Shown: in pieces, positions 1 through 64,000 of the stretch
Layout: each line of letters begins with the position of its first letter
Position numbering within the stretch: the stretch's first letter is position 1
Source: a phage
Reading direction: 5' to 3' (one strand)
NCBI GenBank assembly: GCA_011839185.1
Contig: GCA_011839185.1_3918.1
Length of the DNA stretch: 64,000 nucleotides
Made by a program: the position numbers and the translations under genes
Notes under the pieces: model-generated
What the model saw: the letters and a program-made list of their open reading frames with translations, nothing else
Databases searched by the model: none
What the model was told of the DNA's origin: nothing

Positions 1-2
1 TT

Positions 3-269
3 GTGGTAGTATCTGAGACATGCGTTATCTGCAAAGGTATTGTAGGTAGCTTAAAGGATTTGGGTGTAGATGGTTTTGTAGAAGTTAATCCAATTACCTC
101 TAAAGCAGATAAAGACTTCTGTAAAGAGAACGGACTATGGATTGCAGATATTGTCTACTATGATGGTGAGCAGTTCCATGTAACCTCATACCCGAAACTG
201 AATTATGATGCTAATAACCTGAAGTGCTGGTTAAAAGGGGTTGGTTATAATGGATTCACAGAACATTAA
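3..269 (+). CDS. hypothetical protein (start at window edge, possibly N-terminally truncated)
   Basis: ORF track 88 aa; same strand and tight spacing with downstream genes; no recognisable motif. Confidence 0.35.
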   Translation: MVVSETCVICKGIVGSLKDLGVDGFVEVNPITSKADKDFCKENGLWIADIVYYDGEQFHVTSYPKLNYDANNLKCWLKGVGYNGFTEH

Positions 270-573
270 TAAAGAAGGTGTGGCTCAGAAGAGCCACTTC
301 TCAAACTACAATATTTCTATGACGGTGTTTATGAATGACCCGTTACTAGAAAAATATGGTGAGACTCCAGATACACTTCTGGACAATGAACAAGTTTTAA
401 AAGCAGTCCTGTACAAATATGGGATTGATATTGAGAAAGAATATTCTTTTGAAATCTGCCAACACAGGAATACTTTTGGTAAAGTTGTAATGGCTCCACT
501 ATTCATGGGTGTAGAAAGAACTGACTATGGTTGGTTATATCTAAAAAGAAACTTGGAGAAATACCGTGTCTAA
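241..573 (+). CDS. hypothetical protein
   Basis: ORF track 110 aa; short overlap with neighbours suggests an operon; no motif recognised. Confidence 0.45.
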   Translation: MVIMDSQNINKEGVAQKSHFSNYNISMTVFMNDPLLEKYGETPDTLLDNEQVLKAVLYKYGIDIEKEYSFEICQHRNTFGKVVMAPLFMGVERTDYGWLYLKRNLEKYRV

Positions 574-901
574 AGCAAAAAAGCTATCTTATGATGACAT
601 TATCTCAGGTGCTAAATTAGGTGTTGACAGTATCGGACAAGATGTTAAGCACGGAGACACAGTTATGTACTGTGATGACCGAAGAGGCAGAAGTGCAATC
701 TTGTTTGGAAGAATTGTTTGCAAGATGCGAGGTAACTACGTTGTTGCAGACATGGATGAGAACACTACACAAGAGCTTGAAGCAATTATGAATGGCAACA
801 CATCATCGTGGTTCCTGAATTGTATGCACACTTCATCAGTCACAAAGGTAAGCGATAAGTTTTACGATATGTGGCAGAATGAGCAAATTTTCAAGATTTA
901 A
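566..901 (+). CDS. hypothetical protein
   Basis: ORF track 111 aa; followed by a terminator-like hairpin. Confidence 0.45.
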   Translation: MSKAKKLSYDDIISGAKLGVDSIGQDVKHGDTVMYCDDRRGRSAILFGRIVCKMRGNYVVADMDENTTQELEAIMNGNTSSWFLNCMHTSSVTKVSDKFYDMWQNEQIFKI

Positions 902-907
902 ACTAGG

Positions 908-930
908 GAGCCTCTTCGGAGGCTCTTTTC
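908..930 (+). terminator. rho-independent terminator-like hairpin
   Basis: GAGCCTC-TTCG-GAGGCTC stem-loop followed by TTTTC. Confidence 0.55.
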
Positions 931-947
931 ATCTGTAGGATTTAAAA

Positions 948-3182
948 ATGATTAAGACAATTAAAAAATCAAACGGTACAGTAGTAAGCTTTGACCCAGA
1001 AAGACTGAATAAATGGGCATCATGGGCAGATAAGCGTGGAATTATCTGGTCAGAAGTCACTATGGAAGCTATGAAACGTGTCTATGAAGGTTGCACCACA
1101 AAAGAGATGCACCAAGCCATGATTGATGTTTGTGTTGATAAACAAACTCAAGAGTACTCAGATATGGCTGGACGGCTACTTCTGGGTATTATCTACAAAG
1201 AAGCCTTTGGAGGCTTTACTAAGGTTCCTACGCTGGTTACCTTCGTTAAAAATATGGAGAGAGCAGGACTTTGGGAGAAGATGGATTATTCACAGGAAGA
1301 ACTTGAATACCTGCAAGGCTACATCGTACACTCAAAAGATATCTCTTACGGCTATGCAGTGTTGAAACAGTTCAGAGATAAATATGGTATCCGTGATATT
1401 AAAACGGGAAGACTTTTTGAGTCACCACAATTTATGTTTATGGGTATGGCTATGAAAGCCTTTGAGAAGCAACCAAAGCACCGTAGACTGCAAGATGTTA
1501 TTAAGCTGTACACTTACCTATCTGACCTGAAGATTAATGCTCCTACACCTTATCTGAATGGTTTACGTGCTACTAAATCAGGTTATGCGTCATGCTGTTT
1601 GATTAAGGCGAATGATACTGCTGAATCTCTCGGTATTGCTGCAAAGGTTGCTTATGACATGACTACAAAGCAAGCTGGCATTGGGATGCTGATGGAGACT
1701 CGTACTATTGGTGATGGTATCCGTCAAAATACTATTGAGCACATGGGTAAACTACCTTATTACAAGCTTGTACGCTCATCTGTAGAGGCAAACAAACAGA
1801 AGAGTCGTGGTGGTTCAGCTAATAACTTCTACACTGCTCTAGACCCGCAGATTGAAGATTTACTGCGTTTGAAGCACCCTACAACGGTTCCTTCTAAACG
1901 TATTAATGAGATGGACTACTCATTCGGCACAAACGATTATTTCTGGCAGTGTGTTCAGTATGATACAGATTGGTTGCTATTCTCTTACAAAGATGCACCA
2001 AAACTCTATGACATGTTCTACACAGCATCTGCTGATGAGTTTGCTATGGCAGTTGGTCATGCAGTACATTCAGGTGTTAAGCATAGACGAGTCAAGGCTC
2101 GTGAAATTGCTAAGCTGTTTATTCAACAGCGTTATGCTACAGGTCGTGTGTATCCATTCTTCACTAACAATGCAAACACACATACACCATTTAAAGAACC
2201 ATTGAAGATGTCAAATCTTTGTATGGAAATTGTATTGCCAGTGTATGGTTTTGAGAAAGAGACAGACCTTTACAGAGACGATGCTGTGAAAGAGGATGGT
2301 GAGGTGGCTCTTTGCTTCCTAGCTAGTTTGGTTGCAGGGAGAATTTCAGAAGATGAATACGCTGACGTTGCTTATTATGCTCTTGCAATGGTTGACTCCG
2401 TTATTGACCTTATGGATTATCCGTATCCGTCGATGCGTAACCATGTTCAGAAGCGTCGTTCTGTTGGGATTGGCCTTACAAATGTGGCTCATTACCTTGC
2501 GAAGAACTACGTGAACTATTCTTCAAGAGCGGGTAAGACGAAGCTTCATGAGCTTGCTGAAATGCACTCTTACTACTTACACGAAGCTTCTTTGAGACTT
2601 TCTAAAGAACGTGGTGTACCTGAATACATGAAGTTCACTAAGTACCCTGAAGGATGGGTTCCTCCGAAGACAGCTAACAGGAAGATTGATGAGAAGCATG
2701 ATGCAAAACTTCGTTATGATTGGGATGACTTAGCACAACGTATTAAAGAAAATGGTGGAATCCGTAACTCTGTATTAGAAGCTTACATGCCTAATGAGAG
2801 TTCTTCACTGGCAACTAATACGACAAATGGCTTGTATCCAATTCGTGACTTTATTTTAACTAAAAAGTCTGCAACTGGTAACGTACTGTTTATTGTTCCA
2901 GATTATGAAGAGTTGAAGTATGTCTATGAAATTGCTTGGGATATTGACACCTTTGACCTAATTGATTGTTATGCAATTGTTCAAAAGTTCACTGGTCAAG
3001 CTATCTCTTCAGATTTCTATGTTGACTACGCAAAAGCGAAGAAGGTATCATTGGCTCAAGCTTTGAAGTATATGATTTATGCCAACTCAGTAGGTATGAA
3101 AACCATGTACTACCTTAACAGCCGCATTGGTGTAGGTAAATCTGCACTGCAAGATGCTTATTGCGAGGGTTGTGGTGTTTAG
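948..3182 (+). CDS. nrdA: ribonucleotide reductase class Ia large subunit
   Basis: 744 aa; N-terminal ATP-cone-like segment; NLCMEI active-site motif; C-terminal CEGCG cysteine pair; followed by a beta-subunit gene. Confidence 0.9.
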   Translation: MIKTIKKSNGTVVSFDPERLNKWASWADKRGIIWSEVTMEAMKRVYEGCTTKEMHQAMIDVCVDKQTQEYSDMAGRLLLGIIYKEAFGGFTKVPTLVTFVKNMERAGLWEKMDYSQEELEYLQGYIVHSKDISYGYAVLKQFRDKYGIRDIKTGRLFESPQFMFMGMAMKAFEKQPKHRRLQDVIKLYTYLSDLKINAPTPYLNGLRATKSGYASCCLIKANDTAESLGIAAKVAYDMTTKQAGIGMLMETRTIGDGIRQNTIEHMGKLPYYKLVRSSVEANKQKSRGGSANNFYTALDPQIEDLLRLKHPTTVPSKRINEMDYSFGTNDYFWQCVQYDTDWLLFSYKDAPKLYDMFYTASADEFAMAVGHAVHSGVKHRRVKAREIAKLFIQQRYATGRVYPFFTNNANTHTPFKEPLKMSNLCMEIVLPVYGFEKETDLYRDDAVKEDGEVALCFLASLVAGRISEDEYADVAYYALAMVDSVIDLMDYPYPSMRNHVQKRRSVGIGLTNVAHYLAKNYVNYSSRAGKTKLHELAEMHSYYLHEASLRLSKERGVPEYMKFTKYPEGWVPPKTANRKIDEKHDAKLRYDWDDLAQRIKENGGIRNSVLEAYMPNESSSLATNTTNGLYPIRDFILTKKSATGNVLFIVPDYEELKYVYEIAWDIDTFDLIDCYAIVQKFTGQAISSDFYVDYAKAKKVSLAQALKYMIYANSVGMKTMYYLNSRIGVGKSALQDAYCEGCGV

Positions 3183-3195
3183 TTTTAACAACTAT

Positions 3196-3215
3196 GAGGG
3201 TCGTAAAAGACCCTC
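3196..3215 (+). terminator. intergenic stem-loop between nrdA and the next gene (attenuator or weak terminator)
   Basis: GAGGGTC-GTAAAA-GACCCTC perfect 7-bp hairpin followed by an A-rich rather than T-rich tract. Confidence 0.3.
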
Positions 3216-3237
3216 TAAAAATAACTTTGGAGAGACC

Positions 3238-3495
3238 ATGAAAGATTTAATAGAAAAACATGAGCGACCAATATACTTGCTCTACAAACCCCGCAAAACA
3301 TTGTACTATGTGAGCAGCACAGGTATCATGATAAAGCAGAATGATGACTTATGGGTCACTGGAGCCTCTTACATCTCTACAGCAGATGGTAAAATCTACG
3401 CAAGACCTTATGAGATGTTTAATAAAGAAAATTGGGAAGTTTTAGATAGAAAACAAGCCTTAGAGATGATAAAGAAAGGAGAAATCACATTATGA
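3238..3495 (+). CDS. hypothetical protein (start trimmed from ORF-track 3154 to the ATG behind a GGAGAG RBS)
   Basis: ORF-track start overlaps nrdA and the hairpin; ATG at 3238 is preceded by GGAGAG. Confidence 0.4.
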   Translation: MKDLIEKHERPIYLLYKPRKTLYYVSSTGIMIKQNDDLWVTGASYISTADGKIYARPYEMFNKENWEVLDRKQALEMIKKGEITL

Positions 3496-4565
3496 TTAAC
3501 CAACACCCAATCTTTTTAGGTGGTGAGAGAAAGACATTTGACTCACTTAACAAGCACTACCCAAAAATCTTTGAGCTATATAAACAACAAAAAGCGCAAG
3601 ACTGGTCAGAAGATGAGTTCCCTTTTGAACAATCACGTCTTGATTTTGAGAGTGTGCCAGCATCAATGTCAGGTGTAATGCTTGAGATTCTTAAGTGGCA
3701 GTGGGAAGCAGATACCCAAGTTGCTAAGAGTTTAGCGTTTGCTTTTGCACCATTCATCTCTGATGACATTTATGCAACTGCAATTATGAAGCAGTCTGAG
3801 ATTGAAAACTTACATGCTCTGACTTACTCAGAGATTGTAAGGCAATGTATTAAAAACCCTGAAACAATCTTAGATGAGATTAACCAGAACATTGCTGTAC
3901 AAGACCGATTAAAAACTGTGAATCGTGTTCTTGAAGAATTGCTGGATGAAGGTATAAACTATCGACTGAGTTATGTCCGTGACTCACTTCTGGACAAAGA
4001 CCCTTTACACTTCCATAAAGTGATTCTGAAAGGTCTATTTGCAGTGACTGCACTGGAAGGTATATCTTTTATGGCATCCTTTGCATGTACTTTTGCACTT
4101 GATGCTCAAGATAAATTTCAGGGTATTGCTCAAGCTGTTCAGAAAATTATGCTTGATGAAATCCTTCACACTAAAATTGATATTGAAGTTTTAAAAGAAA
4201 CTTTAAGAGACGATGAGTGGCAAAAAGCTTTCCAACAAATTCTTCCAGAGATTAAAGTAATCTTAGATGAAGTAGTTGAAAGCGAAGAAAAATGGTCGTA
4301 TTATATCTTCTCCGAAGGACGTGCTGTAGTTGGTTTAAATACAAAGCTTCTCCATGAGTGGGTTTACTATAATGCTGCCCCACTGTATGATATGTTTGGC
4401 ATTCCCAGAGATTTTGTAGCTCCTAAAGAACCACCTCTGAAGTATATGATTAAGAAGATGGAAATTGATAAAGAGCAGAATGCTAATCAGGAGCAACAGA
4501 ACGGCGCGTATTTATTGAATACTGTTGTAGATGATTTGAATAGTGGATTTTTAGAGGTTCCTTAA
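3492..4565 (+). CDS. nrdB: ribonucleotide reductase class Ia small subunit
   Basis: 357 aa immediately downstream of nrdA; size and helical, acidic composition fit the di-iron R2 subunit. Confidence 0.8.
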   Translation: MINQHPIFLGGERKTFDSLNKHYPKIFELYKQQKAQDWSEDEFPFEQSRLDFESVPASMSGVMLEILKWQWEADTQVAKSLAFAFAPFISDDIYATAIMKQSEIENLHALTYSEIVRQCIKNPETILDEINQNIAVQDRLKTVNRVLEELLDEGINYRLSYVRDSLLDKDPLHFHKVILKGLFAVTALEGISFMASFACTFALDAQDKFQGIAQAVQKIMLDEILHTKIDIEVLKETLRDDEWQKAFQQILPEIKVILDEVVESEEKWSYYIFSEGRAVVGLNTKLLHEWVYYNAAPLYDMFGIPRDFVAPKEPPLKYMIKKMEIDKEQNANQEQQNGAYLLNTVVDDLNSGFLEVP

Positions 4566-4807
4566 TGACTTATGTAATTTACTCCAAAACTGGATGCCCT
4601 CAGTGTGAGACTGCAAAGAATTTTGCAAAAGCTCGTGGTATTGACCATGTTGTGAGAATGTTAGGGCAGGACTATGAACTGTCAGACCTGATGGATATTG
4701 CACAGATGCCAGTTCGTCAGATGCCATTCATCATGAAAACTGATGGTCAAAATCTAAAACCTGTTGGGACGCTACAGAATTTTATGGTAGAGGTGAATAA
4801 TGCTTAA
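4565..4807 (+). CDS. glutaredoxin/thioredoxin-like redoxin (NrdH/NrdC-like)
   Basis: 80 aa with CPQC redox motif near the N-terminus; sits between nrdB and nrdD. Confidence 0.6.
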   Translation: MTYVIYSKTGCPQCETAKNFAKARGIDHVVRMLGQDYELSDLMDIAQMPVRQMPFIMKTDGQNLKPVGTLQNFMVEVNNA

Positions 4808-5006
4808 ACGCCTTTGGGAAGGTTTGGTTGTTGATGCACCAGCCATTGTGATTGGTATGCTTGTTGTTAACCTATTTACTGATTTTGAACAAGGTTCATT
4901 GTTTGGAGCCATGCTATTATGGGTTATCTTTGAAATATTAGAGATACAGCTAGGCATCACTGAAAAACTAAGAAAACTCGTTTCAAAGTTTTCTAAAAAG
5001 ATTTAA
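4800..5006 (+). CDS. small hydrophobic protein
   Basis: 68 aa, mostly hydrophobic with a basic C-terminus; overlaps the previous stop. Confidence 0.35.
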   Translation: MLKRLWEGLVVDAPAIVIGMLVVNLFTDFEQGSLFGAMLLWVIFEILEIQLGITEKLRKLVSKFSKKI

Positions 5007-5013
5007 AATGAAA

Positions 5014-5035
5014 GGGTCTCTTCGGAGACCTTTTT
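5014..5035 (+). terminator. rho-independent terminator-like hairpin
   Basis: GGGTCTC-TTCG-GAGACC followed by TTTTT. Confidence 0.55.
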
Positions 5036-5054
5036 AGCATGTAAAGGGGCAATA

Positions 5055-7199
5055 ATGAACAAAGTACAGATTATTAAAAAGAATGGCTCACTTGAAGAAC
5101 CTGATATCAAAAAAGTTTTAGCAGCAGTAACTAAGTCAGCTAACAGGGTTGGGTATAAAGAACTTCCACCAGATGTTACCCAAGCTCTTGAGTCAGCATT
5201 CATGAGGATTCTGGTGAAGTCCACTAAGCAGAATAATTTGCTCATCTCGGTAAATGACATTCACAGTATTGTTGAGGGTGCTTTGGCAGAAGTCAATCAC
5301 GAGATTTACGAGTCTTACTCAACATATAGAAATTACCGTAAAGAGGTTGCTCAAAATTGGGATGAGCTTTACCAAAAGACTAGAGACACACTCTTCTTAG
5401 GTGACCGTGAAAATGCCAACTTTGACAGCAGTTTAATTTCTACAAAAGGTTCAATTATTCGTGGTTATCTGACTAAAGAAATCTTTAAACAATACCATTT
5501 AACACCAGAGGAACTTGAAGCCATTGAAAAAGGGTTTATCTACATCCATGACTTAAGAGACTTAATTTTTGGTGGTATTAACTGCTGCTTGTTTGACATT
5601 GGTAAAGTACTGAAAGGTGGCTTTGAAATGTCTGGCATCGAATATTGTGAACCGAAGTCTGTGCTGTCGGCCTTACAAGTTATTGGTGACGTAGTTCTTT
5701 CAGCAACTGCACAGCAATTTGGTGGCTTTACTTTAGCAGAGATTGACAAGGTACTTGTACCGTATGCTAAGAAGTCTCTACGCTATCATGCTGAGAAAGC
5801 AACATCTTATGGTATTCCTAAAGAACATTACCATAATTATGTCATGGAGCAGTTACAGATTGAATTAACTCAAGGTTTCCAATCACTTGAAATGAAGCTA
5901 AACACTGTACCTTGCAGCCGTGGTGATTTCGCATTCACAACTTTAACATTTGGTTTACTTGACTCAGATATGTCTAATGAAGACAACCGATTACAATACA
6001 TGATTGCAAGTACTCTCCTAGATGTTCGTATGAATGGACAAGGGAAGAGCAAGAAGCCTGTTGTATTTCCTAAACTGGTTTATATTTATGACCAGAAGAG
6101 GCATGATGAAAATATCTGTCAAGGTCAACTGTACAGTAAAGCCATTGAGTGTTGCTCTAAAGCAATGTATCCAGATTTCTTAAGTGTATCTGGTCATGGT
6201 GCTGTAGCAGAGGCTTTTGAGCGTTCTGGCAAGGTAATTTCACCGATGGGTTGCAGAGCCTTCTTATCTCCATATCTTAATGAGGATGGAGAAGAGTTCT
6301 ATGTTGGTCGTGCTAATATTGGTGCTGTATCTTTGAACTTACCAATGATTTATCAGTACGCCAAAGAGAATGGTTTAGATTTCTGGAAAGAGCTTGATAA
6401 GTACCTAGAGATGATTCGCAGCTTCCACAAGAAACGCTACGAAATGATTGCTAATATGCCAGCAAGTTCTAACCCTCTTGCATTCACACAAGGTGGTCTG
6501 TACAAAGGAACTAAGAAACCTACTGACAAGGTTGGTTGGGATATTGTGAAGTCCTTCACAGCTTCTTTTGGGGTTACTGCGCTTGATGAGTTATCTGTTC
6601 TTGCTGAGGGTAAACGACTTCATGAAGTTGGAAGCTATAGTTTTGCATACGATGTTCTGGCATACATCAACATGAAAACTGAAGAGTTTAAAAACGAAGA
6701 TGGCTTCTTATATGCCGTCTATGGTACTCCAGCAGAATCACTTTGTGGAACTCAACTAAAACAGTTCAGAGATATGCTTGGCGTTATTAAAGGTGTTTCT
6801 GACAAGGAATACTTCACAAACAGTTTTCATATGAATGTTGCAGCAGACATCTCACCATTTGAGAAGCAGGACTTAGAAGAGCCATTCTTCCATATCTGTA
6901 GAGGTGGCAGAATCCAGTATGTAAGGGTGGCTAACCCAGAAAACTTATCAGCACTTAAAAGCTGTATTACAAGAGGCATGTTGAAAGGTTTTTATCAGGG
7001 ACTTAACTTTGACTTAGCAATCTGTGAGCATTGTGGTAACAGGCCAAAGGCTGATGTTGAAGAATGTGAAGTTTGTCACTCACATGATATCTCTGTGATT
7101 AACAGGGTGTGTGGGTATCTTGGATGGACTAAGATTAAAGGTGAATCCCGAATGAACGATGCAAAAATCGCTGAGATTCGTGATAGAGTCTCTATGTAA
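5055..7199 (+). CDS. nrdD: anaerobic ribonucleotide reductase class III
   Basis: 714 aa; N-terminal ATP-cone-like segment; C-terminal glycyl-radical motif RVCGYLG; CxxC...CxxC zinc ribbon before it. Confidence 0.9.
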   Translation: MNKVQIIKKNGSLEEPDIKKVLAAVTKSANRVGYKELPPDVTQALESAFMRILVKSTKQNNLLISVNDIHSIVEGALAEVNHEIYESYSTYRNYRKEVAQNWDELYQKTRDTLFLGDRENANFDSSLISTKGSIIRGYLTKEIFKQYHLTPEELEAIEKGFIYIHDLRDLIFGGINCCLFDIGKVLKGGFEMSGIEYCEPKSVLSALQVIGDVVLSATAQQFGGFTLAEIDKVLVPYAKKSLRYHAEKATSYGIPKEHYHNYVMEQLQIELTQGFQSLEMKLNTVPCSRGDFAFTTLTFGLLDSDMSNEDNRLQYMIASTLLDVRMNGQGKSKKPVVFPKLVYIYDQKRHDENICQGQLYSKAIECCSKAMYPDFLSVSGHGAVAEAFERSGKVISPMGCRAFLSPYLNEDGEEFYVGRANIGAVSLNLPMIYQYAKENGLDFWKELDKYLEMIRSFHKKRYEMIANMPASSNPLAFTQGGLYKGTKKPTDKVGWDIVKSFTASFGVTALDELSVLAEGKRLHEVGSYSFAYDVLAYINMKTEEFKNEDGFLYAVYGTPAESLCGTQLKQFRDMLGVIKGVSDKEYFTNSFHMNVAADISPFEKQDLEEPFFHICRGGRIQYVRVANPENLSALKSCITRGMLKGFYQGLNFDLAICEHCGNRPKADVEECEVCHSHDISVINRVCGYLGWTKIKGESRMNDAKIAEIRDRVSM

Positions 7200-7209
7200 A
7201 ACTTGACAA

Positions 7210-7247
7210 GGTGATGTGGGTCTTGATAGGCTTACATCACCTTTTTT
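7210..7247 (+). terminator. rho-independent terminator
   Basis: GGTGATGT...ACATCACC hairpin followed by TTTTTT right after the nrdD stop. Confidence 0.6.
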
Positions 7248-7353
7248 ATTGGATGTTAGATATGACAGATAGTATTATTGGGTTGTTCATAGGTTCTGTC
7301 TTACTAGGGTTCTTTTTAGGACTCTCTTATTGTGAATTGAGAGATAAGTTAAA

Positions 7354-7554
7354 ATGTTTAAGATATCAAAAGCGTTGATATACATACTCCACATTCTAAT
7401 CTTCTTCTTTGGTGTTAGCGTTATGGTATGGGGTTTTTCAGACCCACAATGGAGTTTCTCATATCATGGTCAGATGGATTTATGGCCATGCTTCAAACCA
7501 TTTTTAGGATTAGCTATAGCATTCAGTACATTACCAACTAAGGTGAAATTATGA
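7354..7554 (+). CDS. small membrane protein
   Basis: 66 aa with a hydrophobic N-terminal segment. Confidence 0.3.
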   Translation: MFKISKALIYILHILIFFFGVSVMVWGFSDPQWSFSYHGQMDLWPCFKPFLGLAIAFSTLPTKVKL

Positions 7555-7946
7555 TTAAGTTAAGCCAAAAACAGTTAGAGTGGATTAAAGATTATGCCTC
7601 AGAGTGTGGCTCTTGTGAAAAGAATCACGTAAGATACTCAACATTCCACACGGTCTTCACATTGTATATTGGCGACAATGTTCTAAGTGATTCTGTAGAA
7701 GATGGTGTAGCATTGCCTAATGAATTGCTTGACAAATTAGCTGTAGTCACTGGAACTTGGTCTGAAGAAGACGGTCATGAACTATCTAACGATGTTGTCT
7801 TCTACAGTCTTGAAAACATCATGAATCCAGAGTACATTATGCTAATGACTTGCGCACAAGATTGTGTACCATTACAAAACTTCATTAAAGAGCACTGTGA
7901 AGAATTTATTACTAAACAGGTTCCTTGTCAGGTGGTGTTTGAATGA
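7551..7946 (+). CDS. hypothetical protein
   Basis: 131 aa; cysteine-containing; overlaps the upstream stop. Confidence 0.45.
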   Translation: MIKLSQKQLEWIKDYASECGSCEKNHVRYSTFHTVFTLYIGDNVLSDSVEDGVALPNELLDKLAVVTGTWSEEDGHELSNDVVFYSLENIMNPEYIMLMTCAQDCVPLQNFIKEHCEEFITKQVPCQVVFE

Positions 7947-8005
7947 GTAAAACAATTCGAAGAAAAGGTTTAAAGAACGTTTATATTTATTGGTGAGGTA
8001 ACTAG

Positions 8006-8491
8006 ATGAATTACATGGAGATTAGACCATTTGACACAGCTAATGGTGAAGGGGTTCGTGTAAGCCTCTTCGTAGCTGGTTGTAAGCATCACTGCGAAGG
8101 CTGCTTTAACAGGGAGTCTTGGAAGTTTAATGCTGGTAAAGAGTTTACTTATGCAAACCTCTACGGTATCATTAAGTTAATGGATGATGAGGCCATCAGT
8201 GGGTTGTCAATACTCGGTGGAGAGCCTCTGGATGATAGAAATATTCAAGAGGTTACCAACATATGCAAGCGTATTAAAACTGTTTATCCAGAAAAGTCTA
8301 TATGGCTTTGGACAGGTTTTCAACTGCACGAAAAAATTCACCTAGATGTGATGAAATATGTTGACGTGGTGATTGATGGTAAGTATGATTCATCTAAACC
8401 AACAGTTAAACCATATCGTGGTTCTGATAACCAAAACCTCTGGAGAAAAGAGTATGGGTGGCAAGGCGATTGTCAGTGGAGAGCCGAGTAA
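8006..8491 (+). CDS. nrdG: anaerobic ribonucleotide reductase activating protein (radical SAM)
   Basis: 161 aa; CKHHCEGC cysteine cluster near the N-terminus; close to nrdD. Confidence 0.85.
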   Translation: MNYMEIRPFDTANGEGVRVSLFVAGCKHHCEGCFNRESWKFNAGKEFTYANLYGIIKLMDDEAISGLSILGGEPLDDRNIQEVTNICKRIKTVYPEKSIWLWTGFQLHEKIHLDVMKYVDVVIDGKYDSSKPTVKPYRGSDNQNLWRKEYGWQGDCQWRAE

Positions 8492-8615
8492 GTCTCGTTG
8501 TAAAGTAGGTTATCGGTAAAGGCCACTTTACAATGTTCTACAGAACAAACTTAACCGTTGGTGTCACTGAAGAAGAACTTAAAACATTTTGTGAAAAGAT
8601 TGAGAGAGATATGAA

Positions 8616-8873
8616 ATGGGACTCTGGAATAGTTTTAAATCAAAAGTAAAAGCCGCACTAGCTTCATTAGGTATGCTCACTGGGGTTGATGTGACTCATC
8701 TTATGCAGAACTTTAAGATGGATGAGAAGCTGGCTAATGAGATTATGGAAAGTATCTATGTAGGCCGTGGCAAAGGTGGTAAGAAACAAGCCCACCGTCC
8801 GTCTGGTGCAGCAGCTATTAAACGAGCAGCTAAGAAAGCTCGTAACCGTAAACGTAATAAGAAGGCTAAATAA
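8616..8873 (+). CDS. small basic protein
   Basis: 85 aa with a Lys/Arg-rich C-terminus. Confidence 0.4.
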   Translation: MGLWNSFKSKVKAALASLGMLTGVDVTHLMQNFKMDEKLANEIMESIYVGRGKGGKKQAHRPSGAAAIKRAAKKARNRKRNKKAK

Positions 8874-8875
8874 TC

Positions 8876-9196
8876 ATGAGCAAAGTTTATAACACTCGCA
8901 AATTACAGATTTTCGTACTGTGCCAGTTTATGGCTAAAGAATACAACTTCTACTATTGTGGTACAGGTTTTATTAGTGATGATGATGGCTCATACCTTCC
9001 ATTCAAAGAAGCTGTGAAGCTCTTTAATGAAGAGGAAAGCTCTAAGAAAGATATTGAAAAGGTGAAACTGACCTACAGCAAGAAAGATAAGAAGATTATC
9101 TGCCTAGATAACTTTGTAAAAGTTACTGGAAAAGCAAAAGAGCTTATGGATGAGAGTGAGATTCCATTCACAAGCCTCTTGAAAGTAGCTCAGTAA
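8876..9196 (+). CDS. hypothetical protein
   Basis: 106 aa; followed by a terminator. Confidence 0.45.
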   Translation: MSKVYNTRKLQIFVLCQFMAKEYNFYYCGTGFISDDDGSYLPFKEAVKLFNEEESSKKDIEKVKLTYSKKDKKIICLDNFVKVTGKAKELMDESEIPFTSLLKVAQ

Positions 9197-9209
9197 GCAG
9201 ATACTATAA

Positions 9210-9235
9210 GGGAACTGTAAAGGTTCCCTTTTTAT
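9210..9235 (+). terminator. rho-independent terminator
   Basis: GGGAAC...GTTCCC hairpin followed by TTTTTA. Confidence 0.6.
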
Positions 9236-9247
9236 TTTGGAGATAGT

Positions 9248-9763
9248 ATGTACCTGTCAAATCTGAAACGTTCTGCTGCAATGTCAGTGTTAAGACTCAG
9301 TTTTGAGGAACGTCAAGAGTTCATTGACTCCCACCAATACGACCCTTCCAACTCCAATCACATGATTCTCTGGAATCGTGAGAGTACTCGTGAAAGAGCA
9401 TTATTTCGATATTACCCACACTACACCATAGATAATCTGTATGAATGTTTTGTTGTGAAGAACACCATTACAGTACTCAATAAACTTTGCAGATACACAG
9501 GCAGTCAATCCTTCACATTAGGTCATCACAAACCTGTTACAAAAGGTGGTGAACATCACTGTGCAAACTGGTTTATCCAAACTAAAGCTGATAACCAGAA
9601 GCAAGGAGATAGCCTCCTAAGTATCCCTAAGATGACCTATGAAGAGCAAGAGAAATATATCAAAAATAATATGCCAGATGTGCTTGACAACAACTATACA
9701 GATTTGGCAATATCTCTCCTGTTGAAGTTCGAGACAGTTTATAGGGCAACTTATAATGGCTAA
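9248..9763 (+). CDS. HNH-family endonuclease-like protein
   Basis: 171 aa; HHKPVTKGGEHHCANWFIQ...N matches the HNH pattern. Confidence 0.55.
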   Translation: MYLSNLKRSAAMSVLRLSFEERQEFIDSHQYDPSNSNHMILWNRESTRERALFRYYPHYTIDNLYECFVVKNTITVLNKLCRYTGSQSFTLGHHKPVTKGGEHHCANWFIQTKADNQKQGDSLLSIPKMTYEEQEKYIKNNMPDVLDNNYTDLAISLLLKFETVYRATYNG

Positions 9764-10034
9764 AGAAAAGTGGGAGATTTTACCATTAGTCAGTGAAGGA
9801 GGTAATGGTTGTGAAATGTACATGATACGTGGTCATGTTCCAGAGCCAATTGCACTTGAGATGGTAAACAACTTTACAGATGGTTCTTACAAAGACTTAG
9901 GCGAACCAACTGTCAAGCAACAATGGGTTAAACCTGTACCAGACAGCACAGGTAACTGTAGTGTACTTTATCACGTTGTAGACCCTGCAAAATGCAAATC
10001 TGCAATGGCAGTAACAAACGTAACTTTTGATTGA
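9756..10034 (+). CDS. hypothetical protein
   Basis: 92 aa; start overlaps the upstream stop. Confidence 0.4.
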   Translation: MAKEKWEILPLVSEGGNGCEMYMIRGHVPEPIALEMVNNFTDGSYKDLGEPTVKQQWVKPVPDSTGNCSVLYHVVDPAKCKSAMAVTNVTFD

Positions 10035-10049
10035 GAGAGAGAGAAAACT

Positions 10050-10931
10050 ATGAAAACAACTATCCGAGTTCTGCTTAATGCTAATACTAAAGGTAGCATT
10101 CAAGAAGTCTTTAACATTATCCAATTCCCGTCTGGTGAGATTGGTGGCAACTTCTCCGAAGACTTTGTTGGATTTGCTGAAAAATTTGCTGGACAGATTG
10201 ATAATGCTTTCTTCGCAGTGCAAGGCTATGACAAAGATACGCTATTTGCATTAGCTCTGGCTAAAGAGGCAGTTGATAAATTGGTTCCTCAAGGTTCAGC
10301 TACGAAGACAGTTGTTTTTGGATTCTTACCAAACGCACGTTATGACCGTCACATGTTTAAAGGTGATGCAGCAGCCCTTAAGGTATTTGCTAATTTGGTA
10401 AATGCAATGGAGTTTGATGCAGTATGTGCTTTGGACACTCACAGTAACGTTGCAGAAAACCTTTTCAAGTGCTTCCACAACTTACCTCAGAAAGAGTTTG
10501 CAGCACACTTTGCAAGTGACCCTCGCATTGATTACTTGGTAGCTCCAGATGCAGGTGCAGCTAAGAAGACTGAAGAGACTGCTAAAGAGGTTGACAAGCC
10601 TTACATTACAATGGCAAAAGTTCGCAACCTGAAAACTGGTGAAATCACTGGTATGCGACTTCTCGATGATGTAGACTTAACTGGTAAAACCGTCATGATT
10701 CTTGATGATATTTGTGATGGTGGTCGAACATTCGTAGAGGCTGCAAAGTGTCTTCGTGAAGCTGGAGCAGAACGTGTGGAACTGTATGTGACACATGGTA
10801 TTTTCTCTAAAGGTGTCCAGAACCTTCTTTACAATGGTATTGACCATGTTTATACTACAAACTCTTTAGGAAATGCTGAAGACCGTGGGTTATCACATTT
10901 CAACAAAGTAACTGTAGCAAACCTTGATTAA
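10050..10931 (+). CDS. ribose-phosphate pyrophosphokinase-like enzyme (PRPP synthetase or ADPR-PP synthetase type)
   Basis: 293 aa; LVAPDAGAAKK and VMILDDICDGGRT PRPP-binding-type motifs. Confidence 0.7.
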   Translation: MKTTIRVLLNANTKGSIQEVFNIIQFPSGEIGGNFSEDFVGFAEKFAGQIDNAFFAVQGYDKDTLFALALAKEAVDKLVPQGSATKTVVFGFLPNARYDRHMFKGDAAALKVFANLVNAMEFDAVCALDTHSNVAENLFKCFHNLPQKEFAAHFASDPRIDYLVAPDAGAAKKTEETAKEVDKPYITMAKVRNLKTGEITGMRLLDDVDLTGKTVMILDDICDGGRTFVEAAKCLREAGAERVELYVTHGIFSKGVQNLLYNGIDHVYTTNSLGNAEDRGLSHFNKVTVANLD

Positions 10932-10940
10932 AACTTTATA

Positions 10941-10963
10941 GGGGCTTTTAAGCCCCATTTTGA
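10941..10963 (+). terminator. terminator-like hairpin
   Basis: GGGGCTT-TTAA-GCCCC followed by ATTTT. Confidence 0.45.
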
Positions 10964-10976
10964 GAGAGATTAAAAG

Positions 10977-12758
10977 ATGACTAAATCACTTTATGCAGTA
11001 CCAGCAGGTTTAAACGCAGATGCTTACAAATCTGGTCACATTTACCAGTATCCTAGTGCAACAGAATACTTGATGTTCAACCTAACACCACGTAGTGACA
11101 AATGGTTTAACAGCCCTTTAGCAATTGACGGTGTAGTGGCTTTTGGTATTCAACGTTTTGTTAAAGATTACCTGATAGACCACTGGAACGCCACCTTCTT
11201 TGAACGTGACAAAAAAGAAGCAATTGATGAAATCTTAGAAGTCATGAACGGTGTTCTGGGTAAAGATGCTATTGGTCGAGAGCATTGGGAAGCACTCCAT
11301 GACTTAGGTTATCTACCAGTTGAAGTATACGCTGTAGAAGAAGGCACAGTTGTCCCTATGCGTGTACCAATTATTGTCTTCCAGAACACTGTTTCAGGTT
11401 TCCATTGGGTAGCGGGGTATCTTGAAGATGCTTTCTCTGCTGAGATTTGGAAGGCTTGTACCATTGCAACTATTGCATTGCACTACAAACGTATCTGTAA
11501 GAAGTGGGCTGACCTTACTTGTGACAACGACTTGCATTTACCTTATCAGTGCCATGACTTTGCTATGCGTGGTATGTCCGGCTTTACTGATGACGCATTT
11601 AACGCTGTAGGACACTTAACCAGCTTTAAAGGAACTGATAGTTTCCCTGCTGTGTATACAGCTAAACGCATCTATGGGCAGTCCTACCCAATCTCTGATA
11701 TTGGTAGTTCTGTACCAGCCACTGAACACTCTGTAATGTGTGCAAACATTGCTTGGGAAGGTGGTAATGAATTGATTGAAGAAGAAAGACGCTTCAAAGG
11801 TGAGTTGCAAACCTTCCGTCGCTTCTTAACAGAGACTTACCCGACTGGTATTGCAAGTATTGTTTCAGACACTTATAACTTCTGGAGAACTGTGTCAGAA
11901 ATCTTGCCAGCACTTCGCAAAGAGATTATGGAACGTGACGGTAAACTGGTAATTCGTCCTGACTCTGGAGACCCTGTACATATTGTCACAGGTTATAAAG
12001 CAATCCACTTAGAGTGTGCTAAAAAGGCTTATTATGAACACCTAAGCAAGCTGGAAGCCAGTGACACAATGCTGAATGCTGTTCTGAACATGAAGCTTGA
12101 GAATATCAACTATGGTATTGCTGGATGGCTACTGTCAGAAGGCTATGAAATGGTTGTTGACAGAGAAGACTTTGAAGTTGCTGATACAGTGATGTTGAAA
12201 AATGCTTATATGGTTGGTTCTGCAAACGTTGTAACACGTCCTGTAGCAGAGATTGATGGGGCCATTAAGACCCTGTATAACATCTTTGGAGGAACTATCA
12301 ACTCTAAAGGGTTTAAGGTACTGGATGAGCACATTGGACTTATCTATGGTGACTCTATCACGTTGGAACGTGCAAACGAAATCCTGAAGCGTTTGTATGA
12401 AATGGGTTTTGCAAGTTCTAACGTAGTGTTTGGTGTAGGTTCTTACACTTACCAGTACATGACTCGTGACACCTTTGCATTTGCTGTCAAAGCAACTCTT
12501 GCGAGCATTGGTGGTAAAGAGATTATGCTTGCAAAAGACCCTAAAACAGATAGTGGTATTAAGAAGTCTGCTTTTGGTGGTGTAGCCCCTATGTGGGATG
12601 GTGAGAACCTGAAAGCTGTAGATGGCTATGGATTCCAGAGTTTTGCAGATGCACTTGAACACCCAGCTTGTGCTTTACGTCTAGTCTTTAGCGACTCTGA
12701 GCAGTTCGGCTACACAACTCTTGGCGATATTCGAAATAATATTGACAAGCAGCTTTAA
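10977..12758 (+). CDS. nicotinamide phosphoribosyltransferase-family protein (NAMPT-like)
   Basis: 593 aa; VIRPDSGDP motif typical of NAMPT/NAPRT enzymes; directly downstream of the Prs-like gene. Confidence 0.7.
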   Translation: MTKSLYAVPAGLNADAYKSGHIYQYPSATEYLMFNLTPRSDKWFNSPLAIDGVVAFGIQRFVKDYLIDHWNATFFERDKKEAIDEILEVMNGVLGKDAIGREHWEALHDLGYLPVEVYAVEEGTVVPMRVPIIVFQNTVSGFHWVAGYLEDAFSAEIWKACTIATIALHYKRICKKWADLTCDNDLHLPYQCHDFAMRGMSGFTDDAFNAVGHLTSFKGTDSFPAVYTAKRIYGQSYPISDIGSSVPATEHSVMCANIAWEGGNELIEEERRFKGELQTFRRFLTETYPTGIASIVSDTYNFWRTVSEILPALRKEIMERDGKLVIRPDSGDPVHIVTGYKAIHLECAKKAYYEHLSKLEASDTMLNAVLNMKLENINYGIAGWLLSEGYEMVVDREDFEVADTVMLKNAYMVGSANVVTRPVAEIDGAIKTLYNIFGGTINSKGFKVLDEHIGLIYGDSITLERANEILKRLYEMGFASSNVVFGVGSYTYQYMTRDTFAFAVKATLASIGGKEIMLAKDPKTDSGIKKSAFGGVAPMWDGENLKAVDGYGFQSFADALEHPACALRLVFSDSEQFGYTTLGDIRNNIDKQL

Positions 12759-12773
12759 AAGTATATGATAAGA

Positions 12774-12795
12774 GGCTCCTACGGGAGCCTTTTTA
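12774..12795 (+). terminator. rho-independent terminator
   Basis: GGCTCC-TACG-GGAGCC followed by TTTTT. Confidence 0.6.
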
Positions 12796-12811
12796 ATTTC
12801 TGGAGAAGATT

Positions 12812-13147
12812 ATGAAAATCAAAGAAATGAACATCAATATTGTCTTAGAAGAACGCTGGGAGAACATCAAGAAGCCTGAAAATGGTCATAAGTTCCTCAA
12901 CAAAATCTTAGTAGCAGCTAAAGAAGAACTGACTGGCAAGATTGCAGCAGCAGTCACAATAAAAGTTTGTGTAAAAGGTCTTCCAGACAACCACCAATTT
13001 GCGCTTGACGAGTTTAAAAAAAGCTTCTACAATCCAAACAAACAGATGCTTGAAAGTAACTTTGCAGTATCTACAAGTATCGTCCATGACAGAAGCTTTA
13101 TCCTTTACAAAAATATGAGAGGTGAGTCATGCAAGCATATTGGATAG
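12812..13147 (+). CDS. hypothetical protein
   Basis: ORF track 111 aa. Confidence 0.45.
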   Translation: MKIKEMNINIVLEERWENIKKPENGHKFLNKILVAAKEELTGKIAAAVTIKVCVKGLPDNHQFALDEFKKSFYNPNKQMLESNFAVSTSIVHDRSFILYKNMRGESCKHIG

Positions 13148-13305
13148 AAATTTTACTGTCACTTGGTAGCGTAGCAGTATTTGTTTACCTTCTTTGCAAG
13201 TACTATGCAGAGTACAAGAAGTGTGATTACTGCAATGGGGAAGGGTATACAAGAGCAGGTTGTTGCCCTATGTGTGGTGGTTCTGGTAAAATGTTTAATA
13301 AGTAA
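13129..13305 (+). CDS. small membrane protein with C-terminal zinc ribbon (58 aa, absent from the ORF track)
   Basis: ATG at 13129 to TAA at 13303-13305; hydrophobic N-terminus then CDYC...CPMC. Confidence 0.3.
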   Translation: MQAYWIEILLSLGSVAVFVYLLCKYYAEYKKCDYCNGEGYTRAGCCPMCGGSGKMFNK

Positions 13306-13333
13306 TTTAACAGTAAACTAAGAGGAAAGTATT

Positions 13334-15700
13334 ATGCGCATGGTAAATGACCACGCAGAAGTGATTAAGAGTTCAACTTCTTTAGAGACGTCTCAAGCAC
13401 AGATTACAATGACACCTGAGATGTTCAGCCTTTTGAGTTCTGGTGTATATACCTTTAAAGAAAGGGCAGTGATTCGTGAACTGTCATGTAACGCAGTAGA
13501 TGCTCAGAAAGAAGCTGGAAAAGAGAACATTCCGTTCCATGTGCATTTACCTACTCGTTTTGAGCCTTACTTTGAAGTTCGTGATTTTGGAACTGGATTG
13601 ACTCATGATAAAGTTATGAGTTTGTACCTAAACTACGGGGCTTCTACGAAGAATGACTCTAATGACTACATTGGTGCAATGGGTATCGGCTCAAAATCCC
13701 CATTTGCAATTGCTCAGTCATTCACAGTATCTAGCTATGTTGATGGTGTTGTTAATAAGTACTCTGTTTATCTTGAGAATGGTATCCCTCAAGTAACTAA
13801 GCTGACCACTAACCCAACAAAAGAACCCAATGGTTTAGCTGTACGTGTGGCAGTTGCTGACCACCGTATCTCAAAGTTCTTTGAAGAAGCTGGAAATGTG
13901 TACTCATACTTCACTGTAAAACCAGAAAGTAATATTGAGTACGACGATGTATTAGCAGATATGAACGTCATTGCCCGTGAAGAAGGTGTTTATGATGCCA
14001 TGATTCATAAGCAAAGCTGGCGTTCTAGTGGTAACAGGACAGAGTTTAATGTGGTGATGGGTAATATTGCCTATCCAGTGAACATGGAAGCATTACTTGG
14101 TGATGATTTCTTCAAAGTCTTGCCAGAGTTTTTCCGTAGGAGCGTAGACCTTGTAAACATCTACATGCCTATTGGTTCAGTTGCTATAGCAGCTTCTCGT
14201 GAAGCATTGCAGATGAATGATACGACAAAAAATGTTATCATCGAGGCTACCAAAAAGATAACTGAAGCAATTACAAAGGATGTTATCAAGAAAGTTAATA
14301 GCCAACCTACACTCATGGATGCTGCACAGGCTTATGCAGAGTTACGTTTGAACTCACGAGAGATGTTTAATGCTGTGTGTCCAAAGCTAGAGTGGGGAGG
14401 CGTTAAGCTTGATTCTCTGGAAGAAGAATTGTTAAACATTCGTCGTGGAATTATCTACGCAGAAGACGGCTCAGTCATTTATGAACGTGACGGTAAAGGC
14501 AATATTAAGGTTGATAGGAACGGGAACAATATCCCTAAAGTAGATTATCTTTATAACCCAGTTGCTTATGTCAAGTTCAACTCTTTAGAGAGTAAGATTC
14601 GTGCAACAGCACTTTCCTACACTCAAGAGGCAAGTATGTTCAATATCTTTGGCGCAATGCGTAAAAGCCAAATTGAACAGTTTTTGTTCGTGATTAATGA
14701 CCGTCGCAATAAAAATGGTACTGAGAAGACTGTAGGCCGCAATCAGATTCTGCGTGGTGCATGTCGAGACTACGCCAGTGAGTCAAGTCTGTTTCACAGA
14801 TATAATGGTATTGTGTTTGTATTCTCGACTGAAAAAGAGTTAGACGACCTAATCAACCTACACAAACTTGATAAAAGCTTGTTAAAGATTGTGAAGATGT
14901 CTGATAAGGAACATCACTATCAGCGTAAAGAAGCTGTAAGAGGTGTTGTAAAACTCTGGAAAGCTGTTCCAGCAGAAGGTGTAGCTTCCTATAAAGAGGT
15001 TTCAGAGGACTTAGATACGATTGAAGAGCCTCAGCTTTATATTAAGGCAGTAGGCGACACAGTTGATGGCGAATGTTTTTGCTCATCTCCAGAAGATGTA
15101 GCTAAGTCAGTTGCCAATGTCATTGGAAAGAAAGTATATGTTTTCCGAAAAGCAAATTGGAAAAAGATACCAGAAGACTGGATTGAAGTAGATGAGAAGC
15201 TCTTGAATGACAGCTTAACTGATGTTCACTGGATTAACCATAACAGGTATATGACACGTATCTATATGAATGGTGTCCTTGACCTTACAAGCAGTTGGAT
15301 TATTGCCAGAAACTTTACGTTCAATAACAGGAAGATTTCTCGTGGCTATTGTTATTCGCGGGATACAAACAAAACTATCTTCTTAGAAGGTAATGAAGAT
15401 GCTGTAGAGGCAATGTTTGGTAAAATCCAATACGTTGCTGCACCATTTGCATACACTTACATTATTAGTGTGTTGCAAGATTTGAAAAGGTGTCTTGATA
15501 ATGATACAAAGCTTTACAAGAAAATTAAGAAAGCTGGTGACCGCATGGTCATTAAGGTGACAAACTACCTTTCAAAAAGAAAACAAGAAAACTTCTTGCT
15601 TTCTCATTTAGATTGGAATAAAGTGTCACCCATCGAAGTGAGTAAGTTCTTAGGCTTTGATGTGAAGTGTGTTCCAGAAGGGACTACAATTTACGATTAA
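13334..15700 (+). CDS. rIIA: rIIA-like protein with GHKL-type ATPase N-terminal domain
   Basis: 788 aa; ELSCNAVDA, DFGTG and GAMGIGSKS motifs of a histidine-kinase-like ATPase fold; followed by an rIIB-sized gene. Confidence 0.7.
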   Translation: MRMVNDHAEVIKSSTSLETSQAQITMTPEMFSLLSSGVYTFKERAVIRELSCNAVDAQKEAGKENIPFHVHLPTRFEPYFEVRDFGTGLTHDKVMSLYLNYGASTKNDSNDYIGAMGIGSKSPFAIAQSFTVSSYVDGVVNKYSVYLENGIPQVTKLTTNPTKEPNGLAVRVAVADHRISKFFEEAGNVYSYFTVKPESNIEYDDVLADMNVIAREEGVYDAMIHKQSWRSSGNRTEFNVVMGNIAYPVNMEALLGDDFFKVLPEFFRRSVDLVNIYMPIGSVAIAASREALQMNDTTKNVIIEATKKITEAITKDVIKKVNSQPTLMDAAQAYAELRLNSREMFNAVCPKLEWGGVKLDSLEEELLNIRRGIIYAEDGSVIYERDGKGNIKVDRNGNNIPKVDYLYNPVAYVKFNSLESKIRATALSYTQEASMFNIFGAMRKSQIEQFLFVINDRRNKNGTEKTVGRNQILRGACRDYASESSLFHRYNGIVFVFSTEKELDDLINLHKLDKSLLKIVKMSDKEHHYQRKEAVRGVVKLWKAVPAEGVASYKEVSEDLDTIEEPQLYIKAVGDTVDGECFCSSPEDVAKSVANVIGKKVYVFRKANWKKIPEDWIEVDEKLLNDSLTDVHWINHNRYMTRIYMNGVLDLTSSWIIARNFTFNNRKISRGYCYSRDTNKTIFLEGNEDAVEAMFGKIQYVAAPFAYTYIISVLQDLKRCLDNDTKLYKKIKKAGDRMVIKVTNYLSKRKQENFLLSHLDWNKVSPIEVSKFLGFDVKCVPEGTTIYD

Positions 15701-15705
15701 AGTGT

Positions 15706-15735
15706 TTGACAAGGGGCTTCAAAGCCCCTTAGAAT
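15706..15735 (+). promoter_or_regulatory. sigma70-like promoter overlapping a hairpin
   Basis: TTGACA, 17-nt spacer (AGGGGCTTCAAAGCCCC, itself an inverted repeat), then TAGAAT. Confidence 0.45.
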
Positions 15736-15779
15736 AGCCTTACAAAATGATTTATTAACTAACAAGAGAGAGTAATAAG

Positions 15780-16889
15780 ATGACTACTAAAACTAAAGCA
15801 CAGATTGACGCAGAAATTTACAAACTGGTTAAAGAAGGTAAGCTGACTAAAACAGCTATTGCACAGAAATTTAATACTTCAACCCGTTCAGTTGGTCGTG
15901 CTGTAGAGCGTCATGAAGCAACCTTAAAAGGGAATAAGAAGGCGACTTCTACACCAGCTACGAAAACTTTGAAGCAAGTTGCTAAGACCTTTAAGAAGAA
16001 AGCTGGCAAACCAGTTGAAAAGGCTGTTAAAGAGTCTGTACAGAAAGCTCCGGTGAATAAACTGCATGAAGCTATGCAGAAAGATGACAAGATTGAGTAC
16101 ATGATTACTGGTGACTCTGTAATTATGACTTACGGTTCAGAATCTGAAATTGTTGAGTCTACTCATCCGAACTATCAAGATATTGTAGTTCATGTTGTGA
16201 AAGGTGAGTTTAAGAAAGCCTTTGAACTGATGAACATTCGTAAGTCTATCGAAAACTTCACTCAGGGTGCTATCACAATCAAAGGTGACAAGCTATTCTA
16301 CGGTGCTGTTGAGATGCGTTCTACTCTGGTTGACCGTATTCTTCACATGATGAAGACTGGGGATAAAGGTTTTGAACGCCTTGTGATGTTCTTCGAAAAA
16401 CTGATGGAAAACCCATCTAAAGATTCTGTAGAACAACTTTGGGGCTTCGTATCTCACCTTGATGTTGAAATTGATGAAGAAGGTTACATCATTGGTTGGA
16501 AGAAAGTATCTACTCGTGAAGGCAAGTTGGTTGATTCTCACACCTACAGAGTGCCTAATGATTTGGGTAACATTGTAGAAATGCCACGTTGGATGGTTGA
16601 TAATAACCGTAACGTGACTTGCTCTCAAGGTCTTCATGTTGGTGCTTGGGATTATGTTCGTTGTTTCTCAGGTGATACAATTCTGAAGGTTCGTGTCCAT
16701 CCACGAGATGTTGTATCTGTTCCAACTGATTACAACGATATGAAGATGCGCTCATCTCGTTATGAAGTTGCAGCAATCGTTGATAATCAACGTAAAGTGT
16801 TGAAAGCATGGGATGGCAAGACTGAAGCTTTACATGTCATCGTTGGTACTGCTGGTGAACTCATCTCTCAGCGTAAACGTGAAATCTAA
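15780..16889 (+). CDS. rIIB: rIIB-like protein
   Basis: 369 aa immediately downstream of the rIIA-like gene; assignment by position and size only. Confidence 0.5.
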   Translation: MTTKTKAQIDAEIYKLVKEGKLTKTAIAQKFNTSTRSVGRAVERHEATLKGNKKATSTPATKTLKQVAKTFKKKAGKPVEKAVKESVQKAPVNKLHEAMQKDDKIEYMITGDSVIMTYGSESEIVESTHPNYQDIVVHVVKGEFKKAFELMNIRKSIENFTQGAITIKGDKLFYGAVEMRSTLVDRILHMMKTGDKGFERLVMFFEKLMENPSKDSVEQLWGFVSHLDVEIDEEGYIIGWKKVSTREGKLVDSHTYRVPNDLGNIVEMPRWMVDNNRNVTCSQGLHVGAWDYVRCFSGDTILKVRVHPRDVVSVPTDYNDMKMRSSRYEVAAIVDNQRKVLKAWDGKTEALHVIVGTAGELISQRKREI

Positions 16890-16906
16890 TAAGTAATTTC
16901 TTAAAA

Positions 16907-16928
16907 GGCTGCTTCGGCGGCCTTTTTT
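16907..16928 (+). terminator. rho-independent terminator
   Basis: GC-rich hairpin around TTCG followed by TTTTTT. Confidence 0.55.
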
Positions 16929-16989
16929 ATTTGTATTTTGTGCAGAGTGCTGTATAATTGTTGTCACGATAAACTAAACAGGAGAACCA

Positions 16990-17538
16990 ATGAAGAAATT
17001 GATTCTAGGTTTGTGCTTAATGTTTACAGCACACTTATCTTATGCAGTTGACTGCCCAGAGCTATCAATTAGCCAAAAAGTGAACATGTTAAAAGCTTAC
17101 CAGTATGGTGAGAATAACATGGGTAAAGGTTGGGGTATCACTCTAGCAGCTATAGCCTTACAAGAGTCAGAGTTAGGTCTGAAGGTAGAAAATAAAAAGA
17201 CCCATGACTATGGTATCTTCCAGAATCACTTGAAGACTGTTGTAAAGCGTAACAAAATTAGTCCTAATGTTGCTAAAAAGAAACTCTTAAAAGATTTTGA
17301 CTATGCCGCAAAAGAAACACATAAAGAGCTTGAGTTTTGGACGAAGGTACATGGTCAGCCAAAGTCAAAGAAGACTTTACAAAAAGTTTTAGCATCATAT
17401 AATGCTGGGTATTCGTACAAAACCCCTAAAGCTAAGAAATACTCTCAAGATGTCTATAACAATATGAAAGTTATCGCTCAATGTGAATTTGCAACAAACA
17501 TTTCTAAGGTAAATCATGAAAAAATTAAGAAAGTCTGA
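16990..17538 (+). CDS. secreted lytic transglycosylase / lysozyme-like protein
   Basis: 182 aa; N-terminal signal-peptide-like segment; ALQESELG ... DYGIFQ resembles the SLT catalytic region. Confidence 0.45.
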   Translation: MKKLILGLCLMFTAHLSYAVDCPELSISQKVNMLKAYQYGENNMGKGWGITLAAIALQESELGLKVENKKTHDYGIFQNHLKTVVKRNKISPNVAKKKLLKDFDYAAKETHKELEFWTKVHGQPKSKKTLQKVLASYNAGYSYKTPKAKKYSQDVYNNMKVIAQCEFATNISKVNHEKIKKV

Positions 17539-18211
17539 TGAAGTCCTGTGCCACGCTTATGACTTGCATCCTCATGAGTTAGGTCTTGATTCCTGTGTAT
17601 GGACTCCAGAACAGTGCAGGGATTTTGAAGACACTGCAAGAGAAGTTGTATGTTCACTGGAAGAGTTCCACACATCAGAACCAATTGTGAACGTTGTGGA
17701 CAAAGAGACTGGACAAACTATAGGTGTAAGGCGTGATAGTTTAGTCATAGTCAATAAAGACCTTGTAGAAAAAGGTAACCTCATCTTAGCAGATATTGAT
17801 GGTGTTCTTACAAATTTTAATCACGAAGATTGCTCAACGGAATTGACTGATGGGTCATTCTCACAGTACACTAATCTTCTTGACTCTGTAAGAGCAAAAC
17901 CAACGTATGTTTTTAGTATTATTGATGCAATTGCTAATCATGCTGCCATTGGACTCTTGACAGCGAGAGGTGAATCTCAGAGAATACCTACTGAGATGTT
18001 TTTAAGGCATAACATAGAGCATGATTACATGCTTTTTATGCGTGGTTTTGGAACTAACTCTATAAGTGCAGAAAGTTTAAAAGTGAGGATGATTCAGTCT
18101 TGCATTCTTCCTTATTTTAATATAGTATGCTTTATAGAAGATACAGAGAAGAATGTTCAGAAGGTAAACAGAATCCTTCCACACATTAAAACCATGTTAG
18201 TTAAACATTGA
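17516..18211 (+). CDS. hypothetical protein, possible HAD-family phosphatase
   Basis: 231 aa; LADIDGVLTNF resembles the HAD DxDG motif; weak. Confidence 0.35.
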   Translation: MKKLRKSDEVLCHAYDLHPHELGLDSCVWTPEQCRDFEDTAREVVCSLEEFHTSEPIVNVVDKETGQTIGVRRDSLVIVNKDLVEKGNLILADIDGVLTNFNHEDCSTELTDGSFSQYTNLLDSVRAKPTYVFSIIDAIANHAAIGLLTARGESQRIPTEMFLRHNIEHDYMLFMRGFGTNSISAESLKVRMIQSCILPYFNIVCFIEDTEKNVQKVNRILPHIKTMLVKH

Positions 18212-18687
18212 GAGAAAAACTTATGAACAATATCATTACGGTAGCACTGGACGATACGGCAAACAAATCTGAAGTAGTTCGTAAAATGATTCAAGGTAAC
18301 TTTGAAGGTAAAATTTTCCGTGCTGTTAATGTAAAAGCTGATGGCAGTATTCGTGAATACCGTGCATTGTTGAATGTTAAAAAGCACGTAAAAGGTGCTG
18401 GTTCAACGACTGCACACAAAGAAAACCTGATGACTATCTATGATATGGGTAAGGCTTCAGAGTTAGGTGCTGAAGGTATCGTTAAAGAAGGTGCTCCGTA
18501 TCGCTCTTTCAATCTGGAAACTACTCTTATGCTTTCCTTTACGAGTGGTTCTAAAACAATCACTTATCTCTTTACTGATGCTGCAACGGTATCTGCTATT
18601 AAGGATAGCACTGTCAAAGCTGGCGTAGTTGCTGCTGCAAAAGCTTCTTCGATGGCTGCAAATATCCTTGCTAAAGTCCTCGGTTAA
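18208..18687 (+). CDS. hypothetical protein
   Basis: 159 aa; followed by a strong terminator. Confidence 0.45.
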   Translation: MREKLMNNIITVALDDTANKSEVVRKMIQGNFEGKIFRAVNVKADGSIREYRALLNVKKHVKGAGSTTAHKENLMTIYDMGKASELGAEGIVKEGAPYRSFNLETTLMLSFTSGSKTITYLFTDAATVSAIKDSTVKAGVVAAAKASSMAANILAKVLG

Positions 18688-18699
18688 GGTTAAGATACA

Positions 18700-18721
18700 G
18701 GCTCCTTCGGGAGCCTTTTTC
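18700..18721 (+). terminator. rho-independent terminator
   Basis: GGCTCC-TTCG-GGAGCC followed by TTTTT. Confidence 0.65.
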
Positions 18722-18739
18722 ATTTCAGGAGATTGTTAA

Positions 18740-19087
18740 ATGACATTTAAAGAGTTCTGTCAAGCTACTTTCATAATTGTTTTCTTAGTTGGGGCAGGTG
18801 TCTGGGGAGGATACTCTTACAGAGACTACCAAGTTGCTGAAACTGAGCTAAACAATGAGAAGCTGATAAGTGTTGCTAAAGATGCTTATCAGGAAGGATT
18901 AGCTACACTGAGCACCAATTACAAAAATGATTTGAAAGATGTGCTTGCTAAGAATAAGCACACAAAAGAGGTACTAACGTATGAAAAAACTAAGCCAGAG
19001 TTTTATAATGTTTGTGTTACTGATAATTATGTCAGGGTGTTCAACGAACAAAGTGAACAGTACATTCAAAAACTCCCAAGTAAGTGA
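18740..19087 (+). CDS. inner-membrane spanin-like protein
   Basis: 115 aa; single N-terminal TM segment then charged periplasmic-type region; 3' end overlaps a lipoprotein gene in another frame. Confidence 0.4.
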   Translation: MTFKEFCQATFIIVFLVGAGVWGGYSYRDYQVAETELNNEKLISVAKDAYQEGLATLSTNYKNDLKDVLAKNKHTKEVLTYEKTKPEFYNVCVTDNYVRVFNEQSEQYIQKLPSK

Positions 19088-19250
19088 GAGTGATAAGTAC
19101 ACTCAAGAAGATTCAAGATTCACTATCAAAGGTAATACTGGTAGTGATGTGGCAGCAGCCCTTGAGTTCTATCGTGATGGATTTTACCAGTGCACAATCA
19201 AAGCTAATAACCTTATTGATATGATTTTATTAGGAAATAAACAGCAATGA
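18981..19250 (+). CDS. outer-membrane lipoprotein, spanin-like
   Basis: 89 aa; signal peptide with lipobox-like IMSGC; starts inside the 3' end of the preceding gene. Confidence 0.4.
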   Translation: MKKLSQSFIMFVLLIIMSGCSTNKVNSTFKNSQVSESDKYTQEDSRFTIKGNTGSDVAAALEFYRDGFYQCTIKANNLIDMILLGNKQQ

Positions 19251-19516
19251 CAGAGAATGAAGATACTTTTTACGTAGAAGGATACTTACTGTTACCGCGA
19301 CCAAAAGAAACTTATATGCGAATTGACTTTATACCAACCATTATGGATAATGTGATGTGTCATATCTTTATGCAGGGTGTCACAGCACAGCTTAAGCATG
19401 TTGGTAAAGAGTGCAAAATAAAGGTTGACACTCATCCAGAAATCAAAGAGAATCACTACACATGGTTCTTACCAGACTCTAAAGAAATCTTAGCAGTTCT
19501 TAAAACGAGGAAGTAA
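19247..19516 (+). CDS. hypothetical protein
   Basis: ORF track 89 aa. Confidence 0.4.
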   Translation: MTENEDTFYVEGYLLLPRPKETYMRIDFIPTIMDNVMCHIFMQGVTAQLKHVGKECKIKVDTHPEIKENHYTWFLPDSKEILAVLKTRK

Positions 19517-19518
19517 CT

Positions 19519-19845
19519 ATGCAGATTAATGGAAGAGACTTTGTAGCCGTTTACTACGAGAAAGATAAAGAGGTTGGTGTAGCACAAGTAACTTACGGCA
19601 ATGGTAAGTGGCTATATGGAACAATCGCAGTAGTTGGAACAAGAAGTGACACAAAAACTTTTAAAGATTGTGTTGACCTTCTTGAAGAATCCATTCAGAA
19701 TCATTGGTGTCTGATATGGATGACTGACAACGAAGTGATAGAACGCTTCAAAAAGATTGATATCAACATTGATAGTATTGAGCATGTTGATTTATACGAG
19801 CTAACTGAGAAGGTAAACTATGAAAGTAATACTAGCCAGAGATAA
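19519..19845 (+). CDS. hypothetical protein
   Basis: ORF track 108 aa. Confidence 0.4.
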   Translation: MQINGRDFVAVYYEKDKEVGVAQVTYGNGKWLYGTIAVVGTRSDTKTFKDCVDLLEESIQNHWCLIWMTDNEVIERFKKIDINIDSIEHVDLYELTEKVNYESNTSQR

Positions 19846-20047
19846 AAAGACACGAAAGCTTATCAGGTCAGCAGTGTTCATTGGACGAAATGAGGTCATC
19901 CCATTTACAGCAAATGATGTGATAGCTTACAGGAAGAACTTAGTATTCACTGACTGCTTACGTGGCTTCATCTCTGAACCATTGGAAGACTTTAAAAGTC
20001 GTTGTGGTAAAGGTATCATCATTCAAGAGGCAATTATTCATGGCTGA
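19820..20047 (+). CDS. hypothetical protein
   Basis: ORF track 75 aa. Confidence 0.35.
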   Translation: MKVILARDKKTRKLIRSAVFIGRNEVIPFTANDVIAYRKNLVFTDCLRGFISEPLEDFKSRCGKGIIIQEAIIHG

Positions 20048-20240
20048 CTTCTGTAAAGATTGTTCTATCGAAATGTTCGGACGTGATACAGGTGACTTAA
20101 AAGGTCTTATCACTGAAGATGACTTTAAAGCTGGTTATGCAATGCCAGTAATCTGTGAAGGTTGTGGGTGCATCTGGGTAGACCACGAAGGGCAGCGTGT
20201 AAAACCTTCAGAAGATAAAGAATCTTGGGAGAGATGTTAA
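20040..20240 (+). CDS. small Cys-rich protein (start trimmed to the ATG overlapping the upstream stop)
   Basis: MADFCKDC ... CEGCGC cysteine pairs; ORF-track entry 19962..20240 trimmed. Confidence 0.35.
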   Translation: MADFCKDCSIEMFGRDTGDLKGLITEDDFKAGYAMPVICEGCGCIWVDHEGQRVKPSEDKESWERC

Positions 20241-21026
20241 ATGGGTATTGTAAAAATCATCAATGGCGATATCTTTGCCGCATTTGATAAAGGTAAGTTT
20301 GACATTATTGGTCACGGTTGCAACTGTATGAATTTAATGGGTGCAGGTATCGCTGACAAGATTTCTAAACTTTACCCAAAAGCATATGAGACAGATACAG
20401 AAGTCTATCTATATGCAGGTGGCATAGGTCACAAACCCTGTGAAAATTTACTGGGTAATTTCTCTGTAGCACGTTTAAAACAAGGTCGTATAGCTAACCT
20501 TTACACTCAGCTTAAGACTGGTAAAGATGCCCGATACAGTGCTTTAGAGTCATCTTTGAAACAGCTTAACAGATACTGTGAAGTTAATCAGTTGAAGAAA
20601 GTTGGTTTACCTATGATTGGTGCAGGTATAGGTGGGCTGGACCCTCAAGCTGTCACAGTTATCATCAATCAGGTGATGAAGAGTGTAGATGTTTATCTGT
20701 ATGTCTATGAAGGAGAGATGTACCACAAGTTACGCTCAGGTTGGAAGAACTACTGTGAACCAGAATACTTTGCAGGTGTAGCAGTGTTCACGGATAACGC
20801 AGTTACCCTCTTCAGACGAAGAAAAGGTAAGATACATCAAAGTAACCCTCCGGTTGAAAGGATGTCTCTAAGTAACGCTCTAGTTACCCACCTGTCGAAG
20901 AGCAATCACAGAATAGCTGTGACATTTGGTAGTGATGCAGATGCTTACATCTATGCAAGAACTGATGAGGATATCGAGGCAATTTTCTCATCACCGGAAG
21001 TTACCTTCTTAGACGCAAAGAACTAA
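20241..21026 (+). CDS. macro-domain-like protein (ADP-ribose binding or processing)
   Basis: 261 aa; GHGCNCMNLMGAGIADKI resembles the macro-domain Gly-rich loop; not confirmed. Confidence 0.4.
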   Translation: MGIVKIINGDIFAAFDKGKFDIIGHGCNCMNLMGAGIADKISKLYPKAYETDTEVYLYAGGIGHKPCENLLGNFSVARLKQGRIANLYTQLKTGKDARYSALESSLKQLNRYCEVNQLKKVGLPMIGAGIGGLDPQAVTVIINQVMKSVDVYLYVYEGEMYHKLRSGWKNYCEPEYFAGVAVFTDNAVTLFRRRKGKIHQSNPPVERMSLSNALVTHLSKSNHRIAVTFGSDADAYIYARTDEDIEAIFSSPEVTFLDAKN

Positions 21027-21094
21027 GAAACTCTGTAGAATATTCACAATAGACTAAGCCTTTCTTATCTGGTAAATTTTTCAGGTAAGGGGGG

Positions 21095-21280
21095 CTTTTT
21101 CATTTCAGGATTGTGCAGGTAGAGTTCTGTATAGAAATCTGTAGAGAAAATTTTGAACTCCAAAGGGAAAATTCATTTTCAAGCTGTGCAGGTAATCTCC
21201 AAAGAGCTTTTTCATTTTCAAAACGTGCAGACCCCGCTCAGGTCGGGCAAGAAAAATCATTTTAGAATCGTGCAGGTAGG
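21095..21280 (+). repeat. four direct repeats of about 25 bp (TTTTCATTTTCA-N4-GTGCAGGTA)
   Basis: copies at 21095-21122, 21168-21195, 21207-21233, 21251-21280; non-coding context upstream of the early-gene array. Confidence 0.6.
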
Positions 21281-21302
21281 TTTTTATAGAGAGTCAGACC
21301 AA

Positions 21303-21334
21303 CCCCTCTCCCCCTCTTACTCCCCCTCTCCCCA
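21303..21334 (+). repeat. CT-rich polypyrimidine tract
   Basis: CCCCTCTCCCCCTCTTACTCCCCCTCTCCCC. Confidence 0.6.
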
Positions 21335-21453
21335 AAAGTCAAGAGAAAAATTTGTAGTGGATTGAAAAATAATTCTTGATTTGTGTTTTGTTTTGTGGTA
21401 GTCGTGCGCGCCCGTTCATTTCCCAACCTTACAAAAATATTTAATAAAAACCG

Positions 21454-21482
21454 TTGACACGCCAAACAAGTTTACGTACTAT
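21454..21482 (+). promoter_or_regulatory. sigma70-like promoter
   Basis: TTGACA, 17-nt spacer, TACTAT; downstream GGAGAATC RBS before the ATG at 21532. Confidence 0.55.
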
Positions 21483-21531
21483 TTGCATCAGACGGGCAAG
21501 CTAGCCACTTCCTAAACTGGAGAATCTAAAA

Positions 21532-21723
21532 ATGGCATCAAGAAAAATCAAAGTCGGTGATGAGGTTAACGTTAAGTATGAGCACTCTCATAAAATGTTA
21601 ACTATTCGCTCTTACAAGGTTTATCAGGTGGAAGCTATCCACGAAGACGGTACATTTTCCCTAAAAGGACATAGCGAACGTTTCCCTGCTGAATTGTTCG
21701 AAAAATGGAGTACTAAAAAATGA
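21532..21723 (+). CDS. small early protein
   Basis: 63 aa; conserved AAACTGGAGA RBS context. Confidence 0.55.
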   Translation: MASRKIKVGDEVNVKYEHSHKMLTIRSYKVYQVEAIHEDGTFSLKGHSERFPAELFEKWSTKK

Positions 21724-21926
21724 TTTACAGCCGTGAATTGATGGTTACAACTAACGTTAACACAAAGGTAAAACGTTTTTACATGCAAATCTGTGGCGTA
21801 TGGTCCAGAATATCAGAAGCCGACTATTGCAACTATGTAGAAACGGCAATCAACTCGAATTGCTACCTTACAAGAAACACTAAGAATTTTACAAGGCAGA
21901 CAGCGATTTACTACTACGATAAATAA
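21720..21926 (+). CDS. small early protein
   Basis: 68 aa; start overlaps the upstream stop. Confidence 0.45.
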   Translation: MIYSRELMVTTNVNTKVKRFYMQICGVWSRISEADYCNYVETAINSNCYLTRNTKNFTRQTAIYYYDK

Positions 21927-21931
21927 AGTAC

Positions 21932-21967
21932 TTTACAAGGGGCTTATAGTTCGATAGAGTAAGCCCC
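21932..21967 (+). promoter_or_regulatory. type-I cassette: promoter embedded in a hairpin
   Basis: TTTACA, 17-nt spacer, TAGAGT; the spacer and -10 lie inside the inverted repeat GGGGCTTA...TAAGCCCC; followed by the conserved UTR CAGATAAAGAGCTTTAC...GGAGATTCTAAAATG. Confidence 0.5.
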
Positions 21968-22012
21968 AGATAAAGAGCTTTACTAACTAACCTTAAACTA
22001 GGAGATTCTAAA

Positions 22013-22393
22013 ATGGCTTATCGTGCACCGAAATTCATCAACAAAGACAACTTTCGCAACGTACTGGAGAAGGCACTTGATGAAAAATTTAAAGGTAACA
22101 TTATTATTGTTCACTCATTCAATTTTAAGTATGACATCAACGGGAATAAAATCAACCATTACACGGCAACAATGATAGACGGTACGTTATCAAGTGAAAA
22201 AGCCGTACTGAATGCACTTGCTGGACGTGGTAAAAACCTGATAAGCTGCAATAAGAGACGTTATCAAGGTGGCGCATATGGTTATGATGATGCTGTTTAC
22301 CATCTTGAAAATATGGGCTATTCAGTGGAGAAAGCTGGAGCGTCTCAAATAATTGGTAGTGATGGTTATGTGACAATATTCAAAATTAACTGA
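22013..22393 (+). CDS. small early protein
   Basis: 126 aa behind a type-I cassette. Confidence 0.55.
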   Translation: MAYRAPKFINKDNFRNVLEKALDEKFKGNIIIVHSFNFKYDINGNKINHYTATMIDGTLSSEKAVLNALAGRGKNLISCNKRRYQGGAYGYDDAVYHLENMGYSVEKAGASQIIGSDGYVTIFKIN

Positions 22394-22401
22394 TAAAGTA
22401 C

Positions 22402-22437
22402 TTTACAAGGGGCTTATAGTTCGATAAAGTAAGCCCC
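22402..22437 (+). promoter_or_regulatory. type-I cassette promoter/hairpin
   Basis: near-identical copy of the 21932 cassette (TTTACA, 17 nt, ATAAAG/TAAAGT). Confidence 0.5.
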
Positions 22438-22481
22438 AGATAAAGAGCTTTACCACTCAATCCTAAATTGGAGATTCTAAA

Positions 22482-22772
22482 ATGGCTATTATCAAAAACG
22501 TTGTAATTCCTGCAAAAACTCGTGATGACGCTCGCATCATGGCGAAAAAGTTAGGCGGGAAAGTGGTTGACAATGGAAAACAATCTGCTGTAAGATGGGG
22601 CGTAAAGGCTGATAAACAGTTGAAGCTAAAAAATTCACCGATAAACCTTTTTACATGTGTAAGCACTATCGGGAAGACAAATGTATACACGAAAAAGGCA
22701 TATATTAGACGCATAACCTTAACATCCCCCATTCGTACAATGAGAAGTTATGCAAAGCTGAAAATTAACTGA
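22482..22772 (+). CDS. small early protein
   Basis: 96 aa behind a type-I cassette. Confidence 0.5.
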   Translation: MAIIKNVVIPAKTRDDARIMAKKLGGKVVDNGKQSAVRWGVKADKQLKLKNSPINLFTCVSTIGKTNVYTKKAYIRRITLTSPIRTMRSYAKLKIN

Positions 22773-22780
22773 TAAAGTAC

Positions 22781-22816
22781 TTTACAGGGGGCTTAAAAGT
22801 TGATATCTTAAGCCCC
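22781..22816 (+). promoter_or_regulatory. type-I cassette promoter/hairpin
   Basis: TTTACA, 17 nt, TATCTT inside GGGGGCTTAAAAG...CTTAAGCCCC. Confidence 0.5.
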
Positions 22817-22860
22817 AGATAAAGAGCTTTACCACTAAATCCTAAACTGGAGATTCAAAA

Positions 22861-23157
22861 ATGAAACTATCAAATAAAGTCCGTGAAAATCTAAGCAAGT
22901 TACTTAATAAAATTGATTTCATTGAAACATCAAGGAATAGTCATGATGTTATGGAATGGTTACACGGAAAAATCAAAGGCCGTCGTGTAGTGATTTGCTT
23001 ATGGAATAGTTGCAGGGAGTATAAAAAACCTGTATTGCAAGTCAATATTTACGATGATACTTTTAAAAGCCCTGTAAAGTCTAAAAGCGATTTATTAGAA
23101 TCTTATGAGATAACTGTAAGTGGCAAAGTATCACGTAAAGAGGAAACACCATGTTAA
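22861..23157 (+). CDS. small early protein
   Basis: 98 aa behind a type-I cassette. Confidence 0.55.
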   Translation: MKLSNKVRENLSKLLNKIDFIETSRNSHDVMEWLHGKIKGRRVVICLWNSCREYKKPVLQVNIYDDTFKSPVKSKSDLLESYEITVSGKVSRKEETPC

Positions 23158-23483
23158 TGACTGGTATCACTGCAATCATTGCCATTTTCGCGCTATATAA
23201 GGCATATAAAGCCTATAATCTAGCAAATAAGGCAATCACACAGCAGGTTAGCAATAACCTTGTAGAAAGCTTTCTAGGACGTCTCAGTGATGAGCAAATA
23301 AAGCGGCTAGAGATGAGCTTCAGATATAAAGCCAAAACCTATCAGATAAGTGACATCTTCAAAGATGATTTTCAGTTAGTTGATGATTATAATTCTCTGA
23401 TAAATGCTTTAAACATCAGTGACTTGAAAGGCTATCATGCTGTAATTGTTCAAGAGTTGAGCAAACGAAAACAAAATTCTTGA
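23151..23483 (+). CDS. small membrane-anchored protein
   Basis: 110 aa; hydrophobic N-terminus; start overlaps the upstream stop. Confidence 0.45.
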   Translation: MLMTGITAIIAIFALYKAYKAYNLANKAITQQVSNNLVESFLGRLSDEQIKRLEMSFRYKAKTYQISDIFKDDFQLVDDYNSLINALNISDLKGYHAVIVQELSKRKQNS

Positions 23484-23538
23484 CACTGGTTTTTAGATAG
23501 ATTAAATTACACATCAACGGGGAGGGGATGACCTTCCC
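23479..23538 (+). promoter_or_regulatory. type-II cassette: promoter plus 5'-UTR hairpin
   Basis: TTGACA, 17 nt, TAAATT, then hairpin GGGGAGGGGATGACCTTCCCC and the conserved RBS GGAGAATCTAAAATG. Confidence 0.55.
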
Positions 23539-23571
23539 CACTAAATAAAGTCCTAAACTGGAGAATCTAAA

Positions 23572-23844
23572 ATGTATGCTACTAACAATGGTCGCACTTT
23601 AAATGTCACACTACGTCACTATGTAGATGGTGTCATGCACTTTGAAGATTTACAAGCTGAGCAACATATCTTAGATTGGCAAGTCGCAGGACTCCAAAAA
23701 ACTGCTACGGGATACGGTAAAAAGATTCCAACCAGTTGGAAAGTACACTACGAAGGACGTTTGCGCAGAATTTATCAGGATGTGCAAAGCAATAGTGCAT
23801 CGAGTTACATTATAGTAAAAGGTAAAAAACTGCATTTAGTGTAA
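23572..23844 (+). CDS. small early protein
   Basis: 90 aa behind a type-II cassette. Confidence 0.55.
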   Translation: MYATNNGRTLNVTLRHYVDGVMHFEDLQAEQHILDWQVAGLQKTATGYGKKIPTSWKVHYEGRLRRIYQDVQSNSASSYIIVKGKKLHLV

Positions 23845-23849
23845 AGTAC

Positions 23850-23885
23850 TTTACAGGGGGTTATCAAGCTGATAAGATAGCCCCA
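23850..23885 (+). promoter_or_regulatory. type-I cassette promoter/hairpin
   Basis: TTTACA, 17 nt, TAAGAT inside GGGGGTTATC...GATAGCCCC. Confidence 0.5.
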
Positions 23886-23928
23886 GATAAAGAGCTTTAC
23901 CACTCAATCCTAAATTGGAGATTCTAAA

Positions 23929-24333
23929 ATGACTATTAATAACCGTGAATTATCAATCTTAAAAGCACGTTTGACCGTCAACCGGATTAATGTTCTGACA
24001 TCATCAGCGCCTGATGAAACATTGCACAACATTATCGGAAAGATTCAAAGCGTTATTTTAGACGTTGAAAACGTAAAAAGCTCATTGGCTGACGTTGCAG
24101 CAGGTATCACGCTAGACGGTGCGCAATATGAAATGGCTGACATGTTAGGCAAATCGAAGGTAATGAATAAAGAGCTTGATTTAAAAATGTTTCGATTTGC
24201 CGTGAAAGTATGGCTATCCGTCGAGTATGACGCTAATTTTGCAATCGCTGATTTCTTCGCCACTTGGTTACAACGTAATTTGGCAAATCATGACTTTCGT
24301 GACATCTGCGACGCAATTTATGCAGAACTCTAA
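23929..24333 (+). CDS. small early protein
   Basis: 134 aa behind a type-I cassette. Confidence 0.55.
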   Translation: MTINNRELSILKARLTVNRINVLTSSAPDETLHNIIGKIQSVILDVENVKSSLADVAAGITLDGAQYEMADMLGKSKVMNKELDLKMFRFAVKVWLSVEYDANFAIADFFATWLQRNLANHDFRDICDAIYAEL

Positions 24334-24341
24334 AAATTTTA

Positions 24342-24401
24342 TTGACACTGGTTTTTAGATAGATTAAATTACACATCAACGGGGAGGGAATGACCTTCCC
24401 C
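24342..24401 (+). promoter_or_regulatory. type-II cassette: promoter plus 5'-UTR hairpin
   Basis: TTGACA (24342-24347), 17 nt, TAAATT (24365-24370), hairpin GGGGAGGGAATGACCTTCCCC (24381-24401). Confidence 0.55.
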
Positions 24402-24433
24402 ACTAAATAAAGTCCTAAACTGGAGAATCTAAA

Positions 24434-24637
24434 ATGGCTATTATTAACGGCTTACACATTGAAACAACTCACATCAAAGATATTAAAGTTGGTGATGTAG
24501 TCCTTTCCCACGGCGTAGAGAAAACTGTCACTGCAAAGGATATCAAAGAGGACTCTTTCATGGGTAGGACTCTCTTCGGTGATTCTTATTGCTTAGGTTA
24601 TCTTGCAGTTTTAAAAGTTGTCAAAAATAACAAATAA
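24434..24637 (+). CDS. small early protein
   Basis: 67 aa behind a type-II cassette. Confidence 0.5.
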   Translation: MAIINGLHIETTHIKDIKVGDVVLSHGVEKTVTAKDIKEDSFMGRTLFGDSYCLGYLAVLKVVKNNK

Positions 24638-24642
24638 AGTAC

Positions 24643-24680
24643 TTTACAGGGGGCTTGGAAGTTGATATCTTAAGCCCCAG
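24643..24680 (+). promoter_or_regulatory. type-I cassette promoter/hairpin
   Basis: TTTACA then GGGGGCTTGGAAGTTGATATCTTAAGCCCC. Confidence 0.45.
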
Positions 24681-24724
24681 ATAAAGAGCTTTATCACTCA
24701 ATCCTTAAACTAGGAGATTCAAAA

Positions 24725-25267
24725 ATGAAATGCTATCACGGAACTACTCAAGAAAATTTCCTCAACCTGATTAATAACGGTGATAAACCATCAGGCGCAT
24801 GGAATTGTTCGGATATGGACGGCAATTTTTACGTGTATCCAGAAAATAAAATCTATGGCGACGATGAGGAAGAGATAACATCAGAAGGCATCCAGCAAGC
24901 TCTAGGCAATGCCACTATCACCGCAGCTTTTCAGATGAAGACTCAAAATATTGTTATCTTAGAACTCGATATTCCAGAGGATGAGCTGAATGACGATTAT
25001 TCTTGTGATAATATGTCGAGTGTAGCAAGTTTTACAGAGTACTTTGATGTAAATTGGATTAAAAAGGTCTATACAACAGAGTTTAACGCTATGTATTCAC
25101 CTTTTTGTCTTCCTTCATTGGATAACCCAAATTTAAACTATCTTGATGAGTCTCTGGAGCTTCTTGCTAAAAGTGTCCAACAGTCGGACAGTATTCAGGT
25201 TTTTTGTGACATCATGGATACACTGACAGGGAACATTGCAGAAGAGGATTTAAAGAGCTTTTTCTAA
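24725..25267 (+). CDS. hypothetical acidic protein
   Basis: 180 aa behind a type-I cassette. Confidence 0.55.
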   Translation: MKCYHGTTQENFLNLINNGDKPSGAWNCSDMDGNFYVYPENKIYGDDEEEITSEGIQQALGNATITAAFQMKTQNIVILELDIPEDELNDDYSCDNMSSVASFTEYFDVNWIKKVYTTEFNAMYSPFCLPSLDNPNLNYLDESLELLAKSVQQSDSIQVFCDIMDTLTGNIAEEDLKSFF

Positions 25268-25300
25268 AAACCTATGCAATCACCTTATAAACACTAATTA

Positions 25301-25320
25301 GCCCCTTGTAGGGGCTTTTA
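25301..25320 (+). terminator. terminator-like hairpin
   Basis: GCCCC-TTGTA-GGGGC followed by TTTTA. Confidence 0.5.
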
Positions 25321-25333
25321 GAGGACTTAAATC

Positions 25334-25567
25334 ATGCTTACAACCATTTATCTCATCCTTTCCATTTGTAACGGCCATTCATGCGATTTTAAAGGGCTTG
25401 AGGAGTTCACAGGAAGTAAAGAAAATGCCATTCAAGTTTGTCAGATAGCAAGGCAAGACTATCCCGCCAGTGATGACATACAATGCTACTTTAAGACAGA
25501 AGATGAAGAAGGCATTTATTTTGATAGTGTTGACGGTCAATATGAAATTATCATTGAAAAAGACTAG
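25334..25567 (+). CDS. small protein with N-terminal hydrophobic segment
   Basis: ORF track 77 aa. Confidence 0.45.
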   Translation: MLTTIYLILSICNGHSCDFKGLEEFTGSKENAIQVCQIARQDYPASDDIQCYFKTEDEEGIYFDSVDGQYEIIIEKD

Positions 25568-25603
25568 ACAAGCCTGATAAAAGCTTGTAGAGTGTCAATC
25601 AAC

Positions 25604-25624
25604 GGGGAGGGAATAACCTTCCCC
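25604..25624 (+). promoter_or_regulatory. type-II cassette 5'-UTR hairpin
   Basis: GGGGAGGGAATAACCTTCCCC followed by the conserved RBS context. Confidence 0.45.
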
Positions 25625-25658
25625 ACTAAATAAAGTCCTTAAACTAGGAGATTCTAAA

Positions 25659-25907
25659 ATGTATACTAAAACGCAACTTAAAAGCATGGTTAACAATGGT
25701 TTAATGGATGAAGTCTACAAAGAATGTAGACGCTATGGAAAAATCATGGATAAGTCTAGTTATGAGTATACTCACACAATAGATTTCAAAACTAATGAAA
25801 AACGAACTGACTTTATCACTGTGATAGTTATTGAATATAAATGCTTACTGTGGACTTTTGAGCTAGTAAAGGGTGAGTGTATAGAAATCGAATACAAAGA
25901 CGCTTAA
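25659..25907 (+). CDS. small early protein
   Basis: 82 aa behind a type-II hairpin. Confidence 0.5.
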   Translation: MYTKTQLKSMVNNGLMDEVYKECRRYGKIMDKSSYEYTHTIDFKTNEKRTDFITVIVIEYKCLLWTFELVKGECIEIEYKDA

Positions 25908-25913
25908 AAGTAC

Positions 25914-25950
25914 TTTACAGGGGGCTTAAAAGTTGGTATCTTAAGCCCCA
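25914..25950 (+). promoter_or_regulatory. type-I cassette promoter/hairpin
   Basis: TTTACA then GGGGGCTTAAAAGTTGGTATCTTAAGCCCC. Confidence 0.45.
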
Positions 25951-25993
25951 GATAAAGAGCTTTACCACTAAATCCTAAACTGGAGATTCAAAA

Positions 25994-26335
25994 ATGGCTT
26001 ATGTAACTGTAATTACCGATAAAGAGAATTCATCTTGGTCAACTCAGGTTAGTGATAAGATGTCACCTATGCAGTGCCTAAAATACTTTGAGCAGTGGAA
26101 CAAAGGCGAGGATGTAAGCCCCTTTCAGGTAATGCAAATCATCCATACAGATAACGAAGGGAATAAAACGACACTGAATAGTGAGTACTATGCAAGCCGT
26201 TTTGAAACGAGAAGTAAAACAATGAAGCTTTTACGTGAATCCGGCTATTCTCACATTGCCGCGCTAATATGGGATGACCTGCTGAAAAGCCAGCGTATCA
26301 GCTATGTAAAACCTGAAAAAATATTCATCAGTTAA
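25994..26335 (+). CDS. small early protein
   Basis: 113 aa behind a type-I cassette. Confidence 0.55.
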   Translation: MAYVTVITDKENSSWSTQVSDKMSPMQCLKYFEQWNKGEDVSPFQVMQIIHTDNEGNKTTLNSEYYASRFETRSKTMKLLRESGYSHIAALIWDDLLKSQRISYVKPEKIFIS

Positions 26336-26535
26336 TCAATAACTTATAAAAAACTTTAAAAAATTACTTGACGATACCCCTTGACAATAGTACATTTGTT
26401 CGAGGGGGTTTATCTAAAAGGGATTCACTTAAAAGATTCTTTATAGATAAACTTAAAAAATTGCTTGCAATCATCTTCCAAAAACTTTATAGTTTATCTC
26501 AAGCAATAATGCTTTCCTAAACTGGAGATTCAAAA

Positions 26536-27066
26536 ATGAACAAGTTCAAAGCTATCAACTACATTCGCTCAAATAGTGTCATGTCTAAGCCTGTTAAGGA
26601 TACCTACGAATTTCGTTGCAATGGCGAACACTTTGCTACCATCACCAAATCAAACAACGGGGCTTATTATATCCATCGTCGTAATGTTTCTACGGTTGTA
26701 GTTTCTAACTTTATGCAAGCTGTAGCGGAACTCCTCCCACTCTTCTTAGAAAAGTATGCCGTACAGTGTGAAAGTGTTCGTGAATGCACTAAAACAGTGT
26801 TAAACGGTTATCGTATGGCTTATGAGCGCTCTTTAAAGAATCTCAATAAATACTACAAAGCACCGGAAGGTACTTCATCCACAGCCTACGGGGTAGGGGG
26901 CTTCAATGTCAGCCTTTACGAAGTGGAAGAAATCGAGCTTTATGACCATCGCCCAAATGGTTACGCTAAGACACTGGGAGATGGGTTAATGCTGAATATC
27001 AAGAACTTAGAAAAAACTTTAAGAGAAATTGAAAAAGATATTGACGAGACAATCAAAAGTCTGTAA
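26536..27066 (+). CDS. hypothetical protein
   Basis: 176 aa; conserved GGAGATTCAAAAATG RBS context; promoter-like TTGAC/TTGCTT words upstream. Confidence 0.55.
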   Translation: MNKFKAINYIRSNSVMSKPVKDTYEFRCNGEHFATITKSNNGAYYIHRRNVSTVVVSNFMQAVAELLPLFLEKYAVQCESVRECTKTVLNGYRMAYERSLKNLNKYYKAPEGTSSTAYGVGGFNVSLYEVEEIELYDHRPNGYAKTLGDGLMLNIKNLEKTLREIEKDIDETIKSL

Positions 27067-27079
27067 ATTATCAATCAAC

Positions 27080-27100
27080 GGGGAGGGAATAACCTTCCCC
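27080..27100 (+). promoter_or_regulatory. type-II cassette 5'-UTR hairpin
   Basis: GGGGAGGGAATAACCTTCCCC. Confidence 0.45.
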
Positions 27101-27131
27101 ACTAAGTAAAGTCCTAAACTGGAGATTCAAA

Positions 27132-27395
27132 ATGGAACACGTAGAACTGACCACACTCTTACAAATCGCAACCGACAAGGAAGACGTAGCATTATTTCAC
27201 CGTATCGAAAGTGATTTGTTCAATGGTGAAATCATCAAAGAATCTTACGAAGTTGTCGGATTCAAAGATGGTAAAGCATTTGGCTTTTTTGACCTCGACA
27301 AAAGCAAAGCGGTTACAAAGTACGATGTTCTATCTTGTGAGATTCTTACAAAATACAACGAAAAAAGGCTTGCAACATACGCCAACATGCAGTAA
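27132..27395 (+). CDS. small early protein
   Basis: 87 aa behind a type-II hairpin. Confidence 0.5.
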   Translation: MEHVELTTLLQIATDKEDVALFHRIESDLFNGEIIKESYEVVGFKDGKAFGFFDLDKSKAVTKYDVLSCEILTKYNEKRLATYANMQ

Positions 27396-27408
27396 ATTAC
27401 TAATCAAC

Positions 27409-27427
27409 GGGGAGGGATGACCTCCCT
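27409..27427 (+). promoter_or_regulatory. type-II cassette 5'-UTR hairpin (variant)
   Basis: GGGGAGGGATGACCTCCCT. Confidence 0.4.
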
Positions 27428-27459
27428 ACTAAATAAAACCTTAAACTAGGAGATTCAAA

Positions 27460-27708
27460 ATGGCTACTATCCGCGCAACTGTTAACGAATTCGGCTTTTG
27501 CTCTCTGGATGTTAAATTTGACCTTGTAGGTACTGATAACGCCTTTGAGATGGTGAAAGGTCTTATCAGTCAAACCATCAAAGACTATAACCCTTCTGAT
27601 GAGTTCTGGAAAGAAACAAAACAGGAAGTTCTCAAAGATGGTTATTCTTATCACTATTGGGGTGAAAAAATTGTCTCCCTATACTACGACAAAGAGGGCA
27701 CTAACTAA
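27460..27708 (+). CDS. small early protein
   Basis: 82 aa; last gene of the + strand block. Confidence 0.5.
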   Translation: MATIRATVNEFGFCSLDVKFDLVGTDNAFEMVKGLISQTIKDYNPSDEFWKETKQEVLKDGYSYHYWGEKIVSLYYDKEGTN

Positions 27709-28482
27709 TCGACGCAACGGGGCTAAATAGCCCCAGATACCTTAAAAGCTCCTTCTCATAGGGGCTTTTTTACGTCTATAAAGAATCCTTTCCCTTTCCT
27801 TTCCAGAATCTACCCCACTGATTCGATAGAGTCTATCTCATACCTTAAAAAGCAATAACTCTATAGTCTATTCTATAGCCCCTTATCAAATCAACTTAAA
27901 TAAAAGCCAATAACCCCAGAAAGGGGATGGCCCATTTAAACGCTCTATAAAGCTCTATAACAGCCTTATCAACCTAACTTAAGGGATTGCATTAACCCAC
28001 TCTAAAAAGCCCTTTATAAAGCTTCCTATAGCCTTAAAAGAATCTTATAAGGTGTAAGCTTTATCATCTCGTTAGTTTCTTGTGAATATCTAAAAAGGGC
28101 TTGTTAGTGTCTTAAAAGTATGTTATAGGGGCTTAAAAGTAGCTTAAAAGCTATGTGAAAGAGGCTATAAAGTTACGTAAATGCTAGCCCCCTTAACATT
28201 TTCTTAACAATTTCTTAACAAACCCTACATAGTTATGCTTGTTAGAGACTTGTTAGCCCCTTGTTAAATCTCTGTTAAAACCACGTAAAAGGCTTGTAAG
28301 AACCTTTGGCATAGCCTTAAAAGCTCCTGTAAAGCCCTATAAAGAGCTATCCATACAGTTGAGGGGTAAATACTAGGAAGAGGCTTAAAAGAGCTTACAA
28401 GGAGCTATAGAGAGCTTTTAAGAGGCATGTTTAAGGAATCACTAAGAAAGGAAAGGGAACGATAAGGAAGAGATAGTGACCA

Positions 28483-28757
28483 TGTTAATAGCTTGTTAAA
28501 AAGATTAAACACTTGTTAGAAACTTGTTAATTATCTTAACAAAATAACCCTTTAAAATTAACTTGTTAGCTCTTGTTAGTCATCTGTTAAGATTCTGTAA
28601 AGCCTATTCAGCACTTGTTAGAAAACTGTTACAGTCTTGTTAGTTCTGTTAAGAATCTGTTAAGACCTTTGAAGAGTTGTTAAGAAGATGTAAGGACTGT
28701 TAAGAGATTGTTAAGGATATTTTAAAATTTTGCAAAGTACTTGTAAGGGAGTTGTTA
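28483..28757 (+). repeat. helically phased array of at least 16 TGTTA(A/G) words
   Basis: TGTTA at 28483, 28494, 28514, 28524, 28564, 28574, 28585, 28615, 28627, 28638, 28648, 28658, 28678, 28698, 28709, 28753; spacings are multiples of 10-11 bp. Confidence 0.65.
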
Positions 28758-29317
28758 AGGGCTACCAAGCAGATATACATCTTCTACAGATATTTTTCAG
28801 TTCCTTCAAAGACCCTAAAAAATGACTTGATAGTCCTATTTTATAAAAATTTTAAAATTCTGAATAATTACCTATACAGTCTTTTAAAAATACAGGTAGA
28901 AACAGGCTTATAAGATACCTTGTTAGTACCGTGTTAGACCTTGTGAGATAAGGTCTGTAAAGATATTACTGTTAAGTTTGTTAAAACAGTCTATATAGAG
29001 GCTTAGTATTTCCTAGTGAACATCTATAGAGAGTCACATAGCTGACATAGAGATTAAGAGGTGTATAGGAGCTTCTAAGAAGGTGTAGAGAGATGGTTAA
29101 GGTGATTGTATAGGTTGTTAAGAAGGCTTGTTAGAGGGCTTGTTAGAAGGGTTATACAGAGGGGCTATTAAGACCACTAGATAGTTACTAAGATACTATA
29201 TAGTACTATATAACTATATAGAGAGTAAGATTAAGAAGGTTGTTAAGAAGGGTAGATATTTTATTCACATATGATGGTGACCCAGAGGTTGGGACAACCG
29301 ATAAATTTTATAAAAAT

Positions 29318-29345
29318 TAAAAAGCCCCCGATTAAGGAGGCTCTT
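29318..29345 (-). terminator. terminator-like hairpin for the minus-strand block
   Basis: on the minus strand AGCCTCC-TTAATC-GGGGGCT followed by TTTTT. Confidence 0.4.
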
Positions 29346-29353
29346 AAGATATT

Positions 29354-29947
29354 TTAAATCAGTGTTTCCAGAACTGTTTTTAATGATGACTTAGTTGTCT
29401 GATAAAAATGAGTGAATCCGTTGTTGTTATCGAATATCTGCATCATGATATCATCTCCCTTGATTGGATACACTCGGATATCATAGTGAAACCCATTAAA
29501 GACAGCAGAACCATTACAGAACACACTAAAATCACTTGCTGAGATATACTCTTCATGACCTGTGATTTTTATACAGATACCCTTACTTGGTCTCTTAGGG
29601 TTGATATCCTCCATCACAGACATACTCTGTCCACCAAGAGATACCATAGTGACCACTTTACGGTTCTTCTGTTTAAAGTACATCTTAACTTTCTGCAAAG
29701 TGTCTTCATAGAACGGATAAGACTTCTCTACAAAGATTCCTTCTAATGGCTCTTTACCATTTTCAACCTCTCTGTTGTGTCGTACTGCAAAGGTAATTTG
29801 TTCGAACCAGTCAAGATTTTCTTCGGAGAGTGCTTCTCGAATATCATTCGAGTCAAGGACTAGGTAGTTACCTTCAACCTCTTTTAAGTTATCTTTTTCC
29901 ATAGCTATCACACCATTATCGTAAAACTTGGTAAGCTGGTACTGCAA
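29354..29947 (-). CDS. hypothetical protein
   Basis: ORF track 197 aa. Confidence 0.5.
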   Translation of the reverse strand: MQYQLTKFYDNGVIAMEKDNLKEVEGNYLVLDSNDIREALSEENLDWFEQITFAVRHNREVENGKEPLEGIFVEKSYPFYEDTLQKVKMYFKQKNRKVVTMVSLGGQSMSVMEDINPKRPSKGICIKITGHEEYISASDFSVFCNGSAVFNGFHYDIRVYPIKGDDIMMQIFDNNNGFTHFYQTTKSSLKTVLETLI

Positions 29948-30380
29948 ACTTGTTGCTATTGTTCCTAATAAGGTCTTCTTCTGTTACTAAGAATGTAATC
30001 CCACATAAGTGCGTATAGTGGCTGTCATACTCGAATATTTTAAGTAAGTATTTACCATCATGATAAACAGATTCTACTACACCTTTTGCAACAATCTTTC
30101 CAGTCTTGAAGTCTTTAAGAGGGTATGTATTACCAACTTTAGGGACTGTTTTCACTTCAGGTTCTTTTAGCTTCTCACTAGCTTCTACATCACCTAGTAA
30201 GTTAGAACTTTCAAAAGCTCTGAATCTCATATAAGCTTCTGAACATTCCCAGATAAAACAATGTACAAGAACCTTAGCAGCATGTCTTGAGCAATTCAAC
30301 TCATCACAGATTTCTTTGTACATCTCATCTTTAGTTGAGTTGTTAAGCATTGCTTTTTGAACTACTTCTTTAATTTTCAT
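29916..30380 (-). CDS. hypothetical protein
   Basis: ORF track 154 aa. Confidence 0.5.
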   Translation of the reverse strand: MKIKEVVQKAMLNNSTKDEMYKEICDELNCSRHAAKVLVHCFIWECSEAYMRFRAFESSNLLGDVEASEKLKEPEVKTVPKVGNTYPLKDFKTGKIVAKGVVESVYHDGKYLLKIFEYDSHYTHLCGITFLVTEEDLIRNNSNKFAVPAYQVLR

Positions 30381-30798
30381 AAGCTCTCCGAATAACCCTA
30401 TTAAGCATCTCTAAAGTCAGCTTTCCAGACTCTAAATGTGGCATAACAAGCTTTAAAGCTTTTTCAACATCATGCACAACATCTATTATACCTTCTTCAT
30501 AGGCTTCTACAAGGATATCTTTTACGTTTTGTTGGTTATCTTTTTGTGGTATTGCTAGACGCATATCAAACTCATTTGCTTGAGGGTGGTCACTACCATG
30601 CCAGTAACCATCTTTGTTAAAGCTGATGTAGTCACCGTGGTAAAAGTGTACACCATTAGCTTTAAACTTCTCCAGCACAAGGCATTGAATTGGGTATTCA
30701 GTATTCCACTCCCTGACTCCTATAACCTTCACTGTTGCGATGTACTCCTGTGTTTTTGCATCTACGATGTCAAGTTCTTGACCAGCTATGATTTGCAT
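30370..30798 (-). CDS. hypothetical protein
   Basis: ORF track 142 aa. Confidence 0.5.
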   Translation of the reverse strand: MQIIAGQELDIVDAKTQEYIATVKVIGVREWNTEYPIQCLVLEKFKANGVHFYHGDYISFNKDGYWHGSDHPQANEFDMRLAIPQKDNQQNVKDILVEAYEEGIIDVVHDVEKALKLVMPHLESGKLTLEMLNRVIRRAYEN

Positions 30799-30851
30799 AT
30801 TCGCTACCTTCTAAGTTCTACAAAGGGGCTATCAAGTAACCCCTCAAGCTA

Positions 30852-31076
30852 CTACTCAGACTTTTCAGTCTTCTTATCGGATTTCTTACTAGTCTTCTTC
30901 TCAGCTTTCTGTTCAGGTTCCTTCTCAGAAGTTGCCTTGATAACCATATCAAGAAGCTCTGATAAGTCACTCTTCAGCAAAGTAACAGGTTGCTCATTGT
31001 AGAAGTTTTTGTCAAGATAGACTTTGAACTCTTCAATAGATGGAAATCCAAAAATTGGTACAGGTGTCTTAATCAT
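30852..31076 (-). CDS. small protein with Lys-rich C-terminus
   Basis: ORF track 74 aa. Confidence 0.4.
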   Translation of the reverse strand: MIKTPVPIFGFPSIEEFKVYLDKNFYNEQPVTLLKSDLSELLDMVIKATSEKEPEQKAEKKTSKKSDKKTEKSE

Positions 31077-31152
31077 TACTTAGTTTCTCCATAAGCATCT
31101 TTCAAGATTGCCTTGTTAATCATTTCAGCGATTGCAAAACGAACACATACAG

Positions 31153-31656
31153 CTATAATTGTAGGTTGCATTCTTTACTTACCTCTTCAAGTTTAACCTC
31201 AGAGTCCTTAAGTCGTTTCTTATGAACTCTGAATCTTATTAGTGAGATGATGATACCAGCTAAAGGAACAGCATACAAGTACCAGATATCATGTAGCTTT
31301 GCAGTAATCTGTGTAATTGTCAAATCTTGAGCTATGTAGCTGATTGCTGATACTGCTAGTAATGTTGCTAAGAAAAACACTAGTATCATTGCAATATTCA
31401 TACAACCTCTTGCATGGTACTCATGCTTAATACACTTATTCTTTTCGTCAACAACCCTGTTGTAGTCATTTGTAAAGTCTCTGTAGAAAGCTTTCAAGTA
31501 TTCTTTATTGTAGCCTTCAAAGCAACCTGTACCGTACCAATAATCACCACCAAAATGTGCTATGATACCAGTATCTCCGTTTGGTTTGGTTACTCTTAGA
31601 GAGACATGATGACCAGTCTTCTGGTAATCTATCTTATATCTTTCTTCGTAAATCAT
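31153..31656 (-). CDS. membrane protein (two predicted C-terminal TM segments)
   Basis: 167 aa with hydrophobic stretches MILVFFLATLLAVSAI and YAVPLAGIIISLI. Confidence 0.5.
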   Translation of the reverse strand: MIYEERYKIDYQKTGHHVSLRVTKPNGDTGIIAHFGGDYWYGTGCFEGYNKEYLKAFYRDFTNDYNRVVDEKNKCIKHEYHARGCMNIAMILVFFLATLLAVSAISYIAQDLTITQITAKLHDIWYLYAVPLAGIIISLIRFRVHKKRLKDSEVKLEEVSKECNLQL

Positions 31657-31871
31657 TTTTCAACCCCTCTCAATCTCTTGTTCCATTCAAGGTCAACAAA
31701 TCTTTGCAGAACTTTTCCTCTAGGTGTTACACCTTTTAAATCTGCATCGTAACAATGGTAAAAGTCACCTTCAGCGTGTTTACCATAGCATTTTCTGATA
31801 TTCTGGCTTCTGCGATACTGTTCTAACAAGGACAGTTTGTAGTAATCTTCAACTGTAGTTAGTTTTTTCAT
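31653..31871 (-). CDS. hypothetical protein
   Basis: ORF track 72 aa. Confidence 0.4.
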   Translation of the reverse strand: MKKLTTVEDYYKLSLLEQYRRSQNIRKCYGKHAEGDFYHCYDADLKGVTPRGKVLQRFVDLEWNKRLRGVEK

Positions 31872-31955
31872 TCTTTCACCACGTATCTTCTCAAGAAACT
31901 AAAAAAGGGAACTACCTCTCGATAGCCCCCATCATAGTTAATGTTGTATATTCGG

Positions 31956-32537
31956 TCAAGAGTATTTTTTAGGCAGTAATGCACTGCGCTTATTGCTCTC
32001 TTCACTCAATAGTGCGATAAATTCATCACCTTTACCCTTCCACGGGCTGAATGTCGGAATGTGCTCTCTGATAGCATCAATCACTGTTTTAAGGGCGTTG
32101 TTTTTTAACCACCAATCAGACACTGCTGAGGCTACAATATAATAAGCACCATCATCTGTGAAGATTGGCTCAGAGATACATGGTGAAATCATAGTGGTGA
32201 TGATAGAGCCGTTATTCATGTAATATGTTCTTTTTTCAACCTTATCAAGAAGTTTATGTAGGTCTGCAAAGAGACTCACAACCTCTTTATGGTCAATATC
32301 TTTTTCAAGATTTGCTCTGTATTTCAGCAGTGCAGCATCGACCTCTTTGTCATTGAATTTGAAGTATTGAACTTCTTCATTCACACATACACTGATGTTG
32401 TTGGTGTTTATCGTCAATTTGCACAGTTTGACTGGAGAGTTAATGTTGGTCTGAAAAAGTGCTACACAGCCTTCTACATTCCCGAAATGTTTGACTAATG
32501 TAACTTCTGGTTGGATGTGCTCATGTTCTTCTGACAT
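31956..32537 (-). CDS. hypothetical protein
   Basis: ORF track 193 aa. Confidence 0.5.
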   Translation of the reverse strand: MSEEHEHIQPEVTLVKHFGNVEGCVALFQTNINSPVKLCKLTINTNNISVCVNEEVQYFKFNDKEVDAALLKYRANLEKDIDHKEVVSLFADLHKLLDKVEKRTYYMNNGSIITTMISPCISEPIFTDDGAYYIVASAVSDWWLKNNALKTVIDAIREHIPTFSPWKGKGDEFIALLSEESNKRSALLPKKYS

Positions 32538-32881
32538 TATAGTTTCCTCATTAAATACTTTTTAAGTTGTGTGTTAGGTTTCTCAAAAACTTCTATAGAA
32601 GATATCTTGACAGACTCACCACGCATACCTGTATGTTTAAATATGTAATACTCTAACATCCCTATGTACTTTGCTGGTAAGTCATGTTTGACATACACTG
32701 TTACAGAATCTTCAAATTCAACAACCTTTGTACCATCCTTGTAGTTAAACTCTCTAGGGTGGTTGTAGTTATCAATGTCATACATTAAAAAGAGTCTTTT
32801 CCGTTGCATGTCAAGCTTATTGGTTAAAGACTCTTTAATATCTGAGAAGTTTTTGTACACTGTGACATGGAGCTTACTCAT
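32537..32881 (-). CDS. hypothetical protein
   Basis: ORF track 114 aa. Confidence 0.45.
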   Translation of the reverse strand: MSKLHVTVYKNFSDIKESLTNKLDMQRKRLFLMYDIDNYNHPREFNYKDGTKVVEFEDSVTVYVKHDLPAKYIGMLEYYIFKHTGMRGESVKISSIEVFEKPNTQLKKYLMRKL

Positions 32882-33167
32882 CGTTAAACTCTCTGACGAA
32901 GAAATAGTTGACTTTATTATTACCTACCATAAGGTCAAAGCAGGTATTCTCAAAAGGTTTGTTGTAGGCATCGTATGAAGTGTACGTATCAGCTACTTGT
33001 TTAGTATTGAGCTTTTTACTTGATGGGTTTAAGAGGCCACCATACAGTTTCTTGATAGCCTCTTCTACAACAGACCAGATGATTTCGTCAGTAATTTCTT
33101 CGTACAGGTCAAGTTCACGCTCTAGTGAGAAGTCACAAATAGGGAAGATAACCTGTACTTTGCTCAT
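32874..33167 (-). CDS. hypothetical protein
   Basis: ORF track 97 aa. Confidence 0.45.
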   Translation of the reverse strand: MSKVQVIFPICDFSLERELDLYEEITDEIIWSVVEEAIKKLYGGLLNPSSKKLNTKQVADTYTSYDAYNKPFENTCFDLMVGNNKVNYFFVREFNDE

Positions 33168-33562
33168 TAACGAATAACCTGTGAAACTTGAATTGCTTCA
33201 GTTACAGACAAATCACCAACTTTCTCTTCTTTGATGAAAGTAAAGGTGAGTTCAACAGGTTCTTGCTCTTCTTGCTCAACTGGAATACCGTTAAGCTCAT
33301 CAAAGATTGATTGGGTAGTCCAGTCTTCTCCACCATCTGGATAGTGGATGGCATAAAGAGGAAACTCTAAATTATACCAAGCAAAAACAGGACAACCGTC
33401 TGCATCATCTCGGCATCTGTGGAGGTACGTATTTGTACCTTCAAAATGCAAATGAAGATTGCCATTCTTCTCAAAGAGAAGAGCATCTCGCAGGTCTAGT
33501 TCCTCATTTTCGCTGTAACGACTGACATCAACTTTAACGTGGATATGACTGTTATTATTCAT
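33167..33562 (-). CDS. hypothetical acidic protein
   Basis: ORF track 131 aa. Confidence 0.45.
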   Translation of the reverse strand: MNNNSHIHVKVDVSRYSENEELDLRDALLFEKNGNLHLHFEGTNTYLHRCRDDADGCPVFAWYNLEFPLYAIHYPDGGEDWTTQSIFDELNGIPVEQEEQEPVELTFTFIKEEKVGDLSVTEAIQVSQVIR

Positions 33563-33953
33563 AAAAACCTCTCTCTGCTTGTTCGATTTTTGCTCTTAAA
33601 GTTTCGCAATGCTGTAAATGGTAGTTAGCTTCTTGTTCATGTGTTGCTAACTGCCTTTCAAGAACAGTTTTATAGTAACCTGCAAGTTGCTCTTTTGTCA
33701 ATGGGTGCTCTGAAATAATATCAAGTCCACTTTCACCAAGAGGATTGAATTGTCCATGCTCATTGACATTGTAAGTCTCAAACTTGAACATACCATTGTT
33801 CACAGACTCAATAGGTGACAGTTCAACAAGCTCTACAGTAAACCGTGTATACACCTTGTCGCCTCTTGAAACTACATTGTTTCCAATGATGCGTACAAGC
33901 GAACCATTACGAGTGTATTTAAAAGTCCCAAAATCACTAGCCCAAAGCTTCAT
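33555..33953 (-). CDS. hypothetical protein
   Basis: ORF track 132 aa. Confidence 0.45.
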   Translation of the reverse strand: MKLWASDFGTFKYTRNGSLVRIIGNNVVSRGDKVYTRFTVELVELSPIESVNNGMFKFETYNVNEHGQFNPLGESGLDIISEHPLTKEQLAGYYKTVLERQLATHEQEANYHLQHCETLRAKIEQAERGFYE

Positions 33954-33971
33954 AGTTTTCTCCTTAGAAAA

Positions 33972-33994
33972 TAAAAAAGGCTCCCGAAGGAGCC
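33972..33994 (-). terminator. rho-independent terminator downstream of the endolysin gene
   Basis: on the minus strand GGCTCC-TTCG-GGAGCC followed by TTTTTT. Confidence 0.6.
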
Positions 33995-34004
33995 TATGAA
34001 GATA

Positions 34005-34469
34005 TTACTTTGGATATACACTGTCAAGATAAATGTCAGCTTCCATTCTACGTCTGTTTTTCAGACCGTTTGAAGTGACCTTCTTACCTTTGACTGTAAC
34101 CTTGTTCCACCACTGCATAGCTTCTGCACAACCTACCTTATTACCAGCATTGTGGCGCTTGATAAATGTGGAATCCTGCATAGCTGTGATACCGATGTTG
34201 TATGTTTCACTTACAAGTGCATCGAACTCATTCTGAGTAGTTGGAACCTTGATAGCTTTGTTCACTGCTGCAACAAACTTCTCAACATCCGCGAGAAGAT
34301 ACTGTTCAGCTTGTTCAGCGGTGATTTTCATTCCCATCTTAACAGGTTTTCCGTCAATACGGATTGTACCATACCCGATTGTTGGGATTCCGGCAGAGTC
34401 TTCGTAAGCCTCTAACTCCAGACCTTCGAAGAACTTAATAGCTTCTAAACCTTTTCTTGAGAGTTGCAT
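34005..34469 (-). CDS. endolysin, phage lysozyme (glycoside hydrolase family 24 type)
   Basis: 154 aa; LEAYEDSAGIPTIGYG and NEFDALVSETYNIG motifs typical of T4/P22-type lysozymes. Confidence 0.85.
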   Translation of the reverse strand: MQLSRKGLEAIKFFEGLELEAYEDSAGIPTIGYGTIRIDGKPVKMGMKITAEQAEQYLLADVEKFVAAVNKAIKVPTTQNEFDALVSETYNIGITAMQDSTFIKRHNAGNKVGCAEAMQWWNKVTVKGKKVTSNGLKNRRRMEADIYLDSVYPK

Positions 34470-35353
34470 TATGCCTCCCCTGCTGGGTTAACAGTAACTG
34501 TTGCAGCATTAGACGTTACAGAACCACCTGCACCAGTAACTACACAGGTGTAGCTTCCTGCATCAGCAGCGGTTGCACCTTCTTTGGTGTAAGTTGCAGT
34601 AGTTGCATCGAGGATGTCTTCCTCACCTTTCTTCCATTGGTAACCTGTCGCACCTGTTGCCACAACATTCAGCGTTAAGGTCTCACCTTCAGTGATTTCT
34701 TGATTTGCTGGCTGTTGAGTGATTACTGGAAGTGCATTCACAGTAACTGTTGCTGCATCTGAGGTAACACTTGTTCCACCCTCTCCAGATACAACACAAG
34801 TGTATGAACCAGCGTCAGAAGGTGCTACTGACTGTTTTGTGTAAGTTGCAGAATTGGCACTAGGGATGTCCTCACCATCCTTTTTCCATTGATATCCAGT
34901 GGCATTAGTTGCAATAACGCTTAGGGTAAGTGTACCCCCTTCATTTACTGTTTGATTGGTTGGTTGCTGAGTGATTGATGGTGGTGTGATGACATCTTTC
35001 AACTTAGCATTCAACATTGAGAACGGCTTAACTCTTGCCAACCATTCACAGTAAATTGTGTCAACATCTTTACCATTGATGATTGCATACTGCAAATCCA
35101 TGAAGAAATCAGCAGTTCTCATCTGTGCACCAACACTGTAAAGCAATTCATCACTAAATGGAACTTTGTAGTCTGGTTTGTAGTCAAACTTCTCAACTTC
35201 TGCAATATCAGCTTCAGGCCAATATGAACTATAGGTAAGTGGTAAAATAGCCTCTTGATATGTTCTAAAATCATATCTCTTACCAGCCTTTACGTTTGCA
35301 ATGAAGCCCTTCACAAACTCTTTAAAGTCTGGGTAAGTCTTTGCTTTAATCAT
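34469..35353 (-). CDS. protein with two tandem C-terminal Ig-like domains
   Basis: 294 aa; duplicated ~85-aa segment each with DAGSYTCVV and GYQWKK motifs; N-terminal ~100 aa paralogous to the upstream gene. Confidence 0.6.
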   Translation of the reverse strand: MIKAKTYPDFKEFVKGFIANVKAGKRYDFRTYQEAILPLTYSSYWPEADIAEVEKFDYKPDYKVPFSDELLYSVGAQMRTADFFMDLQYAIINGKDVDTIYCEWLARVKPFSMLNAKLKDVITPPSITQQPTNQTVNEGGTLTLSVIATNATGYQWKKDGEDIPSANSATYTKQSVAPSDAGSYTCVVSGEGGTSVTSDAATVTVNALPVITQQPANQEITEGETLTLNVVATGATGYQWKKGEEDILDATTATYTKEGATAADAGSYTCVVTGAGGSVTSNAATVTVNPAGEA

Positions 35354-35721
35354 TTCTTTTTAGCCTCTAAATGTGCGTTTAGTCTAAAATAACCTTTGTG
35401 GTGTGGAGATACATCACCAACAACAATGCCTTTAACCTTATAACCTTTACCAATTACATACTGAATATCCATAAGGAATCTCCCAAGACCAACAATATGG
35501 AACATTGGATATAATAGGTTCTCAGAGTCTGGAATATTGATTTCAGGTTTGTAGGTGTGTTGTTTGCTTGTTGGTGTAATATCTTCTTCAGGCCATTTAC
35601 TGAGTCTCCATGTCAAAGGTGTTGGGATAACATCATTAAGGTTGTACCTTTCACCATTTTGCACGGAATTGATATAGGATTGTAGGAAGCAATAAAAGTC
35701 TTTTGCACTCTTAGCTTTCAT
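35350..35721 (-). CDS. hypothetical protein, paralog of the N-terminal domain of the Ig-like protein
   Basis: 123 aa; shared YKP, LLY and FLMD(I/L)QY(V/A)I segments with 34469..35353. Confidence 0.5.
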   Translation of the reverse strand: MKAKSAKDFYCFLQSYINSVQNGERYNLNDVIPTPLTWRLSKWPEEDITPTSKQHTYKPEINIPDSENLLYPMFHIVGLGRFLMDIQYVIGKGYKVKGIVVGDVSPHHKGYFRLNAHLEAKKK

Positions 35722-35768
35722 TAAATATCCTTATAAATAGTTAAAGGGGCTGATGCCCCTATTCACAC

Positions 35769-36359
35769 TTAAGCTTTGGTCTTAAGTAGGTTTTTAAGTT
35801 TTTTAAGATTCATACTCTCATCAAACTTAAAACCAAATCCATTGACATAATCAATGAACTCGGATTTCTTACTGAGTGACAATGCGTAACTCATATCGAA
35901 GTTCTTACTTGTTTCTGCGTCTGGACTAGAGTTCACATCAAATGAAATTTCTGTAGGTTCTTGCTTACTTTTTCTCATATTATCAACCAACAAACATGTA
36001 TAGTTTGCTGGATAGAAGTTTACACTACCATCAACGTAGCTGTACTTATTATTATGGATAAGGTTTGAAAATACCTTAAGAAATGTTTCTGAGTCGTGGC
36101 AAACAAGTTTGAATTGGCTGCTCTCTCCAAGCGCAACTAATGAGTACGGACTTTCACTATCAAAGTCATAATTTGGATTCGATGGCGTCACTGTTACACG
36201 CATCAAGTTATTAGCGATAGTCTTCTGTTTAAAAGAATTTTGAACATAGTGAAGACCTCTATCACACTGATTGACTAGCTCTTTAAGTAGGTCATTTGCA
36301 TATGGTGAATTAATTGATACAGAGCCATCACTATTGTAATTAAAACTTACTGTTAACAT
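35769..36359 (-). CDS. hypothetical protein
   Basis: ORF track 196 aa. Confidence 0.5.
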   Translation of the reverse strand: MLTVSFNYNSDGSVSINSPYANDLLKELVNQCDRGLHYVQNSFKQKTIANNLMRVTVTPSNPNYDFDSESPYSLVALGESSQFKLVCHDSETFLKVFSNLIHNNKYSYVDGSVNFYPANYTCLLVDNMRKSKQEPTEISFDVNSSPDAETSKNFDMSYALSLSKKSEFIDYVNGFGFKFDESMNLKKLKNLLKTKA

Positions 36360-36586
36360 TTTTCAGTTCTCCTGCGATTTATAATTTTGCTGCAATAGAG
36401 AAACGAAGTAAACTCACTGGAAGAAACCATTAAGTGTTGTTCACTAGATTGAGCCATTGCCCTGAAATACATTCCAGTCAAAGCATCATAGTGACTATTC
36501 TTTCCAATTGAGGTTATATAGCCATGACTCTTTGCAGTTTGATATAAATCTATAATATCTGCGATTTCTAATTGGGAACTACACAT
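36353..36586 (-). CDS. hypothetical protein
   Basis: ORF track 77 aa. Confidence 0.4.
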   Translation of the reverse strand: MCSSQLEIADIIDLYQTAKSHGYITSIGKNSHYDALTGMYFRAMAQSSEQHLMVSSSEFTSFLYCSKIINRRRTEKC

Positions 36587-36750
36587 AGATAATCCTCTTG
36601 TCTTCTGTAATTTTGAAAGAACAGGTACAGACCAATTTCAGAGGATGAATAGTAGATTAACTCTACCCTTTTTGATTCCTTACAGTGATTGGTATTCTTA
36701 CCTTTCTTCGGTTTATTTGATTTTCTCATTAAGTCTCCTTTGTAGAACAA
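36568..36750 (-). CDS. small basic protein
   Basis: ORF track 60 aa; first gene of the minus-strand block. Confidence 0.35.
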   Translation of the reverse strand: MFYKGDLMRKSNKPKKGKNTNHCKESKRVELIYYSSSEIGLYLFFQNYRRQEDYLCVVPN

Positions 36751-36978
36751 GGCAGACCTACAGCTTTAACTAAGATGGTACAGTAATCCATACAACAAGT
36801 CAAGAACTATTGCAAGTTAAAAAAGTTGTTGACAAAGTACTTGACAAGGTGTAGGCTTATAAATACTTAGAAGATAACTTAAAAGGTTCCTCTAAAAAGG
36901 CTATTTAAACAGATATCTTTCTGGATATCTATCTTTTATCTTAAAAGCCTTTTAAGAGGTCTTATAAGAGGCATACCA
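36751..36978. promoter_or_regulatory. divergent promoter region between minus- and plus-strand blocks
   Basis: two TTGACA hexamers (36829, 36841) and TATAAAT (36858-36864) in an AT-rich intergenic region. Confidence 0.4.
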
Positions 36979-37350
36979 ATGAAAAACAGAACAAACAAAG
37001 GCCAGTTTAAAAAAGGCCAGTCTGGAAACCCATCTGGAAGACCAAAAGGCTCTCGTAACAAAAGCTCACTTGTAAAAGCTCAACTGACCATTGATAATTC
37101 TGCTGAGTTTGCTGCAAAGTTGTTTGAAGCAATTGTTACAAGGGATGCTGCTAAGCTTGCAGAGTTCGGGTTAAACACAGACGACGTAACCATCAAGAGC
37201 ATGATTGAGGTCGGTAAAACTATCATGACTCACTCAGCAGGTGAGATGAAAGCCATTGCAGCAGACACTAAGAAGACTCCTGATAATGGTGGTCAGTCTC
37301 AGACAGATAACAAACCAACGTTCTCTGCTGTAGCGACTCTTAAAAAATAA
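36979..37350 (+). CDS. hypothetical protein with basic N-terminal KGQSGNPSGRPKG motif
   Basis: ORF track 123 aa. Confidence 0.5.
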   Translation: MKNRTNKGQFKKGQSGNPSGRPKGSRNKSSLVKAQLTIDNSAEFAAKLFEAIVTRDAAKLAEFGLNTDDVTIKSMIEVGKTIMTHSAGEMKAIAADTKKTPDNGGQSQTDNKPTFSAVATLKK

Positions 37351-37362
37351 TTTTAAAAGATG

Positions 37363-37392
37363 TTGACAGACTCTACAAAGTTGCTCTAAAGT
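37363..37392 (+). promoter_or_regulatory. sigma70-like promoter
   Basis: TTGACA, 18-nt spacer, TAAAGT. Confidence 0.5.
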
Positions 37393-37431
37393 CTGTCACA
37401 TCAAACAACAAATGAGAGAAGAGAGTAAAAT

Positions 37432-38847
37432 ATGAGCGAATTATTTAAACATGCGCACCTTCATGCAGGTCGAACTGAAAATGGTGCTGTAAACCATACT
37501 TCATCAATGTCTGCTCTTGTAGACTTTTACAAAGCTGCTGGTTCAAGCCGTAGTAACGTAGAAATCTTACCAGACCTGTTCTACAAAGCTTTGCGTGAGG
37601 ATGTTGATGTTGCAGTTCGTATTTTGCTTCATATGCGAGATGTACGAGAAGGTATGGGTGAGCGTAAAGCCTTCAGAACTGTTTTGCTTCAAGCAATTGA
37701 AGATAAAGTTTTAGAGTCTACGCAGGTTCTTCGCATTATGGATAAGATTGCAGAACTTGGTCGTTTTGATGACTTCAAAATCTTCGTAGGTACTCGTTTC
37801 GAGACAGATGCCTTCAAACATTTAGAAGAAGCATTACTAGACCCTGCAACAGCAGGTTTGGCGGCTAAGTGGTTACCACGAGTCAAACCACGTCATAAGC
37901 AGTTTGTAAAACGTTTCTGCAAGTTTGCCAACTTGAGTGAGAAAGAGTACCGCACACTGTTGTCTGCACTATCTGATACAGTTGAGCAAAAAATCTCTGC
38001 TAATGAGTTTGGTAAGATTGACTACAGTAAGATTCCTTCACTTGCTGCTGCACGTTACCAAAAACTGTTTAACCGTAAAGATGGAGAGCGTTACAAAGCT
38101 TACATCGAGTCCTTATCAAAAGGTGAGGCTAAGATTAATGCTGGTGCTGTTTACCCATACGATGTGATTAAATCTGTCAAGCATGGTAATGCAGATGTTG
38201 CTAATGAGCAGTGGAAAGCACTACCAAACTGGATGGCAGAAGGTGAAAACATCTTGTGTATGTCTGATGTATCAAGTTCAATGTCTTGGGTGAATTTTGG
38301 CTCCATTACTGCTCTGGATATTGGTGTATCACTTGCCTTGTATGTAGCAGAACGCAATACAGGTTGCTTTAAGAATGAGTTGATGGTTTATTCAACAAAC
38401 CCTCACTTCATCGAACTGAGTGGTGATTTACGAAACCGTCATCGTCAGGTGATGCGACACGTTGAATATGGCTCAACTAACTTACAAGCAGCTTTTGACC
38501 GCATTCTTGAGACAGGCAAAAGAAACAACTTGACTCAGAAAGATATGCCAAGTAAGCTTATCATCTTCTCCGATATGGAGTTTAATCAGGTTGATGGGGC
38601 TAACGGTCGTACAAACTTTGAAGCAATTCAGAGTAAGTACAAAAAAGCTGGATATGAGATGCCACAACTGGTATTCTGGTACTTAGCAAACCGTAATGGT
38701 ACTTGCGAAGTATCTGTTAAGGATAACGGTGTAGCAATGGTATCAGGGTTCTCTCCAGCCACTTTAAAAGCTCTGCTTGGTGGTGAGAAGTTTGACCCAA
38801 TCAGTGTAATGCTCAAAGCAGTAATGATTGACCGTTATATCTGGTAA
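37432..38847 (+). CDS. vWA-domain protein with helical N-terminal domain (possible Ro60/Rsr-like or DUF2828-like)
   Basis: 471 aa; MIDAS-type DVSSSM at about residue 279 with downstream T and D residues; ~270-aa helical N-terminal region; directly upstream of the tRNA array. Confidence 0.6.
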   Translation: MSELFKHAHLHAGRTENGAVNHTSSMSALVDFYKAAGSSRSNVEILPDLFYKALREDVDVAVRILLHMRDVREGMGERKAFRTVLLQAIEDKVLESTQVLRIMDKIAELGRFDDFKIFVGTRFETDAFKHLEEALLDPATAGLAAKWLPRVKPRHKQFVKRFCKFANLSEKEYRTLLSALSDTVEQKISANEFGKIDYSKIPSLAAARYQKLFNRKDGERYKAYIESLSKGEAKINAGAVYPYDVIKSVKHGNADVANEQWKALPNWMAEGENILCMSDVSSSMSWVNFGSITALDIGVSLALYVAERNTGCFKNELMVYSTNPHFIELSGDLRNRHRQVMRHVEYGSTNLQAAFDRILETGKRNNLTQKDMPSKLIIFSDMEFNQVDGANGRTNFEAIQSKYKKAGYEMPQLVFWYLANRNGTCEVSVKDNGVAMVSGFSPATLKALLGGEKFDPISVMLKAVMIDRYIW

Positions 38848-38865
38848 AAAGTTTTAAAAAGGGTA

Positions 38866-38894
38866 TTGACAATGTGTTTAATACCCTTTAATAT
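38866..38894 (+). promoter_or_regulatory. sigma70-like promoter
   Basis: TTGACA, 17-nt spacer, TAATAT. Confidence 0.5.
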
Positions 38895-38955
38895 GTTCTA
38901 CATAGAAACGAAATGAGAGCTTTTCTAAGATACTGAAAAATATTTTAAAAAGTTC

Positions 38956-38985
38956 TTGACAACCACTAAAAAATAATGTTAAAGT
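38956..38985 (+). promoter_or_regulatory. sigma70-like promoter ahead of the tRNA array
   Basis: TTGACA, 18-nt spacer, TAAAGT. Confidence 0.5.
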
Positions 38986-39011
38986 GGTTACATAGAGTTT
39001 GAAAAGTTTAT

Positions 39012-39088
39012 CTCTGTTTAGCTCAGCTTGGTAGAGCGTTCCGTTTGGGGCGGTAAGGCCGGAGGTTCAAGTCCTCCAACAGAGACCA
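39012..39088 (+). tRNA. tRNA-Pro (anticodon TGG)
   Basis: manual cloverleaf: acceptor CTCTGTT/AACAGAG, D-arm GCTCAGCTTGGTAGAGC, T-arm GGAGGTTCAAGTCCTCC, encoded CCA. Confidence 0.8.
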
Positions 39089-39095
39089 AATTAAT

Positions 39096-39173
39096 GTTCC
39101 AGTGGACAAAATGGTAAAGTCACCACTCTTTCAAAGTGGATATTTGAGGGTTCAAATCCCTTCTGGAACGCCA
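39096..39173 (+). tRNA. tRNA-Glu (anticodon TTC)
   Basis: acceptor GTTCCAG/CTGGAAC, anticodon arm CCACT-CTTTCAA-AGTGG, T-loop TTCAAAT, encoded CCA. Confidence 0.75.
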
Positions 39174-39180
39174 GTTTTGA

Positions 39181-39253
39181 CAGAAGACCAATTACAGCAA
39201 ACTTAATCTTATTCATCTGAAGGTAAATCGGACAAAGAAGAGATTTGGTCTGG
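39181..39253 (+). ncRNA. candidate structured element A (hairpin with conserved bulged closing stem)
   Basis: 5' CAGAAGACCAAT ... ATTTGGTCTGG 3'; AT-rich ~48-nt interior; one of four related elements. Confidence 0.35.
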
Positions 39254-39264
39254 TCATTAAGAAT

Positions 39265-39341
39265 TGCGGGTATAGAGAAAGGGCGTCTCACATGTCTCAT
39301 TAGCATGGTATCGGCAGGTTCGACTCCTGCACCCGCCTCCA
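39265..39341 (+). tRNA. tRNA with CAT anticodon (Met or Ile2)
   Basis: acceptor TGCGGGT/ACCCGCC with 1-72 mismatch, anticodon arm CATGT-CTCATTA-GCATG, T-arm GCAGGTTCGACTCCTGC, encoded CCA. Confidence 0.65.
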
Positions 39342-39347
39342 AATTTA

Positions 39348-39411
39348 CAGAAGACCGTTTACAGCAATATTTATTAAATTTTTAGCGGAAAAATTGAAAG
39401 ATACGGTCTGG
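39348..39411 (+). ncRNA. candidate structured element B
   Basis: 5' CAGAAGACCGTTTACAGCAA ... ACGGTCTGG 3'. Confidence 0.35.
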
Positions 39412-39424
39412 TAATACTAAACAT

Positions 39425-39501
39425 GGTTAGGAAGCACATAAGGTATGTGCGGTCGCCTGTTAAGCGAATGGCACAGGGTTCGAATCCCTGACTAACCGCC
39501 A
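39425..39501 (+). tRNA. tRNA-Asn (anticodon GTT)
   Basis: acceptor GGTTAGG/ACTAACC, D-arm GCACATAAGGTATGTGC, loop CTGTTAA, T-arm CAGGGTTCGAATCCCTG, encoded CCA. Confidence 0.75.
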
Positions 39502-39570
39502 AATTTAGGAGAGAAGCGATTGCTCACCGATTTGTAAGGTGCAAGTCCTTAGCCTGAATAGAAATCAAAT

Positions 39571-39658
39571 GTGTCGTTATCCCGTAGATGGTAGCGGTGG
39601 GGACTGTAAATCCCTTGTCATTGAGACTCGGTAGGTTCGACTCCTACACGGCACACCA
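39571..39658 (+). tRNA. tRNA-Tyr (anticodon GTA), long variable arm
   Basis: 88 nt; acceptor GTGTCGT/ACGGCAC, loop CTGTAAA, T-arm GTAGGTTCGACTCCTAC, encoded CCA. Confidence 0.75.
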
Positions 39659-39663
39659 ATAAA

Positions 39664-39741
39664 GGTTATGTAGTTTAATTTGGTTAAAATACTCCCCTGT
39701 CACGGGAGATGATGAGGGTTCAAATCCCTTCGTAACCGCCA
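39664..39741 (+). tRNA. tRNA-Asp (anticodon GTC)
   Basis: acceptor GGTTATG/CGTAACC, arm CTCCC-CTGTCAC-GGGAG, T-arm GAGGGTTCAAATCCCTT, encoded CCA. Confidence 0.8.
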
Positions 39742-39769
39742 ATTTTGAGAGGGCTATTTAGCCCCTCCC

Positions 39770-39797
39770 TTAAAGGGTTCTTACGAGTATCCTTTAA
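39770..39797 (+). promoter_or_regulatory. conserved hairpin with GTTCTTACGAG loop (copy 1 of 4)
   Basis: TTAAAGG-GTTCTTACGAGTAT-CCTTTAA. Confidence 0.4.
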
Positions 39798-39802
39798 AGG
39801 AG

Positions 39803-39876
39803 CAGAAGACCAAATACAGCAAGTTACTTAAAATTTCAAGCCAATTTAATTTTGAAAAATTTAAAACTTGGTCTGG
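39803..39876 (+). ncRNA. candidate structured element C
   Basis: 5' CAGAAGACCAAATACAGCAA ... CTTGGTCTGG 3'. Confidence 0.35.
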
Positions 39877-39889
39877 CTCAACAAATTTA

Positions 39890-40020
39890 CAGAAGACCGT
39901 TTACAGCAAAACTTAAACAATCTATTTCTCGGTAAAGAAAAGGCGAAGGTTCGATTCCTTCACTCGGCAGATGTCGAGTTGGTGTAATGGTAGCACTTAA
40001 GATGATAAACAACGGTCTGG
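39890..40020 (+). ncRNA. candidate structured ncRNA D: closing stem as A-C, enclosing a permuted tRNA-like module
   Basis: CAGAAGACCGTT ... AACGGTCTGG; inside in order: T-arm GAAGGTTCGATTCCTTC, 7-bp acceptor-like hairpin ACTCGGC-AGAT-GTCGAGT, D-arm GTGTAATGGTAGCAC. Confidence 0.45.
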
Positions 40021-40021
40021 T

Positions 40022-40165
40022 AATTATCTTTGTAGATAAGTTATTAAGCTTACCTGTGAGTATGCGACCACAAAGGGTGAAAGGGTAAATTCTAGATTTA
40101 AACCTAAAAAGGCACATCGCTACAGACCTTAAGCAAGTCTGGGTAGCTTATCTACAAAGATAATT
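40022..40165 (+). repeat. long inverted repeat (19-bp perfect arms) enclosing about 106 nt
   Basis: AATTATCTTTGTAGATAAG (40022-40040) and its exact reverse complement (40147-40165). Confidence 0.6.
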
Positions 40166-40169
40166 TAAT

Positions 40170-40245
40170 GGAAGTGTAGCAGAATGGTGATGCGGCAGAC
40201 TTTTAATCTGACAGGCGATGGGTTCGAATCCCTCCACTTCTACCA
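40170..40245 (+). tRNA. tRNA-Lys (anticodon TTT)
   Basis: acceptor GGAAGTG/CACTTCT, loop CTTTTAA, T-loop TTCGAAT, encoded CCA; T-stem imperfect in my parse. Confidence 0.65.
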
Positions 40246-40323
40246 AATTCACCCTTAACTGAGAAACACCTGCGCGGCTGGAAACACCCACTCAACAGTT
40301 TCTCTAACTAGGGTACTTATTCT

Positions 40324-40400
40324 GGTTCAGTCGCAGATAAGGTAATGCAAGGGTCTCATAAGCCCTATGAATGTGGGTTCGATTCCCATCTGAACCTCCA
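40324..40400 (+). tRNA. tRNA with CAT anticodon (Met, fMet or Ile2)
   Basis: acceptor GGTTCAG/CTGAACC, anticodon stem with three G-C pairs (AGGGT/GCCCT), loop CTCATAA, T-arm GTGGGTTCGATTCCCAT, encoded CCA. Confidence 0.7.
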
Positions 40401-40416
40401 ATTCGTTGGTGATATT

Positions 40417-40902
40417 ATGTTTTGTGCTAATAAAGATTGTGACAACAAAGCCGTTAAAGGTGGAAAGTATTGTTCACGCTCTTGTGCTGCAAGGGTAAAC
40501 AACAAGAGTCATCCAAAAAGAAGACAAGAAGGCTCTTGTCATTCATGTGGAAAGCAGACACCAAAATCAAGAAAGTATTGTGATGAATGTATTTCAAATG
40601 GTATTCTGAAACAATACAAAAACCCCGATGAAGAAAAGAAAGCGAAGTCACAACACGTTAAAAAGTCTCGTGACAAACTTAAGAGGGTTTTAGTTGATTA
40701 CAAAGGTGGTTGTTGCTCAATTTGTGGATACAATAAGTGCATAAAGGCTTTAGAGTTTCACCACTTAGACCCTAATACAAAGGACTTCACAGTAGGACAA
40801 AAACACTTCTCTATAGAGGTAATGAAGTCTGAAGTTGATAAGTGTGTATTACTGTGTGCAAATTGCCACAGAGAGGTACACGAAGGGGTAACAAAGCTGT
40901 GA
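40417..40902 (+). CDS. HNH homing-endonuclease-like protein with N-terminal zinc ribbons (start trimmed past the tRNA)
   Basis: C-terminal EFHHLDP...LLCANCHREVH HNH motif; several CxxC pairs; ORF-track start 40345 lies inside the tRNA. Confidence 0.65.
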   Translation: MFCANKDCDNKAVKGGKYCSRSCAARVNNKSHPKRRQEGSCHSCGKQTPKSRKYCDECISNGILKQYKNPDEEKKAKSQHVKKSRDKLKRVLVDYKGGCCSICGYNKCIKALEFHHLDPNTKDFTVGQKHFSIEVMKSEVDKCVLLCANCHREVHEGVTKL

Positions 40903-40971
40903 AAGCACATATGGATGTGCATTCGGCTGATAACCGAAAGGCAGAAGGTTCGAATCCTTCTCACAGTACCA
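40896..40971 (+). tRNA. tRNA-Ile (anticodon GAT)
   Basis: acceptor GCTGTGA/TCACAGT, D-arm GCACATATGGATGTGC, arm TTCGG-CTGATAA-CCGAA, T-arm GAAGGTTCGAATCCTTC, encoded CCA; first 7 nt overlap the HNH stop codon. Confidence 0.75.
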
Positions 40972-40986
40972 ATTTCAATAAAGTTG

Positions 40987-41015
40987 TTGACATTGAGATG
41001 TGACTACTTTATAGT
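40987..41015 (+). promoter_or_regulatory. sigma70-like promoter inside the tRNA array
   Basis: TTGACA, 17-nt spacer, TATAGT. Confidence 0.55.
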
Positions 41016-41182
41016 AACCTTAGTTTTCGTTGCGTAGCGTCTATTTTGCAAATTTAAAATAAATGCAAACGACAATGTTTTTCTGGCAGTAGCTTGATAG
41101 GCTAAACACCAGTGAGGTCTTCCAATCCCTCATCAAAGAATTTGGCGTACTCGCCCACGGTATGATTAATAAGGTGGGCATC

Positions 41183-41210
41183 TTTAAGGGCTTTCTAAGA
41201 GAGTCTTTAA
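41183..41210 (+). promoter_or_regulatory. conserved hairpin-motif variant (copy 2 of 4)
   Basis: GGCTTTCTAAGAGAGTCTTTAAAG, about 10 nt upstream of tRNA-Arg. Confidence 0.3.
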
Positions 41211-41218
41211 AGATTAAT

Positions 41219-41295
41219 GCACCCTTAGTTCAACTGGACAGAGCAAATGACTTCTAATCATTGAGTTACAGGTTCGAATCCTGTAGGGTGTGCCA
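41219..41295 (+). tRNA. tRNA-Arg (anticodon TCT)
   Basis: acceptor GCACCCT/AGGGTGT, arm AATGA-CTTCTAA-TCATT, T-arm ACAGGTTCGAATCCTGT, encoded CCA. Confidence 0.8.
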
Positions 41296-41437
41296 ATTAG
41301 TTAGCAGATTACTTAGACGACCTTATCGGGTCTCCGTGTAAGGAGGTGGTCTGTATCTCATGTTTTCCAGAACATGTAAATAATCTGAGAAGGGGCTTTA
41401 CAGTGTTGAGATAACAGGGTAAGCTTCGAATTATAGT

Positions 41438-41520
41438 ATGGGACGATGTTAAGACTCTAAGGCATGAGCAACGGCTTCCAACACCGTTTCAAAGGGGTTC
41501 AACTCCTCCGTCCCATGCCA
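41438..41520 (+). tRNA. atypical tRNA-like gene, anticodon CCA (Trp-type), about 7 extra nt between acceptor and D-arm
   Basis: 3' two-thirds parse canonically (arm ACGGC-TTCCAAC-ACCGT, T-loop TTCAACT, acceptor GTCCCAT, CCA) but the complementary 5' acceptor sits 7 nt too far upstream. Confidence 0.3.
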
Positions 41521-41533
41521 AAGTCTTATTAGG

Positions 41534-41621
41534 GGTAGGTAGCGGCTAATGGTAGCCAAACTGTCTTGAAAACAGTTGCCACTGTAGAGATACGGTGAGG
41601 GTTCGACTCCTTTACTTACCG
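41534..41621 (+). tRNA. tRNA-Ser (anticodon TGA), long variable arm
   Basis: 88 nt; acceptor GGTAGGT/ACTTACC, 3-bp D-stem, arm ACTGT-CTTGAAA-ACAGT, T-loop TTCGACT; no encoded CCA. Confidence 0.65.
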
Positions 41622-41843
41622 CCTAATAAGATTTAAAGCCAAGCTTCATTCGGATGTTGCTTTGGTATCCCTCGTGTATTGTCGTACACACTGATAAAGC
41701 ACCTAGTAGGTGTCACGGAGAAGAGATAATATCAAGCTCTCCAAAGGTTCTAGTCACCGGATTAAACAAGACTATGCAAAGACCTATTTAGGTCTTTTTA
41801 GAGGGCTTCTAAGGTTATTACAGCTTGTTGTGGAACCTTGTTG

Positions 41844-41868
41844 CTTAGGTTCTTAGAAGTTCTCTAAA
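41844..41868 (+). promoter_or_regulatory. conserved hairpin-motif variant (copy 3 of 4)
   Basis: TTAGGTTCTTAGAAGTTCTCTAA, about 10 nt upstream of a tRNA. Confidence 0.3.
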
Positions 41869-41878
41869 AAGATTTAAT

Positions 41879-41955
41879 GCACCTATAGCCCAACTGGTAG
41901 AGGCAGCAGACTTAGAATCTGCTCAGTGTGAGTTCGAATCTCTCTAGGTGTACCA
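41879..41955 (+). tRNA. tRNA with Leu anticodon TAG, class-I-length variable loop
   Basis: perfect anticodon stem GCAGA/TCTGC with loop CTTAGAA; Leu-like D-loop AACTGGTAGA; discriminator A; 5-nt variable loop. Confidence 0.6.
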
Positions 41956-41962
41956 AATTAAT

Positions 41963-42038
41963 GCAGGTGTAGCAAAATGGTTATGCGGCTGACTCTTAAT
42001 CAGTAAGACGATGGGTTCAATTCCCTCCACCTGTACCA
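41963..42038 (+). tRNA. tRNA-Lys (anticodon CTT)
   Basis: acceptor GCAGGTG/CACCTGT, loop CTCTTAA, T-loop TTCAATT, encoded CCA. Confidence 0.65.
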
Positions 42039-42044
42039 AACATT

Positions 42045-42120
42045 GGGGTCATAGTTTATATGGTTAAAATTCGAGTTTTGCAAACTTGGGAACTGAGTTC
42101 AATTCTCAGTGACTCCACCA
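42045..42120 (+). tRNA. tRNA-Ala (anticodon TGC)
   Basis: acceptor GGGGTCA/TGACTCC with G3-U70 wobble (Ala identity element), loop TTTGCAA, T-arm CTGAGTTCAATTCTCAG, encoded CCA. Confidence 0.8.
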
Positions 42121-42125
42121 ATTAG

Positions 42126-42201
42126 TGCATCCATAGTTTAAACGGGAAAATTACAGTCTTCCAAACTGAGGTTGAGGGTTCGATTCCCTCTGGATGCTCC
42201 A
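42126..42201 (+). tRNA. tRNA-Gly (anticodon TCC)
   Basis: acceptor GCATCCA/TGGATGC, loop CTTCCAA, T-arm GAGGGTTCGATTCCCTC, encoded CCA. Confidence 0.75.
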
Positions 42202-42208
42202 AATTAAT

Positions 42209-42284
42209 GCTCCTATCGTATAATTGGCTATTACGGTTGCCTTGTAAGCAACTTATCAGGGTTCGAATCCTTGTGGGAGCACCA
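42209..42284 (+). tRNA. tRNA-Thr (anticodon TGT)
   Basis: acceptor GCTCCTA/TGGGAGC, arm GTTGC-CTTGTAA-GCAAC, T-arm CAGGGTTCGAATCCTTG, encoded CCA. Confidence 0.8.
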
Positions 42285-42287
42285 ATT

Positions 42288-42376
42288 CAGAGGTCAAGTG
42301 AAAGACCGCTTTGAGTCAACTGAAGACCGTAACAAATTCCACGGAGTTGAGTTAGCGGCACAACTCCAGACCTCTT
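42288..42376 (+). ncRNA. candidate structured element E between tRNA-Thr and tRNA-Val
   Basis: 7-bp closing stem AGAGGTC/GACCTCT enclosing an internal hairpin GGAGTTG...CAACTCC and a GAAGACCG word shared with elements B and D. Confidence 0.3.
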
Positions 42377-42380
42377 TCAT

Positions 42381-42455
42381 ACTCGCTTAGTTTATATGGT
42401 AAAACATCACCCTTACAAGATGAAGAAAAAGGTTCAAGTCCTTTAGTGAGTACCA
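42381..42455 (+). tRNA. tRNA-Val (anticodon TAC)
   Basis: acceptor ACTCGCT/AGTGAGT, loop CTTACAA, T-arm AAAGGTTCAAGTCCTTT, encoded CCA. Confidence 0.7.
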
Positions 42456-42456
42456 T

Positions 42457-42534
42457 GTTCCAGTATCCCAATTGGCAGAGGATGCAAGCTCAAACCTTGT
42501 ACTAGTGACGGTTCGAATCCGTCTTGGAACACCA
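42457..42534 (+). tRNA. tRNA with Leu anticodon CAA, class-I-length variable loop
   Basis: acceptor GTTCCAG/TTGGAAC, Leu-like D-loop CAATTGGCAGA, loop CTCAAAC, T-arm GACGGTTCGAATCCGTC, discriminator A, encoded CCA. Confidence 0.55.
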
Positions 42535-42539
42535 ATTTT

Positions 42540-42615
42540 GCAGGATTAGTTCAAATGGATAGAGCAACAGTCTACGAAGCTGTTAGTAGGGGTTCGAATC
42601 CCTTATCCTGCGCCA
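42540..42615 (+). tRNA. tRNA-Arg (anticodon ACG)
   Basis: acceptor GCAGGAT/ATCCTGC, arm ACAGT-CTACGAA-GCTGT, T-loop TTCGAAT, encoded CCA. Confidence 0.75.
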
Positions 42616-42633
42616 GATAAGCAAGAGGAATTT

Positions 42634-42876
42634 ATGCAAACATTAATCGTCGTTGAACATGAAAATCCCAACAGTATTGAGTTTGTAAGGGTTCCCACTA
42701 TAGATACTCACATTTTCTTGAAAGTCGGATGGGAATGCGACCCGATAAAAGTAGGAAAATTTCTTGGTCATTACTTTGGTGGAAGACAATTTAAAAGTAT
42801 CAATTTTGAGACAGTATTACCAGAAAACTCAGAAACAGACAATAATACTTACCTCCTTACGAGGATTAGACAATGA
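42634..42876 (+). CDS. hypothetical protein inside the tRNA array
   Basis: ORF track 80 aa; does not overlap any tRNA. Confidence 0.45.
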   Translation: MQTLIVVEHENPNSIEFVRVPTIDTHIFLKVGWECDPIKVGKFLGHYFGGRQFKSINFETVLPENSETDNNTYLLTRIRQ

Positions 42877-43430
42877 GATACTTAAAATATGTTTCATGGA
42901 TTTTCTTAGCTTTGTTAGAACCATTTGCAGCAACCCTAGCAGTCATCTTAGCACCTTTCGTAGTTCCATTCTACAGTGAGAAGAAAGGGCATCTACCTTT
43001 TGGATTCAGATGGATGGAGACCTATGACAACCCTATTGATGGTGACAAAGGCCACGTTGAGAGATGGGCTAAGATTAGAAAGATTGGTAAGCTTGGTGTC
43101 TACATGCAGAGAGTTGGATGGCTCTGGAGAAACAAAGCTTATAACTTCTCTTACCATGTATTAGGAAGAGATGTAAAAGACGTTACTAAGTGGAAAGGTA
43201 ATATCAACGTAAGTTCTAACCCTGAAGATAATCAAACAGGTTATCTCCTAATGTGGAATAGCAATGCTTGGGGATTATTTGCTTTTATCCCATCAATTAA
43301 AGTCTTTGGTAAACAGTTTTACTGGAGAATTTATATTGGATGGAAACTAAAAAGTGTTGTCCCAGAAGAAAGAGCATTCTCAAGGGAAAGAGTTATGTTG
43401 GCATTCTTTATTCATCCACTGAGAAAGTAA
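42873..43430 (+). CDS. hypothetical protein with N-terminal hydrophobic segment
   Basis: 185 aa; Trp/aromatic-rich; start overlaps the upstream stop. Confidence 0.5.
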   Translation: MRYLKYVSWIFLALLEPFAATLAVILAPFVVPFYSEKKGHLPFGFRWMETYDNPIDGDKGHVERWAKIRKIGKLGVYMQRVGWLWRNKAYNFSYHVLGRDVKDVTKWKGNINVSSNPEDNQTGYLLMWNSNAWGLFAFIPSIKVFGKQFYWRIYIGWKLKSVVPEERAFSRERVMLAFFIHPLRK

Positions 43431-43438
43431 AGATTTAA

Positions 43439-43514
43439 AGGGGATTAGTTTACAAGGTTAAAACCTCGGTCTTTGAAATCGAAGAAGTTGGTTCAATTCC
43501 AACATCCCCCGCCA
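43439..43514 (+). tRNA. tRNA-Gln (anticodon TTG)
   Basis: acceptor AGGGGAT/ATCCCCC with weak 1-72 pair, arm TCGGT-CTTTGAA-ATCGA, T-arm GTTGGTTCAATTCCAAC, encoded CCA. Confidence 0.7.
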
Positions 43515-43516
43515 AT

Positions 43517-43595
43517 GCTCCATTACTCCAATTGGCAGAGAGGCCAGACTTAAAATCTGTGTTATGTATCGGTTCGAATCCGATATGGAGTACCA
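43517..43595 (+). tRNA. tRNA with Leu anticodon TAA, short variable loop
   Basis: acceptor GCTCCAT/ATGGAGT, Leu-like D-loop CAATTGGCAGA, loop CTTAAAA, T-arm ATCGGTTCGAATCCGAT, discriminator A, encoded CCA; anticodon stem imperfect. Confidence 0.5.
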
Positions 43596-43600
43596 AATTT

Positions 43601-43675
43601 AGCGGTATAGCATAACTGGCAATGCAACAGTCTCTGAAGCTGTCCTATTAAGGTTCAAATCCTTATGCCGCTGCC
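43601..43675 (+). tRNA. tRNA-Gln (anticodon CTG)
   Basis: acceptor AGCGGTA/TGCCGCT, arm ACAGT-CTCTGAA-GCTGT, T-arm TAAGGTTCAAATCCTTA, encoded CCA. Confidence 0.7.
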
Positions 43676-43680
43676 ACTTC

Positions 43681-43704
43681 TAAGGGTTCTTACGAGAGTC
43701 CTTA
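43681..43704 (+). promoter_or_regulatory. conserved hairpin with GTTCTTACGAG loop (copy 4 of 4)
   Basis: TAAGG-GTTCTTACGAGAGT-CCTTA just upstream of tRNA-His. Confidence 0.4.
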
Positions 43705-43707
43705 AAT

Positions 43708-43783
43708 GTGGCCTTATCATAAATGGTAATGACCCATGCTGTGAACATGGTCTATACGGGTTCAAATCCCGTAGGTCACCCCA
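43708..43783 (+). tRNA. tRNA-His (anticodon GTG)
   Basis: acceptor GTGGCCT/AGGTCAC, arm CCATG-CTGTGAA-CATGG, T-arm ACGGGTTCAAATCCCGT, discriminator C, encoded CCA; no encoded G at -1. Confidence 0.7.
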
Positions 43784-43789
43784 ATTTAT

Positions 43790-43865
43790 AGTCCAAGTAG
43801 CTTATATGGTTAAAGCGCGTGTCTGAAAAACATGAGAAGAGGGTTCAAATCCCACTGGACTACCA
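43790..43865 (+). tRNA. tRNA-Phe (anticodon GAA)
   Basis: D-arm GCTTATATGGTTAAAGC, arm CGTGT-CTGAAAA-ACATG, T-loop TTCAAAT, CCA; acceptor pairing imperfect so ends are approximate. Confidence 0.6.
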
Positions 43866-43881
43866 ATTTCAAAGGTGCTTA

Positions 43882-44616
43882 ATGAAAGAGATGACAGAAC
43901 AAGGTAAGGAGATTTTTAATCTCTTAAAAACCGGTAAAGGGTTCTCTAACCCACTTATTACTGGTGCAGCAGTTCTCGGTGGAACCGTAGCTGCTTCTAC
44001 ATCACTTGTAAGCTCTATTAGTTCTGTAACAGACCCTACAATGAAGGAGAAACTTGTTGCTGCTGGACTTACAACAGTCCTTCTAAACAGCTTTACAACA
44101 AGCCTTACAAGCACTACAGCAACTACTAAGACCCTAACAGACTACGGTCAAAAGTCTATTGATGAGTTTTCATCACGTATGCAGGTAGCAAAGGGATACT
44201 CCAATGTTATGGGTGCAGCAGGAGAACAAGTTGGTTGTACACCATTCAGTGGTATTATGGGTGTTGCTACAGAGTATGGTCAAAAAGCTATTGACATGAT
44301 GAACAGTACACTAGATAGTGTTAATGGTGTGTTAAGTGACTTACAAGATGCTATTGACAAAGGTCTTGATACTATTTCTGATTTAGCTGAGCAAGCTGTT
44401 AGTAAGATTAATGAAGGTATTTCAAAAATTACAGCTTATGCAGATGAAGTTGTGCAGATGATTGAAGAAGAAGCTGCTCTTATTGCAGAGTACCTTAAAA
44501 CGAATATCAATGGGTTCTTAGCAGGTATCTTACCAGACTGGTTTGATGATGCCTGTAAAACTGGTGTAATTGACACTATTGCAACACCAGAAATGAAGAA
44601 CGCATTACAGAAATAA
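43882..44616 (+). CDS. hypothetical protein (Ser/Thr-rich segment then helical region; start trimmed past tRNA-Phe)
   Basis: ATG at 43882 preceded by AAAGGTG; ORF-track start 43819 lies inside the tRNA. Confidence 0.5.
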   Translation: MKEMTEQGKEIFNLLKTGKGFSNPLITGAAVLGGTVAASTSLVSSISSVTDPTMKEKLVAAGLTTVLLNSFTTSLTSTTATTKTLTDYGQKSIDEFSSRMQVAKGYSNVMGAAGEQVGCTPFSGIMGVATEYGQKAIDMMNSTLDSVNGVLSDLQDAIDKGLDTISDLAEQAVSKINEGISKITAYADEVVQMIEEEAALIAEYLKTNINGFLAGILPDWFDDACKTGVIDTIATPEMKNALQK

Positions 44617-44618
44617 AT

Positions 44619-44711
44619 GGAAGATTAACCCTAAAAGGTAAGGGAGCAGTTTGCTAAACTGCCAGTAGCTGAGAAATCGGTGTACCAGTTCAAGTCTGGT
44701 ATCTTCCTCCA
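44619..44711 (+). tRNA. tRNA-Ser (anticodon GCT), long variable arm
   Basis: 93 nt; acceptor GGAAGAT/ATCTTCC, arm GCAGT-TTGCTAA-ACTGC, T-arm ACCAGTTCAAGTCTGGT, encoded CCA. Confidence 0.75.
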
Positions 44712-44715
44712 ATTT

Positions 44716-44791
44716 GAATCCGTGACAGAAATGGCTATGTGCCTGTCTGCAAAACAGGTTTATAAGGGTTCGAGTCCCTTCGGATTCTCCA
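44716..44791 (+). tRNA. tRNA-Cys (anticodon GCA)
   Basis: acceptor GAATCCG/CGGATTC, arm CCTGT-CTGCAAA-ACAGG, T-arm AAGGGTTCGAGTCCCTT, encoded CCA. Confidence 0.8.
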
Positions 44792-44828
44792 AGTTATTTT
44801 ACTCTCTCTCAATTAAAATAATAATAAT

Positions 44829-44888
44829 GCCCTGCTATAAGTATTCTTCCTTTCGCTACCGAAGAGTATTTTTAGACAGGGCTTTTTT
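44829..44888 (+). terminator. rho-independent terminator (long nested hairpin) ending the tRNA array
   Basis: GCCCTG ... CAGGGC with inner inverted repeat, followed by TTTTTT. Confidence 0.55.
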
Positions 44889-44953
44889 ACAGAGTTATAC
44901 TTTATAAGAAGACTTATACAGTATGTCTCTGACGTACATTGTGGTTTCTCCTT

Positions 44954-44977
44954 GACGGTCTCTGTGCCGTCTTTTTT
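44954..44977 (+). terminator. rho-independent terminator
   Basis: GACGG-TCTCTGTG-CCGTC followed by TTTTTT. Confidence 0.6.
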
Positions 44978-45013
44978 AAGGGGAAACATGGTTAACTATT
45001 TGGAGAAAACATA

Positions 45014-45214
45014 ATGAGCGAGACCGTTTATAAAGAGCTTTATGAAGCTAATAAGAAGCTAGAATTTATGCAGAATACTATCATGGCAATTGCAGACAGA
45101 TTGTCTGTAGCAACAGGTATTGATATTAAAGAAGCATCTATGGATGCACTTCTTGATGCTGTTGATGCAAAGTTCGAAGTTAAGAAAGAAGAGACTGCTA
45201 CAGACTCTGAATAA
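45014..45214 (+). CDS. small acidic helical protein
   Basis: 66 aa immediately upstream of the large terminase gene. Confidence 0.45.
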   Translation: MSETVYKELYEANKKLEFMQNTIMAIADRLSVATGIDIKEASMDALLDAVDAKFEVKKEETATDSE

Positions 45215-45220
45215 TTCTAT

Positions 45221-46837
45221 TTGCGGAGGTGCTTAATGGACTTAAATGCTGTTAAGCAGAAGCGAGTGGAAGATGTTAGGAAAGTCCTAGCTGGAGAGTT
45301 GGGGCTCTCTGATGAAGTAAAAGAAATTATCAAATCATTCGGTAAAGACCCCTCTAAATTCCTTCCAACTCAAATTCTGACTTTATTAAGATACACACCA
45401 GACCAAGTTAGACTTATCTTCAAATTGATGACTGATAAGAATTATGTAGCCCCTCAGCCGGGTTCTCAAGAGGTCTTTTTAAATACTAATGCTGACTTGG
45501 TTCTCTATGGTGGTGCTGCTGGTGCTGGTAAAACTGCTGCATTGTTAATGGATTCTTTAAGGTTTATTGAAGACCCTAACTATAATGCTGTATATTTCCG
45601 TCGAAATACAACACAGCTACAAGGTGGTTTATGGCCTGCTGCAAAGAAACTATTTGGTAAGTTTGGTGGGATTCCTCACGAGCAGAAAATGACTATCACA
45701 TTCCCTTCTGGGGCAACTATCAAGTTTACCTACCTAGAACTTGAAAAGCACGCTGAAGGTCATCAGGGTATTGAATACTCAGCTATTTACTTTGACGAAG
45801 GTACACACTTCTCTGCTTCACAGATTTCATACCTACAAACCCGTCTACGTTCTGGTGCTGAAGGTGATTCATACATGAAGATTTCCATGAACCCAGACAG
45901 AGACCACTTTATTTACGATTGGGTAGAGCCATTCTTAGATGAAGAAGGCTATCCAGACCCTGAAAAATGTGGTCGTATTCGTTGGTATGTAATGAACGAT
46001 GGTGTGATGGTTTCTGATTGGGAGAGAGACAAGATTCTTGAAATGTTCCCTCTTGAGATTCCTCAAACATACACCTTTATCTCTGGTACGATTGATGATA
46101 ACCCAATCCTTGACTTCTTAGAGCCTAAGTACCGTGGTAAGTTGGAAAACAACACCCCTGTAAACGTTGCAAGACTTCGTTTCGGTAACTGGAAGGCTCG
46201 TGCAGAAGGTTCAAACTATTGGCAAAGGCAATGGTGTGAGATTGTTGATTCACTCCCAGAAGATGTATTTGATGTTAGAGCGTGGGACTTAGCAGCAACT
46301 TTACCATCTGAGATTAACCCTAATCCAGACTGGACAGCAGGTGTTAAGATGGGTAAATCTAAAAAAGACGGTTGCTATTATATCATTGATGTAGTAAGAT
46401 TTAGAGATAGACCCTCTGGAGTCGAAACACAAATTAATTTGACTGCTGAAAGTGACGGTAAGCGAACTGGTATTTTTATCCCTCAAGACCCAGGCGCTGC
46501 TGGTAAATCCTACGCAACATCCCTCATCAGGAAACTTGCCGAGAAAGGTTATCGTGCAAGAGCTAAACCAACAAATAAAGATAAAGTTACCCGCTTTGCG
46601 GGATTTTCTGCTGCTTCTGAGGCTGGACTTGTAAAAGTCTTGAGAGGTAGTTGGAACGAAGCTTATTTTCAAGAGCTTGAAGGCTTTTGTGGTGATGGCA
46701 AAACTAAAGATGACCAAGTGGATGCTACCAGTGATGCTTTCAACAGTCTTAACGAAGTTAAATTATTCAAGCCACCATCAATGGGTGCTCACACAGACTT
46801 AGTGAGAGGAAACCCATATGAGGGGCTTAGACGTTGA
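45221..46837 (+). CDS. terminase large subunit
   Basis: 538 aa; Walker A LYGGAAGAGKT; Walker-B-like IYFDEG; position ahead of the portal gene. Confidence 0.8.
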   Translation: MRRCLMDLNAVKQKRVEDVRKVLAGELGLSDEVKEIIKSFGKDPSKFLPTQILTLLRYTPDQVRLIFKLMTDKNYVAPQPGSQEVFLNTNADLVLYGGAAGAGKTAALLMDSLRFIEDPNYNAVYFRRNTTQLQGGLWPAAKKLFGKFGGIPHEQKMTITFPSGATIKFTYLELEKHAEGHQGIEYSAIYFDEGTHFSASQISYLQTRLRSGAEGDSYMKISMNPDRDHFIYDWVEPFLDEEGYPDPEKCGRIRWYVMNDGVMVSDWERDKILEMFPLEIPQTYTFISGTIDDNPILDFLEPKYRGKLENNTPVNVARLRFGNWKARAEGSNYWQRQWCEIVDSLPEDVFDVRAWDLAATLPSEINPNPDWTAGVKMGKSKKDGCYYIIDVVRFRDRPSGVETQINLTAESDGKRTGIFIPQDPGAAGKSYATSLIRKLAEKGYRARAKPTNKDKVTRFAGFSAASEAGLVKVLRGSWNEAYFQELEGFCGDGKTKDDQVDATSDAFNSLNEVKLFKPPSMGAHTDLVRGNPYEGLRR

Positions 46838-46844
46838 TAGCTAG

Positions 46845-48320
46845 GTGAGAAGAATGGCAGATATTACAGAAACACAAGAAAGCTTACCACCATTTAGAAT
46901 GGGTGAAGTAGGTTCTTTGGGTCTGAAGGTTAAGAATGGAAGAATCTATGAAGAACCTCGTCAGGCACTAAGGTTCCCTGAAAGTATTAAAACTTTCCAA
47001 TTAATGATGCGTGACCCTGCTGTAGCAGCATCTGTAAATATTATTAAGATGTTTGTCAGAAAAGTCAACTGGAGATTCGTACCTCCAAAGGGAAAAGAGC
47101 AAGACCCTAAAATGCTTGAAAGAGCAGACTTCTTTAATTCTTTAATGGATGACATGGAGCATGATTGGGCAGATTTTATTAACTCTGTAATGTCATTCTG
47201 CACTTATGGGTTCTGTGTTAACGAAAAGGTTTATAAGAAACGTCAGGGTAAAAAAGGAAAGTACCAGTCAAAATTTGATGATGGTCTAATTGGGTGGGCT
47301 AAATTACCAATCAGAAACCAGTCAACGCTTGATAAGTGGTATTTTGACGAAGACTTTAGAAAAGTTACTGGTGTTAGACAGAATCTGAGAAATGTTTCAC
47401 ATATTGCTGGAGCAATCAATCTCGGAGAAAGACCACTAACAAGAAAACTTCCACGAGCTAAATTCATGCTGTTTAAGTATGATGATGAGTATGGTAACCC
47501 AGAAGGTCGTTCACCATTACTTAATGCTTATGTACCGTGGAAATATAAAGTACAGATTGAAGAGTATGAAGCTGTTGGTGTTTCAAGAGACTTAGTAGGT
47601 ATGCCAAAGATTGGTTTACCACCAGACTATCTGGATGAAAATGCAGAGCCTGAAAAGAAAGCTTTCGTACAATACTGCAAAACTGTTGTTAATGACATGA
47701 TTGCTAATGACAGAGCAGGTTTAATCTGGCCTAGATATATCGACCCAGAAACTAAAGAGGATATCTTTGAGTTCTCATTAGTTTCTAGACAGGGTGCTAA
47801 AGCATATGATACAGGTTCTATCATTGACAGATATTCCAAGCAAATTATGATGGCATTTATGTCAGATGTTCTTGCTATGGGTCAGTCAAAATATGGTTCA
47901 TTCTCTCTTGCAGATTCTAAGACAAGCCTATTAGCAATGTCAGTAGATATTCTGCTGAAGCAAATTAAGAACGTAATTAACCGTGATTTAGTTGCACAGA
48001 CTTATGCTCTTAATATGTGGGATGATGAAGAACATGTACAAATCACATACGATGATATCGAAACTCCAGACCTTGAAGCAATTGGTTCTTATATTCAGAA
48101 GACTGTTGCAGTAGGTGCTTTGGAAGTTGACAAAGAGCTATCTAACAAACTTAGAGAGCATATTGGTCTTCCTCCTGCTGATGAGTCTCAGCCAGTATCT
48201 GAAAAGCTTTCTCCAAATAGCCAAAGCCGTTCAGGAGATGGTTATAAGACCGCTGGAGAAGGTACTGCAAAGACACCTTCAGCGAAAGACCCAAGCACAG
48301 CAAATAAGGCAAATAAATAA
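46845..48320 (+). CDS. portal protein
   Basis: 491 aa immediately after the large terminase; assignment by size and position. Confidence 0.6.
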   Translation: MRRMADITETQESLPPFRMGEVGSLGLKVKNGRIYEEPRQALRFPESIKTFQLMMRDPAVAASVNIIKMFVRKVNWRFVPPKGKEQDPKMLERADFFNSLMDDMEHDWADFINSVMSFCTYGFCVNEKVYKKRQGKKGKYQSKFDDGLIGWAKLPIRNQSTLDKWYFDEDFRKVTGVRQNLRNVSHIAGAINLGERPLTRKLPRAKFMLFKYDDEYGNPEGRSPLLNAYVPWKYKVQIEEYEAVGVSRDLVGMPKIGLPPDYLDENAEPEKKAFVQYCKTVVNDMIANDRAGLIWPRYIDPETKEDIFEFSLVSRQGAKAYDTGSIIDRYSKQIMMAFMSDVLAMGQSKYGSFSLADSKTSLLAMSVDILLKQIKNVINRDLVAQTYALNMWDDEEHVQITYDDIETPDLEAIGSYIQKTVAVGALEVDKELSNKLREHIGLPPADESQPVSEKLSPNSQSRSGDGYKTAGEGTAKTPSAKDPSTANKANK

Positions 48321-48820
48321 TGGCTGAAGTTATCTCTATTTCAAATGCTACACGAGTGCATTCGTATAGGGGTGTCCTTATCATCACTAATAAGTTATCT
48401 GTAGAGGCTGGCTCAAGGGTCAGCCTTTCAGGTTATGTTAGTGATGGTGGAGTCTCTGACGTTTTCACTATTTGCAGGTTACTTGATGCACCAATGAGTG
48501 GAAAACCGTTTATTTCAGGAAATTGTAGTGAAATTGTTAAAATTCCATTTGACAGTTCATGCCTTTTGGGTGTAAAGTTATATAACTGCGAGAATAAACG
48601 TATCAATGTTAATAGCATTGAAGCCGCTTTCATTACCCTCGATACTGCATTTCAATCCCCAATGACAGTTAACAAAGAAACAAACAGACTTGAATACATT
48701 TTTTCACAAAATGATTACAAAGTACTTGTCAAAGGTAAAGTATATGATATGATTGTAAATGTGGTAGATGAATCTGGTAACCATTCAACAGTCCTTAAAC
48801 AAAAAGTAAGGTTTAATTAA
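48320..48820 (+). CDS. hypothetical head-module protein
   Basis: ORF track 166 aa; start overlaps the portal stop. Confidence 0.45.
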   Translation: MAEVISISNATRVHSYRGVLIITNKLSVEAGSRVSLSGYVSDGGVSDVFTICRLLDAPMSGKPFISGNCSEIVKIPFDSSCLLGVKLYNCENKRINVNSIEAAFITLDTAFQSPMTVNKETNRLEYIFSQNDYKVLVKGKVYDMIVNVVDESGNHSTVLKQKVRFN

Positions 48821-49152
48821 TGGGAACATTAACTATTGATGGTAAGAATAAAATCCTCGCCACGCTAACCCCAACGACTATTATTTTACACAATGTAGAC
48901 CCAACGGCAGACCCTACAGCAAATAAGGTTACTCAGCCAGTGGCTATTTATTTTTCTGAACCGGATAATGGCTTAATTGCCTCAGAAGACACAGTTAATA
49001 TTACTGTTCCAGCTTCTGCAACGGTCTCACACTATAGCTTGTGGGATGCTAACGATAAATGCGTGGCAACTGGTGCTCTTAGCAAACCTCAATTCTTTGC
49101 TGAAGAAGGTATCTATGTTATCTCTTCAGTCTCTGTAGATTTAAACAAATAG
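48820..49152 (+). CDS. hypothetical head-module protein
   Basis: ORF track 110 aa. Confidence 0.45.
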   Translation: MGTLTIDGKNKILATLTPTTIILHNVDPTADPTANKVTQPVAIYFSEPDNGLIASEDTVNITVPASATVSHYSLWDANDKCVATGALSKPQFFAEEGIYVISSVSVDLNK

Positions 49153-49163
49153 GGTGAGTAAAA

Positions 49164-50510
49164 ATGAGTTCGAATATCTTCAGACTTGCTGATAGATTAT
49201 TCAACCAACCTTTACTAGCCACTGAATCATTAGCTCACTCAGCAGCAACTTATGTGAATAACAGATTGCTGGGTGATGTCCAAGCAGCAGTAAACTTTGA
49301 TAAACCCAAAGGTGAAGCAAGAAGTCTTTTAAAAGTGAAAGATGATATTGCTATTATTCCTATTATGGGTGGCTTAACCCATCGTATGACATTCATTGAT
49401 GCAATGTGTACAGGTGGTTTAAGCTCTTATGAAGGTTTACGCAGAGGCTTTGACGAAGCTTTAGCAGATGAGTCAATTAAGACTATTGTTCTGCACATCG
49501 ATTCTGGTGGTGGTGAAGCTTCAGGTTGCTTTGAATTAGCACGTCACATTATGGCTTCAAGAGGCCAAAAGAAAATTATTGCTTATGTAGATGAGTTCGC
49601 TTGTTCCGCTGCATATGCTCTTGCATCTTCTGCTGAAGAAATTATTGCATCACCAGATGCAGATGTTGGTTCTATCGGTGTAATCATGGTTCATCAGGAA
49701 TTAACTAAGGCATTTGAAAAGAATGGCGTAACAATTAACGTCATCAAAGCTGGTGAGTTTAAAGGTATGGGTTCACCATTCCAAGCACTTTCAGAAGAAA
49801 GCAAAGAAAGACTTCAAAAGAGAATTAATGATACCTACGCAACCTTTACAGGTTTTGTAGCCGAATCTCGTAATCTCTCTGAAGAAGCTGTAAAGAATAC
49901 TGAGGCGAATGTTTATTCTGCTCAGGAAGCTCTTGAACTTGGTTTAATTAACTCAATCATGTCTCAAGATGATTTCTTAAATTACTTACAAGGTTCTGAA
50001 GAGGCTCCTGTAAGTTTAAACGTTAACAATTCAGGTGAAGAAATGACTGAACAAGAAAAGCAAGAACTAGAAGCTTTGCGTCTTCAGGTTGCTCAAATGA
50101 AAGCTAAAGAACAGGAAGCTGCTTTGTCAGATTTGACTAATAAGATTTCTGCTTCTGCTGAAGCTTTTGGGTTTGATGCAAAAGAAGCTGCAACGACTAT
50201 TTTAGGTGCTGGTCTTGATAACCCTCTGAGCGTTCTGTTTATGAATGCTATGGAAGGTGCTAACCAGAAACTTAATGAAACTATCGCGTCCCATGCTTCT
50301 GCAATGGAAGAAAAAGAATCAGAAATTACCAAGCTGAAAGAAACTGCTGGTGCTGTTCTTGAACATTCCAACGCTATGGAAGAAATGGGTAATGACGGCG
50401 AAGCTGATTTGGTTGAAGAAGAAAAAGAACCAGCTAAGAATGCTTCCGAAGACACCGCTGAACAACGCAAACTGGCTCTCCAGAATGCTCTAAAATCTCT
50501 TATTAAATAA
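49164..50510 (+). CDS. prohead serine protease (S49/ClpP-like) fused to a scaffold-like coiled-coil C-terminus
   Basis: 448 aa; HIDSGGGEASG and FACSAAYALA motifs; C-terminal helical E/K/A-rich region. Confidence 0.7.
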   Translation: MSSNIFRLADRLFNQPLLATESLAHSAATYVNNRLLGDVQAAVNFDKPKGEARSLLKVKDDIAIIPIMGGLTHRMTFIDAMCTGGLSSYEGLRRGFDEALADESIKTIVLHIDSGGGEASGCFELARHIMASRGQKKIIAYVDEFACSAAYALASSAEEIIASPDADVGSIGVIMVHQELTKAFEKNGVTINVIKAGEFKGMGSPFQALSEESKERLQKRINDTYATFTGFVAESRNLSEEAVKNTEANVYSAQEALELGLINSIMSQDDFLNYLQGSEEAPVSLNVNNSGEEMTEQEKQELEALRLQVAQMKAKEQEAALSDLTNKISASAEAFGFDAKEAATTILGAGLDNPLSVLFMNAMEGANQKLNETIASHASAMEEKESEITKLKETAGAVLEHSNAMEEMGNDGEADLVEEEKEPAKNASEDTAEQRKLALQNALKSLIK

Positions 50511-50521
50511 GGAACACAATA

Positions 50522-50899
50522 ATGGCATATGAAGGTTTTACTAAGCTAGGTAAAAGAGAACCTCTGAATGATATCATTCTTTGGGAACAGGTTACCCCAA
50601 CAGGCCACTCTCGTAAAGAGTACACTCCAGTTGCTTCAACAGAATACCGTGTAGGTGAAGTTCTGAAAGCAGATGGTACTAAAGTTGCAGCAGGGGAAGA
50701 AACTCAGGCTGATTCTGTATGTATCGTTAACTTTTATGCAGACCTGCAACTGTCTTACCACGGTCAGTTGAAAGTTGTTGGTATTTACCGCGACGCAGAA
50801 CTAAAAGACCTGCTTACTCTTGAATCAGGTGTTGATGCTGCCGCAGTCAAGACAGCTCTGGCTGCTAAAGGTATCGATTTCGTACCAACTGGCCTGTAA
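50522..50899 (+). CDS. hypothetical head protein (possible decoration protein)
   Basis: 125 aa between the protease and the capsid gene. Confidence 0.4.
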   Translation: MAYEGFTKLGKREPLNDIILWEQVTPTGHSRKEYTPVASTEYRVGEVLKADGTKVAAGEETQADSVCIVNFYADLQLSYHGQLKVVGIYRDAELKDLLTLESGVDAAAVKTALAAKGIDFVPTGL

Positions 50900-50932
50900 T
50901 AACAATAATAAGACATTCTGGAGAATTTTACA

Positions 50933-52039
50933 ATGTTGACTAATTCTGAAAAAAGCAGATTTTTCCTTGCTGACCTGACTGGTGAAGTCCAGTCTATCCC
51001 AAATACTTATGGGTATATTTCCAACTTAGGTCTGTTCCGTTCAGCACCAATCACCCAAACTACTTTCCTTATGGACTTGACTGATTGGGATGTTAGCTTG
51101 CTTGATGCGGTAGACCGTGATAGCCGTAAAGCAGAGACTAGCGCACCTGAGCGTGTTCGTCAAATCAGCTTCCCAATGATGTACTTCAAAGAAGTTGAAA
51201 GCATCACTCCTGATGAAATTCAGGGTGTACGTCAGCCAGGCACTGCAAACGAACTGACTACTGAAGCTGTAGTACGTGCTAAGAAACTGATGAAGATTCG
51301 TACCAAGTTCGATATTACTCGTGAGTTCCTGTTTATGCAAGCTCTGAAGGGTAAAGTTGTTGATGCTCGTGGTACTCTGTATGCTGACCTGTACAAGCAG
51401 TTCGACGTTGAGAAGAAAACTGTTTACTTCGACCTTGACAACCCTAATGCTGACATCGACGCTTCTATTGAAGAACTGCGTATGCACATGGAAGACGAAG
51501 CTAAGACTGGCACTGTAATCAACGGTGAAGAAATTCACGTAGTTGTTGACCGTGTATTCTTCAGCAAGCTGACTAAACACCCTAAGATTCGTGACGCTTA
51601 TCTTGCACAGCAGACTCCGCTGGCTTGGCAACAGATTACTGGTTCTCTGAGAACTGGTGGTACTGACGGCGTTCAGGCTCACATGAACACTTTCTACTAC
51701 GGTGGTGTTAAGTTTGTCCAGTACAACGGTAAGTTCAAAGACAAGCGTGGTAAGGTTCACACTCTGGTGAGTATTGATAGTGTAGCAGCAACTGTTGGTG
51801 TAGGTCATGCTTTCCCTAACGTTTCTATGCTGGGTGAAGCAAACAACATCTTCGAAGTGGCATATGGTCCATGTCCTAAGATGGGTTATGCAAATACACT
51901 TGGTCAGGAACTGTACGTATTCGAATACGAAAAAGACCGTGACGAAGGTATTGACTTTGAAGCTCACTCTTACATGCTGCCATACTGCACACGTCCTCAG
52001 TTGCTGGTAGACGTTCGTTCTGACGCTAAACCAGACTAA
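50933..52039 (+). CDS. major capsid protein
   Basis: 368 aa; position after protease/scaffold; by position and size. Confidence 0.6.
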   Translation: MLTNSEKSRFFLADLTGEVQSIPNTYGYISNLGLFRSAPITQTTFLMDLTDWDVSLLDAVDRDSRKAETSAPERVRQISFPMMYFKEVESITPDEIQGVRQPGTANELTTEAVVRAKKLMKIRTKFDITREFLFMQALKGKVVDARGTLYADLYKQFDVEKKTVYFDLDNPNADIDASIEELRMHMEDEAKTGTVINGEEIHVVVDRVFFSKLTKHPKIRDAYLAQQTPLAWQQITGSLRTGGTDGVQAHMNTFYYGGVKFVQYNGKFKDKRGKVHTLVSIDSVAATVGVGHAFPNVSMLGEANNIFEVAYGPCPKMGYANTLGQELYVFEYEKDRDEGIDFEAHSYMLPYCTRPQLLVDVRSDAKPD

Positions 52040-52060
52040 TATTCTTAAGGAGGGTTATGA

Positions 52061-52510
52061 ATGTGCTATACAGGCGACCCAGCCAATAACCCTCTTGATA
52101 GAGTAAGAATCCTCTGCACAGACACCAATAATGATGAAATTCTTATTGAACAGTCTGTGCTAGAGTGGTTCTATCTAGAATCTGGAAAGGATGAAAAGAA
52201 AGCAGCCATCAAAGCTCTTAAATATTTACTCTTTCAAGTAGCCAAGATGGGAGATGAGAAGGTTGGTGGTGTTTATTTACGTAACTCTTCCAGATTCAAA
52301 TCTCTGAAAGCTGTTTATGACGACCTTGTTAAAAGCTCTGTTTCAGGACTACCCTATGCAGGTGGTATTAATCAGTGTGATATTGACATGCGTCGTCAGA
52401 ATCCTTGCTCTGTCAAGAAATACACAGAATATGGTGATGCTGCCAGATACGAAGGCAGAGATTACTGCAACCGTGTTAATGGCGTATTTATTATCGAGCG
52501 AGATGAATAA
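52061..52510 (+). CDS. hypothetical head-tail joining module protein
   Basis: ORF track 149 aa. Confidence 0.45.
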   Translation: MCYTGDPANNPLDRVRILCTDTNNDEILIEQSVLEWFYLESGKDEKKAAIKALKYLLFQVAKMGDEKVGGVYLRNSSRFKSLKAVYDDLVKSSVSGLPYAGGINQCDIDMRRQNPCSVKKYTEYGDAARYEGRDYCNRVNGVFIIERDE

Positions 52511-52992
52511 TGGTTAAAAGGGTTATTCACCCCGCTAGAGCAAAATTAGTCGGGGCTATGAAGAACTTGCAAACGGCTAATGCTCAAGTTGGGTATTTTC
52601 AAGAACAAGGTCAACATAGCTCTGGTTTTTCTTATCCTGCTTTAATGTATTTGCAAGAAGTTATTGGGGTTCCCTCAGCTTCTGGTAAAGTATATCGTAG
52701 GTTGTTTGAAATCACTATGATGCTAAACAGACAGACCTTGTTAGAGCAGACTAAGAAGAATCTATATAAGCAACTTAGCAGTCTCAACACAGACCCTTCA
52801 AATACCTTAGAAGCATTTGCAAAGAATGCTCAAAAGGCAATTAAAAGAGGTTTTGGTAATTCTGCTATACTCCCTCCTAACGCACCTTCCACAGTCAAGA
52901 AAAAAGGCTTTAATGCACCTCTTGTTGAGACAGGTGACTTAAGGGATAACCTTGCTTATAAAATTTCTACTAAGAAGGGTATTAAAAAATGA
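52510..52992 (+). CDS. hypothetical head-tail joining module protein
   Basis: ORF track 160 aa; start overlaps the upstream stop. Confidence 0.45.
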   Translation: MVKRVIHPARAKLVGAMKNLQTANAQVGYFQEQGQHSSGFSYPALMYLQEVIGVPSASGKVYRRLFEITMMLNRQTLLEQTKKNLYKQLSSLNTDPSNTLEAFAKNAQKAIKRGFGNSAILPPNAPSTVKKKGFNAPLVETGDLRDNLAYKISTKKGIKK

Positions 52993-53390
52993 GACTCTTA
53001 AACAGACACAGCTTTGTAGTAAAGCGCAAAGTCTCTGAAGATGGTTATTACAATGATGATGGTGATTGGGTAGCTTCACAAGATATTGTAGAGGTTAACT
53101 GTAAAGGTAATATCCAGCCATATATCAAAGGTTCTGTAAAGAATGGTACACAGATTGCTTTACCGGAAGGTATTAGACTAACCGATACAAGAATCCTGTA
53201 TACTACATATAAACTTAGAACTTCAGATGATGTAGAGTGGAATGAGTCTGACATTGTTATGATTGATGGTCATGAGTATGAAGTATTTATGACTATGGAT
53301 TGGTCACAGCAATTAGCCCATACGTCCCATTATGAATATATCATTATTAGAAGGGATAAAATGAATGCAGTTAGAAACAGCAGAACTTGA
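52989..53390 (+). CDS. hypothetical head-tail joining module protein
   Basis: ORF track 133 aa. Confidence 0.45.
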   Translation: MRLLNRHSFVVKRKVSEDGYYNDDGDWVASQDIVEVNCKGNIQPYIKGSVKNGTQIALPEGIRLTDTRILYTTYKLRTSDDVEWNESDIVMIDGHEYEVFMTMDWSQQLAHTSHYEYIIIRRDKMNAVRNSRT

Positions 53391-53964
53391 AAAAGGTCTA
53401 GTTAGAACCTTAGTGGATGTTATTGGTCACAGACTAGCTCGTGATAAAAATAATAGACCAAACGTAATTAGAGCTTACCCTTCTGATAACTCAAATGACA
53501 AAGGTTTAAAACCTGACCAGCCATTTATTACCGTATATTGTCAAGATGCTGCAACACCTTATGGTTGGGTTCTTGATAAGTTTGTTGAGGATGATGTAGT
53601 TTGCTATAGAATTGCTTTTCAAATTCCAGTATTAATTACGGTAAATGGTAAAGGTGCTCACAGTATTATGCTTGAGCTTAAACAACGATTAGAGATGAGT
53701 TCAGTCAGAGATTTAATTCTTGAAGAGACAGGAGCTACAGTACTAGACACTGGAGCAATCCCAAATGATTATACTTATCTCAATACAGATTTCGAAAATT
53801 CTGCGCCTCTTGTTGTAACTCTTGTAAAAAATTCAGTCCTGAAAGATGAACGTGGAAGTATTATTGAGCGTGTCATTGTTGATGGTGAGTTGGTTTATGA
53901 AGAAGGACAAGAGCCACCAGAATATACTATCCATCTAGATGTAGACTCCAAAGGGGTAAAATAA
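53365..53964 (+). CDS. hypothetical tail completion-type protein
   Basis: ORF track 199 aa. Confidence 0.45.
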   Translation: MQLETAELEKGLVRTLVDVIGHRLARDKNNRPNVIRAYPSDNSNDKGLKPDQPFITVYCQDAATPYGWVLDKFVEDDVVCYRIAFQIPVLITVNGKGAHSIMLELKQRLEMSSVRDLILEETGATVLDTGAIPNDYTYLNTDFENSAPLVVTLVKNSVLKDERGSIIERVIVDGELVYEEGQEPPEYTIHLDVDSKGVK

Positions 53965-55317
53965 ATGTGGAATCCAATTGTTAATGTAGATATTACATTG
54001 AACACCGCAGGAACTACAAGAGAAGGTTTTGGTTTACCACTATTCTTAGCTTCAACAGATAACTTTGAAGAAAGAGTACGTGGCTACACTTCCTTAACTG
54101 AAGTTGCTGAAGATTTCGATGAAAATTCTGCTGCATATAAGGCTGCTAAACAACTTTGGAGTCAGACTCCTAAAGTAACTCAGCTTTATATTGGTAGACG
54201 TGCTATGCAGTACACTGTATCAATTCCTGATGAGGTTGCTGAGAGCACCGACTATTCTTTAACTGTAGCTGTGAGCGGTGGAGTTTCTCAGCCATTCCAG
54301 TACACTTCACAGTCAGAAGATACTGCTGAGAAGGTGCTACAGCAGCTTAAAACTCAGATTGAAGCAGAACCTTCTGTAAAAGACCTTGTTACTGTCAATG
54401 TAACTGGTGCTGGCGGTTCAGCAACAATGGTAATCACCAAAGCTGGTGTCAACGACTTCGTGAAGGTTACTACTACAGCACAAACAGTGTCAATTGCAAG
54501 CACAACTGCTGACACAGCATCGACTGCTCTGGCAGCTATTGAAGCGTATTCAACTGACTGGTATTTCATTGCAGCAGAAGACAGAACTCAACAGTTTGTC
54601 TTAGCAATGGCTTCTGAGATTCAAGCTCGTAAGAAGATTTTCTTTACAGCTAACTCCGATGTAGCAGCACTGCAAGGTACAGAATTAGCGAGTGCAAATG
54701 ATGTTCCAGCACAGCTTGCTAAGAATCAGTACACTCGTACAGTTTGCTTGTGGCATCACACAGCAGCAGAAGACTATCCAGAAATGGCTTATATTGCTTA
54801 TGGTGCTCCGTATGATGCAGGTTCAATTGCTTGGGGTAACGCACAGTTAACTGGTGTAGCTGCTTCTCTACAGCCATCTAACCAGAGACCTCTGACAAGT
54901 ATTCAGAAGTCAGCTTTAGATGCACGTCACTGTAACTTTATTGACCTTGATGGTGGTGTTCCAGTGGTTCGTAGAGGGATTACTTCTGGTGGGGAATGGA
55001 TTGATATCGTCCGTGGTGTTGACTGGTTAGAATCAGACCTGAAAACTTCTCTGAGAGACTTGCTAATTAACCAGAAGGGTGGTAAGATTACTTATGATGA
55101 TACTGGTATTACCCGTATTCGTCAAGTCATTGAAACCTCTCTGCAAAGAGCAGTCAACAGAAACTTCCTGTCATCTTACACAGTTAATGTTCCTAAAGCC
55201 TCTCAAGTTGCTTTGGCAGACAAGAAAGCTCGTATCCTGAAAGATGTTACCTTCGCAGGTATCTTAGCAGGGGCTATCTTGGATGTTGACTTGAAAGGTA
55301 CAGTGGCTTACGAATAA
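53965..55317 (+). CDS. tail sheath protein
   Basis: 450 aa directly upstream of a ~150-aa tube-sized gene and the tape measure gene; by order and size. Confidence 0.55.
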   Translation: MWNPIVNVDITLNTAGTTREGFGLPLFLASTDNFEERVRGYTSLTEVAEDFDENSAAYKAAKQLWSQTPKVTQLYIGRRAMQYTVSIPDEVAESTDYSLTVAVSGGVSQPFQYTSQSEDTAEKVLQQLKTQIEAEPSVKDLVTVNVTGAGGSATMVITKAGVNDFVKVTTTAQTVSIASTTADTASTALAAIEAYSTDWYFIAAEDRTQQFVLAMASEIQARKKIFFTANSDVAALQGTELASANDVPAQLAKNQYTRTVCLWHHTAAEDYPEMAYIAYGAPYDAGSIAWGNAQLTGVAASLQPSNQRPLTSIQKSALDARHCNFIDLDGGVPVVRRGITSGGEWIDIVRGVDWLESDLKTSLRDLLINQKGGKITYDDTGITRIRQVIETSLQRAVNRNFLSSYTVNVPKASQVALADKKARILKDVTFAGILAGAILDVDLKGTVAYE

Positions 55318-55332
55318 TAGAGGTAAATTGGA

Positions 55333-55779
55333 ATGGCTATGTATCAGCAATATTCCCCTAAAGACGTTGTGTGTAGCTGGAATGGTATTGCCATTGAAGG
55401 CTTTGCCCCAGACTCATTCTTACGTCTACAGAGAACATCACCACTTGTGACACCAGTTGTAGGTGCGGGTGGTCAAGTTGCTCTGACAAGAAATGCAGAC
55501 AAGACAGGTACTATTGAGATTGAGCTAATGCAGACTTCTCTCTCTAACCAGATGCTTTCTGCAATTCAAGCTAAACAAGACAATATGGAACTTGAAGAAG
55601 ATATCTCTTCTAACTTCGTAATCTACGACCCATCAGGCTCTGTTCTGGCAACTGGTATTAATGCTTGGTTGCAGGAATTACCACAGATTGAACTTGGTCG
55701 TGACCAGAACTCTAAAACTTGGATTTTTGGTTGTGAGAAGCTAGACTACACTTCTACAATTCCAGCGTCAAGTGTTTAA
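55333..55779 (+). CDS. tail tube protein
   Basis: 148 aa after the sheath gene; followed by a strong terminator. Confidence 0.5.
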   Translation: MAMYQQYSPKDVVCSWNGIAIEGFAPDSFLRLQRTSPLVTPVVGAGGQVALTRNADKTGTIEIELMQTSLSNQMLSAIQAKQDNMELEEDISSNFVIYDPSGSVLATGINAWLQELPQIELGRDQNSKTWIFGCEKLDYTSTIPASSV

Positions 55780-55791
55780 TAAATCCTATAA

Positions 55792-55824
55792 GGGGGAGAC
55801 TTTAAAAGGTCTTCCCCTTTTTTG
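55792..55824 (+). terminator. rho-independent terminator
   Basis: GGGGAGAC-TTTAAAAG-GTCTTCCCC followed by TTTTTTG. Confidence 0.65.
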
Positions 55825-55852
55825 TTTCTTTTAAAAGTATTAAGGAATCACA

Positions 55853-56251
55853 ATGAAAACAGAATCTAGAGTAATTAATGGTAAGAAAGTAAATATCGTT
55901 CTGCTTGGGGCAAGAGATGGTATTAAGATGTCTATGAAGTTGGGTAAAATTGTTGTTCCAACCTTTGCACAGATGCTGTCAAGTCTGACTGATAAAGACA
56001 AGAAAGAAGCTCCAATGGTTCCATTTAAAGAACTTGTTGAAGCTTGTTTTGACAGAATTGAAGAAATTAACCTTGAAGAAATGGCTACATTACTATTTCA
56101 AGGGGCAACTGTTGATGACTTCCCACTTAATATTGATACATACTTCCAAGCAAACTACGGTGAATTTATTGATTACTTAGCATTTGCGCTGGAGGCAAAC
56201 TTCGGAAGTTTTTTCGAAGCAAGCATTTTCAAAAGCCTAACTTCTCAGTAA
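55853..56251 (+). CDS. tail assembly chaperone-like protein
   Basis: 132 aa upstream of the tape measure gene. Confidence 0.45.
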   Translation: MKTESRVINGKKVNIVLLGARDGIKMSMKLGKIVVPTFAQMLSSLTDKDKKEAPMVPFKELVEACFDRIEEINLEEMATLLFQGATVDDFPLNIDTYFQANYGEFIDYLAFALEANFGSFFEASIFKSLTSQ

Positions 56252-56253
56252 AC

Positions 56254-56492
56254 ATGGGTAACACTCTACAGACACCACTGACTGATGCTGCTGTAGAGGC
56301 AACCTATGAAGAAGCAGACGAGATGAAATTTGTGCTTGCTATTTATGGTATGGAAGGGTGTAAAGAAACACTTGACCAACTCTTTGCTATGACATTCTCT
56401 GATTTATTATCATTGAGACAATTTCTTGAGATTCAGAGGTCGTATAAAGAGGAAATTGCTTACAACGAACTTAGAAGAGCAGGAAAAATGTA

Positions 56493-56493
<1 letters not shown>
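56254..56493 (+). CDS. tail assembly chaperone-like protein (second ORF)
   Basis: 79 aa in the -1 frame relative to the preceding ORF. Confidence 0.4.
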
Positions 56494-61877
<5,384 letters not shown>

Positions 61878-61878
<1 letters not shown>

Positions 61879-63347
61879 TGGCAGGATTAACTACAACAGG
61901 ATTACAAACTCTAAGATATCAGGAAATTTTTGATAATATCAAATCAAGACTTCTTAGAGATATTTCACCAAACCTTGACGTCTCTGAAGATAGCCAATTA
62001 GGTCTCTTCCTAGCTTCAATTGCAAGGTCTTTAGCAGATACACACGAGATTCTATCAGAAATCTATGACGGCGGGACAATTGACAAGGCTGAAGGATTTA
62101 ACCTTGATGATATTACAGCTTTGAATGCTGTATACAGATATGTTGCTCAGGCAACAAGGGGTCAGGTTGAGTTCACTGGAACAACTGGTGCTACCATCTC
62201 TTCAACAACAAGATTGAGAAGTACTGCTGGAAATATCTTTTATCCAGTTAACAATATTACCCTTACCCCATCATATTGTGTTGAAGCTGTTCTTGAAGTT
62301 AACTCTTTACGAACTGATGCAGATTATGTTATTATTATTGATAACGTTATTTTCTCATATAAACCAACCTCATCAGACACAATTACCACACTCCTAACTA
62401 AATTAGCAGAGGCTATTAATGGTGGTATTGTAGCAAAAGCAGAAGTTATCAATGATGGAGCCGCATTAAGAGTCTATAAAGATGAGGGTGATATCATTGC
62501 AAGAACAAATCCTATGGTTGTCACTGCGACAACGTTTCTGACCTTTACAAAGATTACAACTATCTCAGATGTAGTAGCTGAAGAGGTTGGTGCTATTCCT
62601 GCTTTAGCTGGAACTCTTATTGAGATTGAGACAACTGTTGATGGTCTTGACAGCATCTATAACAGGTATGACTTAACGACTGGTAGAAACGAAGAAACTG
62701 ACACAGAACTTAGACAGAGATATTTAGAATCCTTAGCAGTTACTGGTGTAGGGACTTTGGATGCAATTGTAGCTGCTGTTAAAAGAGTTCAAGGTGTCTC
62801 AGATGCTTCAGGTGTTGAAAATGATACTGAAGAGACAAACTCAGAAGGTCTTCCACCAAAATCTTTTAAGATTGTTGTAGTTGGTGGTCAAAATGATAAT
62901 GTTGCTCAAGCAATCTGGGATACAAAACCTGCTGGTATCAGGGCTTATGGCTCAATTTTTGGTACAGCCTATGATTTAGGTGGTCTGGCACATAATATCT
63001 ATTTTAGCAGACCAACACCAAAATACGCATTTGTTAAGGTGTCTTACTCATTATATGACGAAGAAAGTTTGACAATCCCTGAAGAAGATATCAGAGATAG
63101 TATTGTGCAAGGTATTAACGCCTACGGAAGAACTCTTAAGGTTGGTAATGATGTTATCCCTAACAGAATTTATGGGTACATCTATGACGTAATCAAAGGT
63201 ATTGAGATTAATGAGGTGAAAGTAGCATTATCAAACAGCCAATCAGTTCCACCTAGTGACGGACAATATACTACAGCAAGAATTACTGTTGACGGTGACC
63301 AATATACTGTTTGGGAAAGTAGCCAGTATACCATCACTAAGGAGTAA
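61878..63347 (+). CDS. putative baseplate J-like protein
   Basis: 489 aa; by position and size only. Confidence 0.4.
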
Positions 63348-63350
63348 TAA

Positions 63351-64000
63351 TGTTTGAAAAGATTGATAGTGTTTATTATAAAACACTTGATGAAAGGACT
63401 GTAACACAGTTTAAAGATAAATTTATCTATACAAGTATCTTGAAAGCAATCACTGATGAGCTACAAACACTAGAGGATGTTTGCTGGCAGATGCACACAG
63501 AGAGAAATATCAGGACGTCAGTAGGTCAACAACTTGATAATATTGGCTCACTGATTAAAGTTCCTAGACCTTTAGGTGCTGATGATGAAACATACAGAGC
63601 TATGCTTTATATCCAAATCTTCCTAAGACGTTCTGATACTACTCCAACATTCTTGCAAAAAGCAATTATGACATTGTATGGTGCAGCTTTCTCTCAGATT
63701 TTTGAGCATATTACTCCTAAGACTGGTGGTATCGTTATCCGTATTAATACTAGAAAAAGCGTTCTTGATGCTGCATATACACTGTCAAAGATTTCTGCAA
63801 CAACCACTGGTTCCGCTGTTATCTTAAGAGATGTTACTTTAAATGGGACTGCTTGGACACCTGTAGAGGTTGCTGATTCATCACTTGCTATTGTTGATGA
63901 TAAAGAGAACTGGTTTGTAACTGATGCTAACAGGGGTCTGGTAACAAATAACACTGGTGGCTCTCTGGAGTCCAACCTAGTAGGGAGTCTTGCAGATGCT
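63351..64000 (+). CDS. putative tail fiber or baseplate protein (3' end beyond the window)
   Basis: ATG at 63351 behind AGGAG; open to the window end with no stop; not in the ORF track because incomplete. Confidence 0.45.

Follow-up and report, generated by a model that had tools for sequence, protein, structure and literature searches.

The DNA analyzed here is a stretch of 64,000 nucleotides, referred to below as the window, from a Felixounavirus genome that is collinear over its full length with Escherichia phage JohannRWettstein (Bas63). The window leaves about 23 kb of the phage genome uncovered, and the counterpart segment of Bas63 was scanned as a stand-in for it. All coordinates given below refer to the plus strand. 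Two adjacent open reading frames (ORFs), 45 nucleotides apart, form the locus of interest. The first, at positions 10050 to 10931, encodes a PRPP-synthetase-like protein of 293 amino acids that is 81.2% identical to Bas63 gp79 and is designated here as a putative ADP-ribose pyrophosphokinase (Adps). The second, at positions 10977 to 12758, encodes a NAMPT-like protein of 593 amino acids that is 98.1% identical to Bas63 gp80, a putative nicotinamide ADP-ribose transferase (Namat). Both proteins match their Bas63 counterparts in length, align with them without gaps, and have the same flanking genes. These coordinates and lengths agree with the first-pass annotation of the window, as does the RPDSGDP motif that it had reported, found at amino acids 327 to 333 of Namat; the phosphoribosyl loop DDICDGGRTF occupies amino acids 219 to 228 of Adps. 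The gene order common to the window and Bas63 runs NrdG ... gp77, gp78, Adps, Namat, ... rIIA, rIIB ... macro; Bas63 differs in having a small ORF downstream of Namat, bas63_0081, that the window lacks. The gene pair matched 258 phage records, nearly all of them from FelixO1-like phages.

Upstream of the pair are two small ORFs of 171 and 92 amino acids (positions 9248 to 10034) that overlap by 8 nucleotides and are homologs of Bas63 gp77 and gp78, with 97.1% identity to bas63_0077 and 98.9% identity to bas63_0078. They match PHROG 3500 and PHROG 4726, families without an assigned function, and neither gave an above-threshold match in Pfam; the gp77 homolog has a weak HNH-like match. All four genes are enclosed by two terminator-like hairpins, each of which is a pattern match only. 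The one at positions 9208 to 9230, found by a consensus scan, has a 9-bp stem followed by a T-run and is probably the end of the transcription unit that comes before the gp77-gp78-Adps-Namat block. The other, at positions 12770 to 12793 just 3' of Namat, has a 10-bp stem with five GC pairs followed by TTTT and probably marks the end of a transcription unit. Between Adps and Namat, positions 10941 to 10956 can form a GC-rich hairpin (GGGGCU-UUUA-AGCCCC, with a 6-bp stem, then AUUUU) with a centroid energy of -11.5 kcal/mol and a z score of -2.5 against shuffled sequences. In Bas63, the stem of this hairpin is identical and the loop is different. The terminator scan made no call at this site, and the hairpin may be an attenuator or an RNA-stabilizing element.

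The PRPP-synthetase-like protein resembles ADP-ribose pyrophosphokinases

The Adps protein matches the Pfam families Pribosyltran (E = 9e-11) and Pribosyl_synth (E = 7.5e-10). Published work recognizes an Adps gene as a PRPP-synthetase-like gene no more than 10 genes from a Namat homolog, a distance that here shrinks to the 45 nucleotides noted above, on the same strand. The protein is 29 to 35% identical to verified Adps enzymes, with 29 to 31% identity to the biochemically studied Adps of Bacillus phage SPbetaL1 and Vibrio phage ICP1, versus 23% to Escherichia coli Prs. Among broad and specific NCBIfam models, it passes only the broad subfamily TIGR01251 (131 bits against a cutoff of 113) and scores at most 106 bits on every Prs equivalog or specific-subfamily model, for which the cutoffs are at least 296 bits.

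Features that set Adps apart from Prs are in place. K190 aligns with the catalytic beta-hairpin lysine, K185 of ICP1 and K162 of SPbetaL1, which mutation has shown to be essential in those enzymes, and the same column holds an aspartate in E. coli Prs in a MAFFT alignment. R97, H131, D167, D219, and D220 align with the acceptor residues R87, H121, D161, D212, and D213. The PP loop, DDICDGGRTF, fits the Adps pattern DD-I/L-C-D-G-x-x-T/S-F and compares with DDICDGAASF in ICP1 and DDMIDTGGTL in E. coli Prs. Like the ICP1, SPbetaL1, and other Adps proteins, the window protein stops about 20 residues short of the end of E. coli Prs in the alignment, and the C-terminal alpha11-alpha12 regulatory and filament module of Prs is absent from it. 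The catalytic lysine, the acceptor residues, the type of PP loop, and the C-terminal truncation are thus shared with SPbetaL1 and ICP1 Adps, for the latter of which structures have been published (PMC13586617). F26 aligns with ICP1 F18, which contacts the adenine from the neighboring protomer. The window protein differs from ICP1 Adps in having AAS replaced by GRT in the PP loop and at the position of the adenine-stacking F92, which is Met102 in all Felixounavirus Adps proteins, including that of Bas63, and a gap in SPbetaL1.

The Adps gene is also hypervariable, with a rare allele, sharp mosaic borders, and a raised share of nonsynonymous changes. The window protein differs from the Bas63 allele at 55 of 293 residues, and its allele is a gene-precise mosaic patch that was seen elsewhere only in phage vB_EcoM_H12. 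Targeting of Adps by host factors may lie behind this variability. PADLOC matched Adps to PsyrT and ShosT; these matches are weak, lie at the level of the PRTase domain, and are uninformative for the gene pair.

The NAMPT-like protein carries the selectivity clamp of Namat enzymes

The Namat protein matches the Pfam families NAPRTase (E = 7e-35) and NAMPT_N. Its catalytic core, of the NAMPT-like fold, is intact, with equivalents of SPbetaL1 D13, Y15, F189, R192, D215, the catalytic histidine, R306, and D308. By analogy with relatives of 495 amino acids, identity to the characterized homologs is roughly 48% over the shared segments, with the insertion described below excluded. Crystal structures of SPbetaL1 Namat have been published (PMC12774641), and we assigned PDB entries 9w5w and 9w5x to them.

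Two clamp elements bear on substrate selectivity. The selectivity-clamp loop (SCL; positions 11088 to 11120) reads PRSDKWFNSPL and is the same in sequence as that of Bas63. The published SCL rule calls for an arginine at position 3 that stacks on the adenine, or for a lysine or tyrosine with the next residue stacking, and Bas63 Namat is the published example of the lysine-type variant; in the window protein, K42 is followed by W43, where SPbetaL1 Namat has Arg40. The selectivity-clamp helix (SCH; positions 12438 to 12470) reads GSYTYQYMTRD, the published signature of the ADPR-PP clamp, with aromatic residues at Y490 and Y494, and is shared with SPbetaL1 Namat. These aromatics are replaced in HdNadV (GAQTYQRNTRD) and in Xcc Nampt (GGALLQKVDRD), which have Q/R or G/L at the corresponding positions.

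The protein also passes the NCBIfam NAMPT-type equivalog, with 468 bits against a cutoff of 405, and shares 42% identity with HdNadV, which is annotated as a NAMPT and was crystallized with NMN. Namat enzymes are known to retain PRPP-dependent NMN synthesis in vitro, at about half of the activity of human Nampt. Because of this retained activity and the equivalog assignment, the window Namat might likewise keep a minor canonical NMN-forming activity.

A lineage-specific insertion accounts for the length of Namat

The first-pass annotation had described the NAMPT-like protein as about 100 amino acids longer than is typical. This is correct: the span from RPDSGDP to YGD is 121 residues in the window Namat and 49 in the 495-amino-acid relatives. 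The difference arises from an insertion of about 86 residues after the RPDSGDP strand (amino acids 340 to 425; positions 11994 to 12251), which is missing from the solved Namat structure 9w5w and from the 495-amino-acid relatives, and which Ounavirinae-type Namats retain at identities as low as 45%. The insertion is confidently predicted to adopt a beta-3alpha-2beta-alpha-beta fold (block pLDDT of 93 to 96), and searches by sequence against Pfam and the PDB gave no match for it. The further suggestion that the extra 90 or so amino acids might be a source of altered specificity is unlikely to be right, and we rejected it: the insertion is absent from the characterized ADPR-PP-specific Namat of SPbetaL1 (491 amino acids) and from the ICP1 Namat homolog, the short Namats that have been characterized do not differ in specificity, and what determines that specificity maps elsewhere, to the SCL and SCH. 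The insertion, specific to the Ounavirinae, may act as a module for regulation or interaction.

Search for an NMN adenylyltransferase and related genes

It had been noted initially that no NMN adenylyltransferase (NMNAT) was evident in the window. A Pfam scan of the 20 function-unassigned window ORFs of at least 130 amino acids, on both strands, bore this out, with no match to an NMNAT-type domain (CTP_transf_like), NadR, or PnuC. An NMNAT gene elsewhere in the genome, which by the first-pass annotation would have counted against an ADPR-based pathway, was likewise not found in the Bas63 segment that corresponds to the uncovered part, in that Pfam matched none of its 10 unassigned ORFs to NMNAT, NadR, or PnuC, and the Bas63 annotation lists none of the three.

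Assignment of the gene pair to NAD+ reconstitution pathway 1

NAD+ reconstitution pathway 1 (NARP1), consisting of Adps and Namat, was discovered in genes 79 and 80 of Bas63 by means of genetics and metabolite analysis (Osterman et al., bioRxiv 10.1101/2024.02.11.579819). Deletion of the two genes sensitized the phage to SIR2-HerA, ADPR-PP appeared in Bas63-infected cells only if the operon was intact, and the operon was independent of host pncC and nadR. The tables of that study list the Namats of FelixO1, wV8, and Bas63 as "Adps-associated." The enzyme biochemistry comes from the SPbetaL1 and ICP1 homologs, encoded by two adjoining genes in the same order as in the window; these convert ADPR and ATP to ADPR-PP and make no PRPP from ribose-5-phosphate, and SPbetaL1 Namat shows a preference for ADPR-PP over PRPP and makes NAD+ directly.

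On the basis of orthology, synteny, and conserved diagnostic residues, we consider the window pair to be the Felixounavirus copy of NARP1, with a probability of about 0.93. The Bas63 system belongs to the same genus and has the same Namat insertion and clamp residues, with Adps as the more divergent partner. The first-pass annotation had favored a two-enzyme ADPR-based route over one that uses NAMPT with NMNAT, and orthology and synteny with Bas63 genes 79 and 80, the diagnostic features of both proteins, and the absence of an NMNAT among the ORFs scanned all support that choice. In the proposed mechanism, an NAD+-depleting defense (SIR2-HerA/Nezha, Thoeris, DSR1/2, SEFIR, and similar systems) would cleave NAD+ to ADP-ribose and nicotinamide. 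Adps would then move the beta-gamma pyrophosphate from ATP onto ADP-ribose at its 1'' hydroxyl, so that ADPR and ATP yield ADPR-PP and AMP, and Namat, by NAMPT-type chemistry, would combine ADPR-PP with nicotinamide to give NAD+ and PPi. NAD+ would thus be regenerated directly, with neither an NMN intermediate nor an NMN adenylyltransferase. The window Adps allele and Namat are expected from their sequences to catalyze the same reactions as the NARP1 enzymes, and from their 81% and 98% identity to the Bas63 proteins we infer that the pair would protect the phage against NAD+-depleting defenses without host NMN salvage. Weighing against the assignment are the low identity to the SPbetaL1 and ICP1 homologs that supplied the biochemistry, the 55 residues at which Adps departs from the Bas63 allele, the methionine in place of ICP1 F92, and the NMN synthesis and NAMPT-type equivalog match on the Namat side.

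Two other readings were weighed against NARP1. In one, the pair would boost canonical salvage, with a PRPP synthetase and a NAMPT making NMN that host NadR or PncC converts to NAD+. Pfam, PHROG, and GenBank do label the proteins ribose-phosphate pyrophosphokinase and nicotinamide phosphoribosyltransferase, and the NAMPT-type equivalog score, the resemblance to HdNadV, and the residual NMN synthesis of Namats in vitro, all described above, point the same way. We nevertheless regard this as very improbable, in that the Bas63 operon works in the absence of pncC and nadR and yields ADPR-PP, the SCH aromatics that set Namat apart from HdNadV and Xcc Nampt are present, and Adps falls below all Prs equivalog cutoffs and lacks the regulatory C terminus.

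In the other reading, the locus would belong to NARP2, as in Vibrio phage KVP40 (Nampt with a bifunctional Nmnat), or to NARP3, as in Bas30 (PnuC with NadR; PMC13464706), with the partner gene elsewhere in the genome. Both pathways serve the same purpose as the window pair, restoration of NAD+ in NAD+-depleting hosts. NARP2 requires an NMN adenylyltransferase gene in the genome, and NARP3 a PnuC-like transporter with a NadR-like bifunctional enzyme; neither set was found among the ORFs scanned, in the window or in the Bas63 segment. The roughly 23 kb beyond the window leaves some room for such a gene, and Pfam could miss a short or very divergent NMNAT, but in published trees this clade of Namats carries the label Adps-associated rather than Nmnat-associated, and the motif of the window protein is that of Namat and not that of Nampt. 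We judge this reading the least probable of all, with hardly any weight.

NARP1 is already known, first found in the sister phage Bas63, and the window pair is not new. As a discovery it carries little weight, since work on Bas63 had defined the pathway in 2024, and both types of enzyme were solved structurally in 2026. Its practical use is in annotation, where the motifs checked here allow "ribose-phosphate pyrophosphokinase" to be replaced by Adps and "nicotinamide phosphoribosyltransferase" by Namat. Of interest besides, in a tractable phage group, are the rare divergent Adps allele, the Namat insertion, and an unlinked macro protein of the Adpp/AdfM family.

A macro-domain protein encoded downstream

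The macro gene (positions 20241 to 21026; Pfam Macro, E = 1e-7) begins 7,482 nucleotides, or 13 ORFs, past the stop codon of Namat and encodes a homolog of Bas63 gp95. The protein has two domains, an N-terminal macro domain of the TARG1/DarG/Poa1p class and an all-beta C-terminal domain of about 85 amino acids. The first-pass annotation had pointed to a macro-domain-like gene 7.5 kb downstream, and it does lie there; a part for it in the pathway is not demonstrable, the protein being slightly closer to AdfM than to Adpp. The protein falls in PHROG 335. Members of this family include Adpp, the ADPR-1''-phosphate phosphatase associated with NARP1, as well as T4 Tk.4/AdfM, which protects against DarTG2 (bioRxiv 10.1101/2025.11.20.689424). 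In the comparison with Adpp/Poa1p, identity is 27 to 36%, and invariant residues are shared. The protein also has 35% identity to a Tequatrovirus protein whose gene lies between vs and tk, the site of T4 tk.4.

The macro protein might support NARP1, or it might serve an unrelated counterdefense. A published parallel is NARP1-AP, described in Vibrio phage Gary as an Adps-Adpp-Namat operon (bioRxiv 10.64898/2026.01.28.702374), and the window likewise holds Adps, Namat, and a PHROG 335 macro protein. In Gary, however, the Adpp gene lies within the operon, and the published definition of NARP1-AP places the macro-domain phosphatase gene in the operon or no more than two genes away, whereas the sole macro gene here is 13 ORFs from Namat. 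A firm identification of the protein as Adpp was rejected, since T4 Tk.4/AdfM is in the same family and scores higher.

A dispersed three-enzyme NARP1-AP, in which the macro protein acts as Adpp and turns the product of aRES, a RES-type NAD+ phosphorylase, into ADPR for Adps, would extend NARP1 at this locus rather than exclude it. We hold this to be possible but unlikely. The gene is distant and lies past a terminator-like site, its family is widespread (about 2,850 phage records, T4-like phages among them), and its T4 member counters DarTG2. The score is 83 bits for the AdfM type versus 53 bits for Gary Adpp, and the motifs HGCNC and NLYTQ are those of the AdfM type, as opposed to the HQxNC and NxYGQ of most Adpp proteins. 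The extra C-terminal domain, not found in Adpp, also sets the window protein apart from Tk.4/AdfM. Somewhat more doubtful still is the specific proposal that, in Felixounavirus phages, the macro protein dephosphorylates ADPR-1''-phosphate as part of a dispersed NARP1-AP and possibly also strips ADP-ribose from DNA, as AdfM does. If a dispersed system does exist, NARP1 could overcome RES-type NAD+ phosphorylases, aRES for example, as well, in an arrangement overlooked by surveys of operon neighborhoods. For the macro protein, PADLOC returned DarG as a weak match.

A probable ADP-ribose-based gene pair shared with Bas63

The first-pass annotation had proposed a PRPP-synthetase-family gene next to a NAMPT-family gene, and both open reading frames (ORFs) lie exactly where it placed them, on the plus strand at 10050-10931 (293 amino acids [aa]) and 10977-12758 (593 aa), with 45 nucleotides (nt) between them. 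The family assignments are borne out by Pfam matches, to Pribosyltran and Pribosyl_synth in the first protein and to NAPRTase and NAMPT_N in the second, which carries RPDSGDP at aa 327-333. The pair had also been ascribed to the two-enzyme route, NARP1, in which Adps makes ADP-ribose pyrophosphate (ADPR-PP) and Namat transfers its ADP-ribose to nicotinamide, giving NAD+. This is supported by orthology to genes 79-80 of Escherichia phage Bas63 and by diagnostic Adps and Namat residues, and from its sequence we consider that the pair would function as NARP1 with a probability of roughly 0.93. NARP1 is already known, and it was first described in the same genus, Felixounavirus, from Bas63 genes 79-80 (bioRxiv 10.1101/2024.02.11.579819). 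In that study, Bas63 without the two genes showed about 20-fold sensitivity to SIR2-HerA and deeper NAD+ depletion, and ADPR-PP was seen only when the operon and the defense system were both present. The biochemistry was performed on SPbetaL1 homologs, and the supplementary tables list FelixO1, wV8, and Bas63 proteins as Adps-associated Namat or Namat-associated Adps.

The entire window is collinear with Bas63 (Escherichia phage JohannRWettstein; MZ501086, genus Felixounavirus), starting at Bas63 position 41,573, passing the genome end, and continuing to position 18,987. Bas63 gp79 and gp80 equal the window Adps and Namat in length, and the ungapped alignments give 81.2% and 98.1% identity, respectively. 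The neighborhood is common to both phages, with NrdG, gp77, gp78, Adps, Namat, gp82, gp83, rIIA, and rIIB, continuing to gp95, a macro protein. In all, 258 phage records match the gene pair at 80 to 98% DNA identity, nearly all of them FelixO1-like phages of Escherichia, Salmonella, Shigella, and Citrobacter. A 114-aa ORF between Namat and gp82 in Bas63, bas63_0081, is absent from the window (12759-12811, compared with 10455-10857 of L007, the Bas63-side coordinates), a small indel polymorphism directly 3' of the operon.

Pattern matching placed terminator-like hairpins on the plus strand upstream of the gp77 homolog (9208-9230) and just 3' of Namat (12770-12793), so that gp77, gp78, Adps, and Namat are all bracketed by them. 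The gp77 and gp78 homologs, two conserved small ORFs directly upstream of Adps (9248-10034, plus strand), may be cotranscribed with NARP1; the former gives a weak HNH-like match. The Adps-Namat spacer contains a GC-rich hairpin followed by AUUUU (10941-10956, plus strand; centroid, -11.5 kcal/mol; z = -2.5); Bas63 has the same stem with a different loop. Possible roles within the operon are attenuation and the processing or stabilization of RNA.

Adps residues and a rare allele

The window Adps was aligned with the ICP1 protein (known structures and activity), the SPbetaL1 protein (known activity), three other phage Adps proteins, and host Prs. Its identity to E. coli Prs is 23%, compared with 29 to 35% for the Adps proteins of phages from other genera, namely, ICP1, SPbetaL1, Vibrio phage eugene, and a Pseudomonas phage. 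K190 falls in the same alignment column as ICP1 K185 (PMC13586617) and SPbetaL1 K162, two lysines that mutational work showed to be essential, and the acceptor residues are matched by R97, H131, D167, D219, and D220. The position of the adenine-stacking F92 of ICP1 is Met in every Felixounavirus Adps. Where Prs has the loop DDMIDTGGTL, the window protein has the phosphoribosyl loop DDICDGGRTF (aa 219-228), and the C-terminal helices of Prs are absent. In agreement with these non-Prs features, Adps passes only the broad family model in NCBIfam, scoring at most 106 bits on all Prs equivalog and specific-subfamily models, which have cutoffs of at least 296 bits.

The Adps ORF is also a rare allele and forms a mosaic patch with sharp borders that follow the gene precisely. 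In 90-nt windows, DNA identity to Bas63 is 56 to 82% inside the ORF in all but one (92%) and 91 to 98% in the flanks. Only phage vB_EcoM_H12 has the identical allele (100%), and about 250 other Felixounavirus records reach no more than 83% identity; the adjoining Namat is 90 to 99% identical in 215 records. Nonsynonymous changes relative to Bas63 account for 55 of the 153 differing Adps codons (98 synonymous) and for 11 of 94 in Namat (83 synonymous). The mosaic borders, the rarity of the allele, and the raised nonsynonymous share suggest that allele exchange and/or diversifying selection has acted on Adps.

Namat clamp and insertion

The SPbetaL1 Namat structures define a catalytic core of conserved residues and, for ADPR-PP, a "selectivity clamp" made up of a helix with the signature GS-X-phi-X-phi-X-phi-TRD (X aromatic) and a variable loop giving a stacking residue (PMC12774641). 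In the window Namat, the core is complete (D15, Y17, F195, R198, D221, H251, R327, and D329), the helix reads GSYTYQYMTRD, and the loop contains K42-W43, the Bas63 variant named in the same paper. NAMPT-annotated proteins with solved structures depart from the signature (HdNadV, GAQTYQRNTRD; Xcc Nampt, GGALLQKVDRD). The closest solved relatives are PDB 9w5w and 9w5x (E = 3e-127), which we identify by sequence as the SPbetaL1 Namat structures because they start with the residues that the primer used to clone SPbetaL1 Namat encodes, the numbering of D13, Y15, and R40 agrees with that in the paper (PMC12774641), and the clamp-helix segment GSFTYQYNTRD is present. Among the Namat-related proteins from our homolog search (P0069-P0118), many of about 495 aa carry GS[YF]TYQYNTRD, are 46 to 48% identical to the window Namat, and are encoded on large contigs named Klebsiella, Cronobacter, Kluyvera, Kosakonia, and Phytobacter (Enterobacterales), which fits the reported bacterial NARP1 homologs.

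The extra length noted in the first-pass annotation is real, with 121 residues between RPDSGDP and YGD compared with 49 in 495-aa relatives, but its suggested role in altered specificity did not hold, since the short Namats are specific for ADPR-PP as well. Spacing, alignment, and modeling locate an insertion of about 86 residues after the RPDSGDP strand (aa 340-425; nt 11994-12251, plus strand), confidently folded as a small alpha/beta module in an AlphaFold2 model (pLDDT, 93.9). It occurs in Ounavirinae-type Namats, including those only 45% identical, and not in SPbetaL1, ICP1, or bacterial Namat-like proteins; another Namat group has a different, unrelated insertion at the same site. Pfam and PDB sequence searches detected no relatives of the insertion, and the text of the structure paper does not mention it, using "insert" only for cloning (PMC12774641).

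Other NAD+ routes and the downstream macro protein

The pair could alternatively be read as part of NARP2 (Nampt and Nmnat) or NARP3 (PnuC and NadR). No NMNAT, NadR, or PnuC domain was found in 20 window ORFs without an assigned function (130 aa or longer; both strands) or in 10 ORFs of the Bas63 segment outside the window, and the Bas63 annotation lists none; both routes are therefore unsupported and were rejected, and the earlier observation that no NMNAT is evident in the window extends to those Bas63 ORFs. A different elaboration would be a dispersed NARP1-AP (Adps, Adpp, and Namat), in which the macro-domain gene previously noted about 7.5 kb downstream works with NARP1 as does Adpp, the ADPR-1''-phosphate phosphatase of Vibrio phage Gary. 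That gene does exist (20241-21026, plus strand), 7,482 nt and 13 ORFs beyond Namat, and encodes the two-domain gp95 homolog, which is 27 to 36% identical to the NARP1-operon phosphatase Adpp with all invariant residues in common. The study of the NAD+ phosphorylase aRES surveyed only the two genes on either side of NARP1, with no Felixounavirus in its table (bioRxiv 10.64898/2026.01.28.702374). The macro protein N-domain and Adpp both belong to PHROG 335, but so does T4 Tk.4/AdfM, an anti-DarTG2 factor (bioRxiv 10.1101/2025.11.20.689424), and the family is widespread (about 2,850 phage records). Moreover, the macro protein scores 83 bits against the Tequatrovirus protein at the tk.4 position, with which it shares HGCNC and NLYTQ motifs, and 53 bits against Gary Adpp. 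In addition, its C-terminal domain (aa ~175-250) is all beta and is confined to Ounavirinae-like phages (258 full-length matches), and searches returned no known relatives of it. Given this mixed Adpp and AdfM evidence, we treat a dispersed NARP1-AP as possible, unproven, and on balance unlikely.

Other features of the window

At window position 6252, a segment of about 740 bp that interrupts nrdD (anaerobic ribonucleotide reductase) in Bas63 (47827-48569) is missing. In the Bas63 annotation, nrdD is joined from two pieces, with a nested homing-endonuclease ORF (bas63_0068) just downstream of the segment start; in the window, nrdD is a single 714-aa ORF (5055-7199). Farther along, at about 21900-27130, a region of short ORFs contains several copies of an intergenic element of about 90 to 115 nt, 82 to 98% identical to each other and to several Bas63 intergenic sites, which probably serve this gene cluster as repeated promoter/terminator cassettes.

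Follow-up and report, generated by a model that had tools for sequence, protein, structure and literature searches.

A predicted overlapped spanin pair and a predicted exported Vs.1-type cell-wall enzyme, both already described, lie near each other in a Felix O1-like phage

Introduction

Do three genes lying between positions 16990 and 19250 of a phage genome form a dedicated envelope-targeting cluster, or do they encode separate functions that happen to be neighbours? The question was raised by a preliminary description of a 64,000-nucleotide stretch of phage DNA (NCBI GenBank assembly GCA_011839185.1, contig GCA_011839185.1_3918.1; hereafter the window), which proposed a second envelope-targeting cluster on the + strand, consisting of a secreted SLT-like protein and an overlapping spanin-like pair. 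The window belongs to Felixounavirus and is Felix O1-like, Escherichia phage Pr103Blw being a 97% identical relative. The coordinates given for the three open reading frames proved correct to the base. We consider it likely, with a probability of about 0.85, that they represent two independent, already described envelope functions (an overlapped spanin and a Vs.1-type enzyme) which incidentally lie 1.2 kb apart in a T4-style lytic phage. The spanin pair and the exported cell-wall enzyme are both real and both already catalogued, and neither is new.

Results

The first gene (positions 16990-17538, + strand) is preceded by a Shine-Dalgarno sequence (AGGAGA) 5 nt upstream and encodes a predicted SLT-like/GH23 muralytic protein of 182 aa, a homologue of T4 Vs.1 and Felix O1 gp3. 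Its N-terminus reads MKKLILGLCLMFTAHLSYA followed by VD; the n-region has KK, the hydrophobic core is 13 residues long and positions -3/-1 hold small residues, and the signal peptide was assigned to residues 1-19 (positions 16990-17046). Here and below, signal-peptide and lipoprotein calls rest on heuristic hydropathy and pattern rules. The protein carries the motifs QES...YGIFQ...SYNAGY. Among 15 homologues, with identity down to 29%, residues E59, Q78, Y137, N138, G140 and Y151 are invariant and S60, G75 and S136 are at least 90% conserved; Glu59 in the ES motif is the predicted catalytic glutamate.

To the Pfam SLT family (PF01464) the protein scored 19.0 bits (E = 0.001), below the gathering cut-off of 21.3, and its remoter homologues (P0015-17, P0019, P0020) do have a precomputed PF01464 match. 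Comparison of its profile with the PDB gave the T3SS lytic transglycosylase EtgA as the best match (E = 1.8e-4) and also recovered goose lysozymes. An AF2 model was obtained with a pLDDT of 85.9 and a pTM of 0.80, and the top PDB matches found for it by Foldseek were all GH23 enzymes or lytic transglycosylases (g-type lysozyme, EtgA, Slt70, Cj0843, MltE/F/D), with a probability of 0.9-1.0, TM scores of 0.45-0.54 and a best E value that was modest (6e-3). As modelled, the protein has the GH23 (goose-type/SLT) fold. The signal peptide, the invariant ES, GxxQ, (S)YNxG and Y motifs and this fold thus uphold the secreted SLT-like protein of the preliminary description. Judged by its sequence, the predicted enzyme may be either a lytic transglycosylase or a hydrolytic, goose-type lysozyme.

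EtgA/IagB/IpgF-type lytic transglycosylases (PDB 8urn) and goose-type lysozymes resemble the SLT-like protein in being small (150-190 aa), Sec-exported, single-domain GH23 proteins with the Glu of an ES motif. However, the similarity is remote (15-20% identity, TM approximately 0.45-0.55), and EtgA-type enzymes have a secretion-system partner whereas the SLT-like protein is without one here. The Felix-type proteins have an Asp that aligns with the one in the EtgA YD-IGIMQ motif, but conservation of this residue does not extend across the family.

With T4 Vs.1 itself, BLASTP detected 32% identity over 174 aa (E = 1e-16), and the annotations of Felix O1 ORF 3 (as Vs.1) and phiEa21-4 gene 6 agree with Vs.1 homology. 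The family comprises 2,129 phage records. T4 Vs.1, at 181 aa, likewise has an N-terminal signal peptide and the motifs ES...FQ...YN.G. The genes differ in their surroundings, vs.1 lying between regB and vs and the window gene between rIIB and a polynucleotide kinase (PNK)-like gene, and the Felix-type proteins have an extra cysteine pair, C22/C165. Because these two residues co-occur, they probably form a periplasmic disulfide. Within the part of the source available, gp3 is absent from the Felix O1 virion proteins.

A predicted exported muralytic fold with its catalytic Glu intact raises the question of whether this protein could itself be a true endolysin, belonging to the signal-peptide or SAR type, that lyses the host together with the spanins and renders the GH24 enzyme of the phage redundant. 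Some records do label the gene 'lysin', and T4 Vs.1 is described in the literature as 'an exported lysozyme' that is toxic when over-expressed from PBAD; yet this toxicity is described as weak, and the only experimental statement on Vs.1 goes back to an unpublished thesis. The N-terminus also speaks against such a role: it reads as a Sec signal, short and strongly hydrophobic, with predicted cleavage after S-Y-A. The SAR type was rejected in particular: it is recognized by a long, weakly hydrophobic TM segment rich in Gly/Ala/Ser and lacking a signal-peptidase site, whereas the core of the SLT-like protein extends over approximately 13 residues (LILGLCLMFTAHL) and is followed by S-Y-A before V, which on a heuristic reading fits the -3/-1 rule. 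Moreover, the phage retains both a predicted holin and a soluble GH24 endolysin of the canonical kind. T4 e-minus mutants do not lyse although vs.1 is intact, and the Vs.1 family therefore cannot replace an endolysin. We regard a second endolysin as highly improbable. As the Felix O1 counterpart of T4 Vs.1, the SLT-like protein would instead be a soluble GH23 enzyme that Sec exports to the periplasm and that would reach the murein without a holin; most likely it would perform limited, non-lethal cutting of peptidoglycan as an accessory function and would not be the lysis endolysin.

The i-spanin gene (positions 18740-19087, + strand) encodes 115 aa and matched phrog_1152, an Rz-like spanin family (8e-42). 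Its product has a sole hydrophobic segment at approximately residues 5-25 (KD19 1.75) and none elsewhere, giving a single predicted N-terminal TM with the bulk of the protein C-terminal to it. The predicted periplasmic domain contains a conserved C-terminal block, E82..F88.N90.C92....Y97...F101-N102. A single-sequence AF2 model was all-helical (H3-36, H40-71, H75-84, H86-110), at low confidence (pLDDT 48.7, pTM 0.31). The o-spanin gene (positions 18981-19250, + strand), whose ATG is preceded by AAGAGG 9 nt upstream, encodes an 89-aa prolipoprotein with the N-terminus MKKLSQSFIMFVLLIIMSG followed by C20-S-T, in which IMSG and C20 form the lipobox. The predicted mature protein has 70 aa, zero proline and a conserved C-terminal C71..N76.L78; its C-terminus is probably helical, and Ser21 (not Asp) at the +2 position predicts outer-membrane sorting. 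The o-spanin gave a weak match to phrog_456 (7.9e-5).

The o-spanin start lies 107 nt before the i-spanin stop in the +1 frame, placing the pair in the overlapped architecture class. Within this dual-coding overlap (positions 18981-19087, + strand; 107 nt), frame 0 encodes the C-terminus of the i-spanin and frame +1 the signal peptide and lipobox of the o-spanin. Divergence from Moogle is 9.3% in the overlap, compared with 24.5% and 25.2% on its two sides (Fisher p = 3.3e-4), such that the overlap has evolved 2.6 times more slowly than the flanks; it is evidently under dual-frame constraint. A 68-nt part of the overlap matches Kuravirus DNA at 79-84%.

All six frames of the 64-kb window were scanned for lipoprotein signals in ORFs of at least 50 aa with any start codon, using a K/R n-region, an uncharged hydrophobic core, a lipobox and a Cys at residue 15-30 as criteria. 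Only 18981-19250 was recovered, whereas 30 Markov-resampled controls yielded 0.1 such ORFs on average and never more than 2, and the scan revealed no other spanin candidate in the window. The TM and lipoprotein predictions that the preliminary description had suggested as a check thus yielded a single TM in the i-spanin and, in the o-spanin, the only lipoprotein signal of the window.

[quoted passage not shown] The overlapped geometry, TM, lipobox and one periplasmic Cys per partner have been kept in six lineages (Felixounavirus, Mooglevirus, a Hafnia phage, Kolesnikvirus phiEa21-4, Kuravirus SU10 and the P2-like YenM_324), in all of which the N-terminal hydrophobic segment of the i-spanin is aligned and o-spanin C20, S21, T22 and C71 and i-spanin C92 are invariant. 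The o-spanin is annotated with the same start in JLBYU32, Moogle and Mushroom, and curated i-/o-spanin labels stand at the same coordinates. Over the 511-nt pair, nucleotide identity is 93.9% to Mushroom and 79.5% to Moogle, and protein identity to Moogle is 77% for the i-spanin and 81% for the o-spanin.

The pair has also been catalogued. Kongari et al. 2018 (PMC6139136) placed Felix01, WV8, Moogle and Mushroom in the 'JH2' overlapped two-component family of SpaninDB, together with EC6, UAB_phi87 and FSL SP-010/012/107 (PMC6139136), and their JH2 i-spanin family also takes in phiEco32, KBNP1711 and NJ01 (PMC6139136); the kinship of the i-spanin with phiEco32-like kuraviruses was reproduced here. 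The JH2 proteins gp6 and gp7 of Felix O1 are products of the same genes, with identical lengths (115 and 89 aa) and an identical 107-nt +1 overlap. There is no difference of substance from the Felix O1/JH2 spanins, and the window contributes one more allele. To the published JH2 list can be added, by homology, occurrences of the o-spanin family in a P2-like Yersinia phage and in Erwinia and Hafnia Ounavirinae.

The overlapping i-spanin/o-spanin pair of the preliminary description is consequently well founded, with TM, lipobox, conservation in six lineages, curated records and SpaninDB all in agreement. Its overlap is as described, but 'classical' was a loose term for the arrangement, as the lambda genes are embedded and these are overlapped in the manner of P2. 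We assign 18740-19087 and 18981-19250 to an overlapped two-component spanin, an assignment that is bioinformatic both here and in SpaninDB.

The position of the pair, in an early/middle-looking region beside rIIA/rIIB and away from the endolysin, might suggest a different role. The 115-aa and 89-aa proteins could be expressed early and serve to exclude superinfecting phages or to mask the receptor, in the manner of the T5 lipoproteins Llp and Cor, and take no part in lysis. In keeping with this, the best PHROG of the o-spanin (phrog_4180) is labelled 'unknown function', and a literature search found no genetic test of any member of this JH2-type family. However, in the P2-like Yersinia phage YenM_324 the homologous pair directly follows the holin and endolysin in a canonical cassette, and the proven spanins of T4 are as remote from e and t and likewise lie beside pseT. 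An exclusion lipoprotein would have no need of an overlapping inner-membrane partner. The spanin signature is an overlapped TM protein and lipoprotein, each of which has a conserved C-terminal block and a single invariant periplasmic Cys; a periplasmic Cys occurs in 507 of 528 two-component spanins (Kongari 2018, PMC6139136). Furthermore, a lytic phage of Gram-negative hosts requires a spanin, and the window offers no other candidate. An exclusion pair is accordingly a very unlikely explanation, and the spanin assignment is retained.

Are the SLT-like gene and the spanin genes parts of one unit? An intrinsic terminator follows rIIB (positions 16903-16932, + strand), with a 10-bp GC-rich stem, a UUCG loop and a T-run (dG -14.7 kcal/mol, z = -4.7; none of 200 shuffled sequences folded equally well), and is the predicted 5′ boundary of a unit comprising the SLT-like, PNK-like and hypothetical genes. 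Upstream of the SLT-like gene is an inferred promoter-like site (positions 16930-16958, + strand) with a perfect -10 TATAAT (16953-16958) and a weak -35 (TTGTAT/TTTGTA), which the consensus scan missed, its -35 matching 3 of 6 positions. A second intrinsic terminator (positions 18699-18721, + strand; 7-bp stem, UUCG loop, T-run), 18 nt 5′ of the i-spanin start codon (dG -14.0 kcal/mol, z = -3.2; again none of 200 shuffled sequences folded equally well), is predicted to separate this unit from the spanin unit. Sequence inspection and the consensus scan found no promoter between the 18699 terminator and the i-spanin start.

The two genes in between are unrelated to the envelope functions and, like the second terminator, had been left out of the preliminary description. 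One (positions 17516-18211, + strand) overlaps the SLT-like gene by 23 nt and encodes a 231-aa HAD-phosphatase/'polynucleotide kinase'-like protein (phrog_3970, 7e-135) that is not envelope-related. The other (positions 18208-18687, + strand) encodes a hypothetical protein of 154-159 aa (phrog_2267) and corresponds to Felix O1 ORF 5 (154 aa); its relatives are annotated from the ATG at 18223.

A single holin-independent envelope module, in which the muramidase would locally thin or open the murein to let spanin complexes form or work and proximity would be selected, has some support in gene order, as the three genes lie within 1.2-2.7 kb across Ounavirinae (Felixounavirus, Moogle, the Hafnia phage and phiEa21-4). 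The predicted holin-free entry of the SLT-like enzyme into the periplasm would also fit. Nevertheless, a shared gene order is what general synteny would lead one to expect inside a single subfamily, between two and five unrelated genes lie in the gap, and strong terminators bracket the SLT unit and cut it off from the spanins. Outside Ounavirinae the linkage is absent: Kuravirus SU10 and the P2-like YenM_324 have homologous spanins and no Vs.1 gene nearby, while over 2,000 phage genomes carry Vs.1 together with unrelated, distant spanins, 73 kb away in T4. Felix O1 ORFs 3 and 6, the latter corresponding to the i-spanin, share an RT-PCR class with a transcript peak at 25 min, to which the lysin ORF 35 also belongs; this sharing is uninformative because the class holds approximately 60 ORFs. 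A common module is thus improbable, if somewhat less so than the alternative roles considered above for the individual proteins. The genes are indeed near each other, but the term 'cluster' does not suit different terminator-bounded units with two unrelated genes between them, and two independent functions remain our reading.

The other lysis genes are dispersed. A predicted soluble GH24 endolysin is encoded on the opposite strand approximately 15 kb away (positions 34005-34469, - strand; 154 aa), as had been described; it matched PF00959 Phage_lysozyme (4.5e-41) and the endolysin family phrog_7 (4e-58), and its Mushroom counterpart is annotated 'endolysin'. No holin family match was found beside either the SLT/spanin locus or the endolysin, in agreement with the earlier claim that neither adjoins a holin. 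Small membrane ORFs at 7354, 23151 and 31153 had been put forward as holin candidates; none of them is the holin predicted by curators. That gene (positions 42873-43430, + strand) lies inside a tRNA cluster with tRNAs on both flanks and encodes a predicted class-III holin of 185 aa with one N-terminal TM (DUF7338, 1.9e-61), 95% identical to the CPT_Mushroom87 'holin'. The Mushroom paper likewise predicts a class III holin with one TM. No similarity to T4 T was detected. A contiguous holin-endolysin-spanin cassette is therefore absent, with spanins at 18.7-19.3 kb (+), endolysin at 34.0-34.5 kb (-) and holin at 42.9-43.4 kb (+). Splitting of the lysis functions had been proposed from the window alone, and scattered lysis genes are a published trait of Felix O1-like phages and T4.

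Discussion

From the targeting signals, homology and gene contexts we infer the following course of events. The N-terminal TM helix of the i-spanin would hold it in the inner membrane, and a domain that may be largely helical would extend into the periplasm. Sec would export the o-spanin, which would then receive its lipid at Cys20 and be cut by signal peptidase II; Lol would deliver it to the outer membrane, a destination expected because residue +2 is Ser. [quoted passage not shown] The invariant Cys, one in each spanin domain, presumably form homodimer disulfides, as in lambda Rz/Rz1. Release of the GH24 endolysin by the predicted holin would lead to degradation of the murein; once this is gone, the spanin complexes would oligomerise and fuse the inner and outer membranes, removing the last barrier to virion release.

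Lambda Rz/Rz1 offers a parallel for these steps. In both systems one stretch of DNA encodes, in different frames, a type-II inner-membrane protein and an outer-membrane lipoprotein, periplasmic Cys occur in both proteins, and the presumed role is disruption of the outer membrane after murein degradation. However, Rz1 lies wholly inside Rz (embedded architecture), whereas the window pair is overlapped (P2-type), and no sequence similarity was detected between them, there being no lambda-type family matches. Mature lambda Rz1 has 40 aa, 10 of them Pro, and no secondary structure, in contrast to the 70 aa and 0 Pro of the predicted mature o-spanin, which is atypical beside Rz1. The lambda spanin genes also belong to a lysis cassette, whereas those of the window lie outside any cassette.

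In genome organization the window phage is closer to T4, with which it shares a soluble endolysin and rIIA and rIIB; for its own holin the prediction is a class III protein with one TM. The T4 spanins PseT.3/PseT.2 have the separated architecture, while the window pair is overlapped, and no homology is detectable between them (E = 18 for the i-spanin; E = 0.033 for the o-spanin, confined to the signal peptide). Their periplasmic Cys also differ, with zero in PseT.3 and two in PseT.2 compared with one in each window partner. As in the window, a single small gene separates the T4 spanin genes from a polynucleotide-kinase gene, and the endolysin and holin genes lie at a great distance; the product of 17516-18211 matched T4 PseT weakly and in the phosphatase half only.

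An overlapping gene pair of the two-component spanin type

The open reading frame at 18740-19087 (+) encodes a 115-aa protein with one hydrophobic segment, located at the N-terminus, and its 3′ end is overlapped over 107 nt by the start of a second frame (18981-19250, +; +1 frame; 89 aa). The N-terminus of the second product reads MKKLSQSFIMFVLLIIMSG followed by C-S-T, and its ATG is preceded, at a distance of 9 nt, by AAGAGG. Together with the SLT-like gene at 16990-17538 (+), these are the three open reading frames of the preliminary description, whose coordinates proved exact. A lipoprotein-signal scan with explicit rules was run in six frames over the whole 64 kb, using 30 Markov-resampled sequences as control. 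The frame at 18981-19250 was the only one to pass (controls averaged 0.1), in agreement with the lipobox reported earlier.

The longer product (i-spanin) matched phrog_1152, "Rz-like spanin", at 8e-42, while the best PHROG for the lipoprotein (o-spanin) is unannotated, with a weak Rz-like match besides. Pfam returned sub-threshold noise only for both spanins, and NCBIfam gave nothing meaningful for any of six proteins searched. With tblastn, 403 phage records proved to contain the i-spanin and 311 the o-spanin. A single-sequence AF2 model of the i-spanin had low confidence and was kept out of the evidence.

The pair was compared in six lineages: the window, Citrobacter phage Moogle, a Hafnia phage, Erwinia phage phiEa21-4, kuravirus SU10 and the P2-like Yersinia phage vB_YenM_324. 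In all six the lipoprotein frame starts within the 3′ end of the transmembrane-protein frame and in a different register. Ten positions of the i-spanin alignment are invariant (G24, L37, L65, E82, F88, N90, C92, Y97, F101, N102) and eight of the o-spanin alignment (L13, C20, S21, T22, G54, C71, N76, L78), so that one periplasmic cysteine per partner is retained, within a conserved C-terminal block. As judged from these alignments, the single conserved cysteine in each partner agrees with the generalisation of Kongari et al (2018; PMC6139136) that cysteines are found close to the heterotypic interface in two-component spanins.

Substitutions were counted separately inside and outside the overlap. 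Relative to Moogle, 10 of the 107 overlap nucleotides differ, against 59/241 and 41/163 in the single-coding flanks (Fisher p = 3.3e-4); relative to Salmonella phage Mushroom the counts are 1/107 in the overlap and 30/404 elsewhere (p = 0.010). The overlap is under dual-frame constraint. Within it, 68 nt (18980-19047) match the spanin DNA of SU10, a phiEco32-like podophage (1501-1568 of the extracted sequence L005), at 79-84%, although the kuravirus and window i-spanins are just 27-37% identical as proteins. Dual-coding constraint is probably the reason for this match; a recombination event is a possible alternative source of it. A chance origin of the lipoprotein frame was rejected in view of its uniqueness in the scan, the dual-frame constraint and its persistence in homologues as distant as 26% identity.

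In YenM_324 the homologous pair directly follows holin and endolysin genes in a canonical cassette, which we regard as the best contextual evidence that the pair would act in lysis. The overlapping spanin-like pair of the preliminary description is upheld by the phrog_1152 match, the geometry conserved in six lineages, the dual-frame constraint and curated records. These records (JLBYU32, Moogle and Mushroom, the latter two from the Center for Phage Technology) annotate an i-spanin and o-spanin with the same geometry. The "JH2" family of Kongari et al (2018; PMC6139136), which comprises two-component spanins of overlapped architecture, includes Felix01, WV8, Moogle, Mushroom, EC6, UAB_phi87 and FSL SP-010/012/107; phiEco32-type phages are also represented in its i-spanin family. 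At equivalent coordinates the genome paper of Felix O1 has ORF 6 (a 115-aa membrane protein, phiEco32-like) and ORF 7 (89 aa). The spanin pair, the Vs.1 homologue described below and the scattered lysis layout are all already known, and the discovery value is small: the pair is in SpaninDB and many GenBank records, and the SLT-like gene has long been noted as a Vs.1 homologue.

The practical value lies in annotation, namely the o-spanin start, uncalled o-spanins and the "endoribonuclease" label on the Vs.1 homologue. In several GenBank records the o-spanin start is misplaced at an internal ATG (window 19029, "MSGC..."), with loss of the signal peptide; examples are Pr103Blw, fjerdesal and Hafnia phage SarahDanielle (L002 4030-4251, L003 4030-4251 and L007 3784-3984 in the extracted sequences). 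Many other records have the o-spanin as "hypothetical" or uncalled. These problems agree with those tabulated by Kongari et al (2018; PMC6139136).

The likeness of the pair to that of T4 is one of organisation only, not of sequence. T4 pseT.3/pseT.2 likewise lie one small gene away from the polynucleotide kinase gene and remote from e and t. Homology to PseT.3 and PseT.2 was rejected (E = 18 and E = 0.033, the latter over the signal peptide only).

Only 18 nt separate the T-run of the terminator at 18699 from the start codon of the i-spanin, and a sigma-70 scan revealed no convincing promoter in between. Transcription of the spanins may occur by read-through or from an unrecognised phage promoter; a similar general transcription puzzle was raised in the Felix O1 paper. 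A search for T4-type late promoters (motif TATAAATA), aimed at the timing of the spanins, gave two matches in the window against a chance mean of 4.2, and none near the spanins.

Dispersed lysis genes

The GH24 endolysin was confirmed by PHROG and Pfam on the opposite strand (34005-34469, -). The view that lysis functions are split agrees with the literature, in which lysis genes dispersed in the manner of T4 are described as a hallmark of Felix O1-like phages. The holin candidates suggested earlier did not stand: 7354-7554, 23151-23483, 31153-31656 and the other small membrane frames matched no holin family in PHROG or Pfam. The curators' gene is a different one, at 42873-43430 (+), 95% identical to the class III "holin" of Mushroom. 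Its product (185 aa, one N-terminal TM helix) belongs to Pfam DUF7338 (1.9e-61) and to phrog_2143, "unknown". DUF7338 was mentioned in none of the papers found, and the predicted holin is unrelated to T4 T. It sits between tRNA-Arg (42540-42615) and tRNA-Gln (43439-43514), and the inside of a tRNA cluster is an odd site for a protein-coding putative lysis gene. ARAGORN placed 26 tRNA genes on the + strand at 39012-44791, with a few open reading frames in between.

From the lambda and T4 paradigms we infer that a holin would make the inner membrane permeable, after which the GH24 endolysin would break down the murein. Complexes of i-spanin and o-spanin, as disulfide-linked dimers via C92 and C71, would already span the periplasm and, once freed from the murein mesh, would fuse the inner and outer membranes.

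Felix O1 gp79 (Felix O1 53740-54105), a holin candidate in the genome paper, is a membrane protein of 121 aa with one TM segment and is 24.6% identical to the T4-type i-spanin PseT.3. A homologue at the corresponding position would lie immediately beyond the 3′ end of the window. The possible presence of a second i-spanin-like gene in Felix O1-type phages might merit attention.

A putative exported Vs.1-type muramidase

The SLT-like gene (16990-17538, +) is preceded by AGGAGA and encodes 182 aa. Its N-terminus, MKKLILGLCLMFTAHLSYA followed by VD with small residues at -3/-1, reads as a classic Sec signal, and the motifs QES, YGIFQ and SYNAGY are present, as had been proposed from a signal peptide and an ES...GIFQ region. 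The Pfam SLT score falls just under threshold (19.0 vs 21.3 bits). Among 15 aligned homologues, the most distant 29% identical, E59, Q78, Y137, N138, G140 and Y151 do not vary, while S60, G75 and S136 are almost invariant; these positions correspond by sequence to the four family-1 lytic-transglycosylase motifs. A phmmer search of PDB with the single sequence found no match. The profile built from the alignment retrieved EtgA, a lytic transglycosylase of type III secretion, at 1.8e-4, and then goose lysozymes. An AF2 model (pLDDT 85.9, pTM 0.80) matched the structures of g-type lysozymes, a GH23 chitinase, EtgA, Cj0843, MltE/F/D and Slt70. C22 and C165 are found together across homologues, a pattern suggestive of a disulfide bond and, with it, of a location in the periplasm.

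T4 Vs.1 is 32% identical (E = 1e-16), of equal length and likewise carries a signal peptide. Felix O1 ORF 3 and phiEa21-4 gene 6 have a long-standing annotation as Vs.1 homologues, and members of the family occur in 2,129 phage records, among them those of T4-like, Vi1-like, Vibrio, Aeromonas and Acinetobacter myophages. Felix O1 gp3 is not among the virion proteins reported for that phage. Nolan et al (2006) pointed out the marginal SLT similarity of vs.1, and in the work of Belin et al (2024) pBAD18-vs.1 serves as the source of a mildly toxic "exported lysozyme", for which a Geneva thesis of 2009 is cited. Our literature search found no study on the role of Vs.1 in infection. Homologues in Mushroom (L009 33873-34421) and many T4-like records bear the label "endoribonuclease" ("T4 RegB-like"), apparently an error spread from the neighbouring T4 regB gene; the protein so mislabelled has a predicted lysozyme fold and a signal peptide.

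The Vs.1-type enzyme would reach the periplasm by the Sec route, independently of the holin-endolysin-spanin pathway, and probably does limited murein cutting. A role as main lysin is ruled out because the phage retains a canonical endolysin and T4 e mutants fail to lyse although vs.1 is present. The proposal that this GH23 family supplies a holin-independent "pre-lysis" murein-remodelling factor cooperating with the spanins touches on what a widespread exported muramidase does during infection, and we consider it very improbable. If true, murein pores would be enlarged for assembly of the spanin complex or lysis timing would be tuned, and the conserved nearness of the Vs.1 gene to the spanin pair in Ounavirinae would be functional.

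Two units rather than one cluster

The evidence is against a single cluster of SLT-like gene and spanin pair. Two unrelated genes lie between them, a HAD/PNK-like gene (17516-18211, +) and a hypothetical gene (18208-18687), and both these and two intrinsic terminators with UUCG loops (16903-16926, z = -4.7; 18699-18716, z = -3.2) had been overlooked. These strong terminators enclose the SLT-like gene and the two intervening genes, and the spanins open the next unit. The SLT gene and the spanins of phiEa21-4 have five genes and two annotated terminators between them; in T4 the distance from vs.1 to the spanins is 73 kb, and the homologous spanins of SU10 and YenM_324 have no SLT neighbour. Felix O1 ORFs 3, 4 and 6 and the lysin ORF 35 peak together at 25 min, as do about 60 other ORFs. 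The terminators, the intervening genes and the lack of linkage in T4, SU10 and YenM_324 speak against the functional clustering implied in the preliminary description, the interpretation of which is otherwise supported except for its holin guesses.

Phage identity and gene neighbourhood

A 3.1-kb nucleotide query around the locus matched 260 phage records, nearly all Felixounavirus or other Ounavirinae; the closest, Escherichia phage vB_EcoM-Pr103Blw, is 97.3% identical over the full query length. G+C is 34-43%. With rIIA (13334-15700) and rIIB (15780-16889) upstream of the SLT-like gene, the 13-21 kb region has the appearance of a T4-type accessory gene block (rIIA, rIIB, Vs.1, a PseT-like gene, the spanins and a Tk.4 macro-domain protein).

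The product of 17516-18211, called "polynucleotide kinase" (phrog_3970), has a weak likeness to the HAD 3′-phosphatase half of T4 PseT only (DIDGVL motif; E = 0.09), and no kinase P-loop half is evident in it, so the name may overstate its function. The macro-domain protein (ADP-ribose-binding/"phosphatase"; 20241-21026, +) is a homologue of T4 Tk.4 (34% identity, E = 3e-24) with a C-terminal extension of ~100 aa that is absent in T4; in SU10 a macro-domain gene (L005 1762-2202) also lies directly downstream of the spanins. Directly upstream of rIIA, a 58-aa frame (13129-13305, +; phrog_3931, 5e-33) encodes a TM segment at the N-terminus and, after it, the sequence CDYCNGEG...CCPMCGGSG, with a CxxC...CxxC arrangement like that of a zinc ribbon. 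Felix O1-like genes for the i-spanin and the SLT-like protein, 99.5-100% identical at the protein level, also occur in GU169904, "Staphylococcus phage SA1", and MG065668, "Campylobacter phage A126" (database hits H89 and H166); these two records are most likely chimeric or contaminated.

Follow-up and report, generated by a model that had tools for sequence, protein, structure and literature searches.

The locus at positions 20241-21026 of a 64,000-nucleotide stretch of phage DNA (the whole stretch analysed, here called the window) raises the question of whether its product is a true macro-domain protein and, if so, which ADP-ribosylated target it would act on. A preliminary description had called it a macro-domain-like protein with a possible role in ADP-ribose processing or anti-defence. 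The open reading frame is present at exactly these positions in the ORF list, and the surrounding features are arranged as follows.

17516-18211: PNKP-type HAD phosphatase gene (phrog_3970), 2 kb upstream and in the same gene cluster as the macro gene
20040..20240, + strand: upstream ORF of 66 aa, zinc-ribbon-like (CxxC...CxxC), phrog_2210, function unknown
20241..21026 (stop included), + strand: macro gene, CDS of 261 aa with an ATG start (ORF list, phrog_335)
20241..20708, + strand: Macro domain, residues 1-156 (Pfam Macro, family profile, AlphaFold2, Foldseek)
20310..20363, + strand: ADP-ribose-binding loop 1, GHGCNCMNLMGAGIADKI, residues 24-41 (31-homologue alignment)
20496..20510, + strand: NLYTQ motif, residues 86-90 (alignments)
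20610..20642, + strand: Gly-rich loop 2, PMIGAGIGGLD, residues 124-134 (alignments)
20709..21023, + strand: C-terminal accessory domain, residues 157-261
21056..21097, + strand: terminator-like hairpin followed by a T-run, 30 nt 3' of the macro stop codon

A Shine-Dalgarno-like GGGAGAG (20227-20233) lies 7 nt 5' of the macro ATG, and the TAA of the 66-aa upstream ORF (20238-20240) directly adjoins that ATG; together these make the start codon plausible, and the two genes are probably co-translated. At the equivalent position, a distant relative (L004) carries a different CxxC...CxxC ORF of 63 aa. On the 3' side, the hairpin at 21056-21097 is the probable end of the macro gene's transcription unit, and beyond it runs a non-coding stretch of ~500 nt bearing four imperfect direct repeats between 21100 and 21292, which agrees with the earlier placement of the macro ORF as the last gene before a repeat array. 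Rfam searches of this non-coding region for structured RNA gave no meaningful matches. Recent horizontal acquisition of the macro gene was considered and rejected, as its GC content (0.41) and GC3 (0.36) are similar to those of neighbouring genes and give no such signal.

Nucleotide identity places the window among the Felix O1-like phages (Felixounavirus, Ounavirinae): both the 3 kb and the 25 kb around the macro gene are 90-95% identical to more than 250 Felix O1-like genomes. Felixounavirus AN17P8 encodes a protein 100% identical to the window protein, and matches spanning at least 80% of the window protein occur in 258 phage records; the gene is thus conserved within the genus, full-length in about 250-258 records. 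Its relatives are labelled "phosphatase", "putative phosphatase", "O-acetyl-ADP-ribose deacetylase", "macro domain-containing protein" or "hypothetical protein". The macro identity is therefore already public in the annotation of many relatives, with the protein counting as one more uncharacterised representative of the recently named Tk.4/AdfM type; absent from the annotations and papers examined are the family-wide Gln in place of the DarG Lys and the lineage-restricted C-terminal domain, both described below. Macrodomains are carried by 41% of myoviruses (PMC9503650), and the literature search returned no paper linking Felixounavirus with macro domains and only two that deal with AdfM. One metagenomic Felixounavirus contig (L005) differs from the window at precisely this gene. 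It is 95.5% identical over 14261-19826 and 96.7% over 21212-21420, and between those blocks it matches only over 20033-20383 (85%) and 20602-20710 (73%), its macro allele sharing 42% protein identity with the window protein. This allele replacement indicates that the macro gene is exchangeable as a cassette within an otherwise near-identical genome.

The N-terminal part of the protein is firmly identified, by profile searches and by structural modelling, as a real macro domain. Pfam Macro (PF01661) matches residues 25-141 at E 1e-7; the score of 32.3 bits exceeds the curated gathering threshold of 22 bits, and the alignment takes in 116 of the 118 profile positions. A family profile built from 31 homologues and compared with PDB sequences retrieves TARG1/OARD1 (E 4e-17), M. 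tuberculosis DarG (5e-16), the Streptomyces macrodomain protein 5e3b (2.5e-15), Poa1p (4e-15) and T. aquaticus DarG (1.4e-13), with the matches to TARG1, DarG and Poa1p spanning positions 1-160. With the same alignment as input, AlphaFold2 returns a model of pLDDT 90.8 and pTM 0.89 in which strands and helices alternate up to residue 155, and AlphaFold2 together with Foldseek gives a three-layer alpha/beta/alpha macro fold. A Foldseek search of the PDB finds many solved macrodomains at probability 1.00, with target-normalised TM-scores between 0.7 and 0.85; TARG1, T. aquaticus DarG, M. tuberculosis DarG and Poa1p lead the ranking at 0.75-0.85, and the model superposes on TARG1 and DarG. Both checks proposed in the preliminary description, the search with Macro models and the structure prediction, are thus positive.

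Within this fold, GHGCNCMNLMGAGIADKI (residues 24-41), singled out earlier as resembling the Gly-rich ADP-ribose-binding loop of macro domains, corresponds to loop 1. It is placed after the strand at residues 22-26 and before the helix at residues 36-44, and it contains N28 and G34-A35-G36. N28, G34-A35-G36 and G127-A-G-I-G-G132 show little or no variation among the 31 homologues, and the second Gly-rich loop, P124-MIGAGIGGLD-134, is conserved. Residues H25, G26, N28, C29, M33, G36, A38, P46, G72, N86, L87, T89, Q90, P124, G127 and G129 are invariant. The description of the product as macro-domain-like holds for residues 1-156 but not for residues 157-261, which form a separate domain.

The active site was compared in a multiple alignment of the window protein, the Tk.4 orthologue of teqdroes, two other family members, PhiKZ gp104, two DarGs and TARG1, and pairwise and profile alignments agree with it on the active-site positions. 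Q90, within N-L-Y-T-Q, aligns with the catalytic Lys of T. aquaticus DarG (K80), PhiKZ gp104 (K78) and TARG1 (K84). Since this Gln is invariant in the window protein's family, the chemistry of the Tk.4 clade cannot be Lys-based as it is in DarG and TARG1. In the profile alignment G131 occupies the site of the TARG1 catalytic residue D125. On the other face of the comparison, N28 is conserved as DarG N22 and gp104 N23, and H25 and N28 align, via Tk.4, with Poa1p H23 and N26; the loop 1 sequence H-G-C-N-C is nearer to H-S-C-N-C of Poa1p than to N-T-V-N-C of DarG.

The closest solved relatives have a catalytic Lys and Asp that this family lacks, and the protein might bind ADP-ribose without cleaving it, acting as a reader or a signal sponge and using its C-terminal domain for oligomerisation; some phage anti-signalling proteins do act as sponges. 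This reading is highly improbable, as H25, N28, T89 and Q90, invariant across the 31 homologues, line the expected active site in a pattern more like that of an enzyme, and the T4 homologue counters DarTG2, which modifies DNA without a diffusible signal.

That homologue, T4 Tk.4, is by sequence comparison the closest studied relative of the window protein (34% identity over 160 residues, E 3e-24), and its teqdroes orthologue is similarly close (35% identity, E 3e-25). The window protein falls in PHROG 335 (phrog_335, E 7e-113), as does the T4-type phage macrodomain protein (E 2e-71). In a T4 transposon library grown on a DarTG2 host, tk.4 was the sole significant hit, and a clean knockout sensitised T4 to DarTG2; the authors named the gene adfM, for anti-DarT factor, macrodomain. 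This support for an anti-DarTG2 role is genetic and comes from a 2025 preprint (bioRxiv 10.1101/2025.11.20.689424). Curated bacterial models point in the same direction. The sole NCBIfam match of the window protein is antitoxin_DarG (NF048014; E 1e-12, 48 bits, in the macro part) and the sole PADLOC match is DarG (E 3e-13), with the teqdroes orthologue scoring weaker on the same models (1e-6 and 5e-7, respectively).

Collectively, the PHROG and motifs shared with Tk.4, the DarG-only curated matches, the precedent of a second phage macrodomain, PhiKZ gp104, that acts on DarT2-modified DNA, the equivalence of N28 with gp104 N23 and the genus-wide conservation favour, as the most likely reading, an ADP-ribosyl hydrolase that would reverse DarT2 modification of phage DNA, an AdfM-type counter-defence by analogy with T4 (probability roughly 0.45). 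Of the functions raised in the preliminary description, anti-defence removal of ADP-ribosyl marks fits the best evidence, namely that the homologue Tk.4 is needed for T4 growth on a DarTG2 host. In such a mechanism loop 1 (HGCNC...MGAG) and loop 2 (PMIGAGIGG) of the macro domain would bind the ADP-ribose moiety, and the domain would cleave it off the modified target. Most probably that target is thymidine-linked ADP-ribose, which DarT2, the host toxin of DarTG2 systems, attaches to phage ssDNA. Its removal would restore phage replication. Catalysis would be of the MacroD or Poa1p style, using Asn28, His25 and an activated water in place of a Lys, while the C-terminal 105 residues would serve as a non-catalytic accessory module that may bind DarT2, DNA or a second copy of the protein.

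Several observations weigh against the anti-DarTG2 reading. At 34% identity to Tk.4, substrate specificity may differ, and Q90 and G131 replace the catalytic residues of DarG and TARG1. In addition, the biochemically proven protein belongs to another clade: PhiKZ gp104, the second protein called "AdfM", removes DarT2-made T-ADPr from DNA in vitro, with reduced activity in the N23A mutant (PMC13309987). It shares 24% identity with the window protein (E 3e-4), whereas it matches M. tuberculosis DarG at E 9e-25. Being DarG-like and only 24% identical, gp104 represents a macro clade different from that of Tk.4, to which the window protein belongs, although both carry the AdfM name.

The loop 1 likeness to Poa1p, which also counts against the anti-DarTG2 reading, bears on a different kind of substrate. 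Here the protein would hydrolyse soluble ADP-ribose derivatives instead of modified DNA, for example ADP-ribose-1''-phosphate (as Poa1p does), O-acetyl-ADP-ribose, or ADP-ribose-based compounds that serve as immune signals or are toxic, among them His-ADPR, gcADPR and ADPr-1''P, thereby detoxifying these derivatives or silencing NAD+-derived host signalling. The H-x-C-N-C loop is common to both proteins, including H23, the residue mutated in deposited Poa1p structures, and the family-profile match to Poa1p has been given above. Likeness to Poa1p also accounts for the "phosphatase" label on the phage family, and T4 tk.4 itself has long been annotated as "phosphatase; contains A1pp phosphatase motif". 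A relative at similar distance, P0026, fuses the same macro type to cREC_REC, a cyclic-phosphate-processing domain whose predicted reaction is the opening of 1''-2'' cyclic ADPr phosphate (PMC9503650), and this fusion likewise points to soluble substrates; the P0026 macro-cREC contigs are too short for informative genomic context. The PNKP-type HAD phosphatase gene 2 kb upstream is consistent with such a pathway, and a survey argues that phage Macro domains mostly act on soluble ADPr derivatives (PMC9503650). Even so, a soluble substrate is doubtful. The one known phenotype of the family is the DarTG2 sensitivity seen when T4 loses Tk.4, the curated bacterial matches are to DarG only, and no KptA/Tpt1, 2H or cREC partner occurs among the named products of the listed parts of relatives' genomes, in which many genes are hypothetical.

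Protein or RNA could also be the substrate, with the macro protein reversing ADP-ribosylation made by host ADP-ribosyltransferase defences or toxins, or by a phage-encoded transferase whose products would have to be turned over. The best structural and sequence match, TARG1/OARD1, is a protein de-ADP-ribosylase. The family profile also matches 5e3b (E 2.5e-15), which we take to be SCO6735, a protein Glu-ADPr hydrolase likewise without the TARG1 Lys. This reading is nonetheless unlikely: both members of the TARG1 pair K84 and D125 are missing, the family's one known phenotype is of another kind, and no ADP-ribosyltransferase is annotated in the listed parts of related genomes, where many genes are "hypothetical".

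The region that distinguishes the window protein most clearly within its family is its C-terminal domain. In the AlphaFold2 model, residues 157-261 open with a linker helix and continue as a beta-rich module of six strands and one helix, and pLDDT is 80-94 for blocks over residues 161-250 of the full-length model. The overall pTM of 0.89 suggests packing of this module on the macro domain. The C-terminal domain matched no known fold or family. An exhaustive HMMER profile search of 1.84 billion representative proteins gave 10 matches, of which four are two-domain macro proteins of the family and two are fragments of the family gene (P0032, P0036); the other four, repetitive proteins of 376 to 2,851 aa with many unrelated Pfam families, were rejected as repeat-driven. 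No standalone or otherwise-fused copy was found among these representatives, and the domain was found only fused to a Tk.4-type macrodomain, in Ounavirinae-like phages. Outside the genus, a homologous domain occurs in proteins of ~250 aa that are 33-45% identical to the window protein (hhalign between the C-terminal domains of the two subfamilies, probability 96.5%, E 9e-10), and their genes are syntenic, following rIIB, lysin and a PNKP-like phosphatase.

Only P174, G179 and Y236 are conserved within the C-terminal domain, and its pI ranges from 4.6 to 9.5 across homologues, so that its net charge is inconsistent. These two properties argue for a binding or structural module and probably not an enzyme; the pI spread supports neither a DNA mimic nor a DNA binder, and both proposals were set aside. 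Identity in the macro domain and in the C-terminal domain is, respectively, 81% against 56%, 53% against 23% and 43% against 19%, the C-terminal domain diverging about twice as fast. Fast C-terminal divergence and allele replacement are patterns common in host-phage conflict genes, and they count for an anti-defence role.

These features are also compatible with a variant of the anti-DarTG2 proposal in which the protein would be an orphan antitoxin of two modules with an origin separate from that of DarG2. Its Lys-less macrodomain would erase DNA ADP-ribose by a mechanism other than that of DarG, and its C-terminal domain, of novel fold, would bind DarT2 or another host ADP-ribosyltransferase directly and inhibit it. 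Such an arrangement would mirror the pairing of a hydrolase with a toxin-binding domain in DarG2. The compatibility stems from a C-terminal domain that has no detectable relatives, conserves no polar residue suited to catalysis, diverges at twice the rate of the macro domain and should, by prediction, pack on it; as a complete account, however, the variant is rather improbable.

The gene neighbourhood bears on a further proposal of the preliminary description, that the macro protein complements NAD+ enzymes encoded upstream. The window encodes a PRPP-synthetase-like protein (10050-10931) and a NAMPT-family protein (10977-12758), and these resemble part of the NARP2 route, which consists of NAMPT and NMNAT (PMC13464706). 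They lie 7.5-10 kb from the macro gene, separated from it by rIIA, rIIB, a lysin-like gene, the PNKP-type HAD phosphatase gene, spanins and small ORFs, with terminator-like sites at 16903 and 18699. In T4, no NAD+ enzyme is annotated beside Tk.4. The distance, the intervening terminator-like sites and the T4 arrangement leave the proposed complementation without support.

Felix O1-like phages are widely used in Salmonella and E. coli typing, biocontrol and therapy, and a likely anti-DarTG2 factor would help to predict their host range on DarTG-carrying strains. The Tk.4/Felix family presents a DarTG2-linked macrodomain without the Lys thought essential in DarG, and if DNA de-ADP-ribosylation holds for this family, catalysis must have a second solution. 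As a possible new module for toxin binding or substrate targeting, the orphan C-terminal domain is, in turn, small and tractable.

Compared with solved systems, the window protein resembles yeast Poa1p, an ADP-ribose-1''-phosphate phosphatase (PDB 6LFQ-6LFU), in fold (target-normalised TM-score 0.75) and in the H-x-C-N-C loop 1. It differs in that the phage family has T-Q where Poa1p has T-S, and in that Poa1p has INSGIFG as loop 2 and ends without a C-terminal domain. TARG1/OARD1 (PDB 4J5Q/4J5R/4J5S) is the best match by PDB sequence and by structure (E 4.5e-10, target-normalised TM-score 0.81), with the loop 1 His, the MGAGIA motif and the P-x-IG-x-G loop 2 in common; its catalytic pair K84/D125 becomes Q90/G131 in the phage protein, and it too is without a C-terminal domain.

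With DarG the protein shares the fold (target-normalised TM-score about 0.8) and a two-part layout of a macro domain followed by a second domain. The NF048014 match of 48 bits, however, compares with an equivalog cut-off of 250 bits and covers model positions 4-153 of 338, and the same search detects no DarT-binding C-terminal domain of DarG in the window protein. No DarT gene adjoins the locus: the 66-aa zinc-ribbon-like ORF lies upstream, non-coding DNA lies downstream, and the surrounding genes belong to phage PHROG families. A true DarG orthologue was therefore rejected, given the Gln for Lys, the sub-threshold score, the missing DarG C-terminal match and the lack of a DarT neighbour.

T4 Tk.4 differs in architecture and in position. 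It is a single domain of 155 aa, whereas the 261-aa window protein has an extra C-terminal domain of 105 residues, and T4-type tk.4 is flanked by vs on one side and by tk.3-tk.1-tk on the other, whereas the window gene comes after rIIA, rIIB and the lysis genes. The anti-DarTG2 phenotype is that of Tk.4, from T4 alone. What the two proteins have in common is homology over the whole macro domain, with the HGCNC, NLYTQ and PxIGAGIG motifs and a Gln at the DarG-Lys position, and each is encoded by a lytic enterobacterial myovirus.

Comparison of the window with the metagenomic Felixounavirus contig L005 reveals that the segment 19826-21212 has been substituted by divergent sequence between two flanks that are both 95-97% identical. 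Besides the macro gene, this segment contains a 75-aa ORF and part of the zinc-ribbon ORF region; L005 encodes a macro protein that shares only 42% identity with that of the window. The segment is a cassette-like hot spot.

Immediately 5' of the macro gene lies a small ORF whose stop codon abuts the macro start codon:

20040-20240, + strand: 66-aa CxxC...CxxC zinc-ribbon-like ORF (phrog_2210, function unknown)

A 63-aa CxxC...CxxC ORF occupies the same position in a distant relative (L004:5810-6001), overlapping the macro start of that locus, while appearing unrelated to the 66-aa ORF of the window. The CxxC...CxxC ORF and the macro gene may form a conserved pair.

In the metagenomic relative P0026 (loci L009 and L010), the macro type of the window protein is fused to a cREC_REC domain (PF20274), for which the predicted role is the processing of cyclic ADP-ribose phosphate. 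This fusion suggests that some members of the macro family act on soluble ADP-ribose derivatives as substrates.

The macro gene is followed by a non-coding region, which is arranged as follows:

21027-21531: non-coding region 3' of the macro gene
21056-21097: terminator-like hairpin, the first element of the region
starts near 21100, 21173, 21212 and 21257: four imperfect direct repeats sharing the core TCATTTYNNNNNNGTGCAG(GTA), 3' of the hairpin
about 21304-21334: C/T-rich tract, 3' of the direct repeats
21454-21482: strong sigma-70-like promoter, TTGACA-17-TACTAT, 3' of the C/T-rich tract

Although the neighbouring macro gene is replaced in L005, the non-coding region itself is 96.7% conserved there. 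Rfam yielded no meaningful match for 21027-21531, and this region may serve as a regulator-binding or origin-like array. Further downstream (21920-22500 and onward), each small gene follows a repeated intergenic module of ~95 nt (GTACTTTACAAGGGGCTTATAGTTCGAT.GAGTAAGCCCCAGATAAAGAGCTTTAC...GGAGATTCTAAAATG) made up of a hairpin, promoter-like element and ribosome-binding site; another relative, L001, also contains many copies of this module.

One further ORF carries a partial enzyme match:

17516-18211, + strand: 231-aa ORF, phrog_3970 'polynucleotide kinase'

The match is confined to residues 84-219 and, within T4 PNKP-type profiles, to the HAD 3'-phosphatase part; profile comparison detected no kinase part. 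The product may be a nucleic-acid end-healing phosphatase.

Separately, part of GenBank GU169904.1, a record entered as Staphylococcus phage SA1, shows 90.8% identity to the Felix O1-like region studied here; the record is probably either a mixture or wrongly labelled.

The window also encodes an adjoining pair of NAD+ genes:

10050-12758, + strand: PRPP-synthetase-like gene and adjoining 593-aa NAMPT-family gene

Of the published NARP2 route of NAD+ reconstitution, which comprises NAMPT and NMNAT, this pair corresponds to the NAMPT half.

Follow-up and report, generated by a model that had tools for sequence, protein, structure and literature searches.

Five copies of one asymmetric motif, four of them gathered in a non-coding gap at a place shared by four genera of Felix O1-like phages and the fifth lying over the core of an operon promoter, form the subject of this report, and we tentatively read these sites, at a little under an even chance, as operators for a single sequence-specific, putative DNA-binding regulator, probably encoded by the phage. 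Operator and iteron arrays are a familiar kind of cis element, of which this well-conserved array is a new example, in a much-used phage group; it is also the most conserved non-coding feature of its region. Felix O1-like phages are the classic typing phages of Salmonella and common candidates for therapy and biocontrol, and the mode of temporal regulation of Felix O1 transcription is not known, according to the genome paper (PMC3185647). The list of direct repeats given in that paper (24 bp or longer) has twelve entries, none of them the repeats described here (PMC3185647), and our literature searches found no description of them.

The array and the gap in which it sits

The stretch of phage DNA analysed (64 kb, hereafter the window, with positions counted from its first letter) is, to judge by its sequence, from a Felix O1-like phage (Ounavirinae), and megablast with positions 20900-21600 retrieved 223 phage records, nearly all of them Felix O1-like (Felixounavirus), at 85-95% identity. 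The array sits in a 505-nt non-coding gap (21027-21531), with a macro-domain gene to the left and, from 21532 on, a long array of small plus-strand ORFs, the early-gene array, to the right, its first gene occupying 21532-21723 (Table 1). By synteny, the macro-domain gene is the constant left neighbour of the repeats in all relatives, including the metagenomic phage L141, and the T-run of repeat copy 1 is part of the tail of its terminator, an overlap that the initial annotation of this DNA had missed. The careful annotations of related genomes place only two features within the gap, a terminator at its left edge and a promoter at its right edge, while other records annotate mutually conflicting ORFs on both strands, which RefSeq dropped for Felix O1. 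A protein-coding role for the gap was rejected, as it holds no conserved reading frame and the spacing of the repeats shifts by 2 nt between genera (73/39 versus 75/41); the deletion of 41 nt and the swapped allele seen among relatives, both described below, contradict such a role as well. Genome annotations with ORFs called across the gap need correction.

Table 1. Features of the repeat array, of the solitary site and of their surroundings (window coordinates)
Feature	Position	Strand	Remarks
Intrinsic terminator after rIIB	16903-16926	+	10-bp stem with 5 GC pairs; its T-tail is the T-run of the solitary site
Solitary fifth copy, GGCGGCCTTTTTTATTTGTATTTTGTGCAGAGTG	16916-16949	+	21.6 bits; spans the -35/spacer of the ORF3-operon promoter
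Perfect -10, TATAAT	16953-16958	+	7 nt past GTGCAG; 32 nt before the ATG at 16990
Macro-domain gene ('phosphatase', Felix O1 ORF13)	20241-21026	+	Pfam Macro, E 1e-07
Intrinsic terminator of the macro operon	21056-21097	+	T-tail enters repeat copy 1; stem kept in the alignment
Repeat copy 1	21089-21122	+	41.8 bits; core TCATTTCAGGATTGTGCAG at 21100-21118
Repeat copy 2	21162-21195	+	35.8 bits; core 21173-21191; deleted in some relatives
Repeat copy 3	21201-21234	+	41.8 bits; core 21212-21230; best-conserved copy, 0.98 identity in 10 genomes
Repeat copy 4	21246-21279	+	37.7 bits; core 21257-21275
Homopyrimidine mirror repeat, H-DNA type	21303-21333		31 nt; perfect, 13+5+13
Near-invariant block, AAAAGTCAAGAGAAAAATTTGTAGYGGATTGAAAAATAATTCTTGA	21334-21380		0.96 identity in three genera
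AT-rich stretch, least stable in the gap	21341-21400		78% AT; stability calculation
Sigma-70-type promoter, TTGACA-17-TACTAT	21454-21482	+	10/12; serves the first gene of the early array (21532-21723)

Four repeats had been reported here by the initial annotation, and all four are borne out: the core TCATTT-N7-GTGCAG has exactly four matches in the 64 kb (starting at 21100, 21173, 21212 and 21257), all on the plus strand and 73/39/45 bp apart from start to start, against a chance expectation of 0.03 matches, and none of 100 dinucleotide shuffles reaches four. The full consensus proposed at that time, TTTTCATTTTCA-N4-GTGCAGGTA, is matched in full by no single copy, and the proposed length of ~25 bp was too short. 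An alignment of 81 distinct units on GTGCA gives a conserved unit of ~33 bp, RRARRG-n-(AAA or TTT)-T-TCATTTY-MRAWTY-GTGCA-G/T-R-T-A, made up of a purine-rich block ending in G, a W-run followed by TCATTTY, and a biased spacer (MRAWTY) leading into GTGCA-G/T-R-T-A (GTGCAGGTA). The 3-4 nt preceding TCATTT are all A in 34 and all T in 47 of the 81 units, and never G or C; in the window, copies 2 and 4 start with an A-run in place of the T-run, and copy 3 ends with GTGCAGACC. Since runs of A and of T both adopt A-tract geometry in duplex DNA, their interchange is easier to reconcile with a duplex than with an RNA of fixed sequence. The three blocks of the unit stand 11-12.5 bp apart, about one helical turn, and hence on one face of the helix. 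The unit is asymmetric, with every site in the same orientation, and the array contains no long inverted repeats; the repeated portion amounts in the window to ~26-33 nt of each 39-73-nt interval.

A solitary fifth site at the promoter of the upstream operon

A 34-nt weight matrix, built from relatives only and then scanned on the 64-kb window, scores the four array copies at 36-42 bits and one further site at 21.6 bits, with everything else in the 64 kb at or below 9.9 bits. This solitary fifth copy, overlooked by the initial annotation, lies ~4 kb upstream of the array, in the promoter of an operon that starts with ORF3 (Table 1). A consensus scan recognises no -35 at this promoter next to the TATAAT, and the record of phage ASO1A has a promoter annotated at the homologous place. 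From here a 4.2-kb operon extends through genes for an SLT-like lipoprotein, a polynucleotide kinase, ORF5, Rz/Rz1-like proteins, small ORFs and the macro-domain protein, to end with the macro terminator and the four-copy array. With one site on the promoter core of this operon and four just past its terminator, the motif thus brackets one operon.

When the whole genomes of Felix O1 and SUSP2 are scanned, each yields exactly five sites, the array plus one solitary site. The solitary site is kept in Felix O1, in SUSP2 and in Mooglevirus loci, at 17-29 bits (Felixounavirus, Suspvirus and Mooglevirus, respectively), and its context is constant in the three genera, consisting of the rIIB terminator tail, TTATTTG-N6-TGTGCAG, seven nucleotides, TATAAT and ORF3. 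In Kolesnikvirus, no solitary site of at least 12 bits is present in the visible 4-6 kb upstream of the array.

In the middle promoters of T4, the MotA box takes the place of the -35, and the solitary site is similar in joining an excellent, indeed perfect, -10 with a conserved upstream box that stands in for the -35. By extension, each unit could be a promoter of a special class, or an activator-dependent 'middle' box of the MotA kind, with the array as a cluster of such elements; copy 1 can be read as TTTTCA-17-TAGAGT (8/12), and some Kolesnikvirus units can be read on the minus strand as TTGCCA-17-TAAAAT (10/12). We nevertheless consider this reading improbable. The motif does not make a promoter class because each genome has only five sites; GTGCAG-N7-TATAAT occurs once, with looser matches at chance level, and the alternative promoter class that had been offered by the initial annotation is not supported. 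The array copies lack a -10 at the spacing of the solitary site, TATAGA being found 11 and 9 nt past copies 1 and 4 and being absent after copies 2 and 3; the promoter scan calls no promoter within the array in the window, in mio or in Mijalis; and a pitch of 37-45 bp is too tight for independent binding of polymerases. The comparison with T4 is further weakened by the presence of a single such promoter per genome and by the position of the box, at about -38 to -20 in the solitary site, whereas the T4 box centres on -30. No MotA or AsiA homologues have been reported for Felix O1 (PMC3185647).

Conservation and distribution of the array

Distant BLAST with the gap retrieved 258 records, and tblastn with the macro protein likewise retrieved 258 records at a coverage of at least 80%, an agreement in number that does not imply identity of the two sets. 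Ten genomes, drawn from three genera, were aligned, and identity was measured against the window: the cores stand at 0.90-0.98 and the block at 21334-21380 at 0.96, while the spacers drift, the CT-rich tract is at 0.66 and the early promoter at 0.68. Across genera, the identity of the gap equals or exceeds that of the macro gene (0.85 versus 0.75 in SUSP2; 0.78 versus 0.71 in ESh21). The place of the array and its near-fixed spacing are shared by four genera, the spacing being 73/39/45 bp in Felixounavirus and Suspvirus, 75/41/45 in Mooglevirus and 37/37/39 in Kolesnikvirus; a lack of conservation in related phages, which the initial annotation had named among the signs against its reading, is clearly not what is seen. 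Three-copy variants of the array come from unit-sized deletions; in BPSELC-1, a deletion of 41 nt removes copy 2.

In the Erwinia phages (Kolesnikvirus), the gap otherwise shares almost no sequence with that of the window, and yet four copies of TTTTTCATTTT-N6-GTGCATAG stand in the same place, following the macro gene and its terminator, with the whole 37-39-nt unit repeated and the units ~70% alike. L141, a divergent metagenomic phage of 88 kb, has four to five copies directly after a 148-aa macro gene. A two-copy pattern search of IMG/VR gave 30 loci, all on contigs of 51-94 kb, and the recognisable arrays in metagenomes are all of the Ounavirinae type, with no related array found in 185,579 representative bacterial genomes, in PLSDB plasmids or in 5,426 E. 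coli genomes. Pattern matches outside Ounavirinae proved to be unrelated satellites or coding repeats, which turn up because a tandem repeat need match only 11 specified bases once. Two further candidates were dismissed: a similar 38-nt sequence that follows gene Q in a lambdoid prophage was put down to chance at E = 2, and the additional 'places' at which the gap matched SUSP2 and Mooglevirus records are a repeated 5'-UTR/RBS cassette and not further arrays.

Sequences to the right of the array

The polypyrimidine tract that the initial annotation had described behind the repeats is present at 21303 as stated, while its end is at 21333, making it 31 rather than 32 nt long, and it contains one purine (A21319). 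It reads CCCCTCTCCCCCT-CTTAC-TCCCCCTCTCCCC, and its minus strand carries the one canonical G-quadruplex motif of the window. Among 32 distinct relative sequences, this position is CT-rich in 18, occupied by an unrelated, G-rich alternative in 12 and by something other in 2; in mio, Tribble and BPSELC-1, for example, GGTGGGTGCAGGTGGG... replaces the tract. As 12 of the 32 carry the unrelated allele, the tract is an optional and not an obligatory part.

The near-invariant block that follows begins with AAAAGTCAA, which is invariant in 10 of 10 aligned genomes and whose reverse complement, TTGACT, is a -35-like element directed leftward at the array. The -10 paired with it is weak in the window (TAAGAG at 17 bp), the alternative allele offering TGG-TAGCCT. 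Three Kolesnikvirus loci have a leftward promoter of 10/12, TTGAC[G/C]-18-TATACT, whose -35 is the homologous GTCAAG and which stands back-to-back with the rightward early promoter. Taken together, the conserved leftward element and the Kolesnikvirus promoters suggest that leftward transcription probably reaches the array in at least some genera. The AT-rich stretch at 21341-21400 (Table 1) falls among the least stable 1.8% of 40-bp windows across the 64 kb. On the right, the consensus promoter that had been placed at 21454 is confirmed, and the promoter scan finds no sigma-70 promoter within 21027-21453; on the minus strand at the array, the scan of the window calls no terminator.

Proposed operators for a phage regulator

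Multi-site operator regions are a property of phage and plasmid regulators, and asymmetric operators are known among them, those of the P1 C1 repressor included. The sites described here resemble such operators in being short, non-coding and gathered in one region, in having one of their number over a promoter core, in being private to their own genome, and in being conserved while the spacers between them drift. They differ in the array unit, a long one (~33 bp) without symmetry whose orientation never changes, as well as in the placement of the four-site cluster, 60-200 bp from promoter-like elements and with no cognate regulator gene adjacent. The non-random, single-strand core, the small number of sites per genome and the greater steadiness of cores over spacers all support operators. 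The solitary site overlaps a promoter, whereas the array is only near promoter-like elements (60-200 bp away), being separated by ~60-100 bp from the near-invariant block with its back-to-back promoter-like elements. The distance of the array from the strong early promoter, ~175-200 bp, is long for a simple operator. Two other observations count against operators: Kolesnikvirus has the array and yet lacks the solitary site within the range given above, and a set of iterons with a solitary promoter copy would give an identical picture.

The initial annotation had suggested an operator or enhancer array for a regulator of early transcription. The first half of this suggestion has become the leading reading, the motif being private to the array and to one promoter-core site; the second half fits less well, as the promoter overlapped by a site heads the upstream ORF3-to-macro operon rather than the early array, and the regulator was not found. 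Of the 25 proteins scanned from the neighbourhood and the early array, none shows a recognised DNA-binding domain. One candidate binder is ORF85 of Felix O1, which is phage-encoded, lies outside the window and matches HTH_3 (E 3e-09). ORF5 is the best-conserved uncharacterised protein of the operon and is conserved wherever the array is (Kolesnikvirus, 60% identity; L141, 43%); its predicted structure is a barrel of the WYL/Sm-like type and has no HTH. As to regulators and other recognition systems already described, consensus sequences were compared by eye, and none fitted among IHF, Fis, Fur, ArgR, OmpR/PhoB, MarA/SoxS/Rob, AraC/XylS, sigma-54, sigma-32, sigma-E and type I restriction sites such as that of EcoKI (AAC-N6-GTGC).

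If the sites are operators, a 33-bp site with three blocks one turn apart would fit a protein or a small oligomer that reads one face of the duplex. Occupancy of 16916-16949 would then set the initiation of the ORF3-to-macro operon, the solitary site serving either as an activator box that substitutes for the absent -35 or as a repressor site. The four sites of the array may build a multi-protein complex at the boundary of the early-gene array, beside the divergent promoter block. As a roadblock or insulator, such an assembly might hold back read-through and antisense transcription; alternatively, it might form a loop with the promoter site, or serve as a titration sink of high avidity by which the switch is timed.

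Possible iterons of a replication origin

The same arrangement may be viewed from the standpoint of replication. The repeats would be iterons for a phage initiator, 21341-21400 would be the unwinding element, and activation or priming of the origin would come from host-polymerase transcription that starts at the divergent promoters, together with a G-quadruplex or G-rich R-loop that forms at the CT tract; by analogy with R6K, the solitary copy at the ORF3 promoter might autoregulate an initiator encoded in the ORF3 operon. Array, mirror/G-quadruplex tract, AT-rich block and back-to-back promoters would together make up a putative iteron-type origin for a T7-type replisome. We regard the repeats as iterons, and the whole as such an origin, as possible but doubtful, while noting that this reading fits the data nearly as well as operators do.

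Well-known iteron-containing origins are lambda ori, the gamma ori of plasmid R6K, which has an eighth iteron at the pir promoter, and T4 oriE. Similarity to these is seen in the three to five direct repeats of one orientation at a single locus (four in the window, all on the plus strand and in non-coding DNA, at least three being the mark of iterons), in the AT-rich neighbour, a 60-bp stretch of 78% AT whose stability is the lowest in the gap, in the extra copy at a promoter, and in a copy number that varies among relatives via unit-sized deletions. The leftward promoter conserved in Kolesnikvirus is aimed into the array, with the -35-like AAAAGTCAA invariant elsewhere, the CT tract is the only motif of the window for both G-quadruplex and H-DNA, and the phage has a T7-type set of primase-helicase, polymerase and exonuclease. 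Other features speak against an origin. The unit of ~33 bp and the pitch of 37-73 bp are atypical of iterons (~22 bp), and helical phasing is not kept between genera. There are no DnaA boxes (no TTWTNCACA in 21027-21531), no initiator gene is recognisable, with no initiator-like Pfam match among the nearby proteins, the AT-rich block does no more than rank among the window's least stable 1.8%, and the G-rich/CT tract is dispensable, given the alternative allele in 12 of 32 sequences. GC skew drops rather than climbs across the array, which carries no signal as to an origin because skew here mostly tracks transcription. In the literature, no mapped replication origin was found for Felix O1-like phages.

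A possible RNA element

A further reading places the function in RNA, as a non-coding transcript of ~250-300 nt spanning the array, which might start at the conserved -35-like element and run leftward as far as the hairpin at 21097-21056, or else arise rightward from read-through of the terminator. RT-PCR in the Felix O1 paper detected, with the strand unresolved, an 'ORF14' product that peaks at 25 min, ORF13 peaking at 5 min. We infer from the ORF numbering that 'ORF14' is the ORF formerly called inside the gap, and, since its RNA is detected at 25 min, an RNA role stays among the readings, albeit as an unlikely one.

The comparison to be made is with ToxI and pseudo-ToxI, which are type III antitoxin arrays, the ToxI repeat being AGGTGATTTGCTACCTTTAAGTGCAGCTAGAAATTC (PMC3475682, PMC5086642). 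The period of 37-45 nt is near that of the antitoxin repeats (34-45 nt), with a phage escape locus as precedent. Both systems have tandem units of ~36-45 nt, in the phage case in an intergenic region, and have short strings in common (GTGCAG.TA and AAATTCA), and AAAU is found on the minus strand of every unit; in Kolesnikvirus, moreover, the whole 37-39-nt unit is repeated, and three loci have the 10/12 leftward promoter. However, the common strings stand in swapped phasing, the units of the window are not near-identical, as those of ToxI are, and there is no layout of promoter, terminator and toxN. A mimic of pseudo-ToxI or of another type III antitoxin was rejected, as only short, out-of-phase strings are common and an array-plus-toxin counterpart is lacking: no such array stands beside a toxin gene in PLSDB, in the 5,426 E. 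coli genomes or in the 185,579 representative genomes, and the array, unlike ToxI, has no bacterial counterpart, no Rfam match and no predicted structure. In Rfam, nothing in the gap is matched even with E up to 10, the only matches in the window being 24 tRNAs located elsewhere. RNA folding is no better than that of shuffles (single-sequence z of +1.36 and +0.36), and in alignment folding covariation is negligible (-0.59 kcal/mol). Against RNA also speak the swaps of A-runs and U-runs within the unit and the small repeated portion of each interval in the window (~26-33 of 39-73 nt), the weak leftward -10 of the window (TAAGAG) with no terminator called on the minus strand, and the solitary promoter site, which an RNA leaves without explanation.

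DNA entry and genome ends

By homology to the 581-bp direct terminal repeat annotated in phage Pr103Blw (PMC8303462), the genome end maps to window positions 28187-28768. The array itself as a physical genome end or pac site is excluded by this placement, the terminal repeat lying 6.9 kb to the right. With the genome end there, the array bounds a terminal block of ~7 kb made up of small early genes, which recalls the injection stop of T5: conserved non-coding repeats are found there at the inner edge of a terminal block, at 7.9% of the genome (Davison, bioRxiv 10.1101/866236), the array being ~8% of the genome away from the terminal repeat, and in both cases the block consists of small, variable host-takeover genes. 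In L141, the array adjoins TTAACA boxes resembling those of the Felix terminal repeat. By analogy, the array might be an element of DNA entry or of the DNA end, for instance a stop signal for injection where a segment transferred first comes to its inner edge, or else a DNA decoy titrating a protein of host defence, as aba/BstA provides an existing example of an anti-defence element that acts as DNA only. Of the explanations named here we regard this one as the least probable, and as very unlikely. The array lies outside the terminal repeat and, unlike the T5 region, has no DnaA or DnaA-like boxes, no palindromes and no long inverted repeats. The distance from array to genome end is shorter in Felix O1 than in the window, because Felix O1 has fewer early genes by the gene map, and two-step transfer of DNA, as in T5, is not known for these myoviruses. 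Neither entry nor decoy accounts for the solitary promoter site. Whatever probability these explanations leave belongs to something else.

Uses of the sites

The 34-bp site provides a defined bait for the missing regulator or initiator, and two precise targets for mutation are available, 16916-16958 and 21089-21380. Engineers who insert a payload into this seemingly empty gap should expect to strike a functional element.

Annotation and look-alikes of the array

As to the coding content of the gap that holds the repeat array, the original Felix O1 record (AF320576.1) carries four overlapping ORFs, on both strands, spanning the array (7994-8315, corresponding to approximately 21105-21426 in the window), and conflicting ORFs persist over it in several newer records (FO1a gp14, Mijalis118, Silverhawkium gp124, ESh21). 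The ORFs called across the array are almost certainly not genes.

Look-alikes of the array units occur elsewhere. One is presented by a lambdoid prophage of Escherichia coli NZ_CP025916 and nine other genomes (locus L157, 3001-3039), which has a single element, TTTTAGCATTTTAGGATTGTGCAGGTAATG, immediately 3' of a hairpin that is itself downstream of a Q antiterminator gene; its match to the terminator tail plus the first repeat, at 84.6% identity, is at chance level (E = 2). Another is the twin 37-bp repeats CTCGCTCATTTWARGGCTGTGCATCACC, directly 3' of a hairpin-like inverted repeat, in seven loci from Lachnospiraceae MAGs and metagenome contigs. These share the TCATTT-N7-GTGCA core and the pitch with the phage units, a likeness that is probably coincidental.

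The neighboring macro-domain gene

The macro-domain protein encoded to the left of the array is 261 aa long, including a C-terminal extension of about 110 aa; the homologue in L141, the divergent 88-kb metagenomic phage, is 148 aa long and does not possess the extension. The domain is present in 2,793 phage records by tblastn, the T4 tk-vs region included. One possible role for the protein is counter-defence through enzymatic removal of ADP-ribose, as a putative mimic of DarG (cf. PMC11481870). Perfect matches to GTGCAGGTA number just five in the window, as they do across the complete Felix O1 genome, and all of them fall in a 940-bp stretch: three belong to the array and the other two lie within the macro gene. 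The copy at 20620 sits within ATTGGTGCAGGTATAGGTGGG, which, if in frame, would encode the glycine-rich I-G-A-G-I-G-G.

TTAACA boxes, genome ends and early genes

In L141 (IMGVR_UViG_3300045988_063805, locus positions ~600-760), about 10 TTAACA boxes, an exact TTATTAACA among them, are located immediately 3' of the TCATTT...GTGCA array. In the window, approximately 7 kb of early genes separate the array from the TTAACA-rich terminal repeat. This latter region is 93% identical to the 581-bp direct terminal repeat annotated in phage Pr103Blw, which places the physical genome ends here by homology, and it is densely packed with at least 20 copies of CTTGTTA(A/G)/CTGTTAAG (reverse complement TTAACA). 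These copies resemble the boxes termed "DnaA*" (TTATTAACA) in the T5 injection-stop region. Transcription from the + and - strands converges at the same region.

Many genes of the early array are preceded by exact or near-exact repeats of a 22-nt 5'-UTR/ribosome-binding cassette, which explains why BLAST with the gap matched additional "places" in SUSP2 and Mooglevirus genomes. The tRNA cluster is as expected in Felix O1-like phages.

Coordinates of features in the window
Feature	Position	Strand
Macro-domain gene	20241-21026	
GTGCAGGTA inside macro gene	20341-20349, 20620-20628	
Cassette TCCTAAACTGGAGAATCTAAAA	21510-21531, 23551-23572, 24413-24434 and ~6 more places	
Terminal repeat homologue	28187-28768	
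Cluster of 24 tRNA genes	39012-44788	+
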